Part shown: in pieces, positions 1-64,000 of the stretch | Layout: every line of letters starts with the position of its first letter | How positions within the stretch are numbered: the first letter of the stretch is position 1 | Source: an uncultured Gammaproteobacteria bacterium | Lineage (GTDB): Bacteria; Patescibacteriota; Patescibacteriia; UBA1558; S5-K13 | Direction: 5' to 3' | DNA length: 64,000 bases | Assembly (NCBI GenBank): GCA_964640635.1 | Contig: CAZXFD010000002.1 | Coordinates: forward strand, 179,115 to 243,114 | Program-made: the position numbers and the translations under genes | The notes under the pieces: generated by a model | The model's input: the letters and a program-made list of their open reading frames with translations, nothing else | What the model was told of the DNA's origin: nothing | Database searches by the model: none

Positions 1-326
1 ACGTATGGATGTTCATTTTGATAAGCAAGTTTCACAGCCCTCTCAATAATCTTCTGACACTCATTAGAAAAAATTGGAATTCCATTTTTATTTATATCAT
101 CTATATTAGAATTCTTTGCTATCTCTATTTTCAAATCATTCTCACTAATTCCAATATCACTCAAAAAATTGTATGCAATTGATCCCTTATCAACAGATAA
201 AACATAAAGAATATCCCAAAAATTTATTTCCGATTTATTAAGTGTCGTTGCTAAGTCTTGTGCCTTAATTAAGGTAGACTTTAGACGCCTTGAAAACTTA
301 GCAAATATATCATTTATATTTTCCAT
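1..326 (-). CDS. Partial CDS (N-terminus only; rest lies beyond window start) with a Clp ATPase N-terminal-repeat-like sequence (ClpC/ClpB-type)
   Basis: Minus-strand ORF starting at ATG 326-324 and running off the window edge. Translation MENINDIFAKFSRRLKSTLIKAQDLATTLNKSEINFWDILYVLSVDKGSIAYNFLSDIGISENDLKIEI resembles the double Clp_N repeat. It was not in the ORF track because it is truncated. Confidence 0.4.
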   Translation of the reverse strand, partial: MENINDIFAKFSRRLKSTLIKAQDLATTLNKSEINFWDILYVLSVDKGSIAYNFLSDIGISENDLKIEIAKNSNIDDINKNGIPIFSNECQKIIERAVKLAYQNEHPY

Positions 327-482
327 ATGAATAATTTACCTATTATTTAATCCTTCAAACTTCATATTCATTATATCATCACAGTACTTTATTCTAAAAC
401 ATTGAATCTCTACTGTAAAGATTGACAAAAATCAATATCTAAGATAAAGTAATATGAAAATAAAAAATATACTGGAGGAATC

Positions 483-1685
483 ATGACAAGAGAACAAGAA
501 TACTTATCTGCACTAGAGATAAGAACAATAATAGACCGGTTAGAATATTTAAGACCCCTTGTTTCTAGAGGTCCCATAAATATATCTAAACTCGCTGAAC
601 TTCTCATTGTGAAAAAATTTGTTAAATCCCTAACAGATGCAGGCTTTAATCTTAAGTTTTTGCCCCTAGGTCACGATTTTGGTCATCTATTAAGAGATTC
701 TATTCATGCCATTCTTGCGGGTCAAGATAAGAAAATTTTAAATGGAATCGACACGTTAGATCTTTTTGCTGGATCTTTCGGCGGATCGTTTCATGATGTA
801 GGATTAATACTACACGAATTTATAGAATTAACACAAAAAATATTCGGATTTATTCCTATATCCAGATACGAGGAAAAAAATAATTATATGCGCCATGCCG
901 AGTATATGGTATATCTAATTGACAAGTTCCTAGATCTTTCTTCGCTAAACTTATCAAGTATAGATGAAGAATATTTAAAACTTGCCATAAAATATGCTGT
1001 AGCAGCGCACACTAACTATCTTACGTCCTTCACTGTTGATGGAAAAATTCTTAATCCCTACAAAAGCACCTGGCAAGATGGATCTCCCATATGGTTTGTA
1101 ATATTGACCAGATGGTGTGACAGAATGGATTGTATAGGACCATATTTTACAATTAGACACTTTACAACCCTTCTCTATCACAAAGAAAAAAAGACCACAG
1201 ATTACTCAATGATTAATGGCAAAAGAGTATTCTGTGATATTGATTTCAAAAATCACATGTATCCTTTCAAGCCAAAAAACAAAGAGCAAAAATCACAAGC
1301 AACTATGAGAAGTCATTTGGAGATGTTTCTAAACTCTCAAAACAATGAAACACCGTATGGCAAAGATGACATTCTTGGATCTATAATGGTTTCTATGCGC
1401 GAATATTACAAAGACCTGGGCTGGGAAATCATAAATGCTTTAGATAGCACTGAAGATGTCAATCCTAAATTTAACTCAAGAAACCTATTCAATCTAATAA
1501 AAAAGGTTTCTAGACATCCCAAAGATGACCAAATATGGGAACTTGTAAATGAATTTGAAAACCTCCCCAATGAAAGCAAAATTCCATGGAGAAGAGCATT
1601 TCGTGTAATAAGAAAACAAATTTCGAATCTTGCTATTTCTAAAAGGAAAGAGGCCGAAGATCTTGTCAAAATAATGCTCAACTAA
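483..1685 (+). CDS. Hypothetical protein; possibly an HD-domain-like metal-dependent hydrolase
   Basis: 400-aa ORF preceded by a strong SD (ctggaggaatcATG). Contains GHDFGH and FHDVGLILHEF His/Asp clusters reminiscent of HD motifs; I recognise no clear family. Confidence 0.3.
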   Translation: MTREQEYLSALEIRTIIDRLEYLRPLVSRGPINISKLAELLIVKKFVKSLTDAGFNLKFLPLGHDFGHLLRDSIHAILAGQDKKILNGIDTLDLFAGSFGGSFHDVGLILHEFIELTQKIFGFIPISRYEEKNNYMRHAEYMVYLIDKFLDLSSLNLSSIDEEYLKLAIKYAVAAHTNYLTSFTVDGKILNPYKSTWQDGSPIWFVILTRWCDRMDCIGPYFTIRHFTTLLYHKEKKTTDYSMINGKRVFCDIDFKNHMYPFKPKNKEQKSQATMRSHLEMFLNSQNNETPYGKDDILGSIMVSMREYYKDLGWEIINALDSTEDVNPKFNSRNLFNLIKKVSRHPKDDQIWELVNEFENLPNESKIPWRRAFRVIRKQISNLAISKRKEAEDLVKIMLN

Positions 1686-1695
1686 TAAAACAGTT

Positions 1696-1728
1696 CCGCT
1701 AGATCGAAGAATTTAGCGGTTTTTTTAT
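1696..1728 (+). terminator. Rho-independent terminator after the 483..1685 CDS
   Basis: Stem ccgcta/tagcgg with a 12-nt loop, followed by a T7 run. Confidence 0.6.
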
Positions 1729-1774
1729 TTGACAACAATATAATTCCACGGTAAATTAAATTAAATTACAAATA

Positions 1775-2839
1775 TTGGAGGAAAAAATGAAAACAAATGA
1801 TTTTTCTAAATATGCAGAAAAAATATTAGCACATAGAGGGCGCGTATTAAGTTGGTTAAATAATGTTCCACCCAACCCTATCTTAATGGAGCTATATCCA
1901 AGCAACATGTGTTCTCACAAATGCCCCTATTGTCCTAATAAAAATAGTAATTCAAACGACTTCCTAACATTGGAACAAATGAAAAATTACATTTTGCAAT
2001 TTAAAAACTTGGGCGGTAGAGCAATTATTTTTTCTGGTGGTGGAGAGCCACTAGCTAATCCATCAACAAAGGAGGCATTAGCTTATGCCGCATCTCTAGG
2101 AATAGAAAATGGTCTTTTTAGTAATGCGAGTCTCTTAAATTCAGATGATTTAATAAAAACTATTCTAAATTCTTGTAAGTTTTTTAGAATTAGCCTTGAC
2201 GCAGGAAATCCAGAGTTATTTAATTTAACTCATGGCATAAAAAAAATCCACTTTGATAAGATAATAAGAAATATTAAATCTCTAACATCAATAAAGAAAC
2301 AAATAGGTTCTAAATGTCTTGTTGGTACTGGATATCTTACGGGTCAAAAAACAACCTCGATGATTGATATGGAAAGTTTCATCTTATTATCTATAGAACT
2401 CGGCGTTGATTTTGTTCAATTTAGACCCTATTTGGGAGACACTACAAACATTAATGAATCAATAGATTATTTAGAAAAAAAGTATTCTAATCAAATTATA
2501 ATACTTACGTCTAATCAAAAGTTTTCTCTATTTTCCGATCCTCGAAGAAAATACAACAAATGTCATATTGCAAATTTTATATTTACAGTAGGCGCCGATG
2601 CAAATGTTTATAGTTGTTGTCATTTAAGCTCTGCTATGGAATTATCATTGGGGAATCTAGAGAACTTAAGTCTAAAAGATATTTGGATTAATAAGGATTC
2701 CGTTATTAATAAAATAAATGTTTCAAAATGCATCATACTATGTCGTGGAAATGCAATAAATGAAACTCTTGAACAAGTTCGACAAACAAACTCTGTCCCA
2801 AGAATTAAGGGTCATATAGTCCATAAAAACTTCTTATAA
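1775..2839 (+). CDS. Radical SAM enzyme with a C-terminal SPASM/twitch-like Cys cluster
   Basis: CSHKCPYC (C-x3-C-x2-C) radical SAM motif near the N-terminus and a GGGEPL glycine-rich SAM motif. The C-terminal region YSCCH...GNLENLSLKDIW...KCIILCRG resembles the SPASM auxiliary cluster region. Strong SD (attggaggaaaaaATG). Confidence 0.65.
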   Translation: MEEKMKTNDFSKYAEKILAHRGRVLSWLNNVPPNPILMELYPSNMCSHKCPYCPNKNSNSNDFLTLEQMKNYILQFKNLGGRAIIFSGGGEPLANPSTKEALAYAASLGIENGLFSNASLLNSDDLIKTILNSCKFFRISLDAGNPELFNLTHGIKKIHFDKIIRNIKSLTSIKKQIGSKCLVGTGYLTGQKTTSMIDMESFILLSIELGVDFVQFRPYLGDTTNINESIDYLEKKYSNQIIILTSNQKFSLFSDPRRKYNKCHIANFIFTVGADANVYSCCHLSSAMELSLGNLENLSLKDIWINKDSVINKINVSKCIILCRGNAINETLEQVRQTNSVPRIKGHIVHKNFL

Positions 2840-2866
2840 AGCCGAGAATCAACTCGGCTTTTTTAT
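2840..2866 (+). terminator. Rho-independent terminator after the radical SAM gene
   Basis: Stem agccgag/ctcggct with a 6-nt loop plus a T6 run. Confidence 0.6.
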
Positions 2867-2900
2867 TAGAAAAGAAATAATTAATCTAAGCGCATTTCTA

Positions 2901-2926
2901 TCGGGTTGTACAACCCGATTTTTTTA
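2901..2926 (+). terminator. Second hairpin plus T-run (tandem terminator)
   Basis: Stem tcgggttg/caacccga with a 2-nt loop plus a T7 run. Confidence 0.45.
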
Positions 2927-3012
2927 TTCATAAAAACAGGGATGATCCATGCCCGCTCGCCTTTGGAGAGAATCATCCCTACAGAAATGCGCCCTATATT
3001 TTTTATGTTAAA

Positions 3013-3900
3013 TCAAACATTCATCTGTCTTAGTTTATTTATTCTATCCTCTATTGGCGGATGTGTTGAAAACAATTTAGCAAAAGATTTTTTACCTACT
3101 CCAAATGGAGATGAAATAAATAAATGTGCAGTTGCAGTATTTGTTTTTTGCATTCCCATTTCATCTTTACTTATCTTCTCTAGTGCATTTGCAAGTCCCT
3201 CTGGATAACGCGTTAGAAGTGCGCCTGATGCATCAGCTAAATATTCACGTTTTCGCGACACTGCGAGTTGAATAAGGTTTGCAAAAATAGGAGAAAGAAT
3301 TGCCAAAACAATTCCTACTATTATAAGTATTCCGCCTCCTTTATTTTCACTATCACGACTCCTAAAAAGACTTCCTCTTATAAAAAAGTCTGCTAATAGT
3401 GATATTATTCCCACGCAAATTATTACAATAGTCATAAGACGAATATCATAATTTTTTATATGACTCATTTCATGAGCTATCACGCCTTCAAGTTCTTCAT
3501 TTTCAAGTTTTGCTATAGCACCAGTTGTAATTGCGATGCTAGAATGTTTTGGATCACGCCCTGTGGCAAAAGCATTTATAGAATCATCCGTCATAATATA
3601 TACCTTTGGCATTGGATTGCCAGATGTAATACTCAAATTTTCTACCATTCTATATACATAAGGGTTTTCATTTTTCTCTAGTTGCTTTGCACCTGCAGAA
3701 AAAAGAGCCACTTTATCGCCAGAATAATAGCTTATCATGCTCATAAAAATTGATATAAAACATATAAATATTACTCCACCATATCCCCAATTATAAGCAC
3801 GTCCAAAAATATATCCTAGCAGTGTCACAAAAACAACAAAAATAAACATTAGTAAAAATGTTTTTCTTTTATTACTACTTATTTGATTATATAAATTCAT
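3013..3900 (-). CDS. htpX: Zinc metalloprotease HtpX (M48 family)
   Basis: Two N-terminal TM helices, HEMSHIKNYD (HExxH) zinc motif, and an overall HtpX-like layout. Confidence 0.85.
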   Translation of the reverse strand: MNLYNQISSNKRKTFLLMFIFVVFVTLLGYIFGRAYNWGYGGVIFICFISIFMSMISYYSGDKVALFSAGAKQLEKNENPYVYRMVENLSITSGNPMPKVYIMTDDSINAFATGRDPKHSSIAITTGAIAKLENEELEGVIAHEMSHIKNYDIRLMTIVIICVGIISLLADFFIRGSLFRSRDSENKGGGILIIVGIVLAILSPIFANLIQLAVSRKREYLADASGALLTRYPEGLANALEKISKDEMGMQKTNTATAHLFISSPFGVGKKSFAKLFSTHPPIEDRINKLRQMNV

Positions 3901-3969
3901 ATTTTTTTGAAATTTAATAATTTGAAATTTGAAATTGATTTGTCATTTGAAAATTGAAAATTGGAAATT

Positions 3970-4956
3970 CTATATTAGCCCCATTTTCTTTTTTATTTCC
4001 AACATATTTCTCGTTGCAATTTTTTGAGCTTGTTTTGCACCAGAATCTAATATACTTTTTATCTTTTTTGGATTTTTCAAAAATTCTTGTTTTCTGTATT
4101 GTATTGGTTCTAATTCTTTTATAATTATCTCTGCTAATTCTGATTTAAGCTCTGAATATTTAATTGTCTTATTATTATATTGTTTTAAAAAATTATCATA
4201 TACTTCTTTAGCGTCAAAAAACAACAACAAATCAAATAAATTTTTTACGCCCTTTGACATTTCTTTATCAAAATTTGAATCTGTTACAGCGCGAGATACT
4301 TTTCTTCTAATTTCATCTGGAGTATCTGATAGCGAAATATAACTTCCGGCAATTGATTTACTCATTTTTTTATCCGGATCGTTCAATGACATTATTTTTG
4401 CACCCGTTGTAATATATGGATTTACTTTTTTAAAAAACTCTCCGAATTTATTATTGAATTTTTTAAGAATTATATTTGTAAGCTCTAAGTGTTGCGACTG
4501 ATCTTCTCCAACAGGAACAATCTCTGTTCCATACAACAAAACATCCGCAGCCATAAGAACTGGATAATCAAGAAGTCCAATATTTATATTTTTTTCATTC
4601 TTAGAAGACTTGTCTTTATACTGTGTCATTCTATATAATTCTGAAACAGGAATAATTGTATTTAGTAGCCAACAAAGCTCAGCATGTTCTTTGACACGTG
4701 ATTGCAAAAATAATATTGATTTTTTTGGATCAATTCCACAAGCCAAAAGTGTTGCCGTCAAATCAATAATTCTATCTTGATATTGTTTTGGATTATAATC
4801 AATTGTAATTGCGTGTAAATCTACAATTGAATAAATACAATTATACTCTCCCTTGTTTTGAAGATTTACCCAATTTCGTATTGCACCCAAATAATTACCA
4901 ATATGCATTTCGCCCGTTGGCTGAATACCTGAAAATAGTATTTTTTTATTAGTCAT
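3970..4956 (-). CDS. trpS: Tryptophanyl-tRNA synthetase
   Basis: N-terminal LFSGIQPTGEMHIGNYLGA (class I HIGH-type motif) and KKMSKS motif; length 328 aa. Confidence 0.9.
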   Translation of the reverse strand: MTNKKILFSGIQPTGEMHIGNYLGAIRNWVNLQNKGEYNCIYSIVDLHAITIDYNPKQYQDRIIDLTATLLACGIDPKKSILFLQSRVKEHAELCWLLNTIIPVSELYRMTQYKDKSSKNEKNINIGLLDYPVLMAADVLLYGTEIVPVGEDQSQHLELTNIILKKFNNKFGEFFKKVNPYITTGAKIMSLNDPDKKMSKSIAGSYISLSDTPDEIRRKVSRAVTDSNFDKEMSKGVKNLFDLLLFFDAKEVYDNFLKQYNNKTIKYSELKSELAEIIIKELEPIQYRKQEFLKNPKKIKSILDSGAKQAQKIATRNMLEIKKKMGLI

Positions 4957-5010
4957 ATTTTTAACAAATATAAATTAATCAATTATCCTATTAATCTATT
5001 ATACTATTAA

Positions 5011-6819
5011 TTATACTTCTATAACAACGGGAAGAACCATTGGCCTTCTTTGTGTTTCTTGAAATAAGTATTGACCTATTTGATTTCTAATTTTGTTCTT
5101 GAAATACATATCGTTTGCCATATTTTCCTTATTTCCTGTTTTTAGAATTTGTCTTACCTTATCCCTCGTTTGTTCAATAAGTTCTTTGCTTTCTTTAAGA
5201 TATATAAATCCACGAGAAATAATATCTGGACTATGAACAAGCTCTCCCGTCTTAGCAGATATAGTTGCAATGACAACAATCATTCCATCATCAGACATAA
5301 TTTTTCTATCTCGAAGCACAATGTTAGAAATATCACCAACCCCTAATCCATCTACAAATACATAATCAGCGGGAATACGCTTTGTTGTAAGTCTTCCACC
5401 GAGCTTTGTAAACTCAATGATCTGACCATTGTCAGCTATAAAGATATTTTTTGCATCTATCCCCGCTTCTTCAGCTATCTTTGCATGAATATGTAAAAAA
5501 GAATGATTACCTTCAATAGGGATAAAATATCTTGGTCTTACAAGATTTATCATAAGCTTAAGATCTTCTTTTTTAGCATGACCTCCAGCATGAACGTCCA
5601 TCATTTGATAATGAATTACTTCAGCCCCCTGTCTATACAAACTATCCTTAAGACGTTGTACAGATCTTTCATTTCCAGGAACAACAGAAGATGAAAACAC
5701 CACTGTGTCACCCTTATCTACTTTTAAAAACTTGTGATCTCTGTTTATAATTCTCATCAAAACTGCATTATCCTCTCCTTGAGCACCTGTACAACAAACA
5801 ACAATTCTGTTTGCTGGATATTCATGAAGTTCTTTTTCACTAATTATTGTATGTTTATTATAGTGAAAATATCCTAGCTGATGAGCTATTTCAATATTTG
5901 TTTTCATACTATAGCCCTCTACAAGAATTTTTTTGTTCAATTTTTCAGCAGCATTGAAAACTTGTTGTAATCTATTTAAAAGTGAAGAAAATGTTGCTAT
6001 AACAACTCTTCCTTGAGCATTTCTTATAATATCAAATAGATTTGATTTGATTTCTGACTCTGATATCTGATGTCCACTTTGTGGTGCATTTGTTGAGTCA
6101 GCCATAAGGGCAAGAACATTGTGTTCTGAAAGTTCTGCAATTTTTGCAACATCTGGAAGGTCACCAGATTCTCTATCAAAATCAAGCTTAAAGTCACCAG
6201 TATGCACTACTTTTCCAAGCGGTGTATCTACAACTATCCCCATTGAAGTTGGAATATTATGGCTTACTGCAAAAAAAGATATTTTGAAATTTCCAAGATG
6301 CAATGTATCGTCTGTTGTTACAGCCTGCAAATTAAGTGGGGATACATCCTTGAATTCTTCCATTCTTTTTTTTATTATTCCCAAGCTAAGTGCAGAGCTA
6401 TAAATTGTTGGATTTCCAAGTCTTGGAACAAGATAAGGAATTGCCCCGATATGATCCAAATGAGCATGAGTTATAACAACTCCTTTTATATTTTTTTCTT
6501 TCCCTTTTAGATATTCAATGTTTGGAATGATAAAATCGATTCCTGGCATATCTTCTTCTGGAAATTGAAGACCCATATCAATAATTATGATATCTTTTTC
6601 ATATTCTAAAAGTGTCATATTTCTACCAACCTCTTCATTTCCTCCCAAAATCATTATTTTGAGTTTTCCATGTTCAAATGTTTTAACCTCGTCTTTTTCT
6701 ACGTGAGAAACTTTATTTTTTTTCACAAAAGAAGAATCCCCTCTTTTATGAAAACCTTTGTTTTGTTTTGGAGCAAGTTTTTTTGTCATAAAACCTGCTC
6801 GTTTTGTATTTTCTACCAT
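5011..6819 (-). CDS. rnj: Ribonuclease J (metallo-beta-lactamase/beta-CASP RNase)
   Basis: HAHLDHIG (HxHxDH) motif, beta-CASP region, about 600 aa. The N-terminus may be shorter than the ORF (alternative Met upstream of KLKIMILGGNEEVG). Confidence 0.85.
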   Translation of the reverse strand: MVENTKRAGFMTKKLAPKQNKGFHKRGDSSFVKKNKVSHVEKDEVKTFEHGKLKIMILGGNEEVGRNMTLLEYEKDIIIIDMGLQFPEEDMPGIDFIIPNIEYLKGKEKNIKGVVITHAHLDHIGAIPYLVPRLGNPTIYSSALSLGIIKKRMEEFKDVSPLNLQAVTTDDTLHLGNFKISFFAVSHNIPTSMGIVVDTPLGKVVHTGDFKLDFDRESGDLPDVAKIAELSEHNVLALMADSTNAPQSGHQISESEIKSNLFDIIRNAQGRVVIATFSSLLNRLQQVFNAAEKLNKKILVEGYSMKTNIEIAHQLGYFHYNKHTIISEKELHEYPANRIVVCCTGAQGEDNAVLMRIINRDHKFLKVDKGDTVVFSSSVVPGNERSVQRLKDSLYRQGAEVIHYQMMDVHAGGHAKKEDLKLMINLVRPRYFIPIEGNHSFLHIHAKIAEEAGIDAKNIFIADNGQIIEFTKLGGRLTTKRIPADYVFVDGLGVGDISNIVLRDRKIMSDDGMIVVIATISAKTGELVHSPDIISRGFIYLKESKELIEQTRDKVRQILKTGNKENMANDMYFKNKIRNQIGQYLFQETQRRPMVLPVVIEV

Positions 6820-6928
6820 AAATTATTTTTATATCCGAGAGATAACTCAAGGACAAGTTTAAATTTTAATTACTAATTTTTACCAAACACATGTTTGATA
6901 GTACTTATTTATTTGAAGTCCAAATATT

Positions 6929-8758
6929 TTATTTTATAGATTTTTTTGATCTAATGTACCAATTTGTTACATTACTAAATCTATCAGATGGAAGATAAAC
7001 CACTTTTGTATCTATTCCTTTTATGTTTTTACTGAAAATATAGTTAAATTGTGGTCTAAATAAAAATATTGCAAAATATTGTTGCTTTAAAATATCTTCA
7101 AATTTCTGATATTTCACAGTCTTTTCTTCTAAATTAGATGTCTTTCTTGCTGATTCCAAAATAGAATCAATATCAGAATTAGCTAGTAAACTGAGATTCA
7201 ATCCATTTTGCATCTGAGAAGAATGCCAAAATGGATATGGATCAATGTCGTATGACAATAATTGTCCATGTAACAGTATTTGATATTGTCTTGGAATAAT
7301 AACCTGTGTATTAATCTTTTGTCTTGAAATAATTTCAATATTTACAGTAATACCAAGTGAATTCCATTGTTTTTTAATATATTCCAAAATTTTTACATAC
7401 TCAGCGTTATCGACGCTTGTAATTGTAATTTCAAATTTTACTTCTCCTTTTTTAAGCACGTTTTCCGTCGTGTCATATTTAAAACCATAGTCTTCTAAAT
7501 TCTTTTTAGCTTTATCAATATCATAGACATCTTCAAGTGGCGCTATTAAAAAATCTAGTGGCGCATAAGCTTCTTTATCTTTTATGCCAGCATAGATAAT
7601 AAGGTCTTTTTTATTAATAGCTAAGCTAAGTGCTTCTCTAACTTTTGTATCTTTTAAAAATGTATTTTGTTTTGGATTAAAAAATAAAGCTGTATATTTT
7701 GGAGTATCAAAGCTATTTATAAATCTACTCTTTAAACTCTTTACTTTAGAAAAATCATATTTTGACACAGAGGCTATTGCATCTACATGACCATTATTGA
7801 AAGCCTCGATAAGACTATCTGTGTCTGAATAAAATCTAAAATCTATTTCATTTATATATGGTCTTTTTTCATAGTAATCCTTGAAAGAAACAACTTTGTA
7901 TTGTTTTATAACTCCATTTGCATCTTTTTTAAAGGAATCAAACTTGAATGGCCCACTTCCAATAGGTTTTCTATTTAACTCTGTAAGCATGTAATTTTCA
8001 TAAGACACTCCTTGCCAGACATGCTCTGGCAAAATTCCAAATGTTAAAAGAGATGTAAACTGATCAAGTGGTTCTTGTAAAGTAAGTCTAAAAATATCAT
8101 CTGATTCTTGTTGAAAAACTATTCCCTGAAATGTTCTATAGAGTGGGCTTTTGAAATTAGCATCTTGAATAAGAGATAATGTAAAACCTATGTCATCTGA
8201 TCCAATAGTTTCTCCATCATGCCACAATATATTTTTTCTTAGTTTAAAAACATATGTTTTGTTTTCATTTTCCAGCCAATAATCCTCTATCAAATCTTTT
8301 TGTAATTTTCCTTCTTTATCAATTTTGAATAATCCAGAAAAAATTAATCTGCTAATGTCTCTGTCTGCATCATTTGATTGAGAAAGTATCGGATTTATAT
8401 ATTGCAGAGATCCAAGTAATCCTTCTGTATAAATCCCTCCATATACTGGGCGTTCTATCATCTTTGAAAGAGCAAATCTTAATCCAAGCCAAGAAAAAGA
8501 AATTAAAAACACAAACAAACATATATTAAAAACTTTTTTTTCTTTATTTGTAAGAAAATGTTTAATTTGTTTAAATTGTTTCGTGCTCGGAAGATGTCTA
8601 TCTGATAAAGAGGAAATAAGCTTTTTATCTTCACTATTTTTATCAAAGACGTCTTTCATTTTTTGAACAATAAAAAAATCAAAGTATCTAGATGACCTTG
8701 TATAAAGTTTTCTAAAAGACTCCTTTTTTAATAAAAAATTTTTGAATTTTCTAAGCAC
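6929..8758 (-). CDS. Extracellular solute-binding protein, family 5 (peptide/nickel ABC-type SBP-like), N-terminally membrane-anchored
   Basis: 609 aa with an N-terminal TM anchor and overall similarity to OppA/DppA-type SBPs. No permease genes are adjacent. Confidence 0.55.
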   Translation of the reverse strand: MLRKFKNFLLKKESFRKLYTRSSRYFDFFIVQKMKDVFDKNSEDKKLISSLSDRHLPSTKQFKQIKHFLTNKEKKVFNICLFVFLISFSWLGLRFALSKMIERPVYGGIYTEGLLGSLQYINPILSQSNDADRDISRLIFSGLFKIDKEGKLQKDLIEDYWLENENKTYVFKLRKNILWHDGETIGSDDIGFTLSLIQDANFKSPLYRTFQGIVFQQESDDIFRLTLQEPLDQFTSLLTFGILPEHVWQGVSYENYMLTELNRKPIGSGPFKFDSFKKDANGVIKQYKVVSFKDYYEKRPYINEIDFRFYSDTDSLIEAFNNGHVDAIASVSKYDFSKVKSLKSRFINSFDTPKYTALFFNPKQNTFLKDTKVREALSLAINKKDLIIYAGIKDKEAYAPLDFLIAPLEDVYDIDKAKKNLEDYGFKYDTTENVLKKGEVKFEITITSVDNAEYVKILEYIKKQWNSLGITVNIEIISRQKINTQVIIPRQYQILLHGQLLSYDIDPYPFWHSSQMQNGLNLSLLANSDIDSILESARKTSNLEEKTVKYQKFEDILKQQYFAIFLFRPQFNYIFSKNIKGIDTKVVYLPSDRFSNVTNWYIRSKKSIK

Positions 8759-8828
8759 TTTTGTATTCTAAAACAATAAGATAAAGCTGTTTTTATAAAA
8801 ACAGCAAACGGATATATTTAGTACACCT

Positions 8829-9044
8829 TTATTTTATAAATAAATGTGCTGCGCTTATAAGACAAAATAGCACTGCAAGTACTATAGTAAAAATATGCAT
8901 GAATTTCTCAGCACCTCTTTTTACTTGAAAAACGCTACTTCCTCCGCCAAAAACAGAAGAGAGGCCTCCACCCTTTTGCTGTAAAACTATGGCGATAATA
9001 AGTAATATCGCTACAATAATTTGTAATATATAAAGAAATTTCAT
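8829..9044 (-). CDS. secG: Preprotein translocase subunit SecG
   Basis: MKFLYILQIIVAILLIIAIVLQQKGGGLSSVFGGGSS shows the typical SecG TM1, QQ.KGGG, glycine-rich loop and a second TM. The ORF-track start at 9065 is an alternative. Confidence 0.65.
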   Translation of the reverse strand: MKFLYILQIIVAILLIIAIVLQQKGGGLSSVFGGGSSVFQVKRGAEKFMHIFTIVLAVLFCLISAAHLFIK

Positions 9045-9181
9045 ATCTATATAATATACTAGCATATTGAAATAAATATGTCAATTTACTGCACAATATT
9101 GAAATTTTAAACAAAATCTTTGCTATTTTTGTAACAAATAAAAAACCTTGAATACTATTACGGCAATCAAGGTCTAAACGA

Positions 9182-9616
9182 TCATGCAAAAATTGCAACA
9201 TATATTGGTTCTGTAGAAAAGAAAGATCCATTTAAACGACAAACAAGATCAGTCCATGTTTTCCCTGATTCATTCCAGAAAATTTCAAAAACAAGATCAT
9301 CACGGCCAATACCAATACCAAAGCTACTATAAAAGGTTCCTAAAAAATAAATGCTACGATATTTCCTCCACTCCTTGGGAATCATTTCTTGATGAGCTAA
9401 AAAAAAATCCAAAAAACAACCATTAAGGGGGATTTTATTTTCTTTTTTCAATTGCTTCAACAAATCGGGTAATTTACAATATCCTCCATCAAAAATTCTT
9501 AACGTGATTTTTGCGATATCAAAAACAAATTTACCTTGTTTTTCATGCTCTGTGATTGAATACTCACGCCTAGCCAAGGGAAAACTATCCCCGTCAATAA
9601 TATGAGAGCTTACCAT
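9182..9616 (-). CDS. Hypothetical protein (145 aa)
   Basis: ATG at 9616 is preceded by a strong SD (aaaaggaggattaaaATG), and the ORF is followed by a hairpin terminator at about 9150-9180. No family recognised. Confidence 0.45.
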   Translation of the reverse strand: MVSSHIIDGDSFPLARREYSITEHEKQGKFVFDIAKITLRIFDGGYCKLPDLLKQLKKENKIPLNGCFLDFFLAHQEMIPKEWRKYRSIYFLGTFYSSFGIGIGRDDLVFEIFWNESGKTWTDLVCRLNGSFFSTEPIYVAIFA

Positions 9617-9780
9617 TTTAATCCTCCTTTTGGAAAATGTTAATTTACTATATATAATCATCTATAAAAAAATTTGTCAAACTAAATATCCATCCCCATC
9701 CATCTTTTCATTTACGTCTTACATCACAAAATATGCTATAATTTTATTATATACTGACAAAACTAAGAAGCTAACCCTAT

Positions 9781-9836
9781 CTGCCTACCGATCTTCGACT
9801 CTGAGAGTTGAGCTCTCAAGCTCAGACTCGAATGAG
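9781..9836 (+). repeat. 56-bp structured repeat, copy A
   Basis: ctgcctaccgatcttcgactctgagagttgagctctcaagctcagactcgaatgag matches the reverse complement of 15965..16020 at 53 of 56 positions. Confidence 0.8.
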
Positions 9837-9888
9837 TAAGTGGGCCAACCACCTAATTCACCCCGCTATGGCGGGGCAAGCTAACTCT

Positions 9889-10422
9889 ATGCCTAAAATA
9901 ATCTACTCTAAAAGACGAACTCTATGCCTTGAAATAGGAAAAAACGCGGAACTTATCATAAGGGCGCCAAAGCGATTACCAGAGTCCCAAATTTACAAAT
10001 TTATTCAGAAAAAAAGTGCTTGGATAAAATCTCGCCAAGAAAAAAAATTGGCCGACATTTCAAAAGTCCAAGAACTCGCCTCTAAAATAGACATCAAAAT
10101 ATCAAAATCAGATGCTTACAATATTATCTCTCAAAGAACTAAGGAATTATCTTCTACTTATAACTTTATCTATAATACAATCAAAATAAATAATGCGCGA
10201 ACAAGATGGGGATCTTGTAGTGCAAAAAATAATATTAACTTTACAAAAAAAATTGCAATACTTCCCGAATCAGTTATGAATTATATTATTGTTCACGAAT
10301 TATCTCATACAATAGAAAAAAATCATTCTCGCAAATTTTGGACTCTTGTCCGAAATATACTACCAAATTATAAACAACAACAAAAATGGCTCAAAGAAAA
10401 TGGACATATACTAGAATTATAA
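9889..10422 (+). CDS. DUF45/YgjP-like (WLM/SprT-type) metal-dependent hydrolase
   Basis: HELSHTIEKNHSRKFW (HExxH...H) near the C-terminus, about 178 aa. The true start is probably ATG 9889 (MPKIIYSKRRT...); the upstream extension of the ORF-track call overlaps repeat A and a GC hairpin. Confidence 0.6.
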   Translation: MPKIIYSKRRTLCLEIGKNAELIIRAPKRLPESQIYKFIQKKSAWIKSRQEKKLADISKVQELASKIDIKISKSDAYNIISQRTKELSSTYNFIYNTIKINNARTRWGSCSAKNNINFTKKIAILPESVMNYIIVHELSHTIEKNHSRKFWTLVRNILPNYKQQQKWLKENGHILEL

Positions 10423-11162
10423 TATTTTCTATTTTAACTTTGTTAATTTGTAATCAAATTACAAAAGCAGGAAGCACTAGCACAATAAGCATCGATGAAA
10501 CAATTCTTGATTCAGACAATGACGGACTTAGTGATTTCAAAGAAAAAAATATTTATTTTACAGATCCAAACAATTCTGATTCAGATGGAGATGGCTATAA
10601 AGATGGTGAAGAAATAAAATATAACTATTCTCCCAGAGACAATAAAAGAAAACTAATCTCCACAGACTCAGACCAAGATGGTCTAATGGATCTCTGGGAA
10701 ATAAATCTTGGAACTAATTTAATAAATCCTGACTCTGATGGCGATGGTTATAAAGATGGTGAAGAAATAATAGGTGGATATGATCCACTATCAAATAACA
10801 ACGAAAAACAAGAAAAGTTAATTAAAATTAATCTAAAAAATCAAGAACTAAGTTATTATCTAGGACCCAAAAAAATAACAAGCTTCAAAATATCAAGTGG
10901 CATAAAAAGCCTTGCGACTCCTCGTGGTACTTACAAAATATTAAACAAAATACCGGTTAAGCTATATAAAGGCATAGGATACAATTATCCAAACACAAAA
11001 TGGAATCTTCGTTTTTCTACCAGTGGATTATATATTCACGGGGCATACTGGCACAACAAATTTGGAACCCCAATGAGTCATGGATGTATTAATGTATCAT
11101 ATGAAAATATGGAATCACTCTACAATATGGCTTTAACTGGGGATAAAATAATCGTTGAATAA
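10386..11162 (+). CDS. L,D-transpeptidase (YkuD domain) with two N-terminal thrombospondin type-3-like Ca-binding repeats
   Basis: The C-terminal region (ATPRGTYKIL...LYIHGAYWHNKFGTPMSHGCINVS) carries the catalytic His/Cys of L,D-transpeptidases. Two D-x-D-x-DG-L-x-D...SDSDGDGYKDGEE repeats and an N-terminal signal/TM are present. Confidence 0.7.
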   Translation: MAQRKWTYTRIIIFSILTLLICNQITKAGSTSTISIDETILDSDNDGLSDFKEKNIYFTDPNNSDSDGDGYKDGEEIKYNYSPRDNKRKLISTDSDQDGLMDLWEINLGTNLINPDSDGDGYKDGEEIIGGYDPLSNNNEKQEKLIKINLKNQELSYYLGPKKITSFKISSGIKSLATPRGTYKILNKIPVKLYKGIGYNYPNTKWNLRFSTSGLYIHGAYWHNKFGTPMSHGCINVSYENMESLYNMALTGDKIIVE

Positions 11163-11280
11163 TCCCCCCCCCCCCCCACCCATCAGAAAATACAAAAAAA
11201 ACACAGTTTTTTTAAATTAACTGTGTTTTTTATTTGAAAATATTTTATTAATCCCTAAACCTTCTGATGGGTGGGGGGGG
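11163..11280. terminator. Long bidirectional terminator hairpin with a C14 homopolymer
   Basis: c14-acccatcagaa ... ttctgatgggtgggggggg outer stem of about 19 bp, with a nested inner hairpin acacagtt/aactgtgt plus T-runs, between convergent genes. Confidence 0.6.
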
Positions 11281-12309
11281 TTATTTCAATTCAAACGATG
11301 CAATAATATCTTTTATAGCATCAAATTTTGCTTTATCAGCGGTTACTGGAGCTTCAATGCTTGAATATGTAAATACATATTTAGTTCCTTCTTTTATAAC
11401 ATTCTCTAAGTTAGTGTCTTTGTCCTTTATTTTGTTCCATTGAGCCTTTGTAAATACAGAAATTGTAAATAATGGCTTATCAGTTGCAAAATTAAATGCT
11501 ATAGACTCTGTTTTGGTAGTATCTTTCTTATCTTCTTTTACTACATATCCAGCCCAAATTTGAGGAAATTTCAATGTAAATCCGTATGTTTCATTTTCAT
11601 AGTTCAAACCACTTACATCATAATCTTTAATCTTTACAGTTTGAAGCATAAGATCAAATAATTGTCCCTGTGCTTGACTATTTATATAATCATTTTGTGT
11701 TGCTAACTCAGCTGCATATGTTTCATTGATATAAAATCTTCTTATTAATGCAATATCTTTGCCCTTATTATCTTGTATACAATATGTAACTACACCACTT
11801 CCTTCTGCACCAACATCATATTTAATACCCTTTATATTTTGAAATACAAATTCAACCCCTGTGCTTTTTACATTTTCTGCCAAATATTCACAATCTTGTT
11901 CGACTTCTTGATTAAGAGAAATTTGCATATCTTTTGCAAGTTCACCCTCTGTTCCATCTTCTAGACTTTTAAGTTTGAAAGCTTGCATTTGGTGATAAAG
12001 TTCATCATTTTCTTCGTCTATTTTAAAAAGTGTATCTGGATACATTATGTCCATTCCAATTGTTTCATTGGAGTATGTTTTCCAATCTTGAACAGCTGGC
12101 ACTTGTAACTTACTTTGTTGATTTTGTTGGGCTTGTTGAAATTGAGCTAATTGAGTTTCAAGCTCTGTAATTCTTTGTTTTGCTTGTCTTGATTCCTCCT
12201 CTTTACTAATTAATATATTTTGTTGCCCAAAATATACAATACCCCCCACAATAAGAGCTGTTGCTATTATTGCAATGGAAAATAACCATATTGTTTTTGA
12301 TTGACTCAT
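11281..12309 (-). CDS. Hypothetical membrane-anchored protein with an N-terminal TM and a Q-rich coiled coil
   Basis: 342-aa ORF with N-terminal TM (IWLFSIAIIATALIVGGIVYF) followed by a QQAQQNQQ coiled-coil segment. No family recognised. Confidence 0.3.
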   Translation of the reverse strand: MSQSKTIWLFSIAIIATALIVGGIVYFGQQNILISKEEESRQAKQRITELETQLAQFQQAQQNQQSKLQVPAVQDWKTYSNETIGMDIMYPDTLFKIDEENDELYHQMQAFKLKSLEDGTEGELAKDMQISLNQEVEQDCEYLAENVKSTGVEFVFQNIKGIKYDVGAEGSGVVTYCIQDNKGKDIALIRRFYINETYAAELATQNDYINSQAQGQLFDLMLQTVKIKDYDVSGLNYENETYGFTLKFPQIWAGYVVKEDKKDTTKTESIAFNFATDKPLFTISVFTKAQWNKIKDKDTNLENVIKEGTKYVFTYSSIEAPVTADKAKFDAIKDIIASFELK

Positions 12310-12435
12310 ATTCTTTTTGTATCCAGCTATATAACTGGAGTTATTAATTTTTATTTAAACTTTAATTTGAATAAATTTTAGATAAATAGTCAAGTCGTTA
12401 GTTTCTATAAATATCATAGACATTATAACATATAG

Positions 12436-13179
12436 TTATTCAATGTCTATAAACCTTAAAATAAGTATAAATGCTATACCAAAAACGAAAAATGAAAAAT
12501 GTATTAAATTTTTCTTTATACTATTGTGATTTTTTATCTCCGGAATAAGGTCTGATGATGCAATATACACAAAACTACCAGAGGCAAAGGCCAATAAATA
12601 AGCTATGTTTATTTTTGAAGATACAAAATATGCCAAAACACCGCCCAACACTACTGTAAATGCAGACATAAAATTAAAAAGAAGCGCCTTCATTCTTTTC
12701 CAACCACCATGAATAAGAATACCAAAATCTCCCAACTCCTGTGGTATCTCATGAGCAATAATCACTAGCCATGTAATAATTCCTGTTTTTATATCAAAAC
12801 AAAACGCGGATCCTATTACAATACCATCTATAAAATTATGGACAGAATCTGAAATCAAAACTAAATAAGTAAATGGCTTTTGATGTTCGCTGGGCATCTT
12901 ATGGCAATGATGCCAATGAATAAACTGCTCCATCAAAAAAAATGTTGAAAATCCAATAAGCAAAAACACAAACACATCTTGACCACTTCCAAGTTTTTCA
13001 ATTGCTTCTGGTAAAAGATGCAGAAATGCCCCTGCAATAAGAGCTCCTGCTGAAAAAGAAACTAAATATAAAATTATTTTTCTTAAAAAATCTTCTTTTA
13101 TAAACAAAAACAATACCCCTATCCATGCAATAAGGGTTATAGAAAAAGTTGATATAATAATCCAAAATAATATTGACAT
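12436..13179 (-). CDS. ZIP family metal (Zn/Fe) transporter, ZupT-like
   Basis: HEIPQELGDFGILI signature in a polytopic 247-aa protein with a His-rich loop (HWHHCHKMPSEH). Confidence 0.75.
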   Translation of the reverse strand: MSILFWIIISTFSITLIAWIGVLFLFIKEDFLRKIILYLVSFSAGALIAGAFLHLLPEAIEKLGSGQDVFVFLLIGFSTFFLMEQFIHWHHCHKMPSEHQKPFTYLVLISDSVHNFIDGIVIGSAFCFDIKTGIITWLVIIAHEIPQELGDFGILIHGGWKRMKALLFNFMSAFTVVLGGVLAYFVSSKINIAYLLAFASGSFVYIASSDLIPEIKNHNSIKKNLIHFSFFVFGIAFILILRFIDIE

Positions 13180-14028
13180 TTATTTTTCCCAAAAATTAAT
13201 AATCTTTATATAATTATCCTTAATCATTTCAATTGCTTTATTTTTTGAAATTTTTCCATTATATAATTCCATTATAGGCTTATAAAAAATAGTTCTTCCA
13301 ACTGCAAAACCATTTATATCTTGAAATTTTTTTGCAATCTTTATCCAAGATCTGACCTGCTTCATATCTTCTCCTCTACCAAGCATTATAATAGCGACAT
13401 TATTTCTATTTTTCAAGTTTTTTATTTGTCTAATTATTATTTCCCAATCTGATTTTTTATCATAGGCTTCTATTTTCCAAATATCTGGATCAATGCCATA
13501 TTGCTGAATTTCAGAAATTACTAGAGCAGTATTTTTTGCTTTGTCGTTAATTTTTGGAGTAAGAAGCTCTATCAAAAACTTCATTTTATTTAATTTACAA
13601 AAATCATTGAGTTTTTTCAATTTTTTAAGCTGTAATAAATTTTGTTTTTTATTATCAAGATCATATCTTACCAAAACTTTAACAAAATCTGGATTAGAAC
13701 TTTTTATAAATTTTCCAAAATTACTACCGTGTTCAAACTCAAAAAACTCTTGACCACTTTTTTCTGTAGATATAGATAATAATATTTTTTGCTGTTTTGC
13801 AATCTTTATAATATCAGATCCAAATTCTTCATCTATCAATATAGCTAAATTTTTATTATTTTTTAATTGCTTTCTTGCCAATAAAAATCCTTGAAAAATA
13901 ATAGCCTTGTAAAATGATATAAGATTTTTATTTTCTTTTGATAGTGGTCTTTTCAAAGAAAAACTTCTAATCAAAAAATCTCTGTGATCAAATGGAAGCA
14001 TATAAATTTTGTCTTTGTATCCTAGCAT
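13180..14028 (-). CDS. Hypothetical protein, possibly a DeoC/LacD-type class I aldolase-like TIM-barrel protein
   Basis: N-terminal MLPFDHRDF resembles the LacD/DeoC-family motif ALAFDQRG. It is adjacent to and likely co-transcribed with gpmI (1-nt spacing to the ZIP gene). Weak call. Confidence 0.25.
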   Translation of the reverse strand: MLGYKDKIYMLPFDHRDFLIRSFSLKRPLSKENKNLISFYKAIIFQGFLLARKQLKNNKNLAILIDEEFGSDIIKIAKQQKILLSISTEKSGQEFFEFEHGSNFGKFIKSSNPDFVKVLVRYDLDNKKQNLLQLKKLKKLNDFCKLNKMKFLIELLTPKINDKAKNTALVISEIQQYGIDPDIWKIEAYDKKSDWEIIIRQIKNLKNRNNVAIIMLGRGEDMKQVRSWIKIAKKFQDINGFAVGRTIFYKPIMELYNGKISKNKAIEMIKDNYIKIINFWEK

Positions 14029-14033
14029 AAATT

Positions 14034-15626
14034 TTAAAAAACTTTTGTGATTATTTTTTTTATTAAATCTATTCCTATCATTTGTTTTGATGGCTTTATG
14101 TTCAAAAGTCCCAGCACGGTAGGAGCGATATCAGACAAAACTCCATTTATATCTTTTTGACAAAAATCTTCGTTTGAAATTTCTTTTGTTTTGTTTTTGA
14201 ATTTATCACTAACGATAACGCATGGAACTGGATATGAACTATGTTCTTTATCTATTTCTCCTGTTTTTAGATTTACCACTTCTTCTGCATTTCCATGGTC
14301 TGCTGTCAAAATAACTGTACCATTTTTCTTCAAGAAAGCTGGGATAATTTCTGATAAATTTTTATCGAGCGCCTCTATCGCCTTTATAGATGCATCAAGA
14401 TTTCCAGTGTGCCCTACCATATCAGCATTTGCAAAATTCACCACATAAAAGTTAAACTTATCTTGGTTCACCTTTTCTATAAGTACATTTTTAATTAATT
14501 CTGCAGACATTTCTGGGAGTAAATCATATGTTTCAACATCAGGAGATGGAATAAGAATTCTTTCTTCATTTTGATATTTTTCTTCTTTAAGTCCATTAAA
14601 GAAAAATGTAACGTGTGCATACTTTTCTGTTTCTGCTATATGAAGCTGAGACAAACCAGCGTTGTCTATAAGTTCAGACAAAGTTCCATTTATATCTGGC
14701 CTTCTAAAAGCTACCTCAACCGGTAAACCTTTTTGATATTCTGTAAAAGTTACCACTGACAAATTTTTTAGCTTCTCTCCCCTGTCAAACTCTTTGAAAT
14801 CTTCTTGAGTAAAAGCATTTAGTATTTGTCTTGCTCTATCTGCTCTAAAATTAAAAAATATTACTGAATCACCATCGCAAACTTTAGCTATAGGTTCACC
14901 GTCTTTGATGATAACAAGTGGATGAAATTCTTCATCAAAAATATTTTTTGCATAAGATGCTTGAATAGCTAGTGCAGGGTCTTCATCTTTGTCTTTTGCA
15001 ATACCATGAACAATTGCATCATAGCTAAGCTTAATTCTATCCCAATTATTATTTCTATCCATGCCATAAAATCTACCCGAGATAGTTGCTATTTTTCCAC
15101 ACCCATAAATTTCTATAGTCCTAAGTAGATTCTTTGTAAAAACAACCCCTTTATCTTTGGCAGTGTCACGACCATCTAAAAAAAGATGGATAAAAACTTT
15201 TTCTAATTTATTCTCACATGCCAGTTTCAAAAGAGATTCAAGATGTGCTTGATGAGAATGGACTCCTCCAGTTCCAAGAAGTCCAATAAGATGAAGTGCG
15301 CTATTATTGTTTTTTGCATTTTCTATAACTTTCAAAAGAACTTCATTCTTGAAAAAATTACCATTTAGTATTTCTTTATTTATTCTATTTAAACTCTGTG
15401 GAACTATTTGACCAGATCCAAGCGTAAGATGCCCTACTTCTGAATTTCCAACCTCACCATAGGGAAGTCCACTTGCCTCTCCCGATGCCTGCAACAAAAA
15501 AGATGGATAATTTTTTAACAAAAAATCCCAATATTTTGGCTTTGCAAGAGTTATTGCATTACCAATAGATGGCTCAGATACTCCCCAGCCATCTAAAATT
15601 ATAAGTGCAACTGGATTAGTAGTCAT
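14034..15626 (-). CDS. gpmI: 2,3-bisphosphoglycerate-independent phosphoglycerate mutase
   Basis: ILDGWGVSE, SEVGHLTLGSGQIV and ADHGNAEE motifs; 530 aa. Confidence 0.9.
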   Translation of the reverse strand: MTTNPVALIILDGWGVSEPSIGNAITLAKPKYWDFLLKNYPSFLLQASGEASGLPYGEVGNSEVGHLTLGSGQIVPQSLNRINKEILNGNFFKNEVLLKVIENAKNNNSALHLIGLLGTGGVHSHQAHLESLLKLACENKLEKVFIHLFLDGRDTAKDKGVVFTKNLLRTIEIYGCGKIATISGRFYGMDRNNNWDRIKLSYDAIVHGIAKDKDEDPALAIQASYAKNIFDEEFHPLVIIKDGEPIAKVCDGDSVIFFNFRADRARQILNAFTQEDFKEFDRGEKLKNLSVVTFTEYQKGLPVEVAFRRPDINGTLSELIDNAGLSQLHIAETEKYAHVTFFFNGLKEEKYQNEERILIPSPDVETYDLLPEMSAELIKNVLIEKVNQDKFNFYVVNFANADMVGHTGNLDASIKAIEALDKNLSEIIPAFLKKNGTVILTADHGNAEEVVNLKTGEIDKEHSSYPVPCVIVSDKFKNKTKEISNEDFCQKDINGVLSDIAPTVLGLLNIKPSKQMIGIDLIKKIITKVF

Positions 15627-15891
15627 AATTTATTGTTTCTATTTTTCCCTCAAGAGCTTCTCTAATCTTATTTTTTATAAGAGAATCATTTTCTTCTATT
15701 ATTTTCACGAGTTCTATTTTCTTGCTTTCATCTTGCTCTTTTTCAAGTTTGATGATCTTCTGATTCATTTTATAAACCAGATTCGTAATAATAGTAAGTG
15801 TTTTCTCTTTTTTATCTTCTGGAACGTTAAATTCCAAAAAATAGCTTTCTACTGATTTTTGCTTAATTTCTTCCATATTTTTGTTTATCAC
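15616..15891 (-). CDS. Small charged coiled-coil protein (91 aa), hypothetical
   Basis: ORF overlapping the gpmI start by 11 nt (translational coupling plausible). No family recognised. Confidence 0.3.
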   Translation of the reverse strand: MINKNMEEIKQKSVESYFLEFNVPEDKKEKTLTIITNLVYKMNQKIIKLEKEQDESKKIELVKIIEENDSLIKNKIREALEGKIETINYDY

Positions 15892-15964
15892 CCATATGAT
15901 GAAATAAATTTCTTACCTTTATTATAGCATTAATTTTAGGAGATTAGGAGGATTAGCCTGCCTG

Positions 15965-16020
15965 CTCATTCGAGTCTGGGCTTGAGAGCTCAGCTCTCAG
16001 AGTCGAAGACCGGTAGGCAG
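15965..16020 (-). repeat. 56-bp structured repeat, copy B (inverted relative to copy A)
   Basis: ctcattcgagtctgggcttgagagctcagctctcagagtcgaagaccggtaggcag is the reverse complement of 9781..9836 with 3 mismatches. It is nested in a larger inverted repeat ttaggagattagg (15938) / cctaatctcctaa (16079). Confidence 0.8.
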
Positions 16021-16194
16021 GGGAATTAGGTTAAATATAATCATTATTAGCATTAATACACTAATCTCACTAATCATCCTAATCTCCTAATCTAATCTTG
16101 ACTACTAGCCAATATTATGATAACTTCTATATAGACACTCGACGATTAAGCTTTCGGTGGCTTAAGACTACTAATATAATTAAATCAGAATAAA

Positions 16195-16809
16195 ATGACA
16201 AAAAACTTTCATTATGAATTGGGTTTTTTAATAGATGCAAACATTCCTGAAAATGAACATCCTAAAACAATCCAAACAGTTAAAGAGCTCCTCCTAGAAA
16301 AAGGTGCAAATATTATTTCCGAAATAGACTTTGGAAGAAAGAAATTGAATTATCCTATCAAAAAGTCTTTAAAAGCAAGCTTTTTTGTATTTGAATTTAC
16401 AATAGAAGCAAAGGAAATAAAATCAATAGAACAAACCCTAAAGCTCGAAAAAGCAATTTTGAGATTTTTAACAACAAAAAAACCTCATAATATTATCAAT
16501 CAAAAACCTACTGAAGTAGAGCCACAGAGAAACAACAACGATAGGAATGACAGAAACGACAATAAAAGAGAAAGGCCTTCTTTTGACAGAAAACCTGCGG
16601 AAACCAAAAAACCTGAGGTTATTGTAGAAAAAGAAGATGTAAAAGAAGATGTAAAAATCGAAGAACCTCAAGAACCTAAAGAAGAGATAGTAGAAGAAGT
16701 AGTAAAAACTGATGATATTAAACAGGCTGAAGTTGTTCAAAAAGAGCCTGTAGCTCAAAACGATTTAGACAAAAAATTAGATGAAATTTTAAATGAAAAC
16801 AAGTTTTAA
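16195..16809 (+). CDS. rpsF: 30S ribosomal protein S6 with a long acidic/Lys-rich C-terminal extension
   Basis: N-terminal about 95 aa (YELGFLIDANIP...KKLNYPIKK...FFVFEF) is S6-like. Conserved rpsF-ssb-rpsR gene order. Confidence 0.8.
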   Translation: MTKNFHYELGFLIDANIPENEHPKTIQTVKELLLEKGANIISEIDFGRKKLNYPIKKSLKASFFVFEFTIEAKEIKSIEQTLKLEKAILRFLTTKKPHNIINQKPTEVEPQRNNNDRNDRNDNKRERPSFDRKPAETKKPEVIVEKEDVKEDVKIEEPQEPKEEIVEEVVKTDDIKQAEVVQKEPVAQNDLDKKLDEILNENKF

Positions 16810-16839
16810 AAACATCAATTAACTAACTACATAAATCAT

Positions 16840-17268
16840 ATGGATTTAAACAGAGCAAGTATCATAGGAAGGGTTACAAATGACATTGAATCTCGTACAA
16901 CTCCAAATGGTCAAACAGTTGTTTCTTTTAGTGTAGCAACAAACTTCAAATGGACAGATGCAAGTGGACAAAAACAAGACAAAGCAGAATTTCACAACAT
17001 TGTTGCTTGGAGAAAATTAGCAGAAACAATTTCTCAATATCTAAAAAAAGGCTCAAGAGTATATATTGAGGGTAGATTACAAACAAGAAGTTGGGATGAT
17101 CAAAGTGGCAACAAAAAATATCGCACAGAAATAATAGCAGACAGTATGATAATGCTTGACTCAAAAGGTCAAACAATGCCATCCAAAGAAAACAATGACA
17201 CTACTTCAAATGATATAAAAATGCCTGAAGAAGAGGAAGAAATAAACATCGAAGATATCCCATTTTAA
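16840..17268 (+). CDS. ssb: Single-stranded DNA-binding protein
   Basis: OB-fold N-terminus (NRASIIGRVTNDIESRTTPNGQTVVSFSVATN...HNIVAWRKLAE), acidic tail ending DIPF. Confidence 0.85.
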   Translation: MDLNRASIIGRVTNDIESRTTPNGQTVVSFSVATNFKWTDASGQKQDKAEFHNIVAWRKLAETISQYLKKGSRVYIEGRLQTRSWDDQSGNKKYRTEIIADSMIMLDSKGQTMPSKENNDTTSNDIKMPEEEEEINIEDIPF

Positions 17269-17292
17269 GAAATTATTAAATACATAACAAAT

Positions 17293-17517
17293 ATGATCAA
17301 AACACAGATAGAAAAAAAAGATAGATATTGCTATTTTTGTAACAAAAAAATAGACTTTATTGACTATAAAGACTTACAACTTTTACAAAGATTTATTAGT
17401 TCTTACTATAAAATCGTTCCTAGAAAAAGAAGTGGGGTTTGTAATACTCACCAAAGAAAACTTTCTCAAGCCTTGAAAAGAGCTAGATTCATGGGTTTTC
17501 TTCCATTTACAAAATAA
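17293..17517 (+). CDS. rpsR: 30S ribosomal protein S18
   Basis: CYFCNKKIDFIDYKDLQLLQRFIS...KIVPRKRSGVCNTHQRKLSQALKRARFMGFLPF is the classic S18. Confidence 0.85.
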   Translation: MIKTQIEKKDRYCYFCNKKIDFIDYKDLQLLQRFISSYYKIVPRKRSGVCNTHQRKLSQALKRARFMGFLPFTK

Positions 17518-17554
17518 GCTTCTCTGCTCTAAAACAAGTTAACAAAGAAAAATT

Positions 17555-18115
17555 ATGTTGGATTTCAATGAATTAAAACTTGGAAAAATCATTTCTTTAA
17601 ATGATCAACCATATAAAATAGTTTTCACTCAACACTCAAAACAAGCAAGAAGCGGAGCTGTACTTCGCACTAAGCTCAAAAACCTTATCAATGGCTCTGT
17701 TGTTGAAAAAACTTTTGGTGGTGGAGACAAAGCAGAAGAAGCAAACTTGGAAAAAACAAAGGCTAGTTTCTTATATACAGAAGGAAATGAATATCATTTT
17801 ATGGATCCAGAAAGCTTTGAACAATTTTCCTTTCCAAAAGAAGAAATAGGTGACCAAGTACAATACTTAGTAGATGGCACTATCATTGATATACTCAAAT
17901 ACAATGGCAAACCAGTAAATATAAGTTTACCCACAAAAATGGATTTCAAAGTTATATCTGCTCCTCCTGGAATAAAAGGTGATACAGCTGGATCTGCATC
18001 AAAAATAGTTACTATAGAGACAGGTGCGCAAATCAAATGTCCTCTATTTATAAATGATGGCGATATCATAAAGGTAAATACAGAAACTAATGAATACGTA
18101 GAAAGAGCAAAATAA
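17555..18115 (+). CDS. efp: Elongation factor P
   Basis: KIISLNDQPYKIV..HSKQARSGAVLRTKLKNL, three-domain length of 186 aa. Confidence 0.9.
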   Translation: MLDFNELKLGKIISLNDQPYKIVFTQHSKQARSGAVLRTKLKNLINGSVVEKTFGGGDKAEEANLEKTKASFLYTEGNEYHFMDPESFEQFSFPKEEIGDQVQYLVDGTIIDILKYNGKPVNISLPTKMDFKVISAPPGIKGDTAGSASKIVTIETGAQIKCPLFINDGDIIKVNTETNEYVERAK

Positions 18116-18135
18116 TTTTCACATCTTATAATAAT

Positions 18136-18167
18136 AAAAACATGGAATTAAAAAACCATGTTTTTTT
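18136..18167. terminator. Hairpin terminator between efp and the convergent transposase-like gene
   Basis: Stem aaaaacatgg/ccatgttttt with an 11-nt loop, flanked by an A-run and a T7 run. Confidence 0.6.
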
Positions 18168-18645
18168 GATCTAAAAATGTATATTTATATTCCTCTGGAG
18201 TATTTGATAGTTTATGTTTCACACAATTAAAATAAACATAATTAGTAATCACTCCTAATTGTTTTTCTATATTAATTTCTCTTGATTTATAGATATACTC
18301 AAACAATCTTCCCGATCTTTTATACTTATCATTAAAATATCTTGTATACGAATGGGCTAATAAACCTATGAATTTTGATATAACTGAGCCACGATATTGA
18401 TTAACTCCAACCCGGGGTTGACCATTCGGCAACCCCGGGTTGGGTTCCTGCAAAACAAAATGATAATGATTTGGTAATAAACAATATGCAATTATATTTA
18501 TACCAGTTTTATAGCTATAAAACCTTAACTTATCCAAAAAATACTCAAAATCTATATCCGAAGCAAAAATCACTTTTTTATCTATGCCTCTATTGTAAAT
18601 ATGATATAGCCCACCACAATATATGTTTCTTTGATTTTTATGCAT
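18148..18645 (-). CDS. IS200/IS605-family Y1 HUH transposase homologue (TnpA/RAYT-like), single ORF
   Basis: YHIYNRG..., HUH motif LPNHYHFVL, and C-terminal NYVYFNCVKHKL (catalytic Tyr region); 165 aa. It contains an in-frame GC-rich perfect inverted repeat at 18408..18443. Confidence 0.7.
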   Translation of the reverse strand: MHKNQRNIYCGGLYHIYNRGIDKKVIFASDIDFEYFLDKLRFYSYKTGINIIAYCLLPNHYHFVLQEPNPGLPNGQPRVGVNQYRGSVISKFIGLLAHSYTRYFNDKYKRSGRLFEYIYKSREINIEKQLGVITNYVYFNCVKHKLSNTPEEYKYTFLDQKNMVF

Positions 18646-18718
18646 AAAAAAAGACCATTAATAAAAATTATTACGGCCATATTTAGATATTAAAATAATA
18701 TAAAAACAAAGTCAATGC

Positions 18719-20044
18719 CTATTTCAACTTCAATTTCCCAGCTATCTCTACGACATCTCTAAATAAAAATTGTCCTAGATTTATATCACCATAAACAATT
18801 GGGAAATATTTCTCTTGTCCTGACTTCTTAAATATATTTGCTATATACATTCCATACAAACCCGTTTCTCTTGGAGTAAGTGCAAACCTTGTAAACAAAA
18901 ATTGCAAATATAGACTCACCGTTTCAATACTGTCCAAATTGTTTGAAATGCTTGTAACAATATCTTCATCAAATTTCAAGAGTAGTGATTTTTTAAATTC
19001 AATAAACAAATTTTTATTATTCTTTATAAAAATATTTATAAGCTTATTTTTAGCAATAAAAACAACTGCTGAAATAAGTTTTTGTTTGTCTTTTGATCTT
19101 ATCATCTCATCAAATTCACCATAAAACTCATCCAAATTATTTTTGTATTTTTCAAACAATAACAAATCATTTTTTGTATTTGAAATACTCTTCTCAAAAG
19201 ATTTGTATTCTACAAGCAGTGCTTCTGCTGGATTTTGTTTCTTGACTACTGGTTCTGGAATTTTGACAGGAGTAGGTTGAACAAATACTTTGTTAACTGC
19301 AGAGACTGATCTATTTATATCAATATTATTAGAAATGTCATCGGTATTATCATTAATTATTTCTGTTTCTATGTCTTTTTTTATACCAAGCTTTGTAAAT
19401 TCTCCTTTGTTAAAATAATAAAGTTCCCCTGATTCATCTTCTATAATAAAATCATTTTCCATGCCCATTGGATCAAAAGAAGAAATACTTAATTTTCTAT
19501 AAAAATTTAATAAAATTTCAATTTTATTTTTTTCTTTATCGGGTAGAGCAAAAAAGTTTTTATCAGAATTAATAAATTTTGTAATGTTTAATGCATCTAT
19601 AAAACCACCTTCGGTAAATTGACCTCTAAAATATTTAAGCCAATTACTTATTGTAGGATCCTCTTGTATATTTCCTATATTTAAACTAGGTGTAGTAATT
19701 TTTAAATTCGATTCCCTAAGAGCGGTTTTTATTTTTGCTTTTAACTCATCTCTATCATCCAAATTTTCATAATTAGTAAGTAAATCATTCATTCTTGCTA
19801 ATATATCATAATTATCTATTTCAAAAACAACGTTAAAATGATTACTAATAAGGTCTAACACGTCATCTTCTTGCAATCTAGAAATTGCCAAATATCCTGT
19901 AACATGCTTCATATTGTATAAAGCTGGATCTTGTTGAGAAATATTTGTCTTTAAAAAATTCTTGATATCCAAAAATAACCTGTAAGCACTTACAATACTA
20001 TTATCATTTAATACATCATTAAATTGTTCTGAAAAATCTTGCAT
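18719..20044 (-). CDS. Hypothetical cytoplasmic protein (441 aa), last gene of the giant-protein operon
   Basis: ORF 12 nt downstream of the 975-aa gene on the same strand. No TM or known motif. Confidence 0.3.
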   Translation of the reverse strand: MQDFSEQFNDVLNDNSIVSAYRLFLDIKNFLKTNISQQDPALYNMKHVTGYLAISRLQEDDVLDLISNHFNVVFEIDNYDILARMNDLLTNYENLDDRDELKAKIKTALRESNLKITTPSLNIGNIQEDPTISNWLKYFRGQFTEGGFIDALNITKFINSDKNFFALPDKEKNKIEILLNFYRKLSISSFDPMGMENDFIIEDESGELYYFNKGEFTKLGIKKDIETEIINDNTDDISNNIDINRSVSAVNKVFVQPTPVKIPEPVVKKQNPAEALLVEYKSFEKSISNTKNDLLLFEKYKNNLDEFYGEFDEMIRSKDKQKLISAVVFIAKNKLINIFIKNNKNLFIEFKKSLLLKFDEDIVTSISNNLDSIETVSLYLQFLFTRFALTPRETGLYGMYIANIFKKSGQEKYFPIVYGDINLGQFLFRDVVEIAGKLKLK

Positions 20045-20055
20045 AATATTTAAAT

Positions 20056-22983
20056 CTAGGATTTACTACGTTTATTAATTACATCTAATAATTTTGGTGC
20101 CTGCTTGCTCAATTCCTTTGTAAAAATGTCACTCATTAAAACTTTTAAAATCTTCGGATTAAATGGGGTCTTTCCATCGTTTATAAGATCTATCAAATTT
20201 CTTTGATGCTTAACTAATTGTTGAATCATGTCGGGACTTACATTATTACCAACGGTATAAGAAGAAACGTGCATTTTTCTAAACAATTCTAATGTTTCTT
20301 TTCCACTATATATTATATCTATTACTTTTTTCTGAGTCTCATCTTTCCAGTGGACTGTCATATCGCTTTTACTACGAATATCTGCGCCGGGCTCGAATCC
20401 TACATTAGACCGCATCTTTCCGTCAATTCCAGTAACAGCCATTTTATCATATTTTAGATTATACTGTCCAGCCTCTTTAGAAATATTATTGGCCATCAAA
20501 GCTAATTGTTCTTCTATTCTTTTATTTGATCCTTTAAGTAGTTGTCTATCTACTACCATTTCTCTTCTTAAAAACTCCATCAATCCTTTACTAGACTTTT
20601 CATATCCAAATTTCTCTAAAATTGCTTCTAAATTATAATCCTTTGCTGCTTTCTGCATAACAACATTAACTTCTGCTATATTCCCACTTGCAAGAGCTTG
20701 ACTTATAGCCGGCACTTGATCTTTATCAAGACTTCCTAAGTTAGCATATTTAGCTTCTGCCTTTCTATTTTCTGCATCACTAACAATTTTACTAGACTCC
20801 TCTTTATTAAGTAGGTTATTCTGTAAAACTTCTTGTTGTTGTAAATCCGTTTCCTTTGTAAAAACTTCTTTCTGTTCTGATAAATATATTTTATTATCAT
20901 GCAAATCTGAAGATGTAACTGTAGTTTTCTTATCTAGATCATTTAGTTCCACCTCTCTTTTAGCAAAAGTATTTATAGCGTCTTGACTCTTCTTTTTTCT
21001 TTCTGATCCACTTATCGTTCTATCACTTTTAATACCCTCTAAAATAGAATTTAAATCATCTGCCATAGATCTTTTTTCTGCAGCAATAATATCTTTAATA
21101 AAAGTCTGTGTGCCACCCCTAGTGCTCATATCCTTAGACAACTCTATCTTCTCTTTAATTTGTTTACTCTCATTTATAAATTTTTGTAAGTCAGCCTCTT
21201 TTAGCTCTATTTGTTTTTCAATACTTTGCTTATCAGCGGCAGTTTTAGCTTTCCCCTTCTTTTTAGTCAATGCTTGAATTTCGAATTGAGCATCTCTAAT
21301 CTCTAAATCCTTATTTACTTGATCTGTTACTAATGCTGTTTCTTCTACTTTTGTTCCCACGACTCCCAAATCCAAGGCTCTTTTAACTCTGTCATTTAAT
21401 TCAATCCTCTTATCAATTTTACCAGAAGTTTCGGTCATCTTATCAATGCTTGTAACACGAGAATCTATAACACTCTTTCTTTTATTACCAAAAACAGCAG
21501 CTGCATACATTTTGCCCCATCCACCAAAAGTTCTTTCATTTTTTTCTCTTTCTGCCTTTGATGCGCCTGTTTTTCCATACCAAACTTTTCCAAAGTTAGA
21601 ATCATTAAACCCATCAACGGCATGTTTTTGTACCGCATCTTTTCTTTCTTTAACTCTATCTTTTCTATCCACATCTATCCTTTCTTTTCTAAGTTGATTT
21701 GCATATGTTCCTGGAATATATTGACCTACCCCAGTTTTACTTACAGCAGAATTCAAAGGATCTACAATGCCTCTTTTCAAAGATCCACCCACTCTTCTAG
21801 TAACACCTCTTTGCATACTCTTTACACCTCTCTTTACATATCCGCTCATCTTCTTCGTCATATTCCCCGCAATATTTCCTCCAGCAACACCAGACTCCTG
21901 AGCAATTTTCATTGACGTTATAAGAAGAGCAATAACTACAACATAATCAAACATATCGTCAATAGTAACAATAGAACTAGCCCCTATTACTTCTGACCCC
22001 TTTGTATTAGCGCCCTTAGTCATGCCCGCTACAATACTCCCACTTTGTGGATTTTCTGGACTTTGTGATCTTTGTATTGTAAGAAGTGACAAATAAAGAA
22101 AAAATGCGAGGACTGGTCCTGTCGTAAGCTGTTTTCCAAACTCAGTCCACCATCTGGAAGAGTATTTACTTCCAAAAGGAGTGCCTTGAAGAAAAAACGC
22201 CATTGGAGACAAAACAACAAGAACCCAAATATACACAATTCTCCAAACCAGTATCACAACAAACATCAAAAGTATTGAAGAAAGAATGACAAGCATAGCA
22301 AGTCCCAGGCCTGCCGTTGTAACTGCCGCTAAGGCTGCATTAAATTCATTATCTCCCTCAAGCTTACTCACAGCAGCATAGTCAAAGTTAAAAACTTTAT
22401 CCAAATGAAGTCCATAAATAATATTTCCTGATGCAATATCTTTGAATCCATTTACGAATGTAAGCATTACAACTTGAGAAAAATCTATCATAAGACCCAC
22501 TATTGTTTTTGAAAAATTTATTATAACAGCGGTCATTATTAATTTGCCGAGCCATTTCTTGTAAGAATATGCTTCATAATTTATTATTGTAGAAAATGCA
22601 ATGACAAGAAGGACTAATATAAAAAACATATTACAAATATCTCTAGTTATCTTCCATCCTTCATCTACGGCAGTGACTCCTTTTGAAAACTTGGTCCATT
22701 GAGCAAATGAAACAAACAATTGTAATTCAAGTTTAATAATTTCCCCTACTAAAGCTGCTAAAACACCTATAAGAGCCACTACTATATTTGCTACACCAGC
22801 ATAAAATACATTTGCATTTACAAAAAGCGGTGACACAAGCAAAATGGCAACCACAAAAACAGAAGACCCTACAAAAATCTTTCTTTTCTTTGATAACAAA
22901 TTCCATGATAACAAAAACTTTTGAAATATTTTTTTCAATCTATAATTCCACAGCGCTAAAGTTTTCTTAAATAATTTTTTCAT
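20056..22983 (-). CDS. Large polytopic membrane protein with a long charged coiled-coil tail; architecture resembles VirB6/TrbL-like T4SS channel proteins
   Basis: About 7-8 predicted TM helices in the first roughly 330 aa with Trp-containing loops, then about 650 aa of K/E/D-rich hydrophilic sequence. The assignment is by architecture only. Confidence 0.3.
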   Translation of the reverse strand: MKKLFKKTLALWNYRLKKIFQKFLLSWNLLSKKRKIFVGSSVFVVAILLVSPLFVNANVFYAGVANIVVALIGVLAALVGEIIKLELQLFVSFAQWTKFSKGVTAVDEGWKITRDICNMFFILVLLVIAFSTIINYEAYSYKKWLGKLIMTAVIINFSKTIVGLMIDFSQVVMLTFVNGFKDIASGNIIYGLHLDKVFNFDYAAVSKLEGDNEFNAALAAVTTAGLGLAMLVILSSILLMFVVILVWRIVYIWVLVVLSPMAFFLQGTPFGSKYSSRWWTEFGKQLTTGPVLAFFLYLSLLTIQRSQSPENPQSGSIVAGMTKGANTKGSEVIGASSIVTIDDMFDYVVVIALLITSMKIAQESGVAGGNIAGNMTKKMSGYVKRGVKSMQRGVTRRVGGSLKRGIVDPLNSAVSKTGVGQYIPGTYANQLRKERIDVDRKDRVKERKDAVQKHAVDGFNDSNFGKVWYGKTGASKAEREKNERTFGGWGKMYAAAVFGNKRKSVIDSRVTSIDKMTETSGKIDKRIELNDRVKRALDLGVVGTKVEETALVTDQVNKDLEIRDAQFEIQALTKKKGKAKTAADKQSIEKQIELKEADLQKFINESKQIKEKIELSKDMSTRGGTQTFIKDIIAAEKRSMADDLNSILEGIKSDRTISGSERKKKSQDAINTFAKREVELNDLDKKTTVTSSDLHDNKIYLSEQKEVFTKETDLQQQEVLQNNLLNKEESSKIVSDAENRKAEAKYANLGSLDKDQVPAISQALASGNIAEVNVVMQKAAKDYNLEAILEKFGYEKSSKGLMEFLRREMVVDRQLLKGSNKRIEEQLALMANNISKEAGQYNLKYDKMAVTGIDGKMRSNVGFEPGADIRSKSDMTVHWKDETQKKVIDIIYSGKETLELFRKMHVSSYTVGNNVSPDMIQQLVKHQRNLIDLINDGKTPFNPKILKVLMSDIFTKELSKQAPKLLDVINKRSKS

Positions 22984-23058
22984 TTACTTTTGTATAAATT
23001 ACAATACTCAATTCCCAATAACCAATATACAGAAATTAGAGTATTGATTATTCTTTTG

Positions 23059-26000
23059 TTATTGTGGGTATATTTTTATTGAACATGTATCAGCTCCACA
23101 CATATAGGTTCCCTTGCTTTTACCCCAGCTATCTGTAATTTGTAAATATGGTGTATATTTACAACATCCCCTTCCATTTCCACAATTATCTAACCATGTA
23201 TCGCTCATAGGGCTACAAGAATATAAATGTGAAAATGTTAAATAGCTTTTTTCATCGCCAATGTCTTCTTTACAAGCATCTTCATGATCTCCCCATGTTT
23301 TAGCAAAACACTGCATACCACTTGGACAAAGAACATTTTCTCCACACTCCGCACCCCATGTATTAGCACTTGTAGATGGAAAAGCTTGTTTATAGGTTAC
23401 TCCACATCTTCTTATACAATCAGGTTTACGATTTTTAAATGGACCTGCAACAGTAAAACAATCTCCATTTTCAGAATTACTATCCCAACAAATTTTTATT
23501 TCTCTTATTGGAGTTTGATTTGGCACTGCATAAGCATAAAAAGAAATATCTATGTTGGTATTATTTTTTCCAACTACAACATAATCCTTTGCTGGATTTC
23601 GATTAATAGAAAATCCTTCATTGCCCTCTCCGCCACCATCAGAAACTGATTTTACAGATCTAATTACAGGATTTTCACCACCAACAACATTCCAATTAAT
23701 ACTATTATCTTGTAACCACTCGACTCCATTAAAAGTTTTGAGATTACTATTCGGAATACCGACTATTAATTGCCCCAAATTAGTTTTTGCTTGCGCTATA
23801 TCATTTCCATAATACCCTGGAAACACACTACTAAAACCACCTGATACAAATATTGGATCTTGACTTGTACCAACAGCAGCTCCAAAACTTGGGTGTAAAG
23901 AATTAGCCACCCAAGAAGCAGAGTTTGTAGGCCCAACTTGTAAAATCATTTTATTATTTCTAGCGAAACCAGAAATACCATAGGAGGAAGATGATCCAGA
24001 CAACATAGACGGACAAAATATATCAGATGCTAGAGGGTCTTTACAAAATTCTCGCCATCCATCTATAGCTATTGCTGGTAATGTAGCGGTAGTAAATTTT
24101 TCAATAGAAATAGTATTTAAATAAAAATTATTTGCTTTAAACTTTACAGAACCATCTAAAATAGCAGAAGTTTTGCAACTCTTTAAACACTTATCATTTG
24201 CACAACTAGTTAGCATAGATTGTGTTCCTGATTGATTGAATATGCTACAAGTATTACAATCAGAATTTCCAAAACGCAAACAATCTTGATCAAAAAGTGG
24301 ATTAGGATTATTGCTATTAGGAAGCATGCGATTTTTTTGACAACCATCTGGACAACAACCATTTTTTCTATTTTCACATTTTCTTGTGCCATCAATATTG
24401 CGACAAGCACTATAAGGAATTTCTGCCGACCTACAATCCGCTACATTATTATATAACAATGGAGATCTTGGATCTTGATAATTATTAATATCATTTCCAA
24501 AACATCTTACAATCTCGCTTTCTAAACTTGGATATATATACGATGCGATCCCTGTGCTTGAATAAGGATCTCTATATATAGAACAAGAATGTGATATATT
24601 GTCTAATTGGTTAATAATTTCAAAGTGTGCAACAATATCACAAGATGTATCAAACTCATTGGGTGTTTGACTTTTACATAAACCAACATTAAAACTTCTA
24701 GGACCAGAAGGATTAGTGTTTTGTCCACCAAATTGATTAACTAGAGTTGCATACACAGATGTAGATGAAGAATTTCTAAGACATCCTCTTCCAAAGCTAA
24801 AATCTCCGGATTCAATAGGATCATACTTACAGTCTTTACCACATTTGCCAGTACGACTTGGCATTGGATTAACTCCTGAATCATTTATATAGTAACCATA
24901 AGTTCTAGGATTACAAGAAAGACTTTTCATGCGACGAGTATGTCCCATATTCGTCCAACCACAATGATCACCTTCCCATTCACGATAGCTTATCTGATGA
25001 GTATCTGTGGGACACACAGGAGTATCTGGCCAATCACCATTACAAGATTCTAAATATATATTGGTAGAATTTGAAAACTCAATATCATATGCATAAATAA
25101 GCATAGGCATAGATACTGATCCTACAAAAATATCATCAAAACTATCTGATAAATTTGCATTTGCTGTTAACCCAAATTGATCGCCAGAAAACATTCCGCC
25201 CAAAGCATTATCTTTTACTATTATGCTAGCTTGCCCTTGCACATCAAAATTAAGCTCGCTTCTTGTTTTATAATTGGTCAGCCAATATGTATTGCTACCA
25301 ATATTATTGGCACTAATCATTGAATCGTTTGGCACCAATACTAGTTTAATACACTGGTTACTTGCATCTGTTTGCAGACAATATATTCTATCTTCTGTAG
25401 TTTTATAATTATTTCCTACAATACACATCGTGGCACCCTCTGTAAGTTTAGAAACGATATCTGCTTGAGGGGCATAAGATGTAGAATCAACTTCTCCAGA
25501 TATTGCATCCACTGGATACCAGGAAAGACATCTATAATTCAAATTGCTTGGATCATTATATGATGTTTTATAGCCTGTATTTATAAATCTAGACTTATCG
25601 TAGTCAAGACAGAACCCAAACCATCCCATATTTTTTGCAATTTTTTTAATTTTCATTGTACTCGTTGTGATACCATCATTTGACGTCTCTATTGTATTTG
25701 GAATATCTATACCTTCATAAGGATAAAAAAGTGTTTCCATTCCATAATTTACACTCCTATAACTACAATCACTTGACTGTCCTTGATTCAAAACATTTGA
25801 CTCTCCAGGCTTTAGGGCACCATAAGATGGCTGAGAAATATTTGCATTTGCAAATGCTGAATCTTTTCCAGTAATTATTGCATATTTACTTCCTGCGCCA
25901 TTTAATTCATAATTTAAAACCATACTATTATTTGGCGTCCAAGAGAAAGGAGAGTCTTTTTCTGGATAAAGTCTACAAGACTTTAGACTAGAAATATTTA

Positions 26001-29000
26001 TTATACCAGCAGTATCTGCAATACTAGAGAGTGGATTTGTATATGAAATACCATCTTTATATAAATACTGTCCTCTTTTTATAATATGGCCTAGATTATA
26101 TGTAGACATACTAGAAGATGTCGTTTTATATGTACTTAGTGAATGAGGGGCATAAGCGCCTGGCATAGAATATCCACTATAGATCATATTAGACCATGAT
26201 CCAGAACCTAAGTCAGAATAATATTTTTCCAAATTAAGAGCCTTATCATTTTGATTTTTTGGAATATAGTTTGCACAATCTCCTGATGAGGAAAGATTAT
26301 TACATCCAATAAGTGAAACACAAGAGTATTTATCCTGTCCTTCAGTATCTACTGTTTTTATTTTTGATGAACATGTATCCCATTCTCCACACTCTCTATC
26401 TCTTACAACTTTTAGAAGTTCGTTGGAATCATTATTGTAGCTTGGATCATTTGAATTGATACCAACAAGAGATCCATTTTCATAACTTCTTAAAGCATTG
26501 GACGATAGGTTTGATTTAGAAAGATTATTAAATAACACGCAACCATCTTTTACACTTGCCTTACTACAGCTTGTTTTATCAAGCTCTTCATTATCTATAT
26601 AGTAATAATTACCCTCCATTTTCTCAAACCTAATATCTTTTAATTTTACTACTGCACCACTTTTACCTTTCACATAAAATGCAACATTACAATAATTAGC
26701 ACCTGGCAAGATTTTATATAGCCCCGATATTTGATGCGATTTATTATCTGATTCCTGTATAAAATAATTTGCCTTCGTAAATGGAAATGCGTATGGAATT
26801 GAACCAGATATAACACCCCCCTTAGGATTATTATTTTCCCCACCGACTACACTGTCTTCAACGTATGATATTGCTCCATCTTGACCTCTTGGACCACAGC
26901 TTAAAAATGTGCTTATATACTCTTTACCATCAGTGGTCAAGCCATCAAACTCTACATTAGCACTCAATCTATAAACAGCATTTTCACTAACAGAAAAGCC
27001 AAAAGGATTACTTTTTGAAGCCTTATAGATAATAGTATTTTTATCTGAGATATTAAAAGAAAGAACATTGTTCACACTTGAAGCCAACAAATTACTTACA
27101 TTTTCAAATTGTCCGTTTTGCCAATTTGCCGAACTCCAAGAACCAGAATTTGTAAAATTGATTTGCTGATGTGTTGCATTTGTAGCTTCTATAGATAAAT
27201 CTTTTGAATCTGTTGGATCTATAAACATAGAACACTTATTTTGATTACTATTACAAGAAACTGAGTAATCGTTGTTGTAGCCTCCAAATGGAGCAATGCC
27301 ACTATCGATATAACTTATATCACTGAGTAATAAATTATAGTTTTCATTATAAATACTTCCTTCACAAGAGATATTGGCATCATTTACATTATAGTATCCC
27401 GCAGCTCTACCGTTTGATGCGTCTGCTTCTTTATACTCGCAAACCTTGTCTCGAGGATGAATTTTATAAATTGTTCCACCACCAGAAACTGAAAACGCCG
27501 AACAATCTCTAAATTCAGAAAGACACAAAATTTTATTACTAGATCCAAAATAATCATCTTGTATATAATTATCTGGATTATTTATTTTGTATACATCTTG
27601 ATATTTACCGTCATCTCCCTTAAATCCAAATGCACTACACCCTTTGTTTGAAGATGCGCATAAATTATTTCTTTCTTTTATAATATATACTAGTCTATCT
27701 TTAGAAACTACTATTGTACTACTAGAGAAATTTCCGGAATTTATGTTTGAATAATTTTTATAGTATGTTCTTCCATTAGAACATTCTCCGCCAGAACTAT
27801 TTGAACAATATGCATTATAGGTTTGTTGAAATGGCATTTCTGAGTTTTGTGTATCTATCATAGCACTACAGCCAACATTCTTTTCATTACATGTATTTGT
27901 AAATTGATGAAAATACCAAGGATTATTATCTCTATCAGAATATTTTTGACATCCTAAATATCCTCTACACGTTGCAGGAGTTACCCAAGAATCTTTGATT
28001 TTGTAAAAATCACTTGTAATTTCTTTTAAGCTTATATTATCTATAAAAAATGTTTTATAATCATCTGGTAATGTTATTGAGAATTTCAATATATAATCCC
28101 CACTTGCTGAAGTTTCTAAGTCACGCCAATTATATTTATACTGCAACCATTCTTGATTATTTTCTAATTGCATCAATCCAAAATCAAGATTATTTACATT
28201 CAAAGCATGGGCTTTAAATAATTTAATTGGATTTAAATTGAGAAATTCTATAGCTGGCTTTGTTTTTTGTTGGGCGGTATCGTGATTATTATTATTTGGA
28301 TTATTATCGTTTGAACTTTTTGCCCAAAAATCAAGAGTATATCTTTTACCAGGAATAAGTGTCTCTCCATTTTGAGTCAAGTTGTATTCTATAGAAACCG
28401 TATTACCAGAGGAAGAATAAACTACCATAGAATGACCATTATACACAGTGGACTCATTACTTGGTGCCTTACTTCCTCCAAAAACTTCCCCCAGAAAAAC
28501 GCCTGAGGGTTCAAAATCTTCAAACAAAACACTTCTTATATTATTTCCATTATTACCCTTATATCTACGACATCCTACGCTTGTTGCACTACATTTTGTA
28601 CTCATAGATGGCACAGCTCTATAGACAACACTAGATCCATCAGATGCTTCTCTTCTTAAATCAATACAACTATCTGTTACCGGAATGGTTTTTGAAAGAA
28701 GTCTATTGTGCGGCTGGGCATCTTTATCATAGAAGGTTCGACAATCTAAATTTGTATTTGGATCACATTGTCCCTCCCCTTCTACATCGGCAAGACCTAT
28801 GTCAGAACAAGTGCTTGTTGCCCCTATTTCAACATTTGTACAAGGTGCCTCACTTTTATTACTCTTTAAAAACCTCCACGTCTTAAGCTGGAATCCACTT
28901 GTATCGGAGCCTTCCCATGTATAATAAATAGTTGATGAAACTGCAGATGGTTTTACGCACTGTCTTAAGTAGCTATAATATTCCCTTGCTTCACCACCCT

Positions 29001-32000
29001 TATTTGCTTTATCAACATTCGTAAACAACTCACAAGACTCTTGTGACGGAGAACAATCTTTTGCAGACCCTGAAATAAAATCTTTATTTTCTAGCCCTAC
29101 AATGCCAGAATTACTTTCAAGAATTTCAAAATAACTTGGATATTGTGAAAATGTTTGATAATTATTACACTCAGATGGACAAATATCTTCTTGAGATACT
29201 ATACCCGACACTATTTGATCCCCATTTTCAGGTTTATATGCCTCACAACCAAGATCGTCTTTGCTACAATATTTAGAATAATTAGCACAACTTACATCTG
29301 GATTTGCAGAATTACAATTATAATAACTTGGGGCTTTTTTCATATGCAAAATACCCTTTTCACCATAATTGTTATACATACTAGGAACACCCACTCCACT
29401 TGAAACATTAGATGCATCATAATTATTCAATTCAAATTGCACTGCATCTATGTAAACGTCTCCACTTACTGCAAATTTAATACTTGCGCCCGATGAATTA
29501 CCATTTACTCCAAAATATCCCGACTTCATTTCCCATTGAGATTCCCCACTAGAGTAATTTGCATCAGTATTAGTAATAGATTCCCCATTTAAAATCAAGC
29601 TTGGGGTAACACTTACCACATCACTCGATCTTAATTTTTTTACTCTATAACTAAGCGTATATAAACCTTTATTTAAAATATTAAAATCTGAATTACTTAT
29701 ATCCAATTTAAGAATACTGTCTCCTTTTGTATGTAGAATAGAGTACCTGCCATCAAAAGCTTCTGTAGTTGTTGTCATAAAATTTGGAGCATCCCATCCA
29801 TCTGGAATCATATCTTCGTTTTCATCTATTTCAAAACTTGGATTTGGAACAAGATTAAGTCCTGGAATAATTTCTATAAATTTTGAACATCCTTCATTAC
29901 CTTTATCACAAGATAATACATTTTTGTTGAAATAATTAAAGTCTGTTGTTGCCCAAACATAATTTCCTTCGGCATTTTTTGTTTTATATTTGGAATATTC
30001 TTTACATCCTGCTTCATCTGGTGGACAAGATTTTAGCGTATCTAGTATATAAGATTTTTCTTTGCCCGCATCATCTTTTAGAGCTACGCATCCTGCGGAT
30101 TTTTCATCACATTTTCTTCCTCTAAATTTCCATATATTTTTTTCTTTGAGACAATATCCATATCCCAAACAGTTTCCATTATCATCTTCTTTGAGACAAT
30201 TTTTTACATCCGCACAATCTTTGTATCTATTTGGTGACTCTGCTGACTCAAGAGCAGAATAGTATCCTTCTGAAGCACATTGTTGTTTTGGGGCTTTTAG
30301 AACCCAATTTGGATCTACAAGTCTACAGAATGGAGACTCGTCTTTTTCTTTCACAACACATCCTCCATATATCCACTCATGATAAAAAGTCTCTTCATAG
30401 CTATTATTACAAGTAGTTTCATTGTTCAAAGCAACTGCCGTTTCTATTTCTTTTGAAACAACGACGCCCTCACTATCGATATTATACTTCATACAATATC
30501 CTTGAGCATTTCCAGTCCCAACCCATTTTACATCAATAGTGGATGCATCCACCCCAAGCATTCCTGCAGCATTACAATTTGCAGCTGAGGTAATATTAAT
30601 ATTGTAAGGGGCGAGACTTACAGATCTATATCCACAATAATTGTCCTTTATGGTTTCATTACCCCTCTTAAAAGTTCCTGTTTTATCATATCCTTCCATG
30701 ACAGAAACTAGCTTACATCCCCTACTATCACATCCTGCTGGATAATTATCTGGGTTTAGTTTGGCTACTTTAAGGGCTGCAAATTCCCAACCCACAGGAA
30801 CAACTCTATTTTTTCTAAGTTTCTTTATGTTGTCATAAGAGTAGCCCTCATCAAGCATTGGTTGTCTAATCGAGGTGCCTATATCTATATAACCAATAAA
30901 TTTATTTCCATCTAAAAGATTTTCATCAATTGCTTCTTTGGTGGTAAGTGGTTCTGTTTCAGCACGTCTAAGCACGTCTGCAAATTTTGAGTCTATTGTT
31001 TTGTTGTTCATTTTTCCCATAAACTCATCACCCATATCCATTTCCATCTCAGCTATAAGATTTATATCTCGTGGATTAATATTCATAGAGATTCTGTTTA
31101 TAGTTGAAAAAATTTCATCAATTATACCCGTTTTACTGCCCACAAAAGATCCAGATCCATCTGCCAAATCTGCTTGTGGCGCTTTTTCTTTCATCAAATT
31201 TTGAATAAGTGTATTTAGGCCCTTACTTACAAGAGTATTTAAAAATATATTTGCCGAATCAACTAGAATATCCTCCGTTCTAAGTTTTGCAGCATCTTCA
31301 TTTCTTTTTTGGATATTAATAAGCTCTTGTTTTGTTAATTCTGCTGGAACTATTAAAGATTTAGTAATAAGGGACCTTTTACCTTTTGGAGAATCTCCTG
31401 CAGTTATATTTGCTACTGTATCAGCATCTGCTTTTTTTACCGCATCCTTAGCTGCCTGCACAGCATCTTGAACAAAATTTGTATCACTTTTTTGAAATGA
31501 AATAGTATCCTTCAAAAGTTCTGCCTGTAATTGCCTTCTTTGATCTGGAGTTAGTTTTGAATTTACAATTGAAGATGTAGGAATACCAAATTTTGAAAGA
31601 TCATATCCCGTAGTTTTTAATACATCCATCAAAGATGAATCATTTAAACTTATTATACTAAGCGGATTAGTAAGTTGAGTTGCAAAATCTCCCCATTTTT
31701 TCTTTAACTCGTCCAAAGAACATCTTGGCTTCATAGACGCTACATCCGTATCTTTCAAATTTAATTTCAAAGAAAGTGCCAAATTAATAGGTAAATCCAT
31801 TGTTGGTGGCTGACATATATTTATTCCATATCCTGAAGCCAAATTATCCAAAAACTCAGCACCAGCCGCTTCTCCTGCAAGTCTTGCTTCATCAACAATA
31901 AGTTTTGTAAACCACTGAGGCTTACCACCTGCATCTCCCGTTGCTATTTGAGTTGCTGCTTTGTATGCAAGCTGATTTGAAAAAGATTGAAATGCTCTCA

Positions 32001-32208
32001 TAAAAGCAACCGAGCCACCCTTGTTCCATAAATAAGTAGTAGCGCCAGATACTCTTTCCCAAACCCATTTACCAGCCTGCAAAACTGATTGAACAGGATC
32101 TGTAAATTGAGCATGTGCCTTTCGTGGAACAAAAAATGAAATATTAGCAGAAAAGAAAAAAACAAAAATCATTATTACTAAAGTTTGTTTTTTATTTTTT
32201 ATATTCAT
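23059..32208 (-). CDS. Giant (3049 aa) cysteine-rich protein with an N-terminal signal peptide and CBM4/9-like beta-sandwich modules
   Basis: N-terminal signal peptide (MNIKNKKQTLVIMIFVFFFSANISFFVPRKAHA). Very high Cys/Asn/Ser/Gly/Tyr content and a recurrent C-x4-6-G-C-x-x-[FY] motif (at least 9 copies, e.g. CDEKSAGCVAL, CSKDDLGCEAY, CNEKNVGCSAM). At least two segments start like CBM4/9 modules (NPSFEIDENEDMIPDGW, FEDFEPSGVFLGEVF). Confidence 0.6.
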   Translation of the reverse strand: MNIKNKKQTLVIMIFVFFFSANISFFVPRKAHAQFTDPVQSVLQAGKWVWERVSGATTYLWNKGGSVAFMRAFQSFSNQLAYKAATQIATGDAGGKPQWFTKLIVDEARLAGEAAGAEFLDNLASGYGINICQPPTMDLPINLALSLKLNLKDTDVASMKPRCSLDELKKKWGDFATQLTNPLSIISLNDSSLMDVLKTTGYDLSKFGIPTSSIVNSKLTPDQRRQLQAELLKDTISFQKSDTNFVQDAVQAAKDAVKKADADTVANITAGDSPKGKRSLITKSLIVPAELTKQELINIQKRNEDAAKLRTEDILVDSANIFLNTLVSKGLNTLIQNLMKEKAPQADLADGSGSFVGSKTGIIDEIFSTINRISMNINPRDINLIAEMEMDMGDEFMGKMNNKTIDSKFADVLRRAETEPLTTKEAIDENLLDGNKFIGYIDIGTSIRQPMLDEGYSYDNIKKLRKNRVVPVGWEFAALKVAKLNPDNYPAGCDSRGCKLVSVMEGYDKTGTFKRGNETIKDNYCGYRSVSLAPYNINITSAANCNAAGMLGVDASTIDVKWVGTGNAQGYCMKYNIDSEGVVVSKEIETAVALNNETTCNNSYEETFYHEWIYGGCVVKEKDESPFCRLVDPNWVLKAPKQQCASEGYYSALESAESPNRYKDCADVKNCLKEDDNGNCLGYGYCLKEKNIWKFRGRKCDEKSAGCVALKDDAGKEKSYILDTLKSCPPDEAGCKEYSKYKTKNAEGNYVWATTDFNYFNKNVLSCDKGNEGCSKFIEIIPGLNLVPNPSFEIDENEDMIPDGWDAPNFMTTTTEAFDGRYSILHTKGDSILKLDISNSDFNILNKGLYTLSYRVKKLRSSDVVSVTPSLILNGESITNTDANYSSGESQWEMKSGYFGVNGNSSGASIKFAVSGDVYIDAVQFELNNYDASNVSSGVGVPSMYNNYGEKGILHMKKAPSYYNCNSANPDVSCANYSKYCSKDDLGCEAYKPENGDQIVSGIVSQEDICPSECNNYQTFSQYPSYFEILESNSGIVGLENKDFISGSAKDCSPSQESCELFTNVDKANKGGEAREYYSYLRQCVKPSAVSSTIYYTWEGSDTSGFQLKTWRFLKSNKSEAPCTNVEIGATSTCSDIGLADVEGEGQCDPNTNLDCRTFYDKDAQPHNRLLSKTIPVTDSCIDLRREASDGSSVVYRAVPSMSTKCSATSVGCRRYKGNNGNNIRSVLFEDFEPSGVFLGEVFGGSKAPSNESTVYNGHSMVVYSSSGNTVSIEYNLTQNGETLIPGKRYTLDFWAKSSNDNNPNNNNHDTAQQKTKPAIEFLNLNPIKLFKAHALNVNNLDFGLMQLENNQEWLQYKYNWRDLETSASGDYILKFSITLPDDYKTFFIDNISLKEITSDFYKIKDSWVTPATCRGYLGCQKYSDRDNNPWYFHQFTNTCNEKNVGCSAMIDTQNSEMPFQQTYNAYCSNSSGGECSNGRTYYKNYSNINSGNFSSSTIVVSKDRLVYIIKERNNLCASSNKGCSAFGFKGDDGKYQDVYKINNPDNYIQDDYFGSSNKILCLSEFRDCSAFSVSGGGTIYKIHPRDKVCEYKEADASNGRAAGYYNVNDANISCEGSIYNENYNLLLSDISYIDSGIAPFGGYNNDYSVSCNSNQNKCSMFIDPTDSKDLSIEATNATHQQINFTNSGSWSSANWQNGQFENVSNLLASSVNNVLSFNISDKNTIIYKASKSNPFGFSVSENAVYRLSANVEFDGLTTDGKEYISTFLSCGPRGQDGAISYVEDSVVGGENNNPKGGVISGSIPYAFPFTKANYFIQESDNKSHQISGLYKILPGANYCNVAFYVKGKSGAVVKLKDIRFEKMEGNYYYIDNEELDKTSCSKASVKDGCVLFNNLSKSNLSSNALRSYENGSLVGINSNDPSYNNDSNELLKVVRDRECGEWDTCSSKIKTVDTEGQDKYSCVSLIGCNNLSSSGDCANYIPKNQNDKALNLEKYYSDLGSGSWSNMIYSGYSMPGAYAPHSLSTYKTTSSSMSTYNLGHIIKRGQYLYKDGISYTNPLSSIADTAGIINISSLKSCRLYPEKDSPFSWTPNNSMVLNYELNGAGSKYAIITGKDSAFANANISQPSYGALKPGESNVLNQGQSSDCSYRSVNYGMETLFYPYEGIDIPNTIETSNDGITTSTMKIKKIAKNMGWFGFCLDYDKSRFINTGYKTSYNDPSNLNYRCLSWYPVDAISGEVDSTSYAPQADIVSKLTEGATMCIVGNNYKTTEDRIYCLQTDASNQCIKLVLVPNDSMISANNIGSNTYWLTNYKTRSELNFDVQGQASIIVKDNALGGMFSGDQFGLTANANLSDSFDDIFVGSVSMPMLIYAYDIEFSNSTNIYLESCNGDWPDTPVCPTDTHQISYREWEGDHCGWTNMGHTRRMKSLSCNPRTYGYYINDSGVNPMPSRTGKCGKDCKYDPIESGDFSFGRGCLRNSSSTSVYATLVNQFGGQNTNPSGPRSFNVGLCKSQTPNEFDTSCDIVAHFEIINQLDNISHSCSIYRDPYSSTGIASYIYPSLESEIVRCFGNDINNYQDPRSPLLYNNVADCRSAEIPYSACRNIDGTRKCENRKNGCCPDGCQKNRMLPNSNNPNPLFDQDCLRFGNSDCNTCSIFNQSGTQSMLTSCANDKCLKSCKTSAILDGSVKFKANNFYLNTISIEKFTTATLPAIAIDGWREFCKDPLASDIFCPSMLSGSSSSYGISGFARNNKMILQVGPTNSASWVANSLHPSFGAAVGTSQDPIFVSGGFSSVFPGYYGNDIAQAKTNLGQLIVGIPNSNLKTFNGVEWLQDNSINWNVVGGENPVIRSVKSVSDGGGEGNEGFSINRNPAKDYVVVGKNNTNIDISFYAYAVPNQTPIREIKICWDSNSENGDCFTVAGPFKNRKPDCIRRCGVTYKQAFPSTSANTWGAECGENVLCPSGMQCFAKTWGDHEDACKEDIGDEKSYLTFSHLYSCSPMSDTWLDNCGNGRGCCKYTPYLQITDSWGKSKGTYMCGADTCSIKIYPQ

Positions 32209-32237
32209 AAATAGCCTGTCCCGCTATAACGGGATAA

Positions 32238-32969
32238 TTATTGATTTTTTGATGCTTCTTCATTTAATGTCTGAATGTAAACACTTTGTATTTCTTCATC
32301 TGAAAACTTCGACAAGTCACTTTCGGTTGCACCTTGACTTATCAAAAGTTGTTTAATTTCTTGAATTGACAAGTTCTTTAATTTCTCTAATTCAGAAGAT
32401 GCAGTATTTGTATTTTCGATTTCACTACCAGATGGAGTAATTTGATCTATAATTTCTTGTGAATACCCAGCCTCAAGTAATTGTTTTTTTATATCATCAT
32501 AATTTATAGCTTCACCAAAAATACTTGAGCTAGCAGAAATTACAGATAAATTTGCAGACGCATTACAAGATAAAATATCTGTACAATTATTTCCCTTACC
32601 TAAAATTACTTCATCATAATCAGATATATCATTACTATTTGTATCCGCCAAATAAGGACTTGTTCCATAAATATTCATTTCATCGGTATCAGATAATCCA
32701 TCACCATCGGTATCCTTGAGACTGTTTAAGCCTTCTATAATATAGGACTTATCACTAAGAGATATTTGAGAGGAGACAAATGAATTTTTTATTCCATATA
32801 TCATTTTCCAAGAACCTAGTAAAATAGACATAATTCCTATAACAAAAATAATTTTTACCCCCACTGAGTCTCTAGAAAAATATTTAAAAATTTTAACCAA
32901 AAAACCATCTTTTATTTCAAGAATACTTTGATCATTTTCAGCATATCTTTGTTCTCTATCAAGACCCAT
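32238..32969 (-). CDS. Membrane-anchored protein with a thrombospondin type-3-like Ca-binding repeat; first gene of the giant-protein operon
   Basis: One TM helix (IIFVIGIMSILLGSW), DTDGDGLSDTDEMNIYGTSPYLADTNSNDISDYDE repeat, and an acidic C-terminus. It lies 30 nt upstream of the giant gene. Confidence 0.45.
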   Translation of the reverse strand: MGLDREQRYAENDQSILEIKDGFLVKIFKYFSRDSVGVKIIFVIGIMSILLGSWKMIYGIKNSFVSSQISLSDKSYIIEGLNSLKDTDGDGLSDTDEMNIYGTSPYLADTNSNDISDYDEVILGKGNNCTDILSCNASANLSVISASSSIFGEAINYDDIKKQLLEAGYSQEIIDQITPSGSEIENTNTASSELEKLKNLSIQEIKQLLISQGATESDLSKFSDEEIQSVYIQTLNEEASKNQ

Positions 32970-33053
32970 AAATAAAATATTGGGAGATAAAAATCTTTAA
33001 CTTAATTATACTAATTTTTGTAAATTTGGTCAAAGAAATTTAATATAAAAAAT

Positions 33054-33890
33054 CTATTTTACTTTTAGAAGTTGCAATATAGCATTATCTAGTTTATACC
33101 AATCATCAATATTTAATTTTTCTGCTCTTATATCTTTAGAAAATCCAACATCTTCAACTAATTTTTCCATTACCAGTTTATCTATTTTTAAACCTGCACT
33201 CAAATTATTTACCAACGTTCTTCTTTTACTAGAAAATGCAAAATTTATCAGCTTCCAGTCTAATTCTTTTTTTGGCTTTTTTATATCATCAAAAATAATT
33301 ATAGCTGAATCAACCTTAGGAGGAGGGTAAAAACTATTTTTTGAAACTACAAAGGCGAGCCTTGGCTTTGCATAGTAATTACACATAAGAGATAACTTTG
33401 ACCATTTTCCATCACGCACAATAATGCGCTCTACAACCTCTTTCTGTAACATAAGTATCATTTGTTTAGGTCTAAAATTTCCTTCCAAAAATACTCTCAA
33501 AAAATGAGAACTAATATTATATGGTAAATTTGCAATTATTCTATAATCTGAGACAAAATCATGCCCCACTTCTTTTTCTAAATAAATTTTTAACACATCT
33601 CCTTTTATGATTTGAAAATCACCATAGACACTCTTGAGATTTTCTAATATTGTAACCATTGTATCATCAAGCTCTATCGCCTTTAAATTAACTCCGCCAT
33701 TTAATAATTCCCTACTAAGAGTTCCTATCCCAGGACCAATTTCTAAAACGTTTTCATTTTTTTTTAATTTGGCAACTTCAATAATCTGATTCAATATTTT
33801 TTCTGATACCAAAAAATTTTGTCCCTTCGAATATGATGGAAAAATTTTGTATTTTTTCAAAACTAATTTTGTTGTTTCTAATAATTCCAT
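33054..33890 (-). CDS. rsmA: 16S rRNA (adenine1518/1519-N6)-dimethyltransferase
   Basis: SKGQNFL...VLEIGPGIGTLS SAM-binding motif and IANLPYNISS motif; 278 aa. Confidence 0.85.
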   Translation of the reverse strand: MELLETTKLVLKKYKIFPSYSKGQNFLVSEKILNQIIEVAKLKKNENVLEIGPGIGTLSRELLNGGVNLKAIELDDTMVTILENLKSVYGDFQIIKGDVLKIYLEKEVGHDFVSDYRIIANLPYNISSHFLRVFLEGNFRPKQMILMLQKEVVERIIVRDGKWSKLSLMCNYYAKPRLAFVVSKNSFYPPPKVDSAIIIFDDIKKPKKELDWKLINFAFSSKRRTLVNNLSAGLKIDKLVMEKLVEDVGFSKDIRAEKLNIDDWYKLDNAILQLLKVK

Positions 33891-34011
33891 AACAAATCAA
33901 TGATCAATACACGATAATCAAATCACAGATAATAATCAATGTGCAATTTTTAATTTTCGATTATTGATTATTAGAATCTATCTGATTATTGGAACTTGTT
34001 TATTATTTATT

Positions 34012-35214
34012 TTACAGGGTTGCATAAAAAAGTGCCATCACAGCTGAAAACATAAAGCTTGCTGCAAAAAAACTATTTAAAGATGTAAACAAAAGTGCAA
34101 AAATAAACATAACAGAACATGCAAAAACTTTTCCAAGTATAAGACCCCCTTCAAAATTAACACAATCCTCCATTATACTATTATCATTTTCATCATTTTT
34201 GTCTCTATATGATTCTCTTGCATTTTCATATACGAAAGCTCTCATAGAGACATCCACTCCTGATTTTGCAGTTTTTGCAACCGTATCAAATGCAAATATT
34301 GGCGCAATTGTGCGTGCAAAAATTTTTGCTATCCAAGTAAAAGAATAAAAAAATGCACTGAGCCTAAGAACAATTTTTTTATCCCTCTTATCACATATCT
34401 TTCCTATATAAAGCGTTGCTAAAAGCATTATCATGGTAGATATTCCAGACAAAATACCAATCTTCTCATAACTTACTATAGCAATAGACATAAATATTGG
34501 CCAAAATACCCATAACACAAGTTCCTCTGCATAACCCAGTGTAGACAATAATTTTCTTAAATTCGTTTTTGCAAATAATTTTTTAAACATTATAGAATAC
34601 TTAAAATTTCTTTTTGTAAATTTTTCTCTCGTGAGAAGCATTGGTATGTTTGAAAAGAAAAATAATAATGATGAAACAAGAAATAAAACATTAAATCCAA
34701 AAAAAGTAATAATAAGCCCTCCAAATACTGGCCCAAAAACAAACATCAAAGACGATGAAATAGAAAACGAGCTAATTTCTCTCCCCTCTTCTTTGTTTGT
34801 AGAATTATGTGCGAAGTCAGCGTGATATGCTGGCCAATAAAACATTTTTTGTATTACATACAACAAAATAGCCACAATAAACATAAAGCTAAATTTGTTT
34901 ATAAAGAACAATGACAAATAAAATGGAACATACAAAGAACTTCCTATAAACATCCCTGTTTCATATCCATGTTTATTTGCAAATTTAGCACCCAGTGGAA
35001 GTGCAAAAAAATAAAAAACATAAACTAACAAATAAAAAAGTGCTATCTGGGAAATTGAATATCCTATTTTATAAAGATAAATTGGTTCAAAAATCTGAAC
35101 CATTGCAAGAGCCAAATTTATAATAATATTTGAAACAAAAAGTTCTTTTTTTTGCCTTCTCATTCTATATGGCAAAAAGTTACGTAAGAATTTAATAATT
35201 TTTTGTTTTGTCAC
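34012..35214 (-). CDS. MFS-type transporter (about 12 TM helices)
   Basis: 400-aa polytopic protein with MFS-like topology and a G-x-x-x-D/R-type loop. Weak family assignment. Confidence 0.45.
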   Translation of the reverse strand: MTKQKIIKFLRNFLPYRMRRQKKELFVSNIIINLALAMVQIFEPIYLYKIGYSISQIALFYLLVYVFYFFALPLGAKFANKHGYETGMFIGSSLYVPFYLSLFFINKFSFMFIVAILLYVIQKMFYWPAYHADFAHNSTNKEEGREISSFSISSSLMFVFGPVFGGLIITFFGFNVLFLVSSLLFFFSNIPMLLTREKFTKRNFKYSIMFKKLFAKTNLRKLLSTLGYAEELVLWVFWPIFMSIAIVSYEKIGILSGISTMIMLLATLYIGKICDKRDKKIVLRLSAFFYSFTWIAKIFARTIAPIFAFDTVAKTAKSGVDVSMRAFVYENARESYRDKNDENDNSIMEDCVNFEGGLILGKVFACSVMFIFALLFTSLNSFFAASFMFSAVMALFYATL

Positions 35215-35270
35215 TTTATTTTTATTTTTATCAATTAAATACTAAAACCCTAAACACTAAATACCAAACA

Positions 35271-37664
35271 CTATCTAACTATTATATTGCAAATCCTACC
35301 TTTCACATAAATAAATTTTGAAATTTCTTTATCATCAATATATTTCTTAATCTTTTCTTGAGACAAAACTAGCACTTTCAAATCCTCTTCACTAATTTCA
35401 GTATCAATTTCAATCATATCACGAAATTTTCCGTTTACTTGTATTGGTAAATTAATTTTTTCATCTTTTGCTAATTTTTCATCATACTTTGGCCAGGATT
35501 GTTTTTCTATAAATTCCTTATTACCCAATTTTTCCCAAATCTCACTTGATATATGTGGTGCAAAACAAGAAAGCATTATTAAAAATGGATCAATATAAGC
35601 ACGTGACAATTTTTGATTTTTAGAAAGTTCTCTAAAATAAATCATTAATGTACTTATTCCCGTATTGAATCTAAAATTTTCTATATCAGAGCCAACTTTT
35701 TCTATTGTTTTATGAAGTAATGATAAAAGTTCATCATTTGAATCTTTTCCGTATTTAAAATTTTCAAAATATTGAAATATTTTATCTAAAAATCTACGTT
35801 GTCCCCTAATTCCATCTGTAGACCATGGCTTAGAATCAACAAGTGGCCCCATAAACATTTCATATAATCTAAAACTATCTGCACCAAACTCATTTATGAC
35901 TTCATCTGGATTTACAACATTTCCACGAGACTTGGACATTTTTTGACCATCACTTCCCATGATAAGACCTTGATTTATGAGCTTCAAAAATGGCTCACCG
36001 AAATCTATGTATTTATTATCCCGTAAAACCTTTGTAAAAAATCTTGAATATATCAAGTGTCCTACGGCATGCTCTGCCCCTCCTACATAACAATCTATTG
36101 GCATATAAGATTTTATATTTTCTTTGGAACAAAACTCTTTTTCATTTTTTGGATCTAAATATCTATAATAATACCAAGAATTATCAACGAATCCGTCCAT
36201 TGTATCACACTCTCTTCTAGCATCAGCGCCACAAATGGGACACTTTACATGACCGAAACTAGGCGATGATTCAAGTGGAGATTTTCCAGTTGGTCTAAAA
36301 TCATTTATATCTTCTGGTAACAAAACTGGCAAATCGTTCTCTGGCACTGGAACTGTTCCGCAAACATCACAATATATAATAGGAATTGGTGCTCCCCAAT
36401 AACGCTGACGAGAAACAAGCCAATCTCTTATTTTGTATTGTGTTGTAAGCTGTCCATTTACTTTTTTTGTAATTTCTATTTTTGCAAGCTCGCTTTCCAT
36501 TCCATCAAACTCTTGTGAATTTATCATGACCCCAGAAGACTCAATAACCTCATTTCCCTCATCATTATCTGATTCAATTACCTTTATAATTGGCAAATTA
36601 AATTTATTTGCAAATTCAAAATCTCTTTCATCGTGAGCTGGAACACACATTATAGCTCCCGTTCCATAAGAAGATAAAACATAATCAGAAATATATATAG
36701 GTATCTCTTTTTGATTTACTGGATTTATTGCAAATACACCCTTCAACAAAACCCCTGTCTTATTTTTATTTAATTCTGTTCTCTCTAATTCTGATTTTTT
36801 CTTAGTCCTTTCTATATATAACGAAACTTCATCAAAATTTTCTATGACATCTTTTAATTCATTAACCAATTTATGCTCAGGTGCAAGTACCATATATGTA
36901 GCGCCATATAAAGTATCTGGTCTTGTAGTAAACACTTCAATTGGAAATTGGAAATTAGAAATTGGAAATTTAATAATCGCACCACTCGATTTTCCAATCC
37001 AATTTCTTTGCATTGTCTTAAGTGCTTCTGGCCAATCAAGTTCATCTAACCCACTTAAAAGCTCTTCTGCATAAGATGTTACCTTAAAAAACCATTGCTC
37101 TAAATCTTTTTTTATTACATCGCTAGAACATCTTTCGCACTTTGAATCTACCACCTGTTCATTTGCCAAAACTGTTTTACAAGAATCACACCAATTTACT
37201 GGAGCCTTTTTCTTATATGCTAAACCATTTTTATAAAGCAAAATAAAAAACCACTGACTCCATTTATAATATTCTGGACTAGACGTATTTATTTCTCTAT
37301 CCCAATCATAAGAAAATCCGAAACTTTTGACCTGCCTTGTAAAATTTTCTATGTTTTTGTTTGTGCTAATTTTTGGATGCACCCCCATTTTTATGGCGTA
37401 GTTTTCTGCTGGAAGACCAAAAGCATCCCAACCTATTGGATGCATAACATCAAAGCCACTAAAACGAAGATACCTACAATAAATATCTGTAGCTGTATAA
37501 CCTTCTGGATGACCAACGTGAAGACCAGCGCCACTAGGATATGGAAACATATCTAAAACATATTTTTTATTCTTAGGCTTTAAAGAAGACTTAAAAATAT
37601 CAGCATCACCCCATTTCTTCTGCCATTTTTGTTCTATTTGTTTATGATCGTAATTTAAGTTCAT
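35271..37664 (-). CDS. leuS: Leucyl-tRNA synthetase
   Basis: MFPYPSGAGLHVGHPEGY (HIGH-type motif), KMSKSRGN, CP1 editing region; 797 aa. Confidence 0.9.
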   Translation of the reverse strand: MNLNYDHKQIEQKWQKKWGDADIFKSSLKPKNKKYVLDMFPYPSGAGLHVGHPEGYTATDIYCRYLRFSGFDVMHPIGWDAFGLPAENYAIKMGVHPKISTNKNIENFTRQVKSFGFSYDWDREINTSSPEYYKWSQWFFILLYKNGLAYKKKAPVNWCDSCKTVLANEQVVDSKCERCSSDVIKKDLEQWFFKVTSYAEELLSGLDELDWPEALKTMQRNWIGKSSGAIIKFPISNFQFPIEVFTTRPDTLYGATYMVLAPEHKLVNELKDVIENFDEVSLYIERTKKKSELERTELNKNKTGVLLKGVFAINPVNQKEIPIYISDYVLSSYGTGAIMCVPAHDERDFEFANKFNLPIIKVIESDNDEGNEVIESSGVMINSQEFDGMESELAKIEITKKVNGQLTTQYKIRDWLVSRQRYWGAPIPIIYCDVCGTVPVPENDLPVLLPEDINDFRPTGKSPLESSPSFGHVKCPICGADARRECDTMDGFVDNSWYYYRYLDPKNEKEFCSKENIKSYMPIDCYVGGAEHAVGHLIYSRFFTKVLRDNKYIDFGEPFLKLINQGLIMGSDGQKMSKSRGNVVNPDEVINEFGADSFRLYEMFMGPLVDSKPWSTDGIRGQRRFLDKIFQYFENFKYGKDSNDELLSLLHKTIEKVGSDIENFRFNTGISTLMIYFRELSKNQKLSRAYIDPFLIMLSCFAPHISSEIWEKLGNKEFIEKQSWPKYDEKLAKDEKINLPIQVNGKFRDMIEIDTEISEEDLKVLVLSQEKIKKYIDDKEISKFIYVKGRICNIIVR

Positions 37665-37703
37665 GTTTTAGATTATTGATTATTGATTATTTTATCATTT
37701 TTC

Positions 37704-37779
37704 TAATCCTCTCCCGCAAAGTGGGATCCCGCAACAATTATAAAATATATGGGGGCGGGGCTAACCTCCTAGCCTAACC
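37704..37779 (+). repeat. GC-rich structured intergenic repeat (family member 1)
   Basis: tcctctcccgcaaagtgggatcccgcaacaattataaaatatatgggggcggggctaacctcc is nearly identical to 46001..46078. Confidence 0.75.
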
Positions 37780-38028
37780 CAATATTATCATTTTTACCTT
37801 AGTTATTCAATGTTAAAATGATTTTATAAATTTAAAATACCAAATTTGTCAATTGACCAAAGTGATAATATATTTTATCATAAAATTACGTATAAAAAAT
37901 AAAAAAAGACTATTTCTAAAATAAAAAAACATTTAATTCTTTTCTTTATATACACTGGAAAAACACTAAAATACATAGGTATTTATACTTTTAGGTCTAT
38001 AAAAGTACCGTTTTTCTTAATATTTTGG

Positions 38029-39270
38029 TTGTCAAAAAAGATTTTAAAAGACCCTATTTTATCTATTTATCACTTTTTATTAAAAATAAAGATAAAAAAC
38101 AAAAAAGAGAATAGCCAAGATTTTCATCCTCTTGCAAATAATAGAAAAAAACAAAAGAGCAATCTTCAATATATACTATTTATTACTTTTGCTATTTTTG
38201 TAATAAGCAATAACTTGTTTGCAAAAACAATACCCCCAGAAGAATTTGGCCAAAAATCAATACTCTCAAAAATTATTCCGCCGCAACAAAATGATTTTAT
38301 AGTTGGGGAAGAACTTATTGAAGAAAGAGGCAGTGCAATAATTAATCAAACGACAAATAGTGATCAGCTCGTGTATTATCCTGGATTTCAAGGGCAAGGA
38401 GATCCAGACATAACTAGTGGTGAAACAATAATCCAAACAACAAATGATGGAACAACTCTTATTGCAAGAAATGTAGCGAATACTCAACTAGGAAATGCTA
38501 TAAATAGAAATGAAATAACTCAGTATACTATTTTAGATGGTGATACAGTTTCTGGTATAGCACATAAATTTAATGTTTCTGTTGCAACCATTCTTTGGAG
38601 TAATAATCTTACAGAAAGAAGCCTTCTAAAACCTGGAATGACTCTAAAAATTCTTCCAACAACTGGAATATTACATAAAGTTGCGCGTGGAGAAACAATT
38701 GCCGCAATTGCAAAAAAATATAAAGCAGATGCTCAAAAAATATTAGATACAAATAGCCTTGCTAGCGCAAATCAAATAAAAATTGGACAAGAACTCATAA
38801 TTCCAGATGGTATAAGGCCAGCAAGTATAACAAATATTGTTACAAAAACAACGACCGCTGGAAAAACTACAGTTTCTAAAACATCTCTTAGTCCAACAAA
38901 TCCAAACACTGGCACAAAATTGTTATGGCCAGCGGGTGTAAGAAGAATTTCTCAATACTATGGATGGAGACATACTGGAGTAGATATAGCGGGTCCTATT
39001 GGAACACCAATTTATGCTGCCGAAGATGGGGTTGTTGAAACAGCTGGATGGAATAGTGGTGGCTATGGAAATTATATTATTATAAATCATGGGGGTGGCC
39101 TTAGAACGCTATATGGTCATGCATCTAAACTATTCGTCGGTCGTGGAGAAAAGGTAACTCGTGGACAAGTAATTATGGCAATGGGTTCAACTGGTAGATC
39201 TACTGGATCACATTTGCATTTTGAAGTAAGAATTAATGGATTCAAAAATCCTCTTAGTTATATAAGATAA
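38029..39270 (+). CDS. Cell-wall hydrolase with two LysM domains and a C-terminal M23 (LytM-type) peptidase domain
   Basis: Two LysM-like segments (YTILDGDTVSGIAHKFNVSVATILWSNNL; HKVARGETIAAIAKKYKADAQKILDTNSL). M23 motifs HTGVDIA...GSTGRSTGSHLHFEVR. N-terminal TM anchor. Confidence 0.8.
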   Translation: MSKKILKDPILSIYHFLLKIKIKNKKENSQDFHPLANNRKKQKSNLQYILFITFAIFVISNNLFAKTIPPEEFGQKSILSKIIPPQQNDFIVGEELIEERGSAIINQTTNSDQLVYYPGFQGQGDPDITSGETIIQTTNDGTTLIARNVANTQLGNAINRNEITQYTILDGDTVSGIAHKFNVSVATILWSNNLTERSLLKPGMTLKILPTTGILHKVARGETIAAIAKKYKADAQKILDTNSLASANQIKIGQELIIPDGIRPASITNIVTKTTTAGKTTVSKTSLSPTNPNTGTKLLWPAGVRRISQYYGWRHTGVDIAGPIGTPIYAAEDGVVETAGWNSGGYGNYIIINHGGGLRTLYGHASKLFVGRGEKVTRGQVIMAMGSTGRSTGSHLHFEVRINGFKNPLSYIR

Positions 39271-39340
39271 AGAACTGGTCTAATCCATTCCATCATAGTT
39301 TTACAAACAAAAAAACCTCCAAATAAATTGAAGATTAAAG

Positions 39341-39416
39341 TGGTACGCTGTGCAGGATTCGAACCTGCGACCGTTTGCTTAAGAGGCAACTGCTCTACCA
39401 ACTGAGCTAACAGCGC
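39341..39416 (-). tRNA. tRNA-Lys (anticodon CUU)
   Basis: Reverse complement GCGCTGTTAGCTCAGTTGGTAGAGCAGTTGCCTCTTAAGCAAACGGTCGCAGGTTCGAATCCTGCACAGCGTACCA shows cloverleaf arms, anticodon loop CT-CTT-AA, GTTCGAATC T-loop and encoded CCA. Confidence 0.8.
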
Positions 39417-39502
39417 ATAACTTGGTAATTAATTTTCAAAACATTATGCTTAGTAAAATTCCAACTGTCGTAGTGTAGTGAAGACCTTAAGCGACAGCCG
39501 AA

Positions 39503-39545
39503 AGGTCGAAGTGAAACGGAGATCCCGCAGAATAAAATGATTGCG
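39503..39545 (+). repeat. GC-rich hairpin repeat (short family member), followed by a 15-nt duplicate of the tRNA-Lys 5' end
   Basis: ggagatcccgcagaataaaatgattgcgggaagctaa (stem tcccgca/tgcggga). The gctaacagcgcataa at 39545..39559 duplicates 39406..39420. Confidence 0.6.
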
Positions 39546-39623
39546 GGAAGCTAACAGCGCATAATAATTAATTTATATAAAGAATAGCATATTTACTATA
39601 AAAATCAATAACAAATTACCCAA

Positions 39624-41039
39624 ATGGTTTTTAGTTCACTTATTTTCATTTTTGTATTCCTTCCAATATTTTTATTGGTCTATTATTTATTACCCCATAA
39701 ATGGCGCAATCTATTTATTGTAATTGGGGGTTATTTTTTTTACTCTTGGGGTGCACCAAAATTTGCACTTATTTTGTTCCTAACTATTGCAGTAGATTAT
39801 ATAATAAGTTTATATTTAGCCAAAATAAAATCTTCACAAAAAAAATATTTACTTGTTATATCTATATTAATGAACGTTGGGCTTCTAGCTTATTTTAAAT
39901 ATAGTAATTTTTTTATAGAGCAGGTGAATGGACTACTTATTTTTGCAAATTTTCCAGAGCTTCCATGGAAAGAAGTAATTTTGCCTATTGGTATTTCTTT
40001 TACTATATTTCAAGAGTTAAGTTATATTATAGAAGTTTACAAAGGCAAAATAAAACCAGCAGACACTCTTATTGATTTTGCAGCATACCTAATGCTATTT
40101 CCACATCTAATAGCTGGCCCTATAGTTCGCTATATTGATATTGCAAAGCAGCTAAAAACAAGAACTTATAATGCCAGCGGCTTCTATTATGGAATAAAAC
40201 GTTTTACACTCGGCCTATCAAAAAAAGTTTTGATTGCCAATCCAATGAGTTCCATAGCTAATGCAGCATTTCATTTAAACTCGGTTCGCGATCTAGCATC
40301 TCCACTAGCTTGGCTTGGAATATTATCATACTCATTACAAATTTATTTTGATTTTTCTGGATACTCTGATATGGCTATTGGGCTTGCAAAGATGCTTGGA
40401 TTTGATTTTAGAGAAAATTTCAATAGACCATATATTGCAAAGAATATTACCGACTTTTGGACTCGCTGGCATATTTCTCTTTCAACATGGATGAAGGAGT
40501 ATCTATATATACCACTTGGAGGAAATAGAATATCCACAGCAAGAACATATATCAATCTATGGATAGTTTTTGTAATCTCTGGATTATGGCATGGAGCAAA
40601 TTGGAACTTTATTTTATGGGGTGTTTTTCATGGAATTTTACTAGTCGCTGAACGCTCATTCTTACTAAAATATTTATCAAAAATACCTAAATTTATTCAA
40701 ATTGGATTTACTTTTTTCTTAATTAACCTATCTTGGGTATTGTTTAGAGAAGAAAATTTATCACTAGCAATGAAGTTTTACAGACGACTATTTACTTTGG
40801 GAGATTTTTTCAAACCCATTAATATTCGCATGGGTGAAATCATAAACACAAAACAAATAGCTATTTTTGTTATTGCAATGCTAATAATATTTATGCCTTG
40901 GAAAAAAATATTCCATAAAAATATATCTAACAAAAAAACCGAAATATTCTTAGGCGTATTTAATTTAGGATTATTTATTTTTGCAATCATGGAATTATTT
41001 AATTCTCAATTTAATCCATTTATTTACTTTAGATTCTAA
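39624..41039 (+). CDS. MBOAT-family membrane-bound O-acyltransferase (AlgI/DltB-like)
   Basis: Polytopic 471-aa protein with the conserved His in WTRWHISLSTWMKEYLYIPLGGNR, typical of AlgI/DltB. Confidence 0.8.
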   Translation: MVFSSLIFIFVFLPIFLLVYYLLPHKWRNLFIVIGGYFFYSWGAPKFALILFLTIAVDYIISLYLAKIKSSQKKYLLVISILMNVGLLAYFKYSNFFIEQVNGLLIFANFPELPWKEVILPIGISFTIFQELSYIIEVYKGKIKPADTLIDFAAYLMLFPHLIAGPIVRYIDIAKQLKTRTYNASGFYYGIKRFTLGLSKKVLIANPMSSIANAAFHLNSVRDLASPLAWLGILSYSLQIYFDFSGYSDMAIGLAKMLGFDFRENFNRPYIAKNITDFWTRWHISLSTWMKEYLYIPLGGNRISTARTYINLWIVFVISGLWHGANWNFILWGVFHGILLVAERSFLLKYLSKIPKFIQIGFTFFLINLSWVLFREENLSLAMKFYRRLFTLGDFFKPINIRMGEIINTKQIAIFVIAMLIIFMPWKKIFHKNISNKKTEIFLGVFNLGLFIFAIMELFNSQFNPFIYFRF

Positions 41040-41041
41040 AT

Positions 41042-42181
41042 ATGATTTTCAAAAAAATAATCATAACAATATTTATACTCATACTAAGTCTGCCACTAAT
41101 ACAGAGCATGTTTCATTTTATGCCAGAAACAAAACTAGGTGGAGAAATCCAAATAATAAACAAACCATATATTAATTTGACGAGTTGGCTAAGTGGAGAT
41201 ATACAAAAATATTTTGAAACCAAACTTGATCAAAGCCTTGGTCTAAAAGGATATTTTATAAAAACTGATAATCAAATAAACTACTTGCTTTTTGGACAAA
41301 TTTATCAAAAAACAGCAGCCCCATTAATCATAGGAAAACATCATTATATTTTTGAAAAAGGCTATATAGATTCATATATTGGAACTGAAAAAGTTGATTT
41401 GAATAAATTATCTGAACAAATTACACTCATGAAGAAAGTTCAGGATAAATTACAAAAGCAAAATAAAATATTTTTATTTGTTATTAGTCCTAGTAAAGCA
41501 AACTTTTTCAAAGAATACATCCCAAATAGTGCGCTAAAAGGAATTCATACTGAAGATTTAAATTATAATTATTTTGCATTAATTAGAGAATTAAAAAAAC
41601 AAAATATTAATTATTGGGACGGAAGTGAATTCTTTTTATCACAAAAATCCAAGTCTACTGCTCCTCTATTTTCAAAATCAGGAACTCATTGGAGTCTTTA
41701 TGGAGCTTGCCTAGCAACGAAAGAAATAATTAATCTCTTAGGAAGTCAACAAAATATAAATTATATTTCTCCACAATGCAACTCACTAGACTGGTCAAAC
41801 AAACCACTCGATCAAGATGCTGATTTATTAAATTTATCAAACATTTGGTTTAAATATCCTTTTGAAGAGAGACTTGCCTATCCTAAAACCGAAAAAATAT
41901 CTAATATCAACAACCTAAATATTTTATTAATAGGAGATAGTTTTTCCTGGAATTTCGTAAGACGGCTAGAGACCGGGCCATATGTAAACAACTACAATTT
42001 TGCTTATTATTTTAATACCTTGTATAGTTTCCCGGATAGAAAAAAAACTTCTGATATTAAACAAAGTAATGAACTATTAAATCTAATAGAATATAATAAT
42101 GCTGTAATAGTAGAGATAAATGAATCTGGAATTTCTGATATTGGTTGGGGATTTTTAAAGAGTGCGGATAAGGTTTTATAA
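41042..42181 (+). CDS. Probable MBOAT partner protein (AlgX/AlgJ/DltD-like SGNH-type O-acyltransferase/esterase)
   Basis: Starts 3 nt after the MBOAT gene. It has an N-terminal signal/anchor, a GTHWS motif and an LLIGDSFSWNF block resembling AlgJ/X-type proteins. Confidence 0.4.
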   Translation: MIFKKIIITIFILILSLPLIQSMFHFMPETKLGGEIQIINKPYINLTSWLSGDIQKYFETKLDQSLGLKGYFIKTDNQINYLLFGQIYQKTAAPLIIGKHHYIFEKGYIDSYIGTEKVDLNKLSEQITLMKKVQDKLQKQNKIFLFVISPSKANFFKEYIPNSALKGIHTEDLNYNYFALIRELKKQNINYWDGSEFFLSQKSKSTAPLFSKSGTHWSLYGACLATKEIINLLGSQQNINYISPQCNSLDWSNKPLDQDADLLNLSNIWFKYPFEERLAYPKTEKISNINNLNILLIGDSFSWNFVRRLETGPYVNNYNFAYYFNTLYSFPDRKKTSDIKQSNELLNLIEYNNAVIVEINESGISDIGWGFLKSADKVL

Positions 42182-42288
42182 ATAAAACACGAATCTCAAG
42201 AATAAAAAAATCCAGAATTAGTTCTGGATTTTTTTATTTAACTTCTAATTTCTAGTTTTTTATATCTTTGTTGTTAAAGTTTGACGAG

Positions 42289-42365
42289 TGGTGCACTCGG
42301 CAGGACTCAAACCTGCAACCCCTTGTTCCGAAGACAAGTGCTCTATTCAATTAAGCTACGAGTGC
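42289..42365 (-). tRNA. tRNA-Arg (anticodon UCG)
   Basis: Reverse complement GCACTCGTAGCTTAATTGAATAGAGCACTTGTCTTCGGAACAAGGGGTTGCAGGTTTGAGTCCTGCCGAGTGCACCA. Anticodon stem CTTGT/ACAAG, loop CT-TCG-GA, acceptor GCACTCG/CGAGTGC, encoded CCA. Confidence 0.8.
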
Positions 42366-42376
42366 GTAATAAATTT

Positions 42377-42943
42377 TTAATTATTTAATTCCTTTTCTAT
42401 TATAATCTGCACATCACTTACTGCTTGTGATAATTTTCCTTGAATATTTACAACCCTATAATCACAAATATCTGCAACTTTACTTTCTTCATCAACCTCC
42501 CTTAGTCTTCTTTCAACATCCTCTGGTGTAGAACCATCTCTTCCCTCTATCCTCTTTCTAAGATTTTCAAGTGAGTCTGGAACTACAAATATAGTAATTA
42601 AATTATCAACGACTTTAGATAAGTTTTCTACTCCTTGAGTATCGCAGACAAAAAGCGGAACATGCCCTGAATCAAAAATTCGTCTTACTTCTTTTTTTTC
42701 TGATCCATATAAATTTCCATATACATCTGCGGTTTCATAAAACTCATCTTTATTTCTCATTTCTTCCATTTCTTCTTTTGTATAGAAATAATAATCCTTT
42801 CCACTTTCTTCTCCTGGTCTAATACTCCTTGAGGTAGATGTAATAACTTTTTCTATTTTCGGATTTTTTTCTATAAGCTCATAAACAATCGTTGTTTTAC
42901 CAACTCCAGAAAACCCTGATATCAAAAACACTTTTTCTTTCAT
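42377..42943 (-). CDS. gmk: Guanylate kinase
   Basis: P-loop GFSGVGKTT, TSRSIRPGEESGKDYYF, 188 aa. Confidence 0.85.
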   Translation of the reverse strand: MKEKVFLISGFSGVGKTTIVYELIEKNPKIEKVITSTSRSIRPGEESGKDYYFYTKEEMEEMRNKDEFYETADVYGNLYGSEKKEVRRIFDSGHVPLFVCDTQGVENLSKVVDNLITIFVVPDSLENLRKRIEGRDGSTPEDVERRLREVDEESKVADICDYRVVNIQGKLSQAVSDVQIIIEKELNN

Positions 42944-42948
42944 AATAA

Positions 42949-43878
42949 TTATATCAAATTATCTATTATCCTTTTTAAATCGTTTGGGAGTTTTGATTTA
43001 AATTTCTTTCTAACACCGCTCAAATCTGAAAATTCTAAATAATATGAATGAAGAAATGTTCTAGAAAGATTAAATTTGTCCTTGTATTTTCTACTTCTAT
43101 ATAAATCATCTCCTATAATAGGGTGATCTATTGCATGCATATGTGCTCTTATTTGATGACTTCTCCCCGTCTTAATAAGCACGTCCAAAAATGTAAAATG
43201 ATTAAACTGTTGCTCTACAAAAAAATAAGTAAGGGCATCACGTTCTGCCTCACCCTTTGGCATAGCAACCATTTTCCCACTTCGCTTTGATCTGACAATA
43301 GGAAAATCTATTACCCCCTCATTTTTATCAAATATTCCATATACAAGGGCGTAATATCTTTTAACAATTTCTCTGTTTTGAAATTGACTCTTTAGGTGTT
43401 TAAACATTTTTGGATCTCTGGCCACCACCATAAGTCCCGAAACATTTTTATCTAATCTGTGAACAATTCCTGGTCTATATTTTTTCTCTTCTCCAATTTT
43501 TTTAATCTCTGGATATTTTTCTTTAAGAAAATCTACAAGCGAATATTCCTTTATATCTTTTGTCCCGTGGACTATGAGTCCTGCGGGCTTTTCAAGTACT
43601 ATATAATCATCACGCTCACTAATTATTTTTACCTTGTCTGCTAGACAAGCCTTGTCTATTTTTTCTTCTTTAATTTTTTTGACAACAAGACTCTTGATTT
43701 CTATTTTATCATTTTTTGAAAGCCAAGAATGTTTTATATTTACAACATCACCATTTACCTTAATGTTTCCATTTTCTATCAGACTCTGAATTTTTGAGCG
43801 TGACAAATCAGACAAATTTTCTACCAAAAATTTATCAAGCCTTGTCTTATTGTTTTCACATGTAAATAATTGTTTCAT
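42949..43878 (-). CDS. rluD: RluA-family 23S rRNA pseudouridine synthase (RluD-like) with an N-terminal S4 domain
   Basis: S4-like N-terminus (RLDKFLVENLSDLSRSKIQSLI), catalytic HRLDKNVSGLMVVAR motif, 309 aa. Confidence 0.75.
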   Translation of the reverse strand: MKQLFTCENNKTRLDKFLVENLSDLSRSKIQSLIENGNIKVNGDVVNIKHSWLSKNDKIEIKSLVVKKIKEEKIDKACLADKVKIISERDDYIVLEKPAGLIVHGTKDIKEYSLVDFLKEKYPEIKKIGEEKKYRPGIVHRLDKNVSGLMVVARDPKMFKHLKSQFQNREIVKRYYALVYGIFDKNEGVIDFPIVRSKRSGKMVAMPKGEAERDALTYFFVEQQFNHFTFLDVLIKTGRSHQIRAHMHAIDHPIIGDDLYRSRKYKDKFNLSRTFLHSYYLEFSDLSGVRKKFKSKLPNDLKRIIDNLI

Positions 43879-43917
43879 ATACTATAAACTACCATAATAA
43901 TAAGGTTTTAGCAATGT

Positions 43918-44700
43918 TTATTCCTTTGCAATATTCCACAAAACTTTAAAATAATTTTCAAAAGATTTTACAATCTCAACATTTTTTATTTCAAAAATAA
44001 TTGAATGAGTTGAATAAATAATAAGCTCAATTCTATCATTCCAAATTTGGATACCCACAGGAGAGTAAAACGACTCTGGTAAAAATTTAAACTTCTTTCT
44101 CTGCAATTGCGATTGATCTCTGTAATCTTTATCCATAAAATTGCTAATTTCATTTCTCTGATTTTCATAAGCTAAGAGTCGCTGATCTACATTTTTTTCT
44201 ATTCTAATTTTTTCATATTTATACAAAATTCCAGATTCTTTTGCTAAATCAATCCACTTTTGACTTCCAGCACCAATTATATAATTAACCGAATCTTTTT
44301 CTTGATTTTTTATATTTGTCATGTGAACTGTTTTAAATCCATCGAGCCCTTCATATACTCTTATATCAGAAATATTTTTGGAAGTATCTCTTTTTGAAAT
44401 AAGTTGGGGAAGCAATTTTTCTATTGTTTCTTCTTGAAGTCTGACATTTTCAAGTAATTGCTGAGGGTCTTTTGTCTGAAAATTCTTGCGTCCTGACTTT
44501 ACCACGGAGAAGACAAGCTCTTTTTCCTCGAGCTCTGCAAGAGTATTATAAACAGTCTGTCTTGGAAGCTTTGCTTTTGCAATTATCAGTCCTGCGCGAC
44601 TCTGTCCAAGCTCTAAAAGTGCCAAATATACCCTTGCTTGATTGCTAGAAAACCCTAATTTTATTAATTCTTGTTCCATATGTTCATTTGCCCGTCGCAT
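43918..44700 (-). CDS. TrmB-family transcriptional regulator
   Basis: N-terminal wHTH LGFSSNQARVYLALLELGQSRAGLIIAKAKLPRQTVYNTLAELEEKELV; 260 aa. A paralogue is at 59972..60730. Confidence 0.65.
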   Translation of the reverse strand: MRRANEHMEQELIKLGFSSNQARVYLALLELGQSRAGLIIAKAKLPRQTVYNTLAELEEKELVFSVVKSGRKNFQTKDPQQLLENVRLQEETIEKLLPQLISKRDTSKNISDIRVYEGLDGFKTVHMTNIKNQEKDSVNYIIGAGSQKWIDLAKESGILYKYEKIRIEKNVDQRLLAYENQRNEISNFMDKDYRDQSQLQRKKFKFLPESFYSPVGIQIWNDRIELIIYSTHSIIFEIKNVEIVKSFENYFKVLWNIAKE

Positions 44701-44892
44701 GACGGGATTGATTAATTGTCAAATATATTAGTCAATAATCATAAATATACCTTTATATAATCATTATATCATATATAAATATTGTAGTCAAACATAGTTG
44801 ACAATATACTGTATACATGATATATTTAACTATTACAACACAAAGAAAGCTATTTGACAACTTAATACCCTATTAATGGAAAGGAGGAAAAA

Positions 44893-45174
44893 ATGGAGCA
44901 AATGATTATCATTTCAATTCCAAAAGGTATCTTTGTTCTCATAGTGTTGGTTTTATTTTTTGTGGTTTTTTCAATTATTCCTGGTTTATTTATTGAATTA
45001 TGCGAAAGAGATTTACGTAGATTTTTAATCAGAAATAGAAAAAACGAAAAACTAATCACAAATATTGGAAATGCTGATGAAAAAGCATTAAAACTCATAA
45101 TATGCTTGCTGGAAGAATATGAGTTAACACCCCTGGGTCATATACGCTACAATTGGTGGAAACGAAAAAAATAA
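44893..45174 (+). CDS. Small membrane protein (93 aa), hypothetical
   Basis: Strong SD (ggaaaggaggaaaaaATG), one long hydrophobic helix, basic C-terminus. Confidence 0.4.
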   Translation: MEQMIIISIPKGIFVLIVLVLFFVVFSIIPGLFIELCERDLRRFLIRNRKNEKLITNIGNADEKALKLIICLLEEYELTPLGHIRYNWWKRKK

Positions 45175-45211
45175 TGAAAACAAAACTTGAAAAATCCTTA
45201 AGGAGGATAAA

Positions 45212-45826
45212 ATGTTAAGTGTAAAAAATCTGTTCTCAAAAAACAATCCAAAAATATCCGAAACACCTGAAAATAATAACTGCTCTATTAGTAGCAAAAA
45301 AATGTTAGAAAACTGGCGAGACAACTATGAATACACCAACAAGGAAGAATTCTTAATAGAATTGAATTTGACCTTAAAAAAAGAACTTGCAAGTGCCACA
45401 ACAATAGATCAAATTAAAGAACTATTAAAACCGTGGGAAAGCGATTACTTGCGAGCGATGAGAGAATTAGATGCAACTGGTGGATTTCATATGTATTGCA
45501 AAACTTCCGATTGGAAGATCTTTGTAGAGGATGTCTTTGAATCAATAAAGGTAGGTTTTGATAAATGGGACTTAATATCATCACATCAACTCAATAACCC
45601 TTGGGGCAGAACAAAAGAGATAATAATAAACTGTAGATTTGGAAGCGAATTATTTATGAAGATTCTTTACGATCTCGGTAGGTTTTTCTCTAAAAGTGAT
45701 TTCATAGAGGTTCAAAAATATATTATGAACTTCAAACATGGAATGCCCTACAGTTTGATAGAGTGTGAAGACGAAAGTGATTATTATCAAAAAGTTCTTT
45801 CCATAATAAACGAGATCGATAAATAG
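45212..45826 (+). CDS. Hypothetical protein (204 aa)
   Basis: Strong SD (cttaaggaggataaaATG). No recognised motif. Confidence 0.4.
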   Translation: MLSVKNLFSKNNPKISETPENNNCSISSKKMLENWRDNYEYTNKEEFLIELNLTLKKELASATTIDQIKELLKPWESDYLRAMRELDATGGFHMYCKTSDWKIFVEDVFESIKVGFDKWDLISSHQLNNPWGRTKEIIINCRFGSELFMKILYDLGRFFSKSDFIEVQKYIMNFKHGMPYSLIECEDESDYYQKVLSIINEIDK

Positions 45827-45877
45827 AAAACTAGTCCTCTAGGGAGAGCTAGCCAAAGTGCAGCGAATAAACACTGC

Positions 45878-45912
45878 GCAAAAACAGTTACAGCGTCGAG
45901 TCAAATAATTCG
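45878..45912 (+). terminator. Rho-independent terminator
   Basis: Stem agcgtcg/cggcgct with a 12-nt loop plus a T6 run. The same stem sequence recurs (reverse-complemented) in terminators at 57921..57950 and 58660..58750. Confidence 0.6.
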
Positions 45913-46000
45913 GCGCTTTTTTATTTTTTTAAGATTATTCCATAAATCTACCTTACCCCACCTTCGCCTTTTCACCTTCGCCATTTTTTCCAAGCTTCCT

Positions 46001-46078
46001 AGTCCTCTCCCACAAAACGGGATCCCGCAACAATTATAAAATATATGGGGGCGGGGCTAATTTCCTAATCCCCAACCT
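46001..46078 (+). repeat. GC-rich structured intergenic repeat (family member 2)
   Basis: About 93% identical to 37704..37779 over about 65 nt. It lies 136 nt upstream of galU. Confidence 0.75.
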
Positions 46079-46213
46079 CAAATTCGTGTATTATTATCCT
46101 ACTTACATTCGTATATTTGCATCAATATTTGCATAATTAGTATACATTAGTATATTGGCATTGTAGTCATTCGTATAGTATAATAAAAGCAGTTATAAAC
46201 TAAATTTTTATCT

Positions 46214-47089
46214 ATGCAAAAAATTCAAAAAGTTGTAATTCCTGCCGCTGGATATGGAACAAGATTTCTACCAGCTACAAAAGCTCAGCCAAAAGAAATG
46301 CTTCCAATAGTTGATAAACCAATTATTCAATATGTTGTAGAAGAAGCTGTCGCCTCTGGAATTCAAGATATTGTCATAGTAACTGGATATAGTAAACGTG
46401 CAATAGAAGATCATTTTGATTACAATCATGAGCTAATGCACATGCTCAAAAAGCAGGGTAAAGAAAAACTTCGTGAAGAAATAAAAAAAATTGCTGATTT
46501 GGCAAATTTTGTTTATATAAGACAAAAGGGTCCTTATGGAAATGGAACTCCAATCCTTAATGCAAAAAGCATTGTAGGAAATGAACCATTTGCAGTAATG
46601 TGGGGAGATGAATTTATTGATGCGCGCCCACACAGACTCAAACAAATGATGGACGTCTATGACAAATATGGAGGCATTGTAATTTCTGGTCTTAGAATAA
46701 AAGACAAAAAAAATCTAAAAAGATACGGCATAGCTGATATTAAACCTGTTGAAAAAAATATCTATGAAATCAAAAATATTATAGAAAAACCCGATCCAAA
46801 GGAGGCTCCGTCAAATCTAGCTCTTCTTGGTGCCTATATTTTGCCACCTGAAATCTTTGAGGCCTTTTCTCATATCAAGCCTGGTCAAGGTGGAGAAATT
46901 TGGCTCGTTGACGCAATAAATTATCTCAAGAAAAAAGGTGTTCCACTTTATGCCTGCGAAGTGCAGAACGGAAAATACTACGACTGTGGAAATAAACTTG
47001 AATACCTGAAAACAAATATTGAATTCGGACTAAAACATCCTGAAGTATCAAAAGATCTAAAAAAATATCTTAAAACTTTAAAATTTTAA
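46214..47089 (+). CDS. galU: UTP--glucose-1-phosphate uridylyltransferase
   Basis: KVVIPAAGYGTRFLPATKAQPKEMLPIVDKPIIQY nucleotidyltransferase signature; 291 aa. Confidence 0.85.
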   Translation: MQKIQKVVIPAAGYGTRFLPATKAQPKEMLPIVDKPIIQYVVEEAVASGIQDIVIVTGYSKRAIEDHFDYNHELMHMLKKQGKEKLREEIKKIADLANFVYIRQKGPYGNGTPILNAKSIVGNEPFAVMWGDEFIDARPHRLKQMMDVYDKYGGIVISGLRIKDKKNLKRYGIADIKPVEKNIYEIKNIIEKPDPKEAPSNLALLGAYILPPEIFEAFSHIKPGQGGEIWLVDAINYLKKKGVPLYACEVQNGKYYDCGNKLEYLKTNIEFGLKHPEVSKDLKKYLKTLKF

Positions 47090-47155
47090 TAATAAATTTG
47101 CGTTTGTAATAAGGCATTCTTTTGCCTTTTCACTTTCGCCTTTACAACTAAACTT

Positions 47156-48529
47156 ATGAATTTTAAAAAAATTGCTATTTTGCTTATTCTTACATTATTT
47201 ATAAGCTCTGGGGCTTCTTGTAGCAAAACTACTACTACCGACAAAAATCTTTTTAAACCCATTACTATAACTATTTGGGCTGTTTATGAAAATGAGGATA
47301 GCTTTGCACAGGTATTTCAAGAATTTAAAAAACAACATCCAACTGTAAATTTTAGTTTCCGCGTTTTTGAAGCAGAAGAATATGAAAATCAATTACTAAA
47401 TGCTTGGGCAGACAATCGTGGTCCAGATATTTATTTTCTTCCCAACTCCTCTATTGGAAAATACTATGCAAAAGGAAGAATTACCCCTCTACCAGAAAAA
47501 ATCAAGCTTCCATATAGACAAGCGACAACAAGGGGTGTGGGAATGTTTTCAAAAACAGAAATTAAAGACTTTGTAAAAGAACAAAAAACTATTACTCCCG
47601 CTCAAATAAAAGACGCTTACGCAACAGTTGCTTACAATGATATTGTTATAAACAACAAAATATATGGACTTCCTCTCAGCATAGAAACATTAGCAATGTT
47701 TTATAATAGAGATATTACAAATGGAGCAAATATTGCAACCCCCCCTGTCAATTGGAACGACTTTGTGGAAAATGTAAAACAAATAACGCTCCTTGATGAA
47801 AAAAAGGTCTTTATCCAAAATGGAACAGCAATGGGTTCTACAAAAAACATAGACAATGGCTCTGATATAGCACTGCTTCTTATAAATCAAAATGGCATAA
47901 ACACCCTAGAAAATAATTCTTTCAATCTTGGAAAAACTCAAGAAGAAGTGCAAAAAACGCTAGAAGCTATCAAGTTCTTTAACGATTTTTCTAATCCTAT
48001 AATGGAAGTACACTCATGGGACGACACCTCAAAACAAGATGCCTTTAGTGCATTTACGTCCAAAAAACTTGCATACTATTTTGGCTATCCACACAAAATA
48101 AAAGAAATACCAAAAACTCTAAACTACGGAATAGCTCCCGTTCCTCAGATAAACAAAACTGCTCCCGCAAATATTGCAGACTATTGGGTAATGACAGTTT
48201 CTCATCAAACCAAAAATATAGATATTGCTTGGGGCTTCATTGACTTTATAAACAAAGCAGAAAATGCTAAAATATATCTAAGTAAAAGTGGAAAACCAAG
48301 CTCACTTAGATCTCTTATAGATTATCAAAAAGAAAAACAACCTGAACTTACTCCATTCCTAGATCAAATACTTACAGCAAGATCTTGGTACAAAGGAACC
48401 AATCCAGAATTCGCACAAAAACAACTAAGTAGCTTTATAGAACAACTCAAAATAGCAAAAGATCAAAAACAACAAATAGAATTTCTCAATACAGCATTAA
48501 TACAAATCAATCAAGATAAAGTAAATTAA
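47156..48529 (+). CDS. Extracellular solute-binding protein family 1 (sugar-type ABC SBP), probable lipoprotein or anchored protein
   Basis: Signal peptide ending LFISSGASCSK, 457 aa with an SBP-like composition. No permease or ATPase genes adjacent. Confidence 0.5.
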   Translation: MNFKKIAILLILTLFISSGASCSKTTTTDKNLFKPITITIWAVYENEDSFAQVFQEFKKQHPTVNFSFRVFEAEEYENQLLNAWADNRGPDIYFLPNSSIGKYYAKGRITPLPEKIKLPYRQATTRGVGMFSKTEIKDFVKEQKTITPAQIKDAYATVAYNDIVINNKIYGLPLSIETLAMFYNRDITNGANIATPPVNWNDFVENVKQITLLDEKKVFIQNGTAMGSTKNIDNGSDIALLLINQNGINTLENNSFNLGKTQEEVQKTLEAIKFFNDFSNPIMEVHSWDDTSKQDAFSAFTSKKLAYYFGYPHKIKEIPKTLNYGIAPVPQINKTAPANIADYWVMTVSHQTKNIDIAWGFIDFINKAENAKIYLSKSGKPSSLRSLIDYQKEKQPELTPFLDQILTARSWYKGTNPEFAQKQLSSFIEQLKIAKDQKQQIEFLNTALIQINQDKVN

Positions 48530-48576
48530 CCCAAGTTAGCTACGAAGCTTTCGTAGCTACGAAGCTAACAACTCAA

Positions 48577-49785
48577 ATGAAAAATAAAAAAAATAAATCC
48601 TTATTTAATTTACCCAAAATACTTCCTCTCATTATTTTCTTTCTTCTAATACTAAATGTGCCTACAAACAAAACCTTTGCCTGTGCATTTACTGAGGATT
48701 GTGATCCATGTCAAAAATGTTCATGGACTCTTTGTGTAAATAATGACGAAGACACAAGGTGCTCTACAATGTGTGAAAGAGGGGTGTGTGCAAAACAATG
48801 CGAAGGCACTTGTAAATCAGTTTGTGAAGTAGAAAATGGAGAAACACCCGGAGATCCTATCAATGATGGAGAATGTTTTGAAAATAGACAACTATCTCCT
48901 TCACTACATTGTTGTATGCCTAGTGGTACAACTCAAGTAGAAAACTGTAGTGGAACTTGTAAAAATATTTGTAACTACACCACGGAAACTCAGGACTCCA
49001 CTGGCACTTGCCTTGGTAGCAAAAAATGTTGTATCGCCAAAGTCAATGATGATACTGATACTGATATAGTAGACATAGGAGGGTTAATAGAGGATACGGA
49101 AATAAATACCGGACTAACAGCTCAATCAAATGCTACGCAAGGCGTCCTCTTTACAGGTGTAAGTTGTATTGAGAGTGGAAATTGTAGCGTAACAGATATG
49201 ATGAATACCGCTATAAACGTAACAACATTTTTACTAGGAATCATAGGAAGTGTAGCGTTATTATTCTTCATACTTGCTGGTTTCAAGTTGCTTACATCTC
49301 GTGGAAATGAACAAGCTATAAGTAGTGGCAAACAAATGATGGTTCAAACTGTTATAGGAATATTTATATTTTTCTCTGCATTTCTAATAATCGACTTTAC
49401 TAGAAAATCGTTATTAGAGCCTCGATATGCCACTCCACTTGGAAATCCATATGAAGCACCTGGGACACAAGAAGTAGCAGTGCCAGAAGCGACAGAAGAA
49501 ACAACAGAAGCAACAACAATCAACGCAGAAGCCGATTGTAATGATACAACCACTGGAAAAATACATTGGAGATGTGTAGGGAGGTTTGGGGCTGGATCTA
49601 GATGCAGACAATTGACGTCTGGCGCAAGTGATCTCGTAAGTGACGGAAAATGTACTAGGGCTGGATTATGTCCAGTACAAGGATCCGCTAGCTTAGTTGT
49701 ATATTGCTGCAAATCAGACGTAACATCAGGAACCGTATATAATGGTCCAAAAACATGTCCATGTACTGGAAATTGCGAATATTAA
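48577..49785 (+). CDS. Secreted Cys-rich protein with an embedded TrbC/VirB2-like two-helix pilin core (decorated pilin-like)
   Basis: Signal peptide, then about 200 aa containing 26 Cys (CAFTEDCDPCQKCSWTLC...). The core TFLLGIIGSVALLFFILAGFKLLTSRGNEQAISSGKQMMVQTVIGIFIFFSAFLII is homologous to the downstream pilin genes. A Pro/Thr/Glu linker and an about 110-aa C-terminal Cys-rich domain follow. Confidence 0.5.
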   Translation: MKNKKNKSLFNLPKILPLIIFFLLILNVPTNKTFACAFTEDCDPCQKCSWTLCVNNDEDTRCSTMCERGVCAKQCEGTCKSVCEVENGETPGDPINDGECFENRQLSPSLHCCMPSGTTQVENCSGTCKNICNYTTETQDSTGTCLGSKKCCIAKVNDDTDTDIVDIGGLIEDTEINTGLTAQSNATQGVLFTGVSCIESGNCSVTDMMNTAINVTTFLLGIIGSVALLFFILAGFKLLTSRGNEQAISSGKQMMVQTVIGIFIFFSAFLIIDFTRKSLLEPRYATPLGNPYEAPGTQEVAVPEATEETTEATTINAEADCNDTTTGKIHWRCVGRFGAGSRCRQLTSGASDLVSDGKCTRAGLCPVQGSASLVVYCCKSDVTSGTVYNGPKTCPCTGNCEY

Positions 49786-49834
49786 TAAAGCTCACTAAAA
49801 AAATAATACTAATTTAAAATAAACATTAATCTAT

Positions 49835-50173
49835 ATGAAACACTCCAAAATAAAAAAAATATCTACTGCAAGCATCTTTGTAATCACGACAATACTCACC
49901 ACCCAAATAACTAGTGCTCAACTAACAAATCCTATGAGGGCAAATAGTATACCAGAATTAGTAGGTCTTATCATAACGGCTATCTTAGGGATAGTAGGAT
50001 CTATTGCACTACTTATGTTTATCTATGGTGGATTTACATGGCTTACATCAGGTGGTGCTGAAAAGAAAATAAAAGAAGGAAGAGAAACACTTATCTGGTC
50101 TATTATGGGACTTGCTGTAATATTTGCAAGTTATGCCATACTCCGATTTGTTTTTGGAATATTAGCTTTATAA
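49835..50173 (+). CDS. TrbC/VirB2-like pilin family protein, paralogue 1
   Basis: Signal peptide (…ITSAQ), TM1, loop GGFTWLTSGGAEKKIKEG, TM2; 112 aa. Confidence 0.55.
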   Translation: MKHSKIKKISTASIFVITTILTTQITSAQLTNPMRANSIPELVGLIITAILGIVGSIALLMFIYGGFTWLTSGGAEKKIKEGRETLIWSIMGLAVIFASYAILRFVFGILAL

Positions 50174-50275
50174 TAACCTTTTATATTTACTATAAAAATA
50201 GTATAATTTATATATAATTTTAAATAAGAAAAAAATAATAATCTCCCTTTACTGGGAAAAGAAAGGAATCAACAA

Positions 50276-50683
50276 ATGACAAATTTAACAAAAAAGGTAG
50301 TAAGTTTTTCTCTAGTACTTCTTATCTCCTGTTTCATGGTGTTTGGAGTAAGTGCTCAAATAAATGAGGGTCTAGACTATGCAGAAGACATTGCTACTAA
50401 CGGAGATCTTGGAACAGCAAATAGTGAAACTGCAATATCTACAATAATAAATACAGTTTTAGGATTTTTGGGAATTATTGCTCTTGTAGTAATATTGCTC
50501 GGTGGGTTCAAATGGATGACATCAGGTGGAAATGATGAAAAAATCAAAAAAGCAAAAGGAACTCTTATGGCAGGAGTCACAGGACTTATTATTGTTCTTG
50601 CAGCTTATGTAATAGTTGGCTTTGTAGTTGATACAGCTCAAAACGCAACAACCGAAGGAACAGGAACATCAATAACCGAATAA
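50276..50683 (+). CDS. TrbC/VirB2-like pilin family protein, paralogue 2
   Basis: Signal peptide (…GVSAQ), variable segment, TM1, GGFKWMTSGGNDEKIKKAKG, TM2, Thr/Gly-rich tail; 135 aa. Confidence 0.55.
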   Translation: MTNLTKKVVSFSLVLLISCFMVFGVSAQINEGLDYAEDIATNGDLGTANSETAISTIINTVLGFLGIIALVVILLGGFKWMTSGGNDEKIKKAKGTLMAGVTGLIIVLAAYVIVGFVVDTAQNATTEGTGTSITE

Positions 50684-50826
50684 TTTAGATACTCTTATCC
50701 TCTCTTTGAGGGGATAAGTAATTTGAATTATACCCTGCGGGGAATAAACAATACACAATCACCAATAATCAGACAAATTCCAGCTTCCACTTCTTGAATT
50801 CTTGATTATTGATTATTGAGCATTAT

Positions 50827-50871
50827 CTGTCTCTCAACCCTGTCTTCGACTCCGAGATCGCTCAGACTCGA
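50827..50871 (+). repeat. Degenerate third copy of the 56-bp repeat (lacks the central palindrome)
   Basis: ccctgtcttcgactccgagatcgctcagactcga aligns to tcttcgactctgaga...gctcagactcga of copy A. It is flanked by ttgattattgattatt motifs at 50797 and 50905. Confidence 0.5.
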
Positions 50872-50960
50872 GGAAAGGTCTCTGGACCGAAGGGTAATTT
50901 AAGATTTGATTATTGATTATTCACGAAGTAACTTATTTAATTGATATTAAAATCAATCTA

Positions 50961-51434
50961 ATGAAAAACAAAAACAACAAAAACGTGCTCAGTAGATTTT
51001 TTATTTCATTGTTATTTTTACTAATAACAATTTTTAATTTCCAAATCGCAAACGCACAGGGAAATGTTACAGAAGTTAGAACTCCTGAAAAATATGGGCT
51101 AACAGAGGCTGCGACGCATGGGGGGTTAATCACAAACGATTCTGATAATCAAGATATTATATTGATAGTTTCAAATATAGTTGGCTATGCTCTTTATTTC
51201 ACTGGATCTATATTTTTTATATTAATTATTATTGCTGGATTTACTTGGATGACTGCAGGAGGCGAAGAAAAAAAAGTATCTAGCGCCAAGGGCAAGATAA
51301 AGGGTGCTATCATGGGCATAGTTGTAATTCTTTGCGCTTATATAATTACAACATTTGTATTTAATACATTAAAAGCAACCATAGAAACAGATGAACTTGC
51401 TCCTCCACCAGCGGACAACACAATAGCGCCATAA
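50961..51434 (+). CDS. TrbC/VirB2-like pilin family protein, paralogue 3
   Basis: Likely start is ATG 50961 (MKNKNNKNVLSRFF…ANAQ); the ORF-track start is a TTG. Core AGFTWMTAGGEEKKVSSAKG, TM2, Pro-rich tail. Confidence 0.5.
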   Translation: MKNKNNKNVLSRFFISLLFLLITIFNFQIANAQGNVTEVRTPEKYGLTEAATHGGLITNDSDNQDIILIVSNIVGYALYFTGSIFFILIIIAGFTWMTAGGEEKKVSSAKGKIKGAIMGIVVILCAYIITTFVFNTLKATIETDELAPPPADNTIAP

Positions 51435-51446
51435 AAAGAATCAAAT

Positions 51447-51833
51447 ATGACTAAACTACAAAAAATAAAATACTCCCTCCTAACTATTTTGAGTTTTTTT
51501 GTATCTCCTATTGTTCGCGGACAAAGTGCGATAGAAAATGCCTCTATCGATGCCCAAAATATGGCTGGCCTAATTGGGTATAAAAATACCAGCTCTCAGA
51601 ACATACTATTTTTAATAGGCACTATCATAAAATATACACTTAGCTTTATCGGTGTAATATTTTTAGCTCTTGTAATAATAAATGGCTTCAAATGGATGAC
51701 TGCAGGAGGAAATGAAGAAACTGTCAAAAAAGCAAGGTCTGCAATACTCGATCTAGTAAAGGGTCTTCTAGTAATTGCCCTAGCATACATTATTACAAGT
51801 CTTATTCCATTTATTATGCTCGCAATAGACTAA
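51447..51833 (+). CDS. TrbC/VirB2-like pilin family protein, paralogue 4
   Basis: Signal peptide (…VRGQS), core NGFKWMTAGGNEETVKKARS, two TM helices; 128 aa. Confidence 0.55.
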   Translation: MTKLQKIKYSLLTILSFFVSPIVRGQSAIENASIDAQNMAGLIGYKNTSSQNILFLIGTIIKYTLSFIGVIFLALVIINGFKWMTAGGNEETVKKARSAILDLVKGLLVIALAYIITSLIPFIMLAID

Positions 51834-51859
51834 TAAAACATAATTTATAAAATAAAAAA

Positions 51860-52258
51860 ATGATTCACAAAAAAATAAAATACTCCCTAGTATTAATTAT
51901 TTTTGCATGTTTAATTGTTGTCAATTCTGCAATTGCAACAACCACGCTCAATCTTAGTGATACAGGAACTGGAATAACCAATCTTGCAAATACAGCTGGA
52001 TACGAAACATATGGCGTAGATCCATACAGAACCATAGGAAATCTAATCAAGGTGGCATTATCCTTTTTGGGAATAATATTTTTAATTCTTGTTATACTCA
52101 GCGGTTTCCAATGGATGTCGGCGGGTGGGAATGAAGAAGCTATCAAAAAAGCAAAGGGAAGAATAAAAAATGCTACAATGGGACTTGTAATTATTTTAAT
52201 GGCATATGCACTTACTTATTTCATATTAGATATTTTATTAAGTCAAACAATTAAATAA
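51860..52258 (+). CDS. TrbC/VirB2-like pilin family protein, paralogue 5
   Basis: Signal peptide, core SGFQWMSAGGNEEAIKKAKGRIKNAT, two TM helices; 132 aa. Confidence 0.55.
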   Translation: MIHKKIKYSLVLIIFACLIVVNSAIATTTLNLSDTGTGITNLANTAGYETYGVDPYRTIGNLIKVALSFLGIIFLILVILSGFQWMSAGGNEEAIKKAKGRIKNATMGLVIILMAYALTYFILDILLSQTIK

Positions 52259-52262
52259 CACC

Positions 52263-52670
52263 ATGAAAATCAAAAAAACACTTATATCAATATCAATACT
52301 TACAATATACTTATTTTTTACCGTAATAACTATTGCCTTTGCAGAAGGAACATCCACAAAACAAAATATACTTGGCAACACAAAAAATGTTAGTGAAAAT
52401 GCTGGATATCTTAGTGCTAATGCAGACACTCTAACGGCAACAATAGCAAATACTGTAAAAATACTACTTTCTTTTTTGGGAATAATATTTTTACTTCTTG
52501 TCATAATTAGCGGTTTTCAGTGGATGACCGCAGGGGGAAATGAAGATGCTGTTAAAAAAGCGAGGACCAAAATAAAAAATGCTACGATAGGTCTTATAAT
52601 AATCGTCCTATCTTATTCTCTAACAGCCTTCATAGAGTTTGAAATAATAAAAAAAGCTCAAGGATTATAA
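52263..52670 (+). CDS. TrbC/VirB2-like pilin family protein, paralogue 6
   Basis: Signal peptide (…AFAEG), core SGFQWMTAGGNEDAVKKARTKIKNAT; 135 aa. Confidence 0.55.
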   Translation: MKIKKTLISISILTIYLFFTVITIAFAEGTSTKQNILGNTKNVSENAGYLSANADTLTATIANTVKILLSFLGIIFLLLVIISGFQWMTAGGNEDAVKKARTKIKNATIGLIIIVLSYSLTAFIEFEIIKKAQGL

Positions 52671-52684
52671 ACTAAAAAAATAAA

Positions 52685-53092
52685 ATGCTAAAAAACTTAA
52701 AAATATTTATATTAACGCTCTTGCTATCTTTCTGTTTTTACAACGGTACTTTCGCGGTAACTAATATAAACTCCGAAGAAAGAACTGATGCTTTTGCCGG
52801 ACAAGCCGGCTTACTTGCTCCATCTCACACTACTATTATTGAAAATATTGTAAAAGTATCGCTAAGTTTACTTGCCGTCGTATTTCTTATATTAATAATT
52901 TACTCCGGTTTTGAATGGATGACTGCGGGAGGAAGTGAAGAAAAGGTTAAAAAAGCAAAGGGAAGAATAAAAAATGCTACAATTGGAGTCATAATAGTAT
53001 TATTCTCATACATAATAACGAGTTTTATATTCAGCACCATTGAGTGTAGCACCACGGGTTGTAATGAGGGGGTTTGGAACTTTAATTTCTAA
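52685..53092 (+). CDS. TrbC/VirB2-like pilin family protein, paralogue 7 (C-terminal CSTTGC tail)
   Basis: Signal peptide (…GTFAV), core SGFEWMTAGGSEEKVKKAKGRIKNAT; 135 aa. Confidence 0.55.
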   Translation: MLKNLKIFILTLLLSFCFYNGTFAVTNINSEERTDAFAGQAGLLAPSHTTIIENIVKVSLSLLAVVFLILIIYSGFEWMTAGGSEEKVKKAKGRIKNATIGVIIVLFSYIITSFIFSTIECSTTGCNEGVWNFNF

Positions 53093-53117
53093 ACATACAA
53101 ATTAAATTTATAACAAA

Positions 53118-53145
53118 AATCGGATCATAGATCCGATTTTTGTTA
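53118..53145. terminator. Bidirectional hairpin terminator between the pilin array and the convergent isomerase gene
   Basis: aaaaatcggatcatagatccgattttt: stem atcggatc/gatccgat flanked by an A-run and a T-run. Confidence 0.6.
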
Positions 53146-53163
53146 TAAACAATGTTATACTAA

Positions 53164-54174
53164 TTATTCCTTCATTCTTATTTTCAAATAATCCACATAA
53201 GGATTTGGCTGGGGATCAATATTATTAAAATATGCTAAGTAAAATGATGCATATGAAGAAGCTCCCATTATATACATTGCCTCCTCGCATATATTTTTAC
53301 CCATTGGCTTTATTTCAATAAATTTAATTTTCTTTTTATTTAGAATTTCTTTCATTATTTCATATCGTTTTTGATTTCTTTTGTAATAACTATTTGAGCT
53401 TATTAAAACATATATAATTTGCTTGTTTAGCTCTACTGGATTGTTAAGTCCCTCAAATTGATGATGACAAATTTCAGGAATAGAAAAATATGCTGACATA
53501 TTCTTGCCAGTTTCATTGATTTGATTTTGAAAAATATGAGCATTGGCAATAAGATGCTCCGATGCAATAATAATAGGCATTTTACCGCTTATATTTTTTG
53601 CAATTTTCTCTGCAACTGCCTTTCCCTTAATAAAGATTTTTACTTCTTTTTCAAGTTTTGAAATACTATACTTCAAAAACCCTAATTTATTTAGCAAACA
53701 AATAAAAACCGCTATAGAATAACCCGCTGCAAATCTAGGATTTTTTGCATAATTATAAATAGGATCATAAACAAATTTAGTGGAGTCTGCTTTTGAAAGT
53801 TCGCCACCAGTACAAATTACAAAAGTTTTAAGTCTCTTTTTCTTAGCACTTTTAAAACAACTAATAGACTCCTCCGTTGTGCCAGAAAAACTTGATATCA
53901 CAACAAGTGTTTGCTTATCAATCCATGCTGGTAAATCATATTCATTTGAAATAATGAGTGGAACATTAATATATTTTGAAAAAACACTTCTTACAAAATG
54001 TGGCCCCAAAGCTGATCCACCCATTCCACAAACAATAATTTTATCAACCCCCTTAATTTTGCTTAAATCAACATTTTTAAACTCCTTAAAAATTTGCTCG
54101 AACTGTTTGTGAGAATTTTCATAAGTTTTAAAAACAAATCCCTTATCAAAGTCTTTTATCTTTTTTTGGTCCAT
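53164..54174 (-). CDS. SIS-domain bifunctional phosphoglucose/phosphomannose isomerase-type protein
   Basis: IIVCGMGGSALGPHFVRS SIS motif; 336 aa, the length typical of PGI/PMI-family proteins. Confidence 0.5.
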   Translation of the reverse strand: MDQKKIKDFDKGFVFKTYENSHKQFEQIFKEFKNVDLSKIKGVDKIIVCGMGGSALGPHFVRSVFSKYINVPLIISNEYDLPAWIDKQTLVVISSFSGTTEESISCFKSAKKKRLKTFVICTGGELSKADSTKFVYDPIYNYAKNPRFAAGYSIAVFICLLNKLGFLKYSISKLEKEVKIFIKGKAVAEKIAKNISGKMPIIIASEHLIANAHIFQNQINETGKNMSAYFSIPEICHHQFEGLNNPVELNKQIIYVLISSNSYYKRNQKRYEIMKEILNKKKIKFIEIKPMGKNICEEAMYIMGASSYASFYLAYFNNIDPQPNPYVDYLKIRMKE

Positions 54175-54274
54175 ATATTTACTTATTATTTGTTTTATAT
54201 TTATTCTATATTTATTATATCTTAAATGTTACTACAAATCTATTAAACAATTAGTCTATTATACAATTAACCTA

Positions 54275-55933
54275 TTATTTCCCCACTTCATTCAAATAAA
54301 TATACTTTATAGGCGACAACAATGTGTTTGTCTTGCGCTTATCAATTACCTTGTATCCACCAAGTTCTGAAAAAGAAATAATATATTTCATCTGATGATT
54401 TTTGGAAATTTGCTTTACATACCATGGTGCCCAGGTAGGAGTAAATTTTCCCAAAGACTCGCCTTCCGACAATCTATACAAATTCCACCCATCCCACTCA
54501 TATCCTGCTTCAATATCTTTGATATCAACACTTTGCAACAGTAATCTTCCCATATCCCACCTTGTCTTATTCCACACTAAATAATCTCTTGTTCCAATGA
54601 AAACAAAAATAATCTGAGTCAATAATAAAATGACAAATATTCTTTTTGAAAAATTCTGTTTTTCTATTATCAGAGCATATAGCAATATCAAAAATGGAAA
54701 TATAATAAGCAGATATCTATCAAAAGACATTATTGGCAAAATCAAAACTAAATATACAAGCAAAAAAATAAATATAAAAGCATTTTTCTTAACGTATTCA
54801 TAAACCACTCTTCTATTTTCAAACAAGTGTAATATATTAAATATTGATAAAATGACAAGAACAATATTGATAAAAAATAAATCTAGATTACCCAAATACG
54901 AGACTACATCTCCTTGCATTATACTCTTACTTGGCCCTATTCCATATAAATTTATAATATTTCCCATAATTGGAAATTGAAACTTCTTGTAAAATACAGC
55001 CAAAGCAAATCCCAACACTAAGGTAATTATTACAAGTAGATTTTTCCGAGATATTATTTTTTTAATGCTCTCTAAGTTAACAATACTTAGAGTTATGGGA
55101 ACAAAAAACAATGATAATAGCAATATATAATTTATGGCATTAAAAACAATTGTTCTTGGAATTAGTTCAATTGGAACAAAACGTGCTGAAACTTCTTGAG
55201 GCACGAATCCAAAATAATTGAATATATAATAAATACCCATTAACAAAACCAGACTTGGCGAAAATGCCAATAATACTTTTTTCTTATCAAATTTACGTGA
55301 AAAAAAGAAGCATAAAAATGCTATAGCTGGCAAAAATGCTATAAACTGTCTTGTAAAAATACCTAGTAGAGAAACAATGCTAGCTAAAAAAGCATGTTTA
55401 TAGCTTTGCTTATTGTATGACACTTGATACAAAAATATAGAAATAAGTAAAAACAAAAATGCTATCTGATCCCCCATAAACGTATATGACAAATAAAAAA
55501 ATATTGGATTAAACCATAAAAGAAGTGAAAACAAAAATGAATTTAGCTTTGAAATCTTGTTATATCTCAAAAATAAATAAAATATATATACGATTATAAA
55601 AGACACGACCAAATTTCCACTTCTTAAAACTGCAAAAGAAAATCCGAAGATAGACGACAAAATAACACCAAATATTATGGGAACATAATTAAAGGCGGAA
55701 AACCATGCTGGGTAAAACAATTCTTTGTTTAAGTTAAAATGATAAATAGACAAGCTCTGCGTCCAATCATCATTAAGCGGGAAATTGTAATCTGGGCTCA
55801 ATATAAGAAGTTCTAAAATAAAAATGACCGGAAAAAGCAGAAATATTCTATTTTTGAAAAAACTAAAAATCCGATTTAACATACAAAATTCGTTATTTTT
55901 TATATATATATTGTATAACCTATACCCCAACAT
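54275..55933 (-). CDS. Large polytopic membrane protein (552 aa), possibly an ArnT/PMT-like (GT39/GT83-type) glycosyltransferase
   Basis: At least 12 predicted TM helices with aromatic-rich loops. No diagnostic motif seen; the call is by architecture only. Confidence 0.25.
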   Translation of the reverse strand: MLGYRLYNIYIKNNEFCMLNRIFSFFKNRIFLLFPVIFILELLILSPDYNFPLNDDWTQSLSIYHFNLNKELFYPAWFSAFNYVPIIFGVILSSIFGFSFAVLRSGNLVVSFIIVYIFYLFLRYNKISKLNSFLFSLLLWFNPIFFYLSYTFMGDQIAFLFLLISIFLYQVSYNKQSYKHAFLASIVSLLGIFTRQFIAFLPAIAFLCFFFSRKFDKKKVLLAFSPSLVLLMGIYYIFNYFGFVPQEVSARFVPIELIPRTIVFNAINYILLLSLFFVPITLSIVNLESIKKIISRKNLLVIITLVLGFALAVFYKKFQFPIMGNIINLYGIGPSKSIMQGDVVSYLGNLDLFFINIVLVILSIFNILHLFENRRVVYEYVKKNAFIFIFLLVYLVLILPIMSFDRYLLIIFPFLILLYALIIEKQNFSKRIFVILLLTQIIFVFIGTRDYLVWNKTRWDMGRLLLQSVDIKDIEAGYEWDGWNLYRLSEGESLGKFTPTWAPWYVKQISKNHQMKYIISFSELGGYKVIDKRKTNTLLSPIKYIYLNEVGK

Positions 55934-56050
55934 CGCAAATCAAAACCCAATACCCTATACTTTACACCCCAAACTTATATTGCTAGAATGAATTTAGTTG
56001 GTCAACCAACTACTTCAAACTTCATACTTTATACTTAATAACTTAACACT

Positions 56051-56752
56051 ATGTCTGGACACTCAAAATGGGCGACAACAAAGCATAAAAAGGCACTTAT
56101 AGACTCAAAGAGATCTTCTCTTTTTACAAAACTTACAAAAAACATTCAAATAGCAGCTCGAGATGGAGCTGACACCGAAATGAACTTTAAACTTCGTATG
56201 GCCGTTGATAAGGCTAGAAGCTACTCTGTCCCAAAAGAGAACATTGAAAGAGCTATAGCACGTGGATCTGGCTCCGGAGAAGGTACTGCCCTAGAAGAAA
56301 TGATATATGAAGGATATGGACCAAATGGTGTTGCTATTATAATAGAGGTTGTAACTGACAACAAAAATAGGGCTGCTTCTGATATAAGACACATTTTATC
56401 AAAACACGGCGGTGCTCTTGCCGCTTCAAACTCGGTGCTTTGGCAATTTGATAGAGTTGGTGTGATTTACCTAAAAAATACTGCGGTAACAGACGAGCAA
56501 GAACTTGCCATAATAGATGCTGGCGCAAATGATATAGAGGTATCTGATGACGGCGTAAGGGTAATTACAAATATGACTGACCTTCAAAAAGTCCAAGAGG
56601 CTATAAAAAATATTGTAGAAATTGATAATGCAGAACTAGAATACATTGCAAAAAACAAAGTAAAAGTAGAAGACACTGAGAGTCTTGATAAATTATTCGA
56701 CGCACTTGACGAAAACGAAGATGCAGGAAATTACTATTCAAATATTGAATAG
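56051..56752 (+). CDS. yebC: YebC/PmpR-family transcriptional regulator
   Basis: MSGHSKWATTKHKKALIDSKRSSLFTKL...IARG is the highly conserved N-terminus; 233 aa. Confidence 0.85.
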   Translation: MSGHSKWATTKHKKALIDSKRSSLFTKLTKNIQIAARDGADTEMNFKLRMAVDKARSYSVPKENIERAIARGSGSGEGTALEEMIYEGYGPNGVAIIIEVVTDNKNRAASDIRHILSKHGGALAASNSVLWQFDRVGVIYLKNTAVTDEQELAIIDAGANDIEVSDDGVRVITNMTDLQKVQEAIKNIVEIDNAELEYIAKNKVKVEDTESLDKLFDALDENEDAGNYYSNIE

Positions 56753-56769
56753 TTAAATGATTTATTAAA

Positions 56770-57264
56770 ATGCTTCAAACTAAGAAAATTTCTCCAAAAA
56801 TAATTTTAGGAGTTGATCCTGGACTAGCCACTGTAGGCTATGCTTTTATAACACACGAAAAAGAACCTCGTCTTATAAGCTGTGGTTGTATTGAAACAAA
56901 AGCTGGAGATGAGTTCAATCAAAGACTTAATACAATACACAAAGAACTTACATTTTTAATTAAGAAATACAAACCATCCTTCTCGAGTGTAGAAAAAATA
57001 TATTTTTGCAAAAATGTAAAAACTGCAATGGATGTAGGTCACGCTAGGGGCGTAATAATTCTTACCCTATCAGAAGCCCAGCTTCCTATTTACGAATACA
57101 CTCCTCTTCAAATCAAACTTGCAATAACTTCTTATGGAAAAGCAGATAAACGACAAATTGCAGAAATGGTCAAAATCGCCTTAAAGCTAAAAGCTATTCC
57201 AAAAAAAGACGATACGTCAGACGCTCTTGCAATAGCACTGACTTGTGGGTATCAGATGAGATAA
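56770..57264 (+). CDS. ruvC: Holliday junction resolvase RuvC
   Basis: ILGVDPGLATVGYAFI...DDTSDALAIALTCG catalytic acidic residues; 164 aa. Follows yebC as in many bacteria. Confidence 0.85.
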   Translation: MLQTKKISPKIILGVDPGLATVGYAFITHEKEPRLISCGCIETKAGDEFNQRLNTIHKELTFLIKKYKPSFSSVEKIYFCKNVKTAMDVGHARGVIILTLSEAQLPIYEYTPLQIKLAITSYGKADKRQIAEMVKIALKLKAIPKKDDTSDALAIALTCGYQMR

Positions 57265-57278
57265 ATTGTTTATAAGAT

Positions 57279-57830
57279 TTATTTTCTATAATTCCTATCA
57301 TTTTCCCAGTTACTGGGATTATTTTGTATATATTTTCTACATTTCCATAAATCAAGGTCTGTACGCATTATGCGATCATAAAATCCTTGTTGCCAACGGA
57401 AACTATAATGTTTAAATTGTATATTTATTATTTTTTTACAGATTGATTTGTAAGATCTAATTATCGATGATAATGACCCTGATTTTGGAGAAATGTTAGA
57501 CATTTGCGCATTTCCGTAGAGACGTAGCATTGCTACGTCTCTACGTTGTTTAAATCTAATAGACATTATCAAATGTACGTGATTTGGCATTATAATAAAC
57601 GAATCTATTTTAATAAAACGGAAATGCGCATCTATTTGTTTTAAATACTGTTTTACAATATACCCCAACTCATTTAATATCATCTTTTCCTCTTTAATTT
57701 CACCGAACATATTTACCCTATCCTTTGTACAGATTGTGACAAAATAAAAACCGGGATTAGAATAATCCCAGCACTCTAGCCTTGTCGATTTAACCCTATA
57801 TTTATTTTTAAATAAGGCCTTATTTTTCAT
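57279..57830 (-). CDS. IS200/IS605-family Y1 HUH transposase homologue (RAYT-like), second and distinct paralogue
   Basis: FYFVTICT, HUH motif MPNHVHLIM, C-terminal SFRWQQGFYDRIMR...YIQNNP. It contains an in-frame 31-nt perfect palindrome at 57514..57544. Confidence 0.7.
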   Translation of the reverse strand: MKNKALFKNKYRVKSTRLECWDYSNPGFYFVTICTKDRVNMFGEIKEEKMILNELGYIVKQYLKQIDAHFRFIKIDSFIIMPNHVHLIMSIRFKQRRDVAMLRLYGNAQMSNISPKSGSLSSIIRSYKSICKKIINIQFKHYSFRWQQGFYDRIMRTDLDLWKCRKYIQNNPSNWENDRNYRK

Positions 57831-57949
57831 ACAATCGCTTTTCAGATGATTATATAAATATTCTATGGATATACTATATAAAAATCAATATCAATAAAAT
57901 TACAAACAAAAAAGCGCCGAATTTTATTATCCGACGCTTGTTAACCTAT

Positions 57950-58654
57950 TTAACCAAATATATCCTCCCATGCAATACGATCTTTTAATTTATAGGAAGA
58001 TATAGTCTGATATTTGTTAAAAAATTCTTGACCTAAGGCTCTAAATCTTTTCACAATCTCTTCTTCATACCACACATCCTGCTTTGCGTTTAAAAAAGCA
58101 GATGCCTCTTTTATAAATTCAGGATCTTGGAGGGATTTAGCATGAACGACTTCATAAGTAGCGCCATACTCTTCCATTTTAGCTCGTATTTTTCCAAGTT
58201 CCCGCATACACATCATTCCCAGACATTCTGAAACACAATCATAACCCTTTGTAACCCTTTGATCAATCAAAAGCCTCATCTTCGTTCCCTTTGGTTGAAA
58301 AGAATCCTTGTCTAAGACGACCGTCTTGTAATCGCTATAAGTATCTTCTACTTGACCCCTGTATTTACATCCCATAAATACAATGAACTCTCTTACGCCT
58401 AAATTTAGAAAATAATCCAAAGACGACTGATCTATCGTCTCATTTGGCTCTAAATCAATATTTAAATAAATAATAATTCTCGCCTTTGGATTTTCTTTTA
58501 ATTCTTTTTCTAATTTATCGGCATCAAAAGCCCTGAGTATTATTGGTCTAGTCAAATTGACTTGATCAATTAATCTTATATTTTCCATGTCTTGCGCTGT
58601 AACATCTTGATTTGTATTCATTTTATCCTCCTTAAGGACTTTATAATTTTTCAT
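57950..58654 (-). CDS. Hypothetical protein (234 aa)
   Basis: ORF with its own terminator (57921..57950, stem cggcgct/agcgtcg). No family recognised; Cys cluster CVSECLGMMC. Confidence 0.3.
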   Translation of the reverse strand: MKNYKVLKEDKMNTNQDVTAQDMENIRLIDQVNLTRPIILRAFDADKLEKELKENPKARIIIYLNIDLEPNETIDQSSLDYFLNLGVREFIVFMGCKYRGQVEDTYSDYKTVVLDKDSFQPKGTKMRLLIDQRVTKGYDCVSECLGMMCMRELGKIRAKMEEYGATYEVVHAKSLQDPEFIKEASAFLNAKQDVWYEEEIVKRFRALGQEFFNKYQTISSYKLKDRIAWEDIFG

Positions 58655-58753
58655 ATAAAAGCGCCGAATTGCTCGCCTCGCTATTGCTACCTGCCTCGAC
58701 TTGCGTCTATAGCAAGGCGGGTGGTGAAGCGGGTATTATCCGACGCTTAACAT

Positions 58754-59602
58754 TTATTGCTTCTTTTTTGAACTCAATCTTTCAGCATGTTCACGTACTT
58801 GCCTTTGCCATATTATGCGAGGATCTTCAGTCCAATATCCAATATACATATCGTCGTCAAATATAGAATCATAACCTCTGACCAACTTAGTCCATTTTTT
58901 ATCTGCTACGGAAGTAGCACGAATATCTAACCTCGTCGTATAAAGTTCAGAATGATATTTATCCAAAAATTGTCCTAACTGTTTTTCATCCATTTTTTCA
59001 ATCTCTACTAATGCAATTTTATTCCATCTTTGCATTATTATTTCCGAACTATACTCCAGCTCTTTAGGGTCATGTAGATTTTCTACACAATTTATGTATT
59101 TTTTTATAAGCTCATCAATTTCATCTAGCGAAGTCATTTGTTCAACTATTGGTCTGGCAAGATCATCCCACTTCTGTATTAATGATTTATATGTATCACC
59201 CCATTCTAGCAATATCATGTTAGATATACGGTCATAACTATCATATTTTTTCATAAAGTCATTAACTTCATCTAGTGAAATCATTTGTTCAACTATTGGC
59301 TTGCCTAAATCAGCAAGCTTATTTAGAAGGGGTCTTACATGTCCATATACGAAATTTTTAACAGAATAACCATCAAAACAAGAGTATTTATCTTTATCAA
59401 TCTTTGTATAGAAACTAATTACCTTAGAGACCCGTACTAATGCATCATCTACCTCATCAAATGTATTGCAAACAATAGATAACTTATTTACGATATCATC
59501 AAAAGGAATATTTTCTAGTTCATTAATATTTAAAATACTAACTAATTCTTCATAGTTTGTTGCATTTTGTATTGCCAGTGAAACTTCTTCCTTCTTATCC
59601 AT
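58754..59602 (-). CDS. Hypothetical protein (282 aa) with an internal roughly 40-aa duplication
   Basis: LADLGKPIVEQMISLDEVNDFMKKY and WDDLARPIVEQMTSLDEIDELIKKY repeats. Its terminator carries the same stem as its neighbour's, with a 60-nt GC-rich loop insertion. Confidence 0.3.
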   Translation of the reverse strand: MDKKEEVSLAIQNATNYEELVSILNINELENIPFDDIVNKLSIVCNTFDEVDDALVRVSKVISFYTKIDKDKYSCFDGYSVKNFVYGHVRPLLNKLADLGKPIVEQMISLDEVNDFMKKYDSYDRISNMILLEWGDTYKSLIQKWDDLARPIVEQMTSLDEIDELIKKYINCVENLHDPKELEYSSEIIMQRWNKIALVEIEKMDEKQLGQFLDKYHSELYTTRLDIRATSVADKKWTKLVRGYDSIFDDDMYIGYWTEDPRIIWQRQVREHAERLSSKKKQ

Positions 59603-59971
59603 TTTATCCTCCCAGATAAACTTTATTTATTTTTCAAGGCACTGTCCTTGTCTGAATATACCATAATAGCATACCCCGGCCTTCTTGTCAAGTATTGTCA
59701 TCAACTTCTTGTTGACAACAATTATTTTATGATATATAATGATAGTATATAAGGGCAGATTAGAGCTCTCTGTCATATAATTATTGACACTCCTGCGCAT
59801 TTACAATTTGGCCATTTTTCATTTACAATTGATTTGCTATTGGCTATTTTGGCTATTTACCATTTAAATACAAAAAGAATAAAATATAGCTAAATAATCA
59901 AATAGCCCAATAAATTGAAAATAATAAATTATAAATCAATTGAAAATTACTAAATATTAAATTAAAAATAT

Positions 59972-60730
59972 ATGCTAAGCGATCTAAAAGATCTTGGCTT
60001 TACGCCAAACGAAATAAAAGTTTATGAATCATTACTAAAACTCGGAGAAACTCCTGTTGGGGGCATTATTAATGACCTGAAAATTCATAGACAAATTGCC
60101 TACAATGCGCTTGATACTCTAGAAAAACGAGGCATGATATCAAAAACAATGAAAAACAAAGTTTATCATTTCAAAGTTGAAGATCCAGAGATAATTGTAG
60201 AAAATATCCAAAAACAAGAACTTATCGCAAAAAGACTATCAGGACTGATAAAGCTTGAAATGGGTAAGACAAAAATAGACAATTCAATTGATATTTACAA
60301 TGGCAGAGAAGGAGTTAGAAAATTTCAAATTCATATGATGAATGAAATATCTACCAATGGAACAATATATATAATTCAAGGTGGTGCTACAGCATACCAA
60401 CAAACAATGGGATTAGACTTTATAATAAAAAAAATAGACCCTATAAGAATAAGAAAAGGTATTATTGTAAAAAACGTAATGTCTGAAAAAGACCGGTTAG
60501 AAAATAAAAAATACATGGGAAGTATAAATGCAAAAAGCAAAAACCTCAGGCAAGTTAAATTCCTTCCCTATCAAAATATTATCAATCCAACATTTACAGA
60601 TATCTGGGAAAATCATGTATCATTCATATCTTCTGGGAAAGAACCATTTGCAATAGATATCAAAAATCAAGAATTTTATAATTCATATTTAGAGCACTTT
60701 AATGTGCTTTGGAAAATGGCAAAGAAATAG
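59972..60730 (+). CDS. TrmB-family transcriptional regulator (paralogue of 43918..44700)
   Basis: LGFTPNEIKVYESLLKLGETPVGGIINDLKIHRQIAYNALDTLEKRGMISK wHTH; the C-terminal end resembles the other copy (FNVLWKMAKK vs FKVLWNIAKE). Confidence 0.6.
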   Translation: MLSDLKDLGFTPNEIKVYESLLKLGETPVGGIINDLKIHRQIAYNALDTLEKRGMISKTMKNKVYHFKVEDPEIIVENIQKQELIAKRLSGLIKLEMGKTKIDNSIDIYNGREGVRKFQIHMMNEISTNGTIYIIQGGATAYQQTMGLDFIIKKIDPIRIRKGIIVKNVMSEKDRLENKKYMGSINAKSKNLRQVKFLPYQNIINPTFTDIWENHVSFISSGKEPFAIDIKNQEFYNSYLEHFNVLWKMAKK

Positions 60731-60765
60731 ATATAATAAATATATAATCAATAATAAACAAATTT

Positions 60766-61026
60766 ATGGAAACAATAAAAGTAGTTAATATAAAATGTGG
60801 TGGATGTTCTTCAATGATAACAAGTTCTCTAGAAAAACAAGGCTTAAAAAACATTTCAATTGACGTAGATAATCAAACAATAAGCTTTGACGGAGACAAA
60901 GAGTTGGCAAAAAGGATTTTACAAAAAATAGGATATCCTGAAGCAAATTCAAAAGAGGCAAAAAATTTCTTAAAAAAAGCTCAATCCTATATATCTTGTA
61001 TGATAGGAAGGGTTAATAAGAAATAG
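60766..61026 (+). CDS. Small heavy-metal-associated (HMA/CopZ-like) domain protein
   Basis: VVNIKCGGCSSMITSSLEK (C-x-x-C metal-binding loop) followed by a pattern consistent with a beta-alpha-beta-beta-alpha-beta fold; 86 aa. Confidence 0.4.
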   Translation: METIKVVNIKCGGCSSMITSSLEKQGLKNISIDVDNQTISFDGDKELAKRILQKIGYPEANSKEAKNFLKKAQSYISCMIGRVNKK

Positions 61027-61120
61027 ATTAATAATTATCGATAAATATTCATAAAAAAAGATTTTCATCCTCTTGACCCAATAAAAAATATATGATTAAA
61101 TGATATAGTCCATTATTTAT

Positions 61121-61196
61121 GCGGGTGTCGTATAGTGGTTTATTATATCAGCCTTCCAAGCTGAGGAGGGCGGTTCGATTCCGCTCACCCGCTCCA
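61121..61196 (+). tRNA. tRNA-Gly (anticodon UCC)
   Basis: GCGGGTGTCGTATAGTGGTTTATTATATCAGCCTTCCAAGCTGAGGAGGGCGGTTCGATTCCGCTCACCCGCTCCA. Acceptor GCGGGTG/CACCCGC, anticodon loop CT-TCC-AA, GGTTCGATTCC T-arm, encoded CCA. Confidence 0.8.
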
Positions 61197-61204
61197 CCAA
61201 AAAA

Positions 61205-61228
61205 CCCTCTTTAAAAGAGAGTTTTTTG
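61205..61228 (+). terminator. Weak hairpin plus T-run after tRNA-Gly
   Basis: ccctcttt/aaagagag short stem, then a T6 run. Confidence 0.35.
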
Positions 61229-61278
61229 TTATAAAAAAGCCCAATTTGAAATTGGACATTAGAAATTTGATATTATCT

Positions 61279-61995
61279 CTAATTCCTTATTCCACACTTT
61301 TTTACATATTTTTCCATAATCTTCTTGAACTCTTTTAACATAGCGGGTGGAAATCCTAGTTCACCACTTAAATCTTCGTCTAATAGTTTTCCTCTATCTT
61401 CAAAATTTTGCAAAAATACTAAATTAGCACCTTTTAATTCCATGCCTAATTTATCTATATCATCACTAGTAAAATACTTAGGAAGTATTGTTGTTCTAAA
61501 TTCATATTTAAGCTTCGAATTAATTAAATAATTCTTTGTTTTTTCTACTTCCCTATATAGAGAATTCTTGCACCTTGTAATAGTTTCAAATAAACTCTTA
61601 TGCGCCTTATAATCCATTGCAATATAATCAACTAGTTTTTCATCTATTAATTCTTTTAATTTCAAAAAATTACTTCCATTTGTATCAAGCTTTATCTTAT
61701 ATCCCATTTTTTTAACACTCACAATAAATTCTTTGAGTCTTGGTTGTAAAAGTGGCTCTCCTCCTGTTATAGAAAGTGCTTCTAATTTGTGTTTTCTTTT
61801 TTTCAAAAAATCTAGCACATCATTTTCCGGCACATCAAAAATCACTTCCTGATTAAAGGAAATAAGTTCTGGATTATGACAATAACGACAACGAAAATTA
61901 CATCCTTGAGTAAAAATTATTGCAGAAATCTTCTTTGGATAATCAATAAGCGACGTTTTTTGTAAACCTGAAATTTTTAAACCATTATTTTCCAT
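61279..61995 (-). CDS. nrdG: Anaerobic ribonucleoside-triphosphate reductase activating protein (radical SAM)
   Basis: GCNFRCRYCHNPE (C-x3-C-x2-C), ITGGEPLLQ; 238 aa, immediately downstream of the nrdD pieces. Confidence 0.8.
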   Translation of the reverse strand: MENNGLKISGLQKTSLIDYPKKISAIIFTQGCNFRCRYCHNPELISFNQEVIFDVPENDVLDFLKKRKHKLEALSITGGEPLLQPRLKEFIVSVKKMGYKIKLDTNGSNFLKLKELIDEKLVDYIAMDYKAHKSLFETITRCKNSLYREVEKTKNYLINSKLKYEFRTTILPKYFTSDDIDKLGMELKGANLVFLQNFEDRGKLLDEDLSGELGFPPAMLKEFKKIMEKYVKKCGIRN

Positions 61996-62051
61996 TTTGA
62001 TAATAATAAACCCCCATCAAGAAAGTCTCGATGGGGGTATAAACTAAATAA

Positions 62052-62204
62052 CTAAACCTTTGCACACTTTCTTTCATTAAATTCAGCTTGCTTACCATCA
62101 TTCCATTGAGAAACTGGTCGCAAGTATCCAACTACACGAGAGTAGACCTCACATTTTTGTCTTTTTGGGGTCTCATTTAAGATTTTGTTTTTGTCTTCTT
62201 CCAT
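62052..62204 (-). CDS. Stand-alone glycyl-radical C-terminal module of NrdD (50 aa), separated from the main nrdD ORF
   Basis: ATG at 62204. Translation MEEDKNKILNETPKRQKCEVYSRVVGYLRPVSQWNDGKQAEFNERKCAKV contains the NrdD glycyl-radical signature RVVGY (T4 NrdD has RRTCGYLG). It is below the ORF-track length cutoff and in a different frame from the upstream ORF. Confidence 0.55.
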   Translation of the reverse strand: MEEDKNKILNETPKRQKCEVYSRVVGYLRPVSQWNDGKQAEFNERKCAKV

Positions 62205-62286
62205 AATATTAGCTTCTTAGCCAGATAGCTTCGCAGCTTCTTAGCTAATGTTAATTATTATTTATATTATAACTCTTTTTAAATTA

Positions 62287-64000
62287 TTAGTAAAAAGTCT
62301 TGTGATCACTACCTTGGGCTGCCTGATACCCTATTTCTGCATCACATTGAGGGCAGAAATAATGCTCTCCTGCGATATATCCGTGCTTTGGACACACAGA
62401 AAAAGTTGGCGTGATTGAAAAATATGGTAGCTTGTAATTTTTTGCAACTTTTTTTACAAGTTTTTTACAAACCTCTGGATCCTCTATTCTCTCACCAATA
62501 AACAAATGAATTACTGTTCCGCCAGTATAGAGCGCCTGTAAGTCATCTTGCTTATCTAATATTGAAAACAAATCGTCAGTATAATTAACTGGCAAATGAG
62601 TTGAATTTGTATAAAATGCTGGCGCACCATTTTTGTAAGATTCTTCATTTGCAATGATAATATCTGGAAAATTCTTTTTGTCGAGAAGTGCAAACCTATG
62701 ACTCGTTCCTTCTCCTGGAGTTGCTTCTAAATTAAACATATCTCCAGTTTCTTCTTGATATTTTTGAAGTCTATCTCTCATAAAATTCATTACTTCAAGA
62801 GCAAATTTCTTTCCTTCCTCAGAGCCTATATCTTTTTTCATAAAGTTTAGACATGATTCATTCATTCCAAGAAGCCCTATTGTATTAAAATGATTTTTCC
62901 AATAAGCATTAAATCTCTTGTAAATATCACGGAGATAAAATTTGGAATATGGATAAAGTCCCCGCTCAGTAAGTTGTTCTAATATTTTTCTCTTTGTTTC
63001 AAGAGTATCTTTTGCAATATCCATGAGCTCTCCGAGCTTATCAAAATATTCTTTCTTTGTTTTAGAAAGATACCCAATTCTAGGCATATTTATTGTAACC
63101 ACTCCAATGCTTCCTGTAAGTGGATTTGATCCAAAAAGTCCTCCACCTCTTTTTCTAAGAACCCTATTATCAAGTCTAAGACGACAGCACATACTTCTTG
63201 CATCGTCAGGACTCATATCTGAATTTACAAAGTTAGCAAAATAAGGAATTCCATACTTTGCAGTCATCTCCCAAATCTTTTTGTATTTTGGATTATCCCA
63301 ATCAAAGTCTTTGGTCACATTGTAAGTAGGTATTGGAAATGAAAATACGCGTCCGTTTGCATCACCTTCCATCATCACCTCTGCGAAAGCCTCGTTAAAC
63401 ATATCCATTTCTTTTTGGAACTCCCCATAAGTTTCTTTTTGAAGTTCACCGCCAATAATAACTGGCTCATCTTTCATTATTTTTGGAACTGTGAGATCAA
63501 GAGTAATATTTGTAAATGGATTTTGAAATCCAACTCTTGTTGGAACTCCCATATTAAACATAAATTCTTGAATAGCTTGCTTTACTTGTTTGTAGTCAAG
63601 CTTATCGTATCTTATAAAAGGAGCTAAGAGCGTATCAAAATCTGCAAAAGCCTGAGCTCCATTTGCCTCTCCTTGAAGTGTATAGAAAAAATTAACAGCC
63701 TGACCAAGAGCTGTTCGCAAGTGCTTCGCTGGTTTGCATGCAATTTTACCTGCAACACCTTTGAAGCCGACCATAAGCAAGTCTTTCAAATCCCAACCAC
63801 AACAATATACTGCGAGTAAATCCAAATCATGAATATGAAGCTCTCCTGATTTTTCAGCGTCTCTTGCTTGCTTTGAATAAATTTTGTTTAGCCAATAATT
63901 TTTCTGAACAGTAGAGGCAATATAACTATTTAATCCCTGAAGTGAAAAAGCCATATTTGCATTTTCTCTCACTTGCCAATCTAGCTCTCCAATATAGTTT
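62287..64000 (-). CDS. nrdD: Anaerobic ribonucleoside-triphosphate reductase NrdD, catalytic body (N-terminus beyond the window end; lacks the glycyl-radical tail)
   Basis: RENAN...GELHIHDLDL aligns with T4 NrdD NENAN...GIIHVHDIDY. Zn-ribbon remnant CPKHGYIAGEHYFCPQC at the C-terminus. The frame stays open upstream of the GTG at 63970 to the window edge. Confidence 0.8.
   Translation of the reverse strand, partial: NYIGELDWQVRENANMAFSLQGLNSYIASTVQKNYWLNKIYSKQARDAEKSGELHIHDLDLLAVYCCGWDLKDLLMVGFKGVAGKIACKPAKHLRTALGQAVNFFYTLQGEANGAQAFADFDTLLAPFIRYDKLDYKQVKQAIQEFMFNMGVPTRVGFQNPFTNITLDLTVPKIMKDEPVIIGGELQKETYGEFQKEMDMFNEAFAEVMMEGDANGRVFSFPIPTYNVTKDFDWDNPKYKKIWEMTAKYGIPYFANFVNSDMSPDDARSMCCRLRLDNRVLRKRGGGLFGSNPLTGSIGVVTINMPRIGYLSKTKKEYFDKLGELMDIAKDTLETKRKILEQLTERGLYPYSKFYLRDIYKRFNAYWKNHFNTIGLLGMNESCLNFMKKDIGSEEGKKFALEVMNFMRDRLQKYQEETGDMFNLEATPGEGTSHRFALLDKKNFPDIIIANEESYKNGAPAFYTNSTHLPVNYTDDLFSILDKQDDLQALYTGGTVIHLFIGERIEDPEVCKKLVKKVAKNYKLPYFSITPTFSVCPKHGYIAGEHYFCPQCDAEIGYQAAQGSDHKTFY

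Follow-up and report, generated by a model that had tools for sequence, protein, structure and literature searches.

The gene described here, from an ultrasmall bacterium of the Patescibacteria, lies at positions 48577..49785 (plus strand) of the window, by which we mean the whole 64-kb stretch of DNA that was analysed. It is an ATG-start ORF from the ORF list, closed by a stop codon, whose 402-aa product carries the core of a VirB2-like pilin between two Cys-rich regions; henceforth we refer to this product as the decorated pilin. Cysteine accounts for 32 of its residues (7.96%; the window's remaining large ORFs have 0.79%, binomial P ~6e-22), and these are unevenly placed: 22 fall within aa 36-203 and the other 10 within aa 321-400, with none at aa 204-320. 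Hydropathy points to a signal-peptide h-region at aa 8-30 and to two TM helices, at ~aa 215-237 (49219-49287, plus strand) and ~aa 254-276 (49336-49404, plus strand). A prior sequence-only reading had described a signal peptide, a two-helix core with its loop and a Pro/Thr/Glu-rich linker, all of which are present.

The pilin array and its cassette

The decorated pilin is the first gene of an eight-gene array, since seven small PF18895 pilin genes come next on the same strand (49835..53092; Pfam scores of 28-47 bits each). They are found at 49835-50173, 50276-50683, 50961-51434, 51447-51833, 51860-52258, 52263-52670 and 52685-53092, and are positionally orthologous to members of the arrays of relatives. 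Directly upstream of the decorated pilin is a gene for an orphan, sugar-type SBP_bac_1 solute-binding protein (SBP) with a lipoprotein-like signal (47156..48529, plus strand; Pfam PF01547, with weak NCBIfam similarity to GanS/MalE), which holds the same position in nine loci; among the surrounding ORFs scanned there is no ABC permease or ATPase gene near it. The conserved first gene of the cassette is a GalU-like NTP_transferase (46214..47089, plus strand), assigned from the precomputed Pfam PF00483 annotation of the identical gene in locus L001, and ahead of it stands a promoter-like site (46155-46184; 11/12 matches in a consensus scan).

Two hairpins are associated with the array. The first, a stable structure in the 47-nt spacer between the SBP and decorated pilin genes (48535..48569, plus strand; predicted fold -16.3 kcal/mol, z = -4.5), goes with two copies of the direct repeat AGCTACGAAGCT and is absent from L008, where the spacer is 4 nt. 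The second, a terminator-like hairpin of 20 pairs (53107..53150; a pattern match in a consensus scan, reported on the minus strand only), separates the last pilin gene from the convergent gene for phosphoglucose isomerase (PGI). Its stem is almost perfectly palindromic, so that transcripts of the array may terminate there too.

The order GalU-like gene, SBP, decorated pilin, pilin array is repeated in nine loci: the window, L003, L005, L007, L008, L009, L010, L011 and L012. The GalU-like gene is seen in all of them except L007, where the end of the contig cuts the gene upstream of the SBP, leaving it without annotation. Whether orthologous arrays also begin with a decorated member, a question raised by the sequence-only reading, is answered by eight other genomes, in which they do. 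In the closer relatives the decorated gene is followed by exactly seven further pilins and then, usually, by the convergent PGI gene. Matched against the members of the L007 array, all eight have their diagonal counterpart as best hit; for the distant loci L003 and L005 this holds at positions 0-3 and 5. Because the eight members are positionally orthologous, the array is an old and fixed set of paralogues rather than a recent amplification, which argues for fixed, distinct roles over simple antigenic variation.

The same decorated pilin, identical in sequence, is present in contigs of two independent sequencing runs and in one NCBI assembly, so that a frameshift or assembly artefact is excluded; in an alignment of six relatives, at 34-57% identity, the layout is kept and the Cys framework is invariant. 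The notion of a non-coding ORF, or of a chance fusion of ORFs brought about by an assembly or sequencing error, is contradicted by each of these observations as well as by the conserved synteny and the above-threshold Pfam match, and is already refuted by the conservation data; the fusion of two ORFs that the sequence-only reading had named as fatal to its description is likewise disposed of by the independent assemblies and conserved relatives. Full-protein relatives are few: word-indexed searches of 5.8 billion proteins returned about 10 and no more. One of these is annotated merely as 'pilin [Patescibacteria group bacterium]'.

The array is set apart from any recognisable secretion machinery. 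No T4SS family (VirB4, VirB6, VirD4 or others) was detected by Pfam in the 64-kb window, the scan covering 50 of its 52 ORFs of at least 120 aa, and two unannotated neighbours, rescanned with Pfam at E <= 10 and with NCBIfam, yielded nothing. The scan did identify housekeeping genes, including those for tRNA synthetases, RNase J, NrdD, RuvC, EF-P and SSB; GT-C-like and GT2 glycosyltransferases are encoded near the cassette. A giant neighbouring protein (3049 aa, 106 Cys) was considered as a possible source of shared modules; it has none in common with the decorated pilin.

A pilin core between Cys-rich modules

The Pfam profile PF18895 (T4SS_pilin) matches aa 209-273 of the decorated pilin at 32.9 bits, against a gathering score of 26.6, and the precomputed annotation agrees. 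When a profile of the decorated family (A2) was set against one of the seven downstream pilins (A3), hhalign returned a match of 98.5% (E 3.6e-15) across 76 columns, aa 204-279. Because of this profile-profile match we take the central segment to be a true pilin core, and the alignability with the downstream cores on which the sequence-only reading had depended is borne out. The decorated pilin thus belongs, as a modular member, to PF18895, the family of VirB2-like pilins of Patescibacteria. Two further profiles scored beneath their thresholds: PF04956 (TrbC/VirB2) at 24.5 bits (E 3.2e-5; cut-off 27.9) and NF045849, a pilin-like conjugal transfer protein of Mycoplasma ICEs (Mbov_0395 family), at 17.3 bits over aa 217-273 (E 0.0029; cut-off 40).

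The core, together with a juxtamembrane Cys pair just ahead of it (C197 and C203, in the motif SCIxSGNCSV; invariant among relatives), occupies 49165..49416 (plus strand). AlphaFold2 places its helices at aa 205-240 and 245-280, with pLDDT of ~70-74. Between the two TM segments hydropathy and charge define a basic loop at aa 238-253 (49288-49335, plus strand); the loop KLLTSRGNEQAISSGK, flanked by the two hydrophobic segments, is short and basic, with a net charge of +2, and the stretch AGFKLLTSRGNEQAISSGK that the sequence-only reading had quoted corresponds to aa 234-252. A PDB sequence search with the decorated pilin gave no match. Foldseek with the full-length model, itself poor (pLDDT 47.6), found nothing at E <= 0.001; only generic helical hairpins appeared, among them the A. 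pernix conjugation pilus (8dfu, E 2.2).

The product begins with a putative Sec-type signal peptide (aa 1-35; 48577..48681, plus strand), recognised by hydropathy and comprising the n-region MKNKKNK, a hydrophobic h-region and the site KTFA|C. Cleavage by SPase I is more likely than processing at a lipobox, because relatives differ in how far the first Cys lies from the A-x-A-like site; on the same ground we rejected anchoring as a lipoprotein via that first Cys.

Beyond the signal peptide is an N-terminal ectodomain, predicted to be disulfide-rich, with 20 Cys in a framework that is invariant across six relatives (aa 36-155; 48682..49041, plus strand). Its first module, A (aa 36-71), has 8 Cys. 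The other two, B1 (aa 75-113) and B2 (aa 124-152), have 6 Cys each and share the pattern C-x3-C-x3-C-x12/16-C-x5/11-CC. The alignment of B1 with B2 (z = 5.6 against shuffles) marks them as copies of one module. With the juxtamembrane pair the region holds 22 Cys in ~170 aa; the 26 Cys in about 200 aa of the sequence-only reading were an overcount, although the Cys-rich character of the region stands. Binding of an Fe-S cluster by the CxxCxxC stretch of the protein would be unlikely in a Sec-exported domain, and the spacing is not kept in the relative P0006. The ectodomain is separated from the Cys pair by an acidic, Cys-free spacer (aa 156-196; 49042..49164, plus strand), gapped in the alignment and varying in length and sequence among relatives, for which AlphaFold2 pLDDT is below 50; aa 156-208 contain 10 D+E and no K+R (pI 4.05).

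On the other side of the core an acidic Pro/Thr/Glu-rich linker, predicted to be disordered (aa 281-320; 49417..49536, plus strand; 9 D+E, 1 K+R, 5 Pro, pI 4.05), leads to a C-terminal ectodomain with 10 Cys, also predicted to be disulfide-rich (aa 321-402; 49537..49782, plus strand). This domain had been put at about 110 aa; it is present, but measures 82 aa, the 40 aa before it being linker. A 6-Cys module, C-x(8-12)-[G][WY]xC ... C-x(3-5)-LCPG-x4-xCC, defined on 26 pilin tails, forms the core of the domain; after it comes the tail KTCPCTGNCEY, common to P0006, P0007 and P0012.

Profile and structure searches of the Cys-rich regions, proposed along with the original description, were run and assigned them to no family: searches of Pfam (E <= 1), NCBIfam and PDB sequences returned nothing significant, and for the C-terminal domain no structural neighbour and no match to a known fold turned up. 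No adhesin or lectin domain was matched by Pfam in the decorated pilin. The AlphaFold2 model of the full-length protein, built from 8 sequences, has a mean pLDDT of 47.6, with most of the N-terminal domain below 50.

Once the signal peptide has been removed, the predicted topology has the loop inside the cell and both Cys-rich regions outside it, where disulfides could lock them. The placement of the Cys-rich regions follows from the fact that one comes after the signal peptide and the other after the second TM helix. This topology, and an oxidised state of the ectodomains, are suggested by the even Cys counts (22 and 10), the Cys-free core, the basic loop and the enrichment of CPR bacteria in an MdbA-like oxidoreductase and VKOR (PMC6744442). 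Even counts are also found in 42 of 50 C-terminal tails of related decorated pilins. As to which side the Cys domains face, the point that the sequence-only reading had left to topology prediction, the answer from hydropathy, charge and even Cys counts is thus the outside for both.

Decorated pilins among relatives

In the species collection, Candidatus Komeilibacteria bacterium S5_K13 has the closest genome. Its GalU, SBP and PGI are 85%, 79% and 92% identical to those of the window, respectively, and its decorated pilin 59%; the latter is without any C-domain and ends 17 residues past a conserved RKSLLE motif downstream of TM2. Elsewhere the modules are differently disposed. The first pilin of L009 (P0016) carries two C-type modules N-terminal of the core and nothing C-terminal, a Cys module is present in the sixth gene of the same array too, and the C-type module is also N-terminal of the core in P0044 and P0139. 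The locus L011 has four large decorated pilins. The number of Cys ahead of the core ranges from 22, in the window protein, to 54 in P0006 and 80 in P0007. Comparison among these relatives indicates that the decorations are small Cys-framework modules that have been acquired, lost, multiplied and shifted from one side of the core to the other, N-terminal or C-terminal. Movement between the two termini is what would be expected if both ends of the pilin face one side.

The decorated-family profile was run as an exhaustive HMM search against 1.84 billion cluster representatives; it returned 25,596 matches at E <= 0.001, which amount to the pilin superfamily. Architectures were classified for 154 proteins, namely the best 150 of the 25,596 matches plus those found earlier, a set biased toward decorated proteins because the query profile contained decorations. 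Within this set the Cys-rich regions were only N-terminal of the core in 49 of the 154 proteins, only C-terminal in 39 and on both sides in 11; 20 polypeptides contained 2-8 tandem pilin cores, and 35 of the 154 were plain pilins. We considered whether the tandem multi-core pilins arose by fusion of all eight members of the array in order, but this is unsupported: their cores resemble internal duplications. A profile of the C-module alone, run against 5.8 billion proteins, retrieved PF18895 proteins exclusively and no free secreted protein.

In the exhaustive profile search, dozens of 50%-identity clusters consisted of PF18895 pilins decorated with a Cys-rich region at the N or the C terminus: the decoration of pilins is a recurrent theme, common in metagenomes. 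The sequence-only reading knew of no described counterpart, and in the literature searched we found no description of Cys-rich decorated pilins or of the GalU-SBP context; the protein is nonetheless not unique, as these clusters make plain.

Arrays of this kind have been reported in number, with 441 arrays of 2-11 divergent VirB2-like pilin genes in Patescibacteria (PMC12102498), and in the only species of the phylum tested genetically the array is essential (PMC10633639, PMC11665869). An essential array is that of Southlakia epibionticum (PMC12102498, PMC10633639, PMC12857230). The array of the window resembles these published ones (Wang et al. 2023, PMC10633639; Quinonero-Coronel et al. 2025, PMC12102498) in its PF18895 core, its tandem divergent paralogues and its phylum. 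It differs in that the published pilins are treated as small, with no mention of Cys-rich ectodomains that we could find; in its location, within a GalU-like/SBP/pilin cassette and not adjacent to T4SS genes; and in the positional orthology of its paralogues across genomes. Gram-positive-type T4SSs are otherwise without VirB2 and VirB5, the VirB2-like pilins of Patescibacteria being the exception (PMC12857230).

To the classical pilins VirB2, TrbC and TraA (PF04956) the decorated pilin is only weakly related. It shares with them a signal peptide, two hydrophobic helices with a short basic loop between them, and termini that would be extracytoplasmic. The differences are considerable: classical mature pilins are ~70-80 aa long and have no extra domains, whereas the decorated pilin has ~290 extra residues and 32 Cys, scores below the PF04956 cut-off and, unlike its classical counterparts, has no VirB4-B11 genes nearby.

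Possible roles of the decorated pilin

In assembled F- and T-pili both termini of the pilin face the outer surface, as is known from published cryo-EM work. Because the two termini of VirB2-type pilins point to the outside of the pilus, the modules of the decorated pilin would be displayed outward, while its core would let it co-assemble with the seven plain paralogues in their polymer or membrane complex. Facing outward, the modules may then form a robust and rapidly evolving head that binds the surface of a host cell, the bacterium being presumably host-dependent. Because of its bulk the decorated pilin would probably be a minor subunit, at the tip or the base, and not the main building block. 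Such a head would take the part played in classical systems by VirB5 or other adhesins; neither VirB5-type adhesins nor a VirB5 homologue were detected in the 64-kb window. The likeness to VirB5/TraC tip adhesins extends to the proposed function only, that of a minor pilus-associated protein making contact with the target: VirB5 is a soluble helical protein rather than a fusion to a pilin core, and has no relation in sequence or fold to the decorated pilin.

We tentatively propose, at a probability that we would place a little short of even, that the decorated pilin is a specialised minor member of a pilin assembly, turning fast-evolving modules locked by disulfides to the outside, probably for recognition of the host surface; of the readings considered this has the most support. 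The sequence-only reading had likewise suggested a tip or minor subunit presenting an adhesin; with no binding domain, known fold or pilus machinery tied to the gene, this role is still one that we infer. Some ~290 extra residues per subunit would fit poorly in a homopolymer, and the place of the protein in a polymer, whether at the tip, at the base or sparsely along it, is a guess. Also counting against the proposal are the lack of any T4SS gene in the 64-kb window and of a recognised adhesin or lectin domain in the protein.

The main alternative, and a less likely one, is that the hairpin is a two-helix anchor and nothing else, holding the Cys modules at the cell surface with no extended pilus and maybe with no dependence on a T4SS. 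In that event the decorated pilin would remain in the cytoplasmic membrane, either by itself or joined to its paralogues in a fixed complex. The same lack of T4SS genes in the window speaks in favour of such an arrangement, as does the constant linkage of the array to an orphan SBP lipoprotein gene and a GalU-like one. The fixed number and order of genes, and the polypeptides with 2-8 cores found elsewhere, would suit a complex of defined composition. Moreover, no PF18895 pilus has been observed in any organism, which tells equally against our proposal, and reviews treat the pilus as a possibility (PMC12857230). Set against this are the array of Southlakia epibionticum, which lies within an essential T4SS cluster (PMC10633639), and the 1135 of 1948 assemblies in which a pilin gene is near virB4 (PMC12102498). 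The relation of the core to TrbC/VirB2, below threshold as it is (E 3.2e-5), points the same way, and the genome beyond the 64-kb window may encode a VirB4.

The precursors of VirB2, TrbC and TraA are trimmed at one or both ends, as is well established. Terminal processing being known in this family, the Cys-rich regions might be cleaved off, yielding a normal small pilin and releasing soluble peptides rich in disulfides, such as defensin-like toxins or host-directed signals. The flexible acidic spacers between the core and both decorations are compatible with this, and the B modules have a beta-defensin-like spacing; one B-like module of the relative P0007 has a sub-threshold match to Pfam Defensin_beta_2 (20.0 bits against a cut-off of 22.2), which we regard as a lead only. 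The window protein, however, shows no beta-defensin match (PF13841) at E <= 1, the variable spacers show no conserved motif for cleavage, the Cys pair at the start of the core is invariant, and the C-module is borne by pilins and never by a free secreted protein. We consider cleavage into peptides very improbable.

A bolder conjecture, and one to which we attach only a small probability, is that the cassette of GalU-like gene, SBP, decorated pilin and seven pilins specifies a hitherto undescribed, T4SS-independent surface organelle of Patescibacteria. This would be a fixed heteromer of VirB2-like hairpins, its first subunit bearing an exchangeable, disulfide-rich head for host recognition, and it would perhaps capture or modify host glycans together with the adjacent SBP and the GT-C-like and GT2 glycosyltransferases. 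The idea of a heteromer of fixed composition arises from the conserved order of the array and from the fusion of up to eight cores elsewhere.

Returning to our proposal of a minor, outward-displaying subunit, an array member that keeps its position and carries exchangeable surface modules locked by disulfides is an obvious candidate for host contact, and the decorated pilin offers a defined target for antibodies, binding assays and structural work. That many arrays occur in a context of sugar metabolism and solute binding, not beside a secretion machine, also bears on whether they produce T4SS pili at all.

A parallel exists among type IV pilins, where modular members (e.g., PilB and PilC of Streptococcus sanguinis) combine a pilin module with a grafted functional domain and occur among plain paralogues. 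In both cases a module for polymerisation or anchoring is fused to an exposed functional module. The fold and machinery of type IV pilins are unrelated, and the decorated pilin has disulfide-rich mini-domains at both termini. It appears that T4SS-type pilins can be modular, as type IV pilins are. The Mycoplasma protein of NF045849 is comparable in being VirB2-like and in belonging to a wall-less/monoderm lineage, but has no decorations. The Pam pili reported recently from CPR bacteria belong to an unrelated system with an Ig fold.

Tandem pilin cores and further decorated pilins

The proteins retrieved by profile search of 1.84 billion cluster representatives include some that carry between two and eight PF18895 cores in tandem on a single polypeptide: P0014, P0018, P0019, P0025, P0031, P0037, P0039, P0040, P0043, P0123 and P0124. 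In the case of P0014, eight pilin cores are held within 820 aa. The existence of such poly-pilins implies that, in the assembled state, pilin cores lie side by side. The cores themselves look like internal duplications. That they might be an ordered counterpart of the eight positions of the array is not supported: the cores do not map in order.

Decoration is also seen elsewhere in arrays. The last small pilin of the window (52685-53092, + strand) has two Cys in its short C-terminal tail (ECSTTGCNEGVWNFNF), which may constitute a minimal disulfide loop, resembling a rudimentary decoration. In the more distant genomes several array members, and not the first alone, are large and decorated (L011, 6229-13838; L012, 11697-12548; L010, 10678-11421): those of L011 measure 482, 677, 698 and 324 aa, and the fourth gene of L012 gives faint matches to the Cys-rich families EB and DUF7107.

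The conserved cassette

The order GalU-like NTP_transferase, SBP_bac_1 lipoprotein, pilins is conserved at 46214-55933 of the window and in the related loci of eight other genomes (L003, L005 and L007-L012). Across this same set a phosphoglucose isomerase gene is usually close to the cassette, as are a GT2 and/or a polytopic protein of GT-C-like type that matches DUF2079 or, at a sub-threshold score, PMT_2; the GT-C-like protein of the window (54275-55933) scores 19.5 bits against PMT_2, where the cut-off is 26.1. The SBP_bac_1 lipoprotein is an orphan: the scanned ORFs around it include neither an ABC permease nor an ATPase gene. Together these neighbors hint that the array is tied either to the capture of sugars or to the glycosylation of Thr-rich tails on the pilins. 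No description of this context was found in the paper on the T4SS of Patescibacteria. One of the loci, L009 (CAZWKI010000004.1), is labelled 'uncultured Gammaproteobacteria bacterium', yet bears the same Patescibacteria-type cassette in the same gene order; the label of this MAG probably reflects an error of binning or labelling.

Between the SBP gene and that of the decorated pilin, the spacer contains a stable hairpin (48535-48569; -16.3 kcal/mol, z -4.5) formed from a duplicated AGCTACGAAGCT. This motif is commoner than expected by chance (4 matches versus 0.11), and two overlapping copies, each with one mismatch, are found just downstream of the NrdD gene (62227-62246). The close relative L008 lacks the hairpin.

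Other proteins of the window

A giant secreted protein of 3049 aa (23059-32208, - strand) contains 106 Cys (3.5%). A Pfam scan assigned it no family, the sole match (CBM_4_9) being sub-threshold, and comparison showed its Cys regions to be unrelated to the pilin decorations. Its gene adjoins those for an unannotated 441-aa protein and for a 975-aa protein (20056-22983, - strand). The latter has roughly seven TM segments in its N-terminal part, and its Walker A motif lies at aa 465; searches of Pfam, NCBIfam and PDB sequences, permissive thresholds included, returned no match to it.

Two minus-strand ORFs match IS200-like Y1 transposases at the whole-protein level (57279-57830, 28.7 bits; 18148-18645, 25.5 bits; cut-off 23), with no single stretch of either falling within the E-value limit. 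Two others encode bacterial TSP3-repeat proteins, with repeats of the calcium-binding type (32238-32969, - strand; 10386-11162, + strand); one of these proteins is a fusion with a YkuD L,D-transpeptidase domain.

Follow-up and report, generated by a model that had tools for sequence, protein, structure and literature searches.

Can an anaerobic ribonucleotide reductase (RNR) whose glycyl-radical loop is encoded apart from its catalytic barrel still be a working enzyme, and if so, how are its two parts brought together? In glycyl-radical enzymes a tether between radical loop and barrel is thought to be required, and the way in which the activase gains access to the buried loop is a long-standing question. 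Both issues are raised by the nrdD locus at the end of the window, by which we mean the whole 64,000-nt stretch of DNA analyzed here. A first-pass annotation of this DNA had reported that nrdD is split, with a 50-aa glycine module in another frame 82 nt past the stop of the catalytic body, and had offered a naturally two-piece class III RNR, programmed recoding, and a recent frameshift or pseudogene as possible explanations. The phage context that it implied is not borne out, as the window is part of the cellular chromosome of an ultra-small member of the Patescibacteria and includes genes for RNase J, LeuRS and iPGM; a Candidatus Komeilibacteria contig matches it at 99% identity, and its GC content is 31%.

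The body, the small open reading frame (ORF) and nrdG are all encoded on the minus strand. The nrdD catalytic body lies at 62290..64000, where the ORF runs upstream beyond the edge of the window, leaving 570 codons visible; full-length relatives are found in L002 and L040, and the ATP-cone of the large subunit is seen in relatives. It matches positions 1-528 of the 562 positions of the Pfam NRDD profile (PF13597; E 7.6e-186) and the NCBIfam model NF006126 (E 1e-280). The finger-loop cysteines C271/C272 (MCCRL) are invariant across split and continuous relatives, as are, in the same alignment (A3), the zinc ligands C536, C549 and C552 (fused numbering) of the zinc ribbon C-P-K-H ... C-P-Q-C, read from the translation at 62344..62394. 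Just past this ribbon the body ends in ...CPQCDAEIGYQAAQGSDHKTFY, followed by a TAA stop at 62287..62289. The last 18 aa, DAEIGYQAAQGSDHKTFY (62290..62343), are extra sequence after the zinc ribbon; the signature CxxC-D-x-E is common to split relatives. We considered whether this tail (DxEIGY...) might be a degenerate copy of the glycine module, but found no support for the idea: over 62 tails, the best E-value of a 120-sequence module HMM was 0.34.

The stand-alone glycyl-radical module, 50 aa (MEEDKNKILNETPKRQKCEVYSRVVGYLRPVSQWNDGKQAEFNERKCAKV) plus a stop, is encoded at 62052..62204, starting from its own ATG at 62204-62202. It matches NRDD profile positions 530-560 of 562 (E 1.6e-10, exceeding the gathering score), so that body and small ORF jointly cover the profile, with position 529 as the sole unmatched one. 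The R-V-V-G-Y glycyl-radical motif is found at 62124..62138, with the GGA codon of Gly26 at 62127-62129, and R593, G596 and Y597 (fused numbering) are invariant across split and continuous relatives in alignment A3. The only models matched by the small ORF were PF13597 NRDD and the NrdD models of NCBIfam, with no match to Gly_radical (PF01228) and no dedicated NCBIfam model; a phmmer search of the 50-aa ORF, a query too short for this purpose, against PDB sequences returned no NrdD match. After a spacing of 56 nt comes nrdG (61279..61995), coding for a radical-SAM activase of 238 aa that matches Pfam Radical_SAM and Fer4_12 and, with E 1.4e-56, TIGR02495 NrdG2. Coordinates and Pfam matches thus confirm the split, the independent start and the order reported earlier. 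The locus shows the barrel with its Cys finger loop, the C-terminal zinc ribbon and the adjacent NrdG of a class III RNR. The RVxGY motif, expected in the same polypeptide, sits on a separate ORF in another frame, and consequently the enzyme would be a two-chain variant of the NrdD family.

The gap between body and small ORF is exactly 82 nt (62205-62286), with a frame offset of +1. In 16 continuous relatives the distance from the CxxC to the 'SR' is always 7 aa, whereas here it is made of 18 aa of body tail and 21 aa of small ORF, about 32 extra residues, in keeping with the earlier estimate that both pieces carry extra linker sequence. We located both copies of the direct repeat noted in the gap, GCTAAGAAGCT, at 62211-62221 and 62235-62245 (0.02 expected by chance). 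They form part of a degenerate 8-nt tandem array at 62209..62246 on the minus strand (TRF: period 8, 4.8 copies), which can fold into a hairpin of -14.5 kcal/mol, marginal against shuffled sequences (z -1.8). This region is hypervariable: L002, L005 and L040 have unrelated GC hairpins in its place, and it is absent from L003, L004 and L006. With the array swapped or lost in close relatives and the hairpin at such a z-score, we discarded the repeats as a functional signal.

The identical junction is present in six independent SRA assemblies, and the split is seen in relatives at 60-94% identity, from many studies. When the small ORF was compared with those of L002-L006, 15-19 synonymous and 2-5 non-synonymous changes were counted (pN/pS 0.03-0.08); between phylum-level lineages synonymous sites are saturated, and pN is 0.11-0.35. 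The small ORF is under strong purifying selection, and purifying selection acts on the body as well. Against these observations, a sequencing or assembly artefact, to which the contig of the closest named MAG (L001) lends some credit by being chimeric directly after the gap, a sign that assemblies of this organism can be poor, is next to impossible, and so is a recent inactivating mutation that would have left a pseudogene.

Recoding by frameshift, stop-codon read-through or ribosomal bypass, or else protein ligation, would restore a single NrdD chain from the two ORFs. The T4 gene 60 precedent shows that a 50-nt gap can be bypassed, and body and small ORF share a frame in L002, L009 and L014. 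Across the split loci, however, the gap ranges from 9 to 94 nt, all three frame offsets (0, 1 and 2) and all three stop codons (TAA, TAG and TGA) are used, and additional in-frame stops interrupt the gap where the offset is 0, as in L002. Neither a slippery site nor a take-off or landing sequence is conserved across lineages. Furthermore, the small ORFs start with ATG, several of them with a Shine-Dalgarno sequence, strong (AGGAGG) in L009 and L035, and methionine comes first in 114 of 120 database homologues; in the window's clade itself no clear Shine-Dalgarno sequence precedes the small ORF. As for ligation, the halves of a split intein measure about 100 + 35 aa and carry splicing blocks, far more than the extra sequence of 18 + 17 aa found here, which shrinks to 8 + 8 aa in relatives, and neither piece has an intein Pfam match. 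A single chain made by any of these routes is therefore extremely unlikely. A group I intron or homing endonuclease remnant was also rejected: 82 nt is indeed too little for such an intron, as the first-pass annotation remarked, a point reinforced by gaps as small as 9 nt in relatives, an Rfam scan of the window gave three tRNAs and nothing else, and no ORF was found inside the 82-nt gap. Judged by comparison among genomes, the split is neither an assembly error, nor a pseudogene, nor a recoding site.

The distribution of the two pieces points in the same direction. The order body, small ORF, nrdG is constant in all of the approximately 20 split cellular loci whose neighbourhood was read, which come from Patescibacteria and one archaeon-labelled contig (15 split GTDB species representatives, L035, L037, L039 and the window's own clade). 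In L012 and L017 the stop of the small ORF overlaps the start of nrdG (TAATG), and a similar overlap is found in L035. The small ORF has homologues in 431 clusters at 90% identity, and the best 120 are all 39-78 aa long. Among the best 150 representatives of the body at 50% identity, 61 are continuous and at least 71, about half, lack the glycine module. A second body type (CPYxHT) is followed by a 57-aa module 16 nt downstream, the body-only NrdD of L047 has no module within 3 kb, and in L023 a one-piece NrdD paralogue stands directly upstream of the split set. Neighbour-joining trees of the bodies interleave split and continuous forms, and do not discriminate between one and several fissions. 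The comparison of orthologous nrdD loci, proposed in the first-pass annotation as a check, thus found the split conserved and the small ORF selected, and the naturally two-piece class III RNR among its suggestions is strongly supported by conservation across divergent lineages, purifying selection and constant synteny. As far as sequence can tell, many uncultured lineages have conserved the split arrangement under selection.

We propose, with a probability of roughly 0.78, that the locus encodes a working class III (anaerobic) ribonucleotide reductase in which both of the two subunits are obligatory. An ATP-cone, a ten-stranded barrel with the Cys finger loop, and a zinc ribbon would make up the large subunit, and the cut in the polypeptide would fall in a linker at the surface, after the zinc ribbon and before the strand running into the radical loop. 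The 50-aa peptide would be translated independently from its own ATG, and its Gly26 would be converted to a glycyl radical by the adjacent NrdG; the loop would then dock non-covalently into the barrel beside the finger-loop cysteines, as the C-terminus of a one-piece NrdD does. Such steps are feasible, given that the activase of pyruvate formate-lyase (PFL) can place a radical on a 7-mer peptide (PMC13450708) and that NrdD has a highly mobile glycyl-radical domain (PMC11226230). The basic N-terminal extension of the peptide may pair with the acidic tail of the body, the mean net charge being +2.0 for module N-extensions (92% of them positive) and -2.0 for body tails. With no glycine loop in the body itself, the small protein would be an obligate subunit and not a rescue part.

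A structural model is consistent with this proposal. An artificial fusion of body and module, submitted to AF2 with a 91-row alignment that included one-piece homologues, gave a pLDDT of 91.6. Module residues 21-50 scored 93-96, and values as low as about 50 were confined to the 20 residues around the cut; within the body tail, the first 8 residues scored about 82 and the last 10 about 50. A Foldseek search with the model returned solved NrdDs for all the top matches, the best being that of P. copri (8p2s_B, TM 0.75). The docking of the module in this model is largely a transfer by homology, because the two pieces were covalently fused and one-piece homologues were in the alignment; the fused sequence run with no alignment gave a pLDDT of 34, and that model was of no use.

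The small protein could instead serve a different, one-piece NrdD, encoded elsewhere in the genome, as a true spare part, with the body inactive or served by another source of radical. The one-piece paralogue upstream of the split set in L023 would fit such a role, and so would orphan modules on viral contigs, where a similar module stands alone at 63 loci, with neither an NrdD body nor nrdG within 3 kb. The body, however, retains every invariant catalytic residue and always adjoins the module and nrdG, and the 64-kb window, the stretch covered by this search, has no second nrdD or second glycine module. We regard a spare part in this strict sense as very unlikely.

If the enzyme is an obligate two-subunit RNR, as we propose, the benefit of the separation has to be asked for, and the sequences around the small ORF offer a suggestion. 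A promoter-like element, TTTACT-17-TATAAT, was found by consensus scan at 62266..62294 on the minus strand (10/12 matches), its -35 hexamer overlapping the last body codons and the stop. The block AAAGAG-TATAATATA--TAA-AATTAA is invariant in 8 relatives, with flanks that vary and contain indels (alignment A1). Between the small ORF and nrdG, at 62010..62038 on the same strand, there is a hairpin resembling an intrinsic terminator (13 pairs, 7 of them GC) followed by a T-rich tail, whose structure is kept in 7 relatives, with 9 consensus pairs of which 5 show compensatory double changes. Promoter and terminator were both called by matching to a consensus, and a genome of 31% GC commonly yields matches of this kind (14 found, 7 expected). 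Placed between the two elements, the small ORF can probably be transcribed by itself as a short RNA, in excess of body and activase, and the conservation of both elements in the window's clade suggests a separate supply of a consumable radical subunit.

The most likely benefit would be that the oxygen-labile part has turned into a 'fuse' that is cheap and can be replaced. As glycyl-radical proteins are cleaved by oxygen at the glycine, a cleavage event would cost the cell only the 50-aa peptide and not an enzyme of ~690 aa. We offer this benefit tentatively, at somewhat less than even odds, and it may not be general, because the tight, apparently translationally coupled operons of other lineages give no indication of an excess supply of the module.

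Neutral fission would explain the same two chains with no benefit of this kind: two non-covalent chains would still work, the buried glycine loop being held by many contacts, with neither a 'fuse' nor separate regulation. AF2 predicts disorder in the linker where the cut falls, the ORFs are tightly packed or coupled in many lineages, which suggests approximately equimolar production, split and continuous forms interleave in the tree, and split class II RNRs (NrdJa/NrdJb) occur with no known benefit (PMC9669993). On the other side, the split is found in about half of the nearest cluster representatives, conserved and complementary charges have arisen at the ends that the cut created, the small ORF of the window's clade has gained a conserved promoter-like block and a terminator, and the module occurs alone on viral contigs, which argues that it is useful as a separate unit. 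Taken together, these points make a selectively neutral fission rather unlikely.

The obligate two-subunit reading, if true, has several consequences. In a free 50-residue loop, activation by NrdG would become separable from docking and from radical transfer to the cysteine, and the 'spare part' idea would be extended from formate lyases to ribonucleotide reductases. The arrangement also suggests a way in which symbionts with reduced genomes and a sensitivity to oxygen might keep down their losses from oxygen damage. In current annotation the small ORF appears as 'hypothetical' or 'partial NrdD', and the body as what looks like a truncated NrdD; consequently, the capacity of CPR and DPANN organisms for dNTP synthesis could be misjudged in metabolic reconstructions. 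In the orphan modules on viral contigs there is a hint of an auxiliary viral gene of a new kind. Extending this, the NrdD module of ~45-60 aa could be an autonomous, exchangeable cofactor, a renewable but obligate 'radical cartridge' for body-only class III RNRs in Patescibacteria and DPANN-like archaea, of which viruses carry orphan copies to re-arm or take over the RNR bodies of their hosts, and it would then be the class III counterpart of GrcA and its T4 homologue. This is a conjecture, and we think it rather more liable to fail than to hold.

We found no description of a two-piece arrangement for class III RNR: a literature search for split or two-chain NrdD or class III RNR in CPR/Patescibacteria gave nothing relevant except phage nrdD genes interrupted by introns or inteins. 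Interrupted phage RNR genes include T4 nrdD with its group I intron, Aeh1 nrdA split by mobE, and the nrdD fragments of Aeromonas phage phiAS4 (PMC3653736). They resemble the present locus in that nrdD is annotated as more than one ORF, but they are due to introns, inteins, homing endonucleases or lineage-specific fragmentation, whereas the split described here involves no intervening element, has gaps down to 9 nt, and keeps its cut site across very divergent cellular lineages. With the one-piece NrdD and NrdG of T4, E. coli, T. maritima and P. copri the locus shares the fold, the finger-loop cysteines, the zinc ribbon, the RVxGY motif and the adjacent activase, and differs in that those enzymes carry the glycine loop after the zinc ribbon in one chain. 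The split class II enzymes NrdJa/NrdJb of Pseudomonas aeruginosa and Thermus phage phiYS40 are alike in that an RNR catalytic chain is made from two consecutive ORFs a few nt apart, and NrdJb, a C-terminal piece with a zinc-finger or tail element, works in trans (PMC9669993, PMC3653736); they differ in being class II (B12-dependent), in the large size of NrdJb, and in that the smaller piece has no radical-bearing residue.

A closer functional parallel is GrcA/YfiD of E. coli, with its homologue in T4, a stand-alone 'spare part' that carries the radical glycine loop for pyruvate formate-lyase (PMC8683613, PMC13450708); according to a 2026 review, spare-part proteins are known only for formate lyases (PMC13450708). 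The analogy, already drawn in the first-pass annotation, is useful, as both are small radical-loop proteins activated by a glycyl-radical activase whose loop is supplied in trans to a barrel with no functional loop, as would be the case here. It is inexact in family and in role: GrcA has ~127 aa and belongs to the Gly_radical family of PFL, whereas the present module has 50 aa, belongs to the NRDD family and lacks the zinc ribbon, and GrcA rescues an enzyme that normally owns a loop, whereas the body described here never has a glycine loop and would depend on its small partner as an obligate subunit.

On the minus strand of the window, the catalytic body of nrdD runs from beyond the window end to a TAA stop at 62287-62289 (C-terminal end ...FCPQCDAEIGYQAAQGSDHKTFY, by ORF translation), and matches positions 1-528 of the 562 in the Pfam NRDD profile (E 7.6e-186). 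An 82-nt gap (62205-62286, frame offset +1) separates it from a 50-codon ORF on the same strand (62052-62204; product MEEDKNKILNETPKRQKCEVYSRVVGYLRPVSQWNDGKQAEFNERKCAKV), which matches positions 530-560 with E 1.6e-10, exceeding the gathering score. The profile is thus cleanly divided in two, position 529 alone being unmatched, and the cut carries about 32 additional residues. ORF reading and the Pfam matches therefore bear out the first-pass annotation, which had described a split nrdD with its glycine motif in another frame 82 nt away and extra sequence on both pieces. Also real are the two direct repeats it had reported in the gap: both copies of GCTAAGAAGCT (0.02 expected by chance) fall within a degenerate 8-nt tandem array. 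Gene nrdG (61279-61995, minus strand; TIGR02495 NrdG2, E 1.4e-56) follows 56 nt past the small ORF.

In gene content the window has RNase J, LeuRS, iPGM, ABC transporters and three tRNAs, its GC is 31%, and a Candidatus Komeilibacteria contig matches it at 99% identity; this DNA comes from the chromosome of a Patescibacteria (CPR) cell and not from a phage. The window also holds a giant ORF of 3049 aa (23059-32208, minus strand), beside which a 975-aa ORF (20056-22983) gave no match in a Pfam search. An AT-rich segment at 59800-59870 (plus strand), about 100 nt upstream of a TrmB-family regulator gene (59972-60730), contains the short direct repeats tttacaatt (twice), ttggctattt (twice) and ggccattttt, which may be an operator.

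A sequencing or assembly artefact is rejected, since six SRA runs, each assembled independently, yield contigs with an identical 50-aa protein, and all six show the body stop, a gap of 82 or 89 nt, the small ORF and nrdG. Among named MAG contigs the closest (L001, Candidatus Komeilibacteria S5_K13) keeps the body stop and the gap and is chimeric just past it: at 2376-2580 it jumps to the sequence found at about 60460-60580 of the window (the TrmB-like gene) and then to reversed nrdD, which is a misassembly in the public MAG.

A search of GTDB, with one genome per species, found 34 related loci. The gene is split at the same place in 15 of them (L002-L007, L009, L012-L015, L017, L023, L027 and one 'Pacearchaeota' contig), the others of this group being labelled as Patescibacteria from several candidate phyla; it is continuous in 16, which are deltaproteobacterial, spirochaetal, in some cases CPR-labelled, or Aenigmarchaeota with inteins. 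All continuous forms have exactly 7 residues between the last zinc-ribbon CxxC and the 'SR' of the radical motif. In all split bodies of the window's type, CxxC is followed by D-x-E, frequently as DxEIGY, and by a tail 8-44 residues long, and the small ORF starts 8-20 residues ahead of a conserved (K/L)R(Q/T)xCE(V/I)(Y/F)SR. The contexts reached through divergent small ORFs (Microgenomates, Parcubacteria and one 567-kb contig) show the same order of ATP-cone body, small ORF and nrdG. Split and continuous forms are interleaved on short internal branches in neighbour-joining trees, so that fission or fusion may have happened once or several times. Locus L023 (1608-6505) is a tandem in which a 768-aa NrdD paralogue, in one piece and with SRVVGK as its unusual motif, is followed, 3 nt later, by a cone-less split body (581 aa), a 46-aa module and an overlapping nrdG.

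Programmed recoding, suggested by the first-pass annotation, does not survive this comparison. Intergenic gaps measure 9, 11, 16, 17, 18, 32, 62, 65-67, 82, 85, 88-89 or 94 nt, all three frame offsets occur and the body stop may be TAA, TAG or TGA, so that a conserved recoding signal is excluded. The pattern looks like independent or coupled initiation within an operon: AGGAGG precedes the small-ORF ATG in L009 and L035, and in L012 and L017 the stop of the small ORF and the start of nrdG share the sequence TAATG, L035 being similar.

The suggestion of a frameshift or pseudogene is likewise rejected, given the agreement of the six SRA assemblies and the selection on the small ORF. Over its last 40 codons, 15-19 synonymous but only 2-5 non-synonymous changes separate the window from L002-L006 (pN/pS 0.03-0.08), and the gap changes through indels; between phylum-level lineages synonymous sites are saturated and pN is 0.11-0.35. 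Among 35 split and continuous sequences, the body is invariant at its catalytic and structural residues, as is the radical motif at R/G/Y. The conserved split and purifying selection on the small ORF, seen across orthologous loci as the first-pass annotation had proposed to check, support on computational grounds its remaining reading, a natural two-piece class III RNR.

Within the window's clade, the non-coding block AAAGAG-TATAATATA--TAA-AATTAA is invariant in eight close relatives and has variable flanks on either side, and TTTAC(T/C) stands 17 nt ahead of it; in the window this gives a promoter-like TTTACT-17-TATAAT (62294-62266, minus strand; 10/12 in a consensus scan). Between the block and the small-ORF ATG lies a hypervariable stretch, represented by the 8-nt repeat in the window, by three clean GCTACGAA copies in L045 and by unrelated GC hairpins in L002, L005 and L040, and absent in L003, L004 and L006. 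A terminator-like hairpin with a T-tract (62038-62010, minus strand) lies within the operon, after the small ORF and ahead of nrdG, and its structure is conserved in relatives, 5 of the 9 pairs showing compensatory changes. We infer that the small ORF of this clade can have a short transcript of its own, and the conserved hairpin suggests that expression of the activase is attenuated compared with that of the radical subunit. Where gaps are 9-18 nt and stop and start codons overlap, as in other lineages, the genes look translationally coupled instead. The long body-to-module gaps of L002, L005, L012, L013, L037 and L040, from unrelated lineages, each hold a stable hairpin (-8 to -20 kcal/mol), and these are dissimilar in sequence from lineage to lineage.

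Homologues of the small ORF form 431 clusters at 90% identity within the reach of a word-index search; in the best 120, lengths stay within 39-78 aa and 114 start with Met. An exhaustive HMMER search of 1.84 billion cluster representatives with the body gave 4330 matches, the best 150 of which include 61 one-piece proteins and at least 71 that stop beyond the zinc ribbon and lack a glycine motif: 27 with the window's CxxC-DxE signature, 13 with a different 'CPYxHT' ribbon and 31 others, a few of them possibly truncated. A CPYxHT body with an intein (L046; Intein_splicing and LAGLIDADG matches) has a 57-aa glycine module 16 nt downstream. No glycine module was found within 3 kb of L047 (3001-6771), a 725-aa body-only NrdD with a helical acidic tail and a thermosome nearby on an archaeal-looking contig; its downstream 523-aa ORF had no match in Pfam or PHROG. 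The nearest NrdD cluster representatives (P0121-P0270) are mostly 800-1900 aa long and align with the query in 2-5 separate segments, with breaks recurring near query residues 60, 108, 158, 270, 300, 432 and 496, which suggests that inteins are very frequent in this subfamily. The body-only NrdDs P0182, P0204, P0226, P0228, P0229, P0248, P0266 and P0267 end in short cysteine-pair tails (...CKACKG, DCNCLG, CKVCK, CCNC, DACCES, SCCK, CESCGD, SCGNDC) that recall the redox-active Cys pairs at the C-terminus of class I and II RNRs; the window body tail has no cysteine.

Scanning IMG/VR viral contigs with the module yielded 80 loci (L048-L127), of which 63 carried a short NrdD-type glycine ORF alone, with neither NrdD body nor nrdG within 3 kb. 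Some viral glycine ORFs (L068, L077, L082, L097, L108) include their own zinc ribbon, a different cut point, and in L111 a terminase large subunit adjoins the module. The archaeal virus ANMV-1 (L128, GenBank KP703175) has a 144-aa CDS of the stand-alone type at 2686-3120, annotated 'anaerobic ribonucleoside triphosphate reductase'. These viral modules may be spare parts for host class III RNRs.

An artificial fusion of body and small ORF gave a pLDDT of 34 in AF2 without an alignment, and 91.6 (pTM 0.91) with a 91-row alignment (A4) that combined the fusion with small ORFs and with one-piece and body-only homologues. Residues 21-50 of the small ORF, which form the module, reached 93-96 and the first 8 tail residues about 82; only some 20 residues around the cut fell to about 50, so that the cut is predicted to lie in a flexible, exposed region. 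The model is closest to solved class III RNRs (P. copri 8p2s_B, TM 0.75, then T. maritima, S. thermophilus and T4), to which sequence matches were also obtained, and its module docking is largely inherited from the one-piece homologues. The ends created by the cut are oppositely charged: the mean is +2.0 for module N-extensions (92% positive) and -2.0 for body tails (77% negative).

We propose that this class III RNR would be an obligate two-chain enzyme, in which the body would provide the regulation domain, barrel, cysteine loop and zinc ribbon, and the 50-aa chain the radical glycine. NrdG would abstract a hydrogen atom from Gly26, whose loop would then sit in the barrel as in one-piece enzymes. 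Oxygen cuts glycyl-radical proteins at the glycine, so a detachable 50-aa carrier would limit damage to a cheap part, a benefit that may be absent if fission was neutral. Published work makes the mechanism feasible: a 7-mer peptide can serve as substrate for PFL activase (review PMC13450708), P. copri NrdD has a highly mobile glycyl-radical domain that has to leave the barrel (PMC11226230), and PFL receives a glycine loop in trans from GrcA (PMC8683613).

No NCBIfam model names the small ORF, which source annotations call hypothetical or partial NrdD. Two-piece NrdD is widespread, and the full-text literature searched, in which subscription journals are thinly covered so that an earlier description is possible, contained no split NrdD and no class III RNR in CPR. 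Interrupted RNR genes are known in phages, but these are due to introns, inteins or endonucleases (PMC3653736); among class II RNRs a split enzyme is known, NrdJa/NrdJb (PMC9669993).
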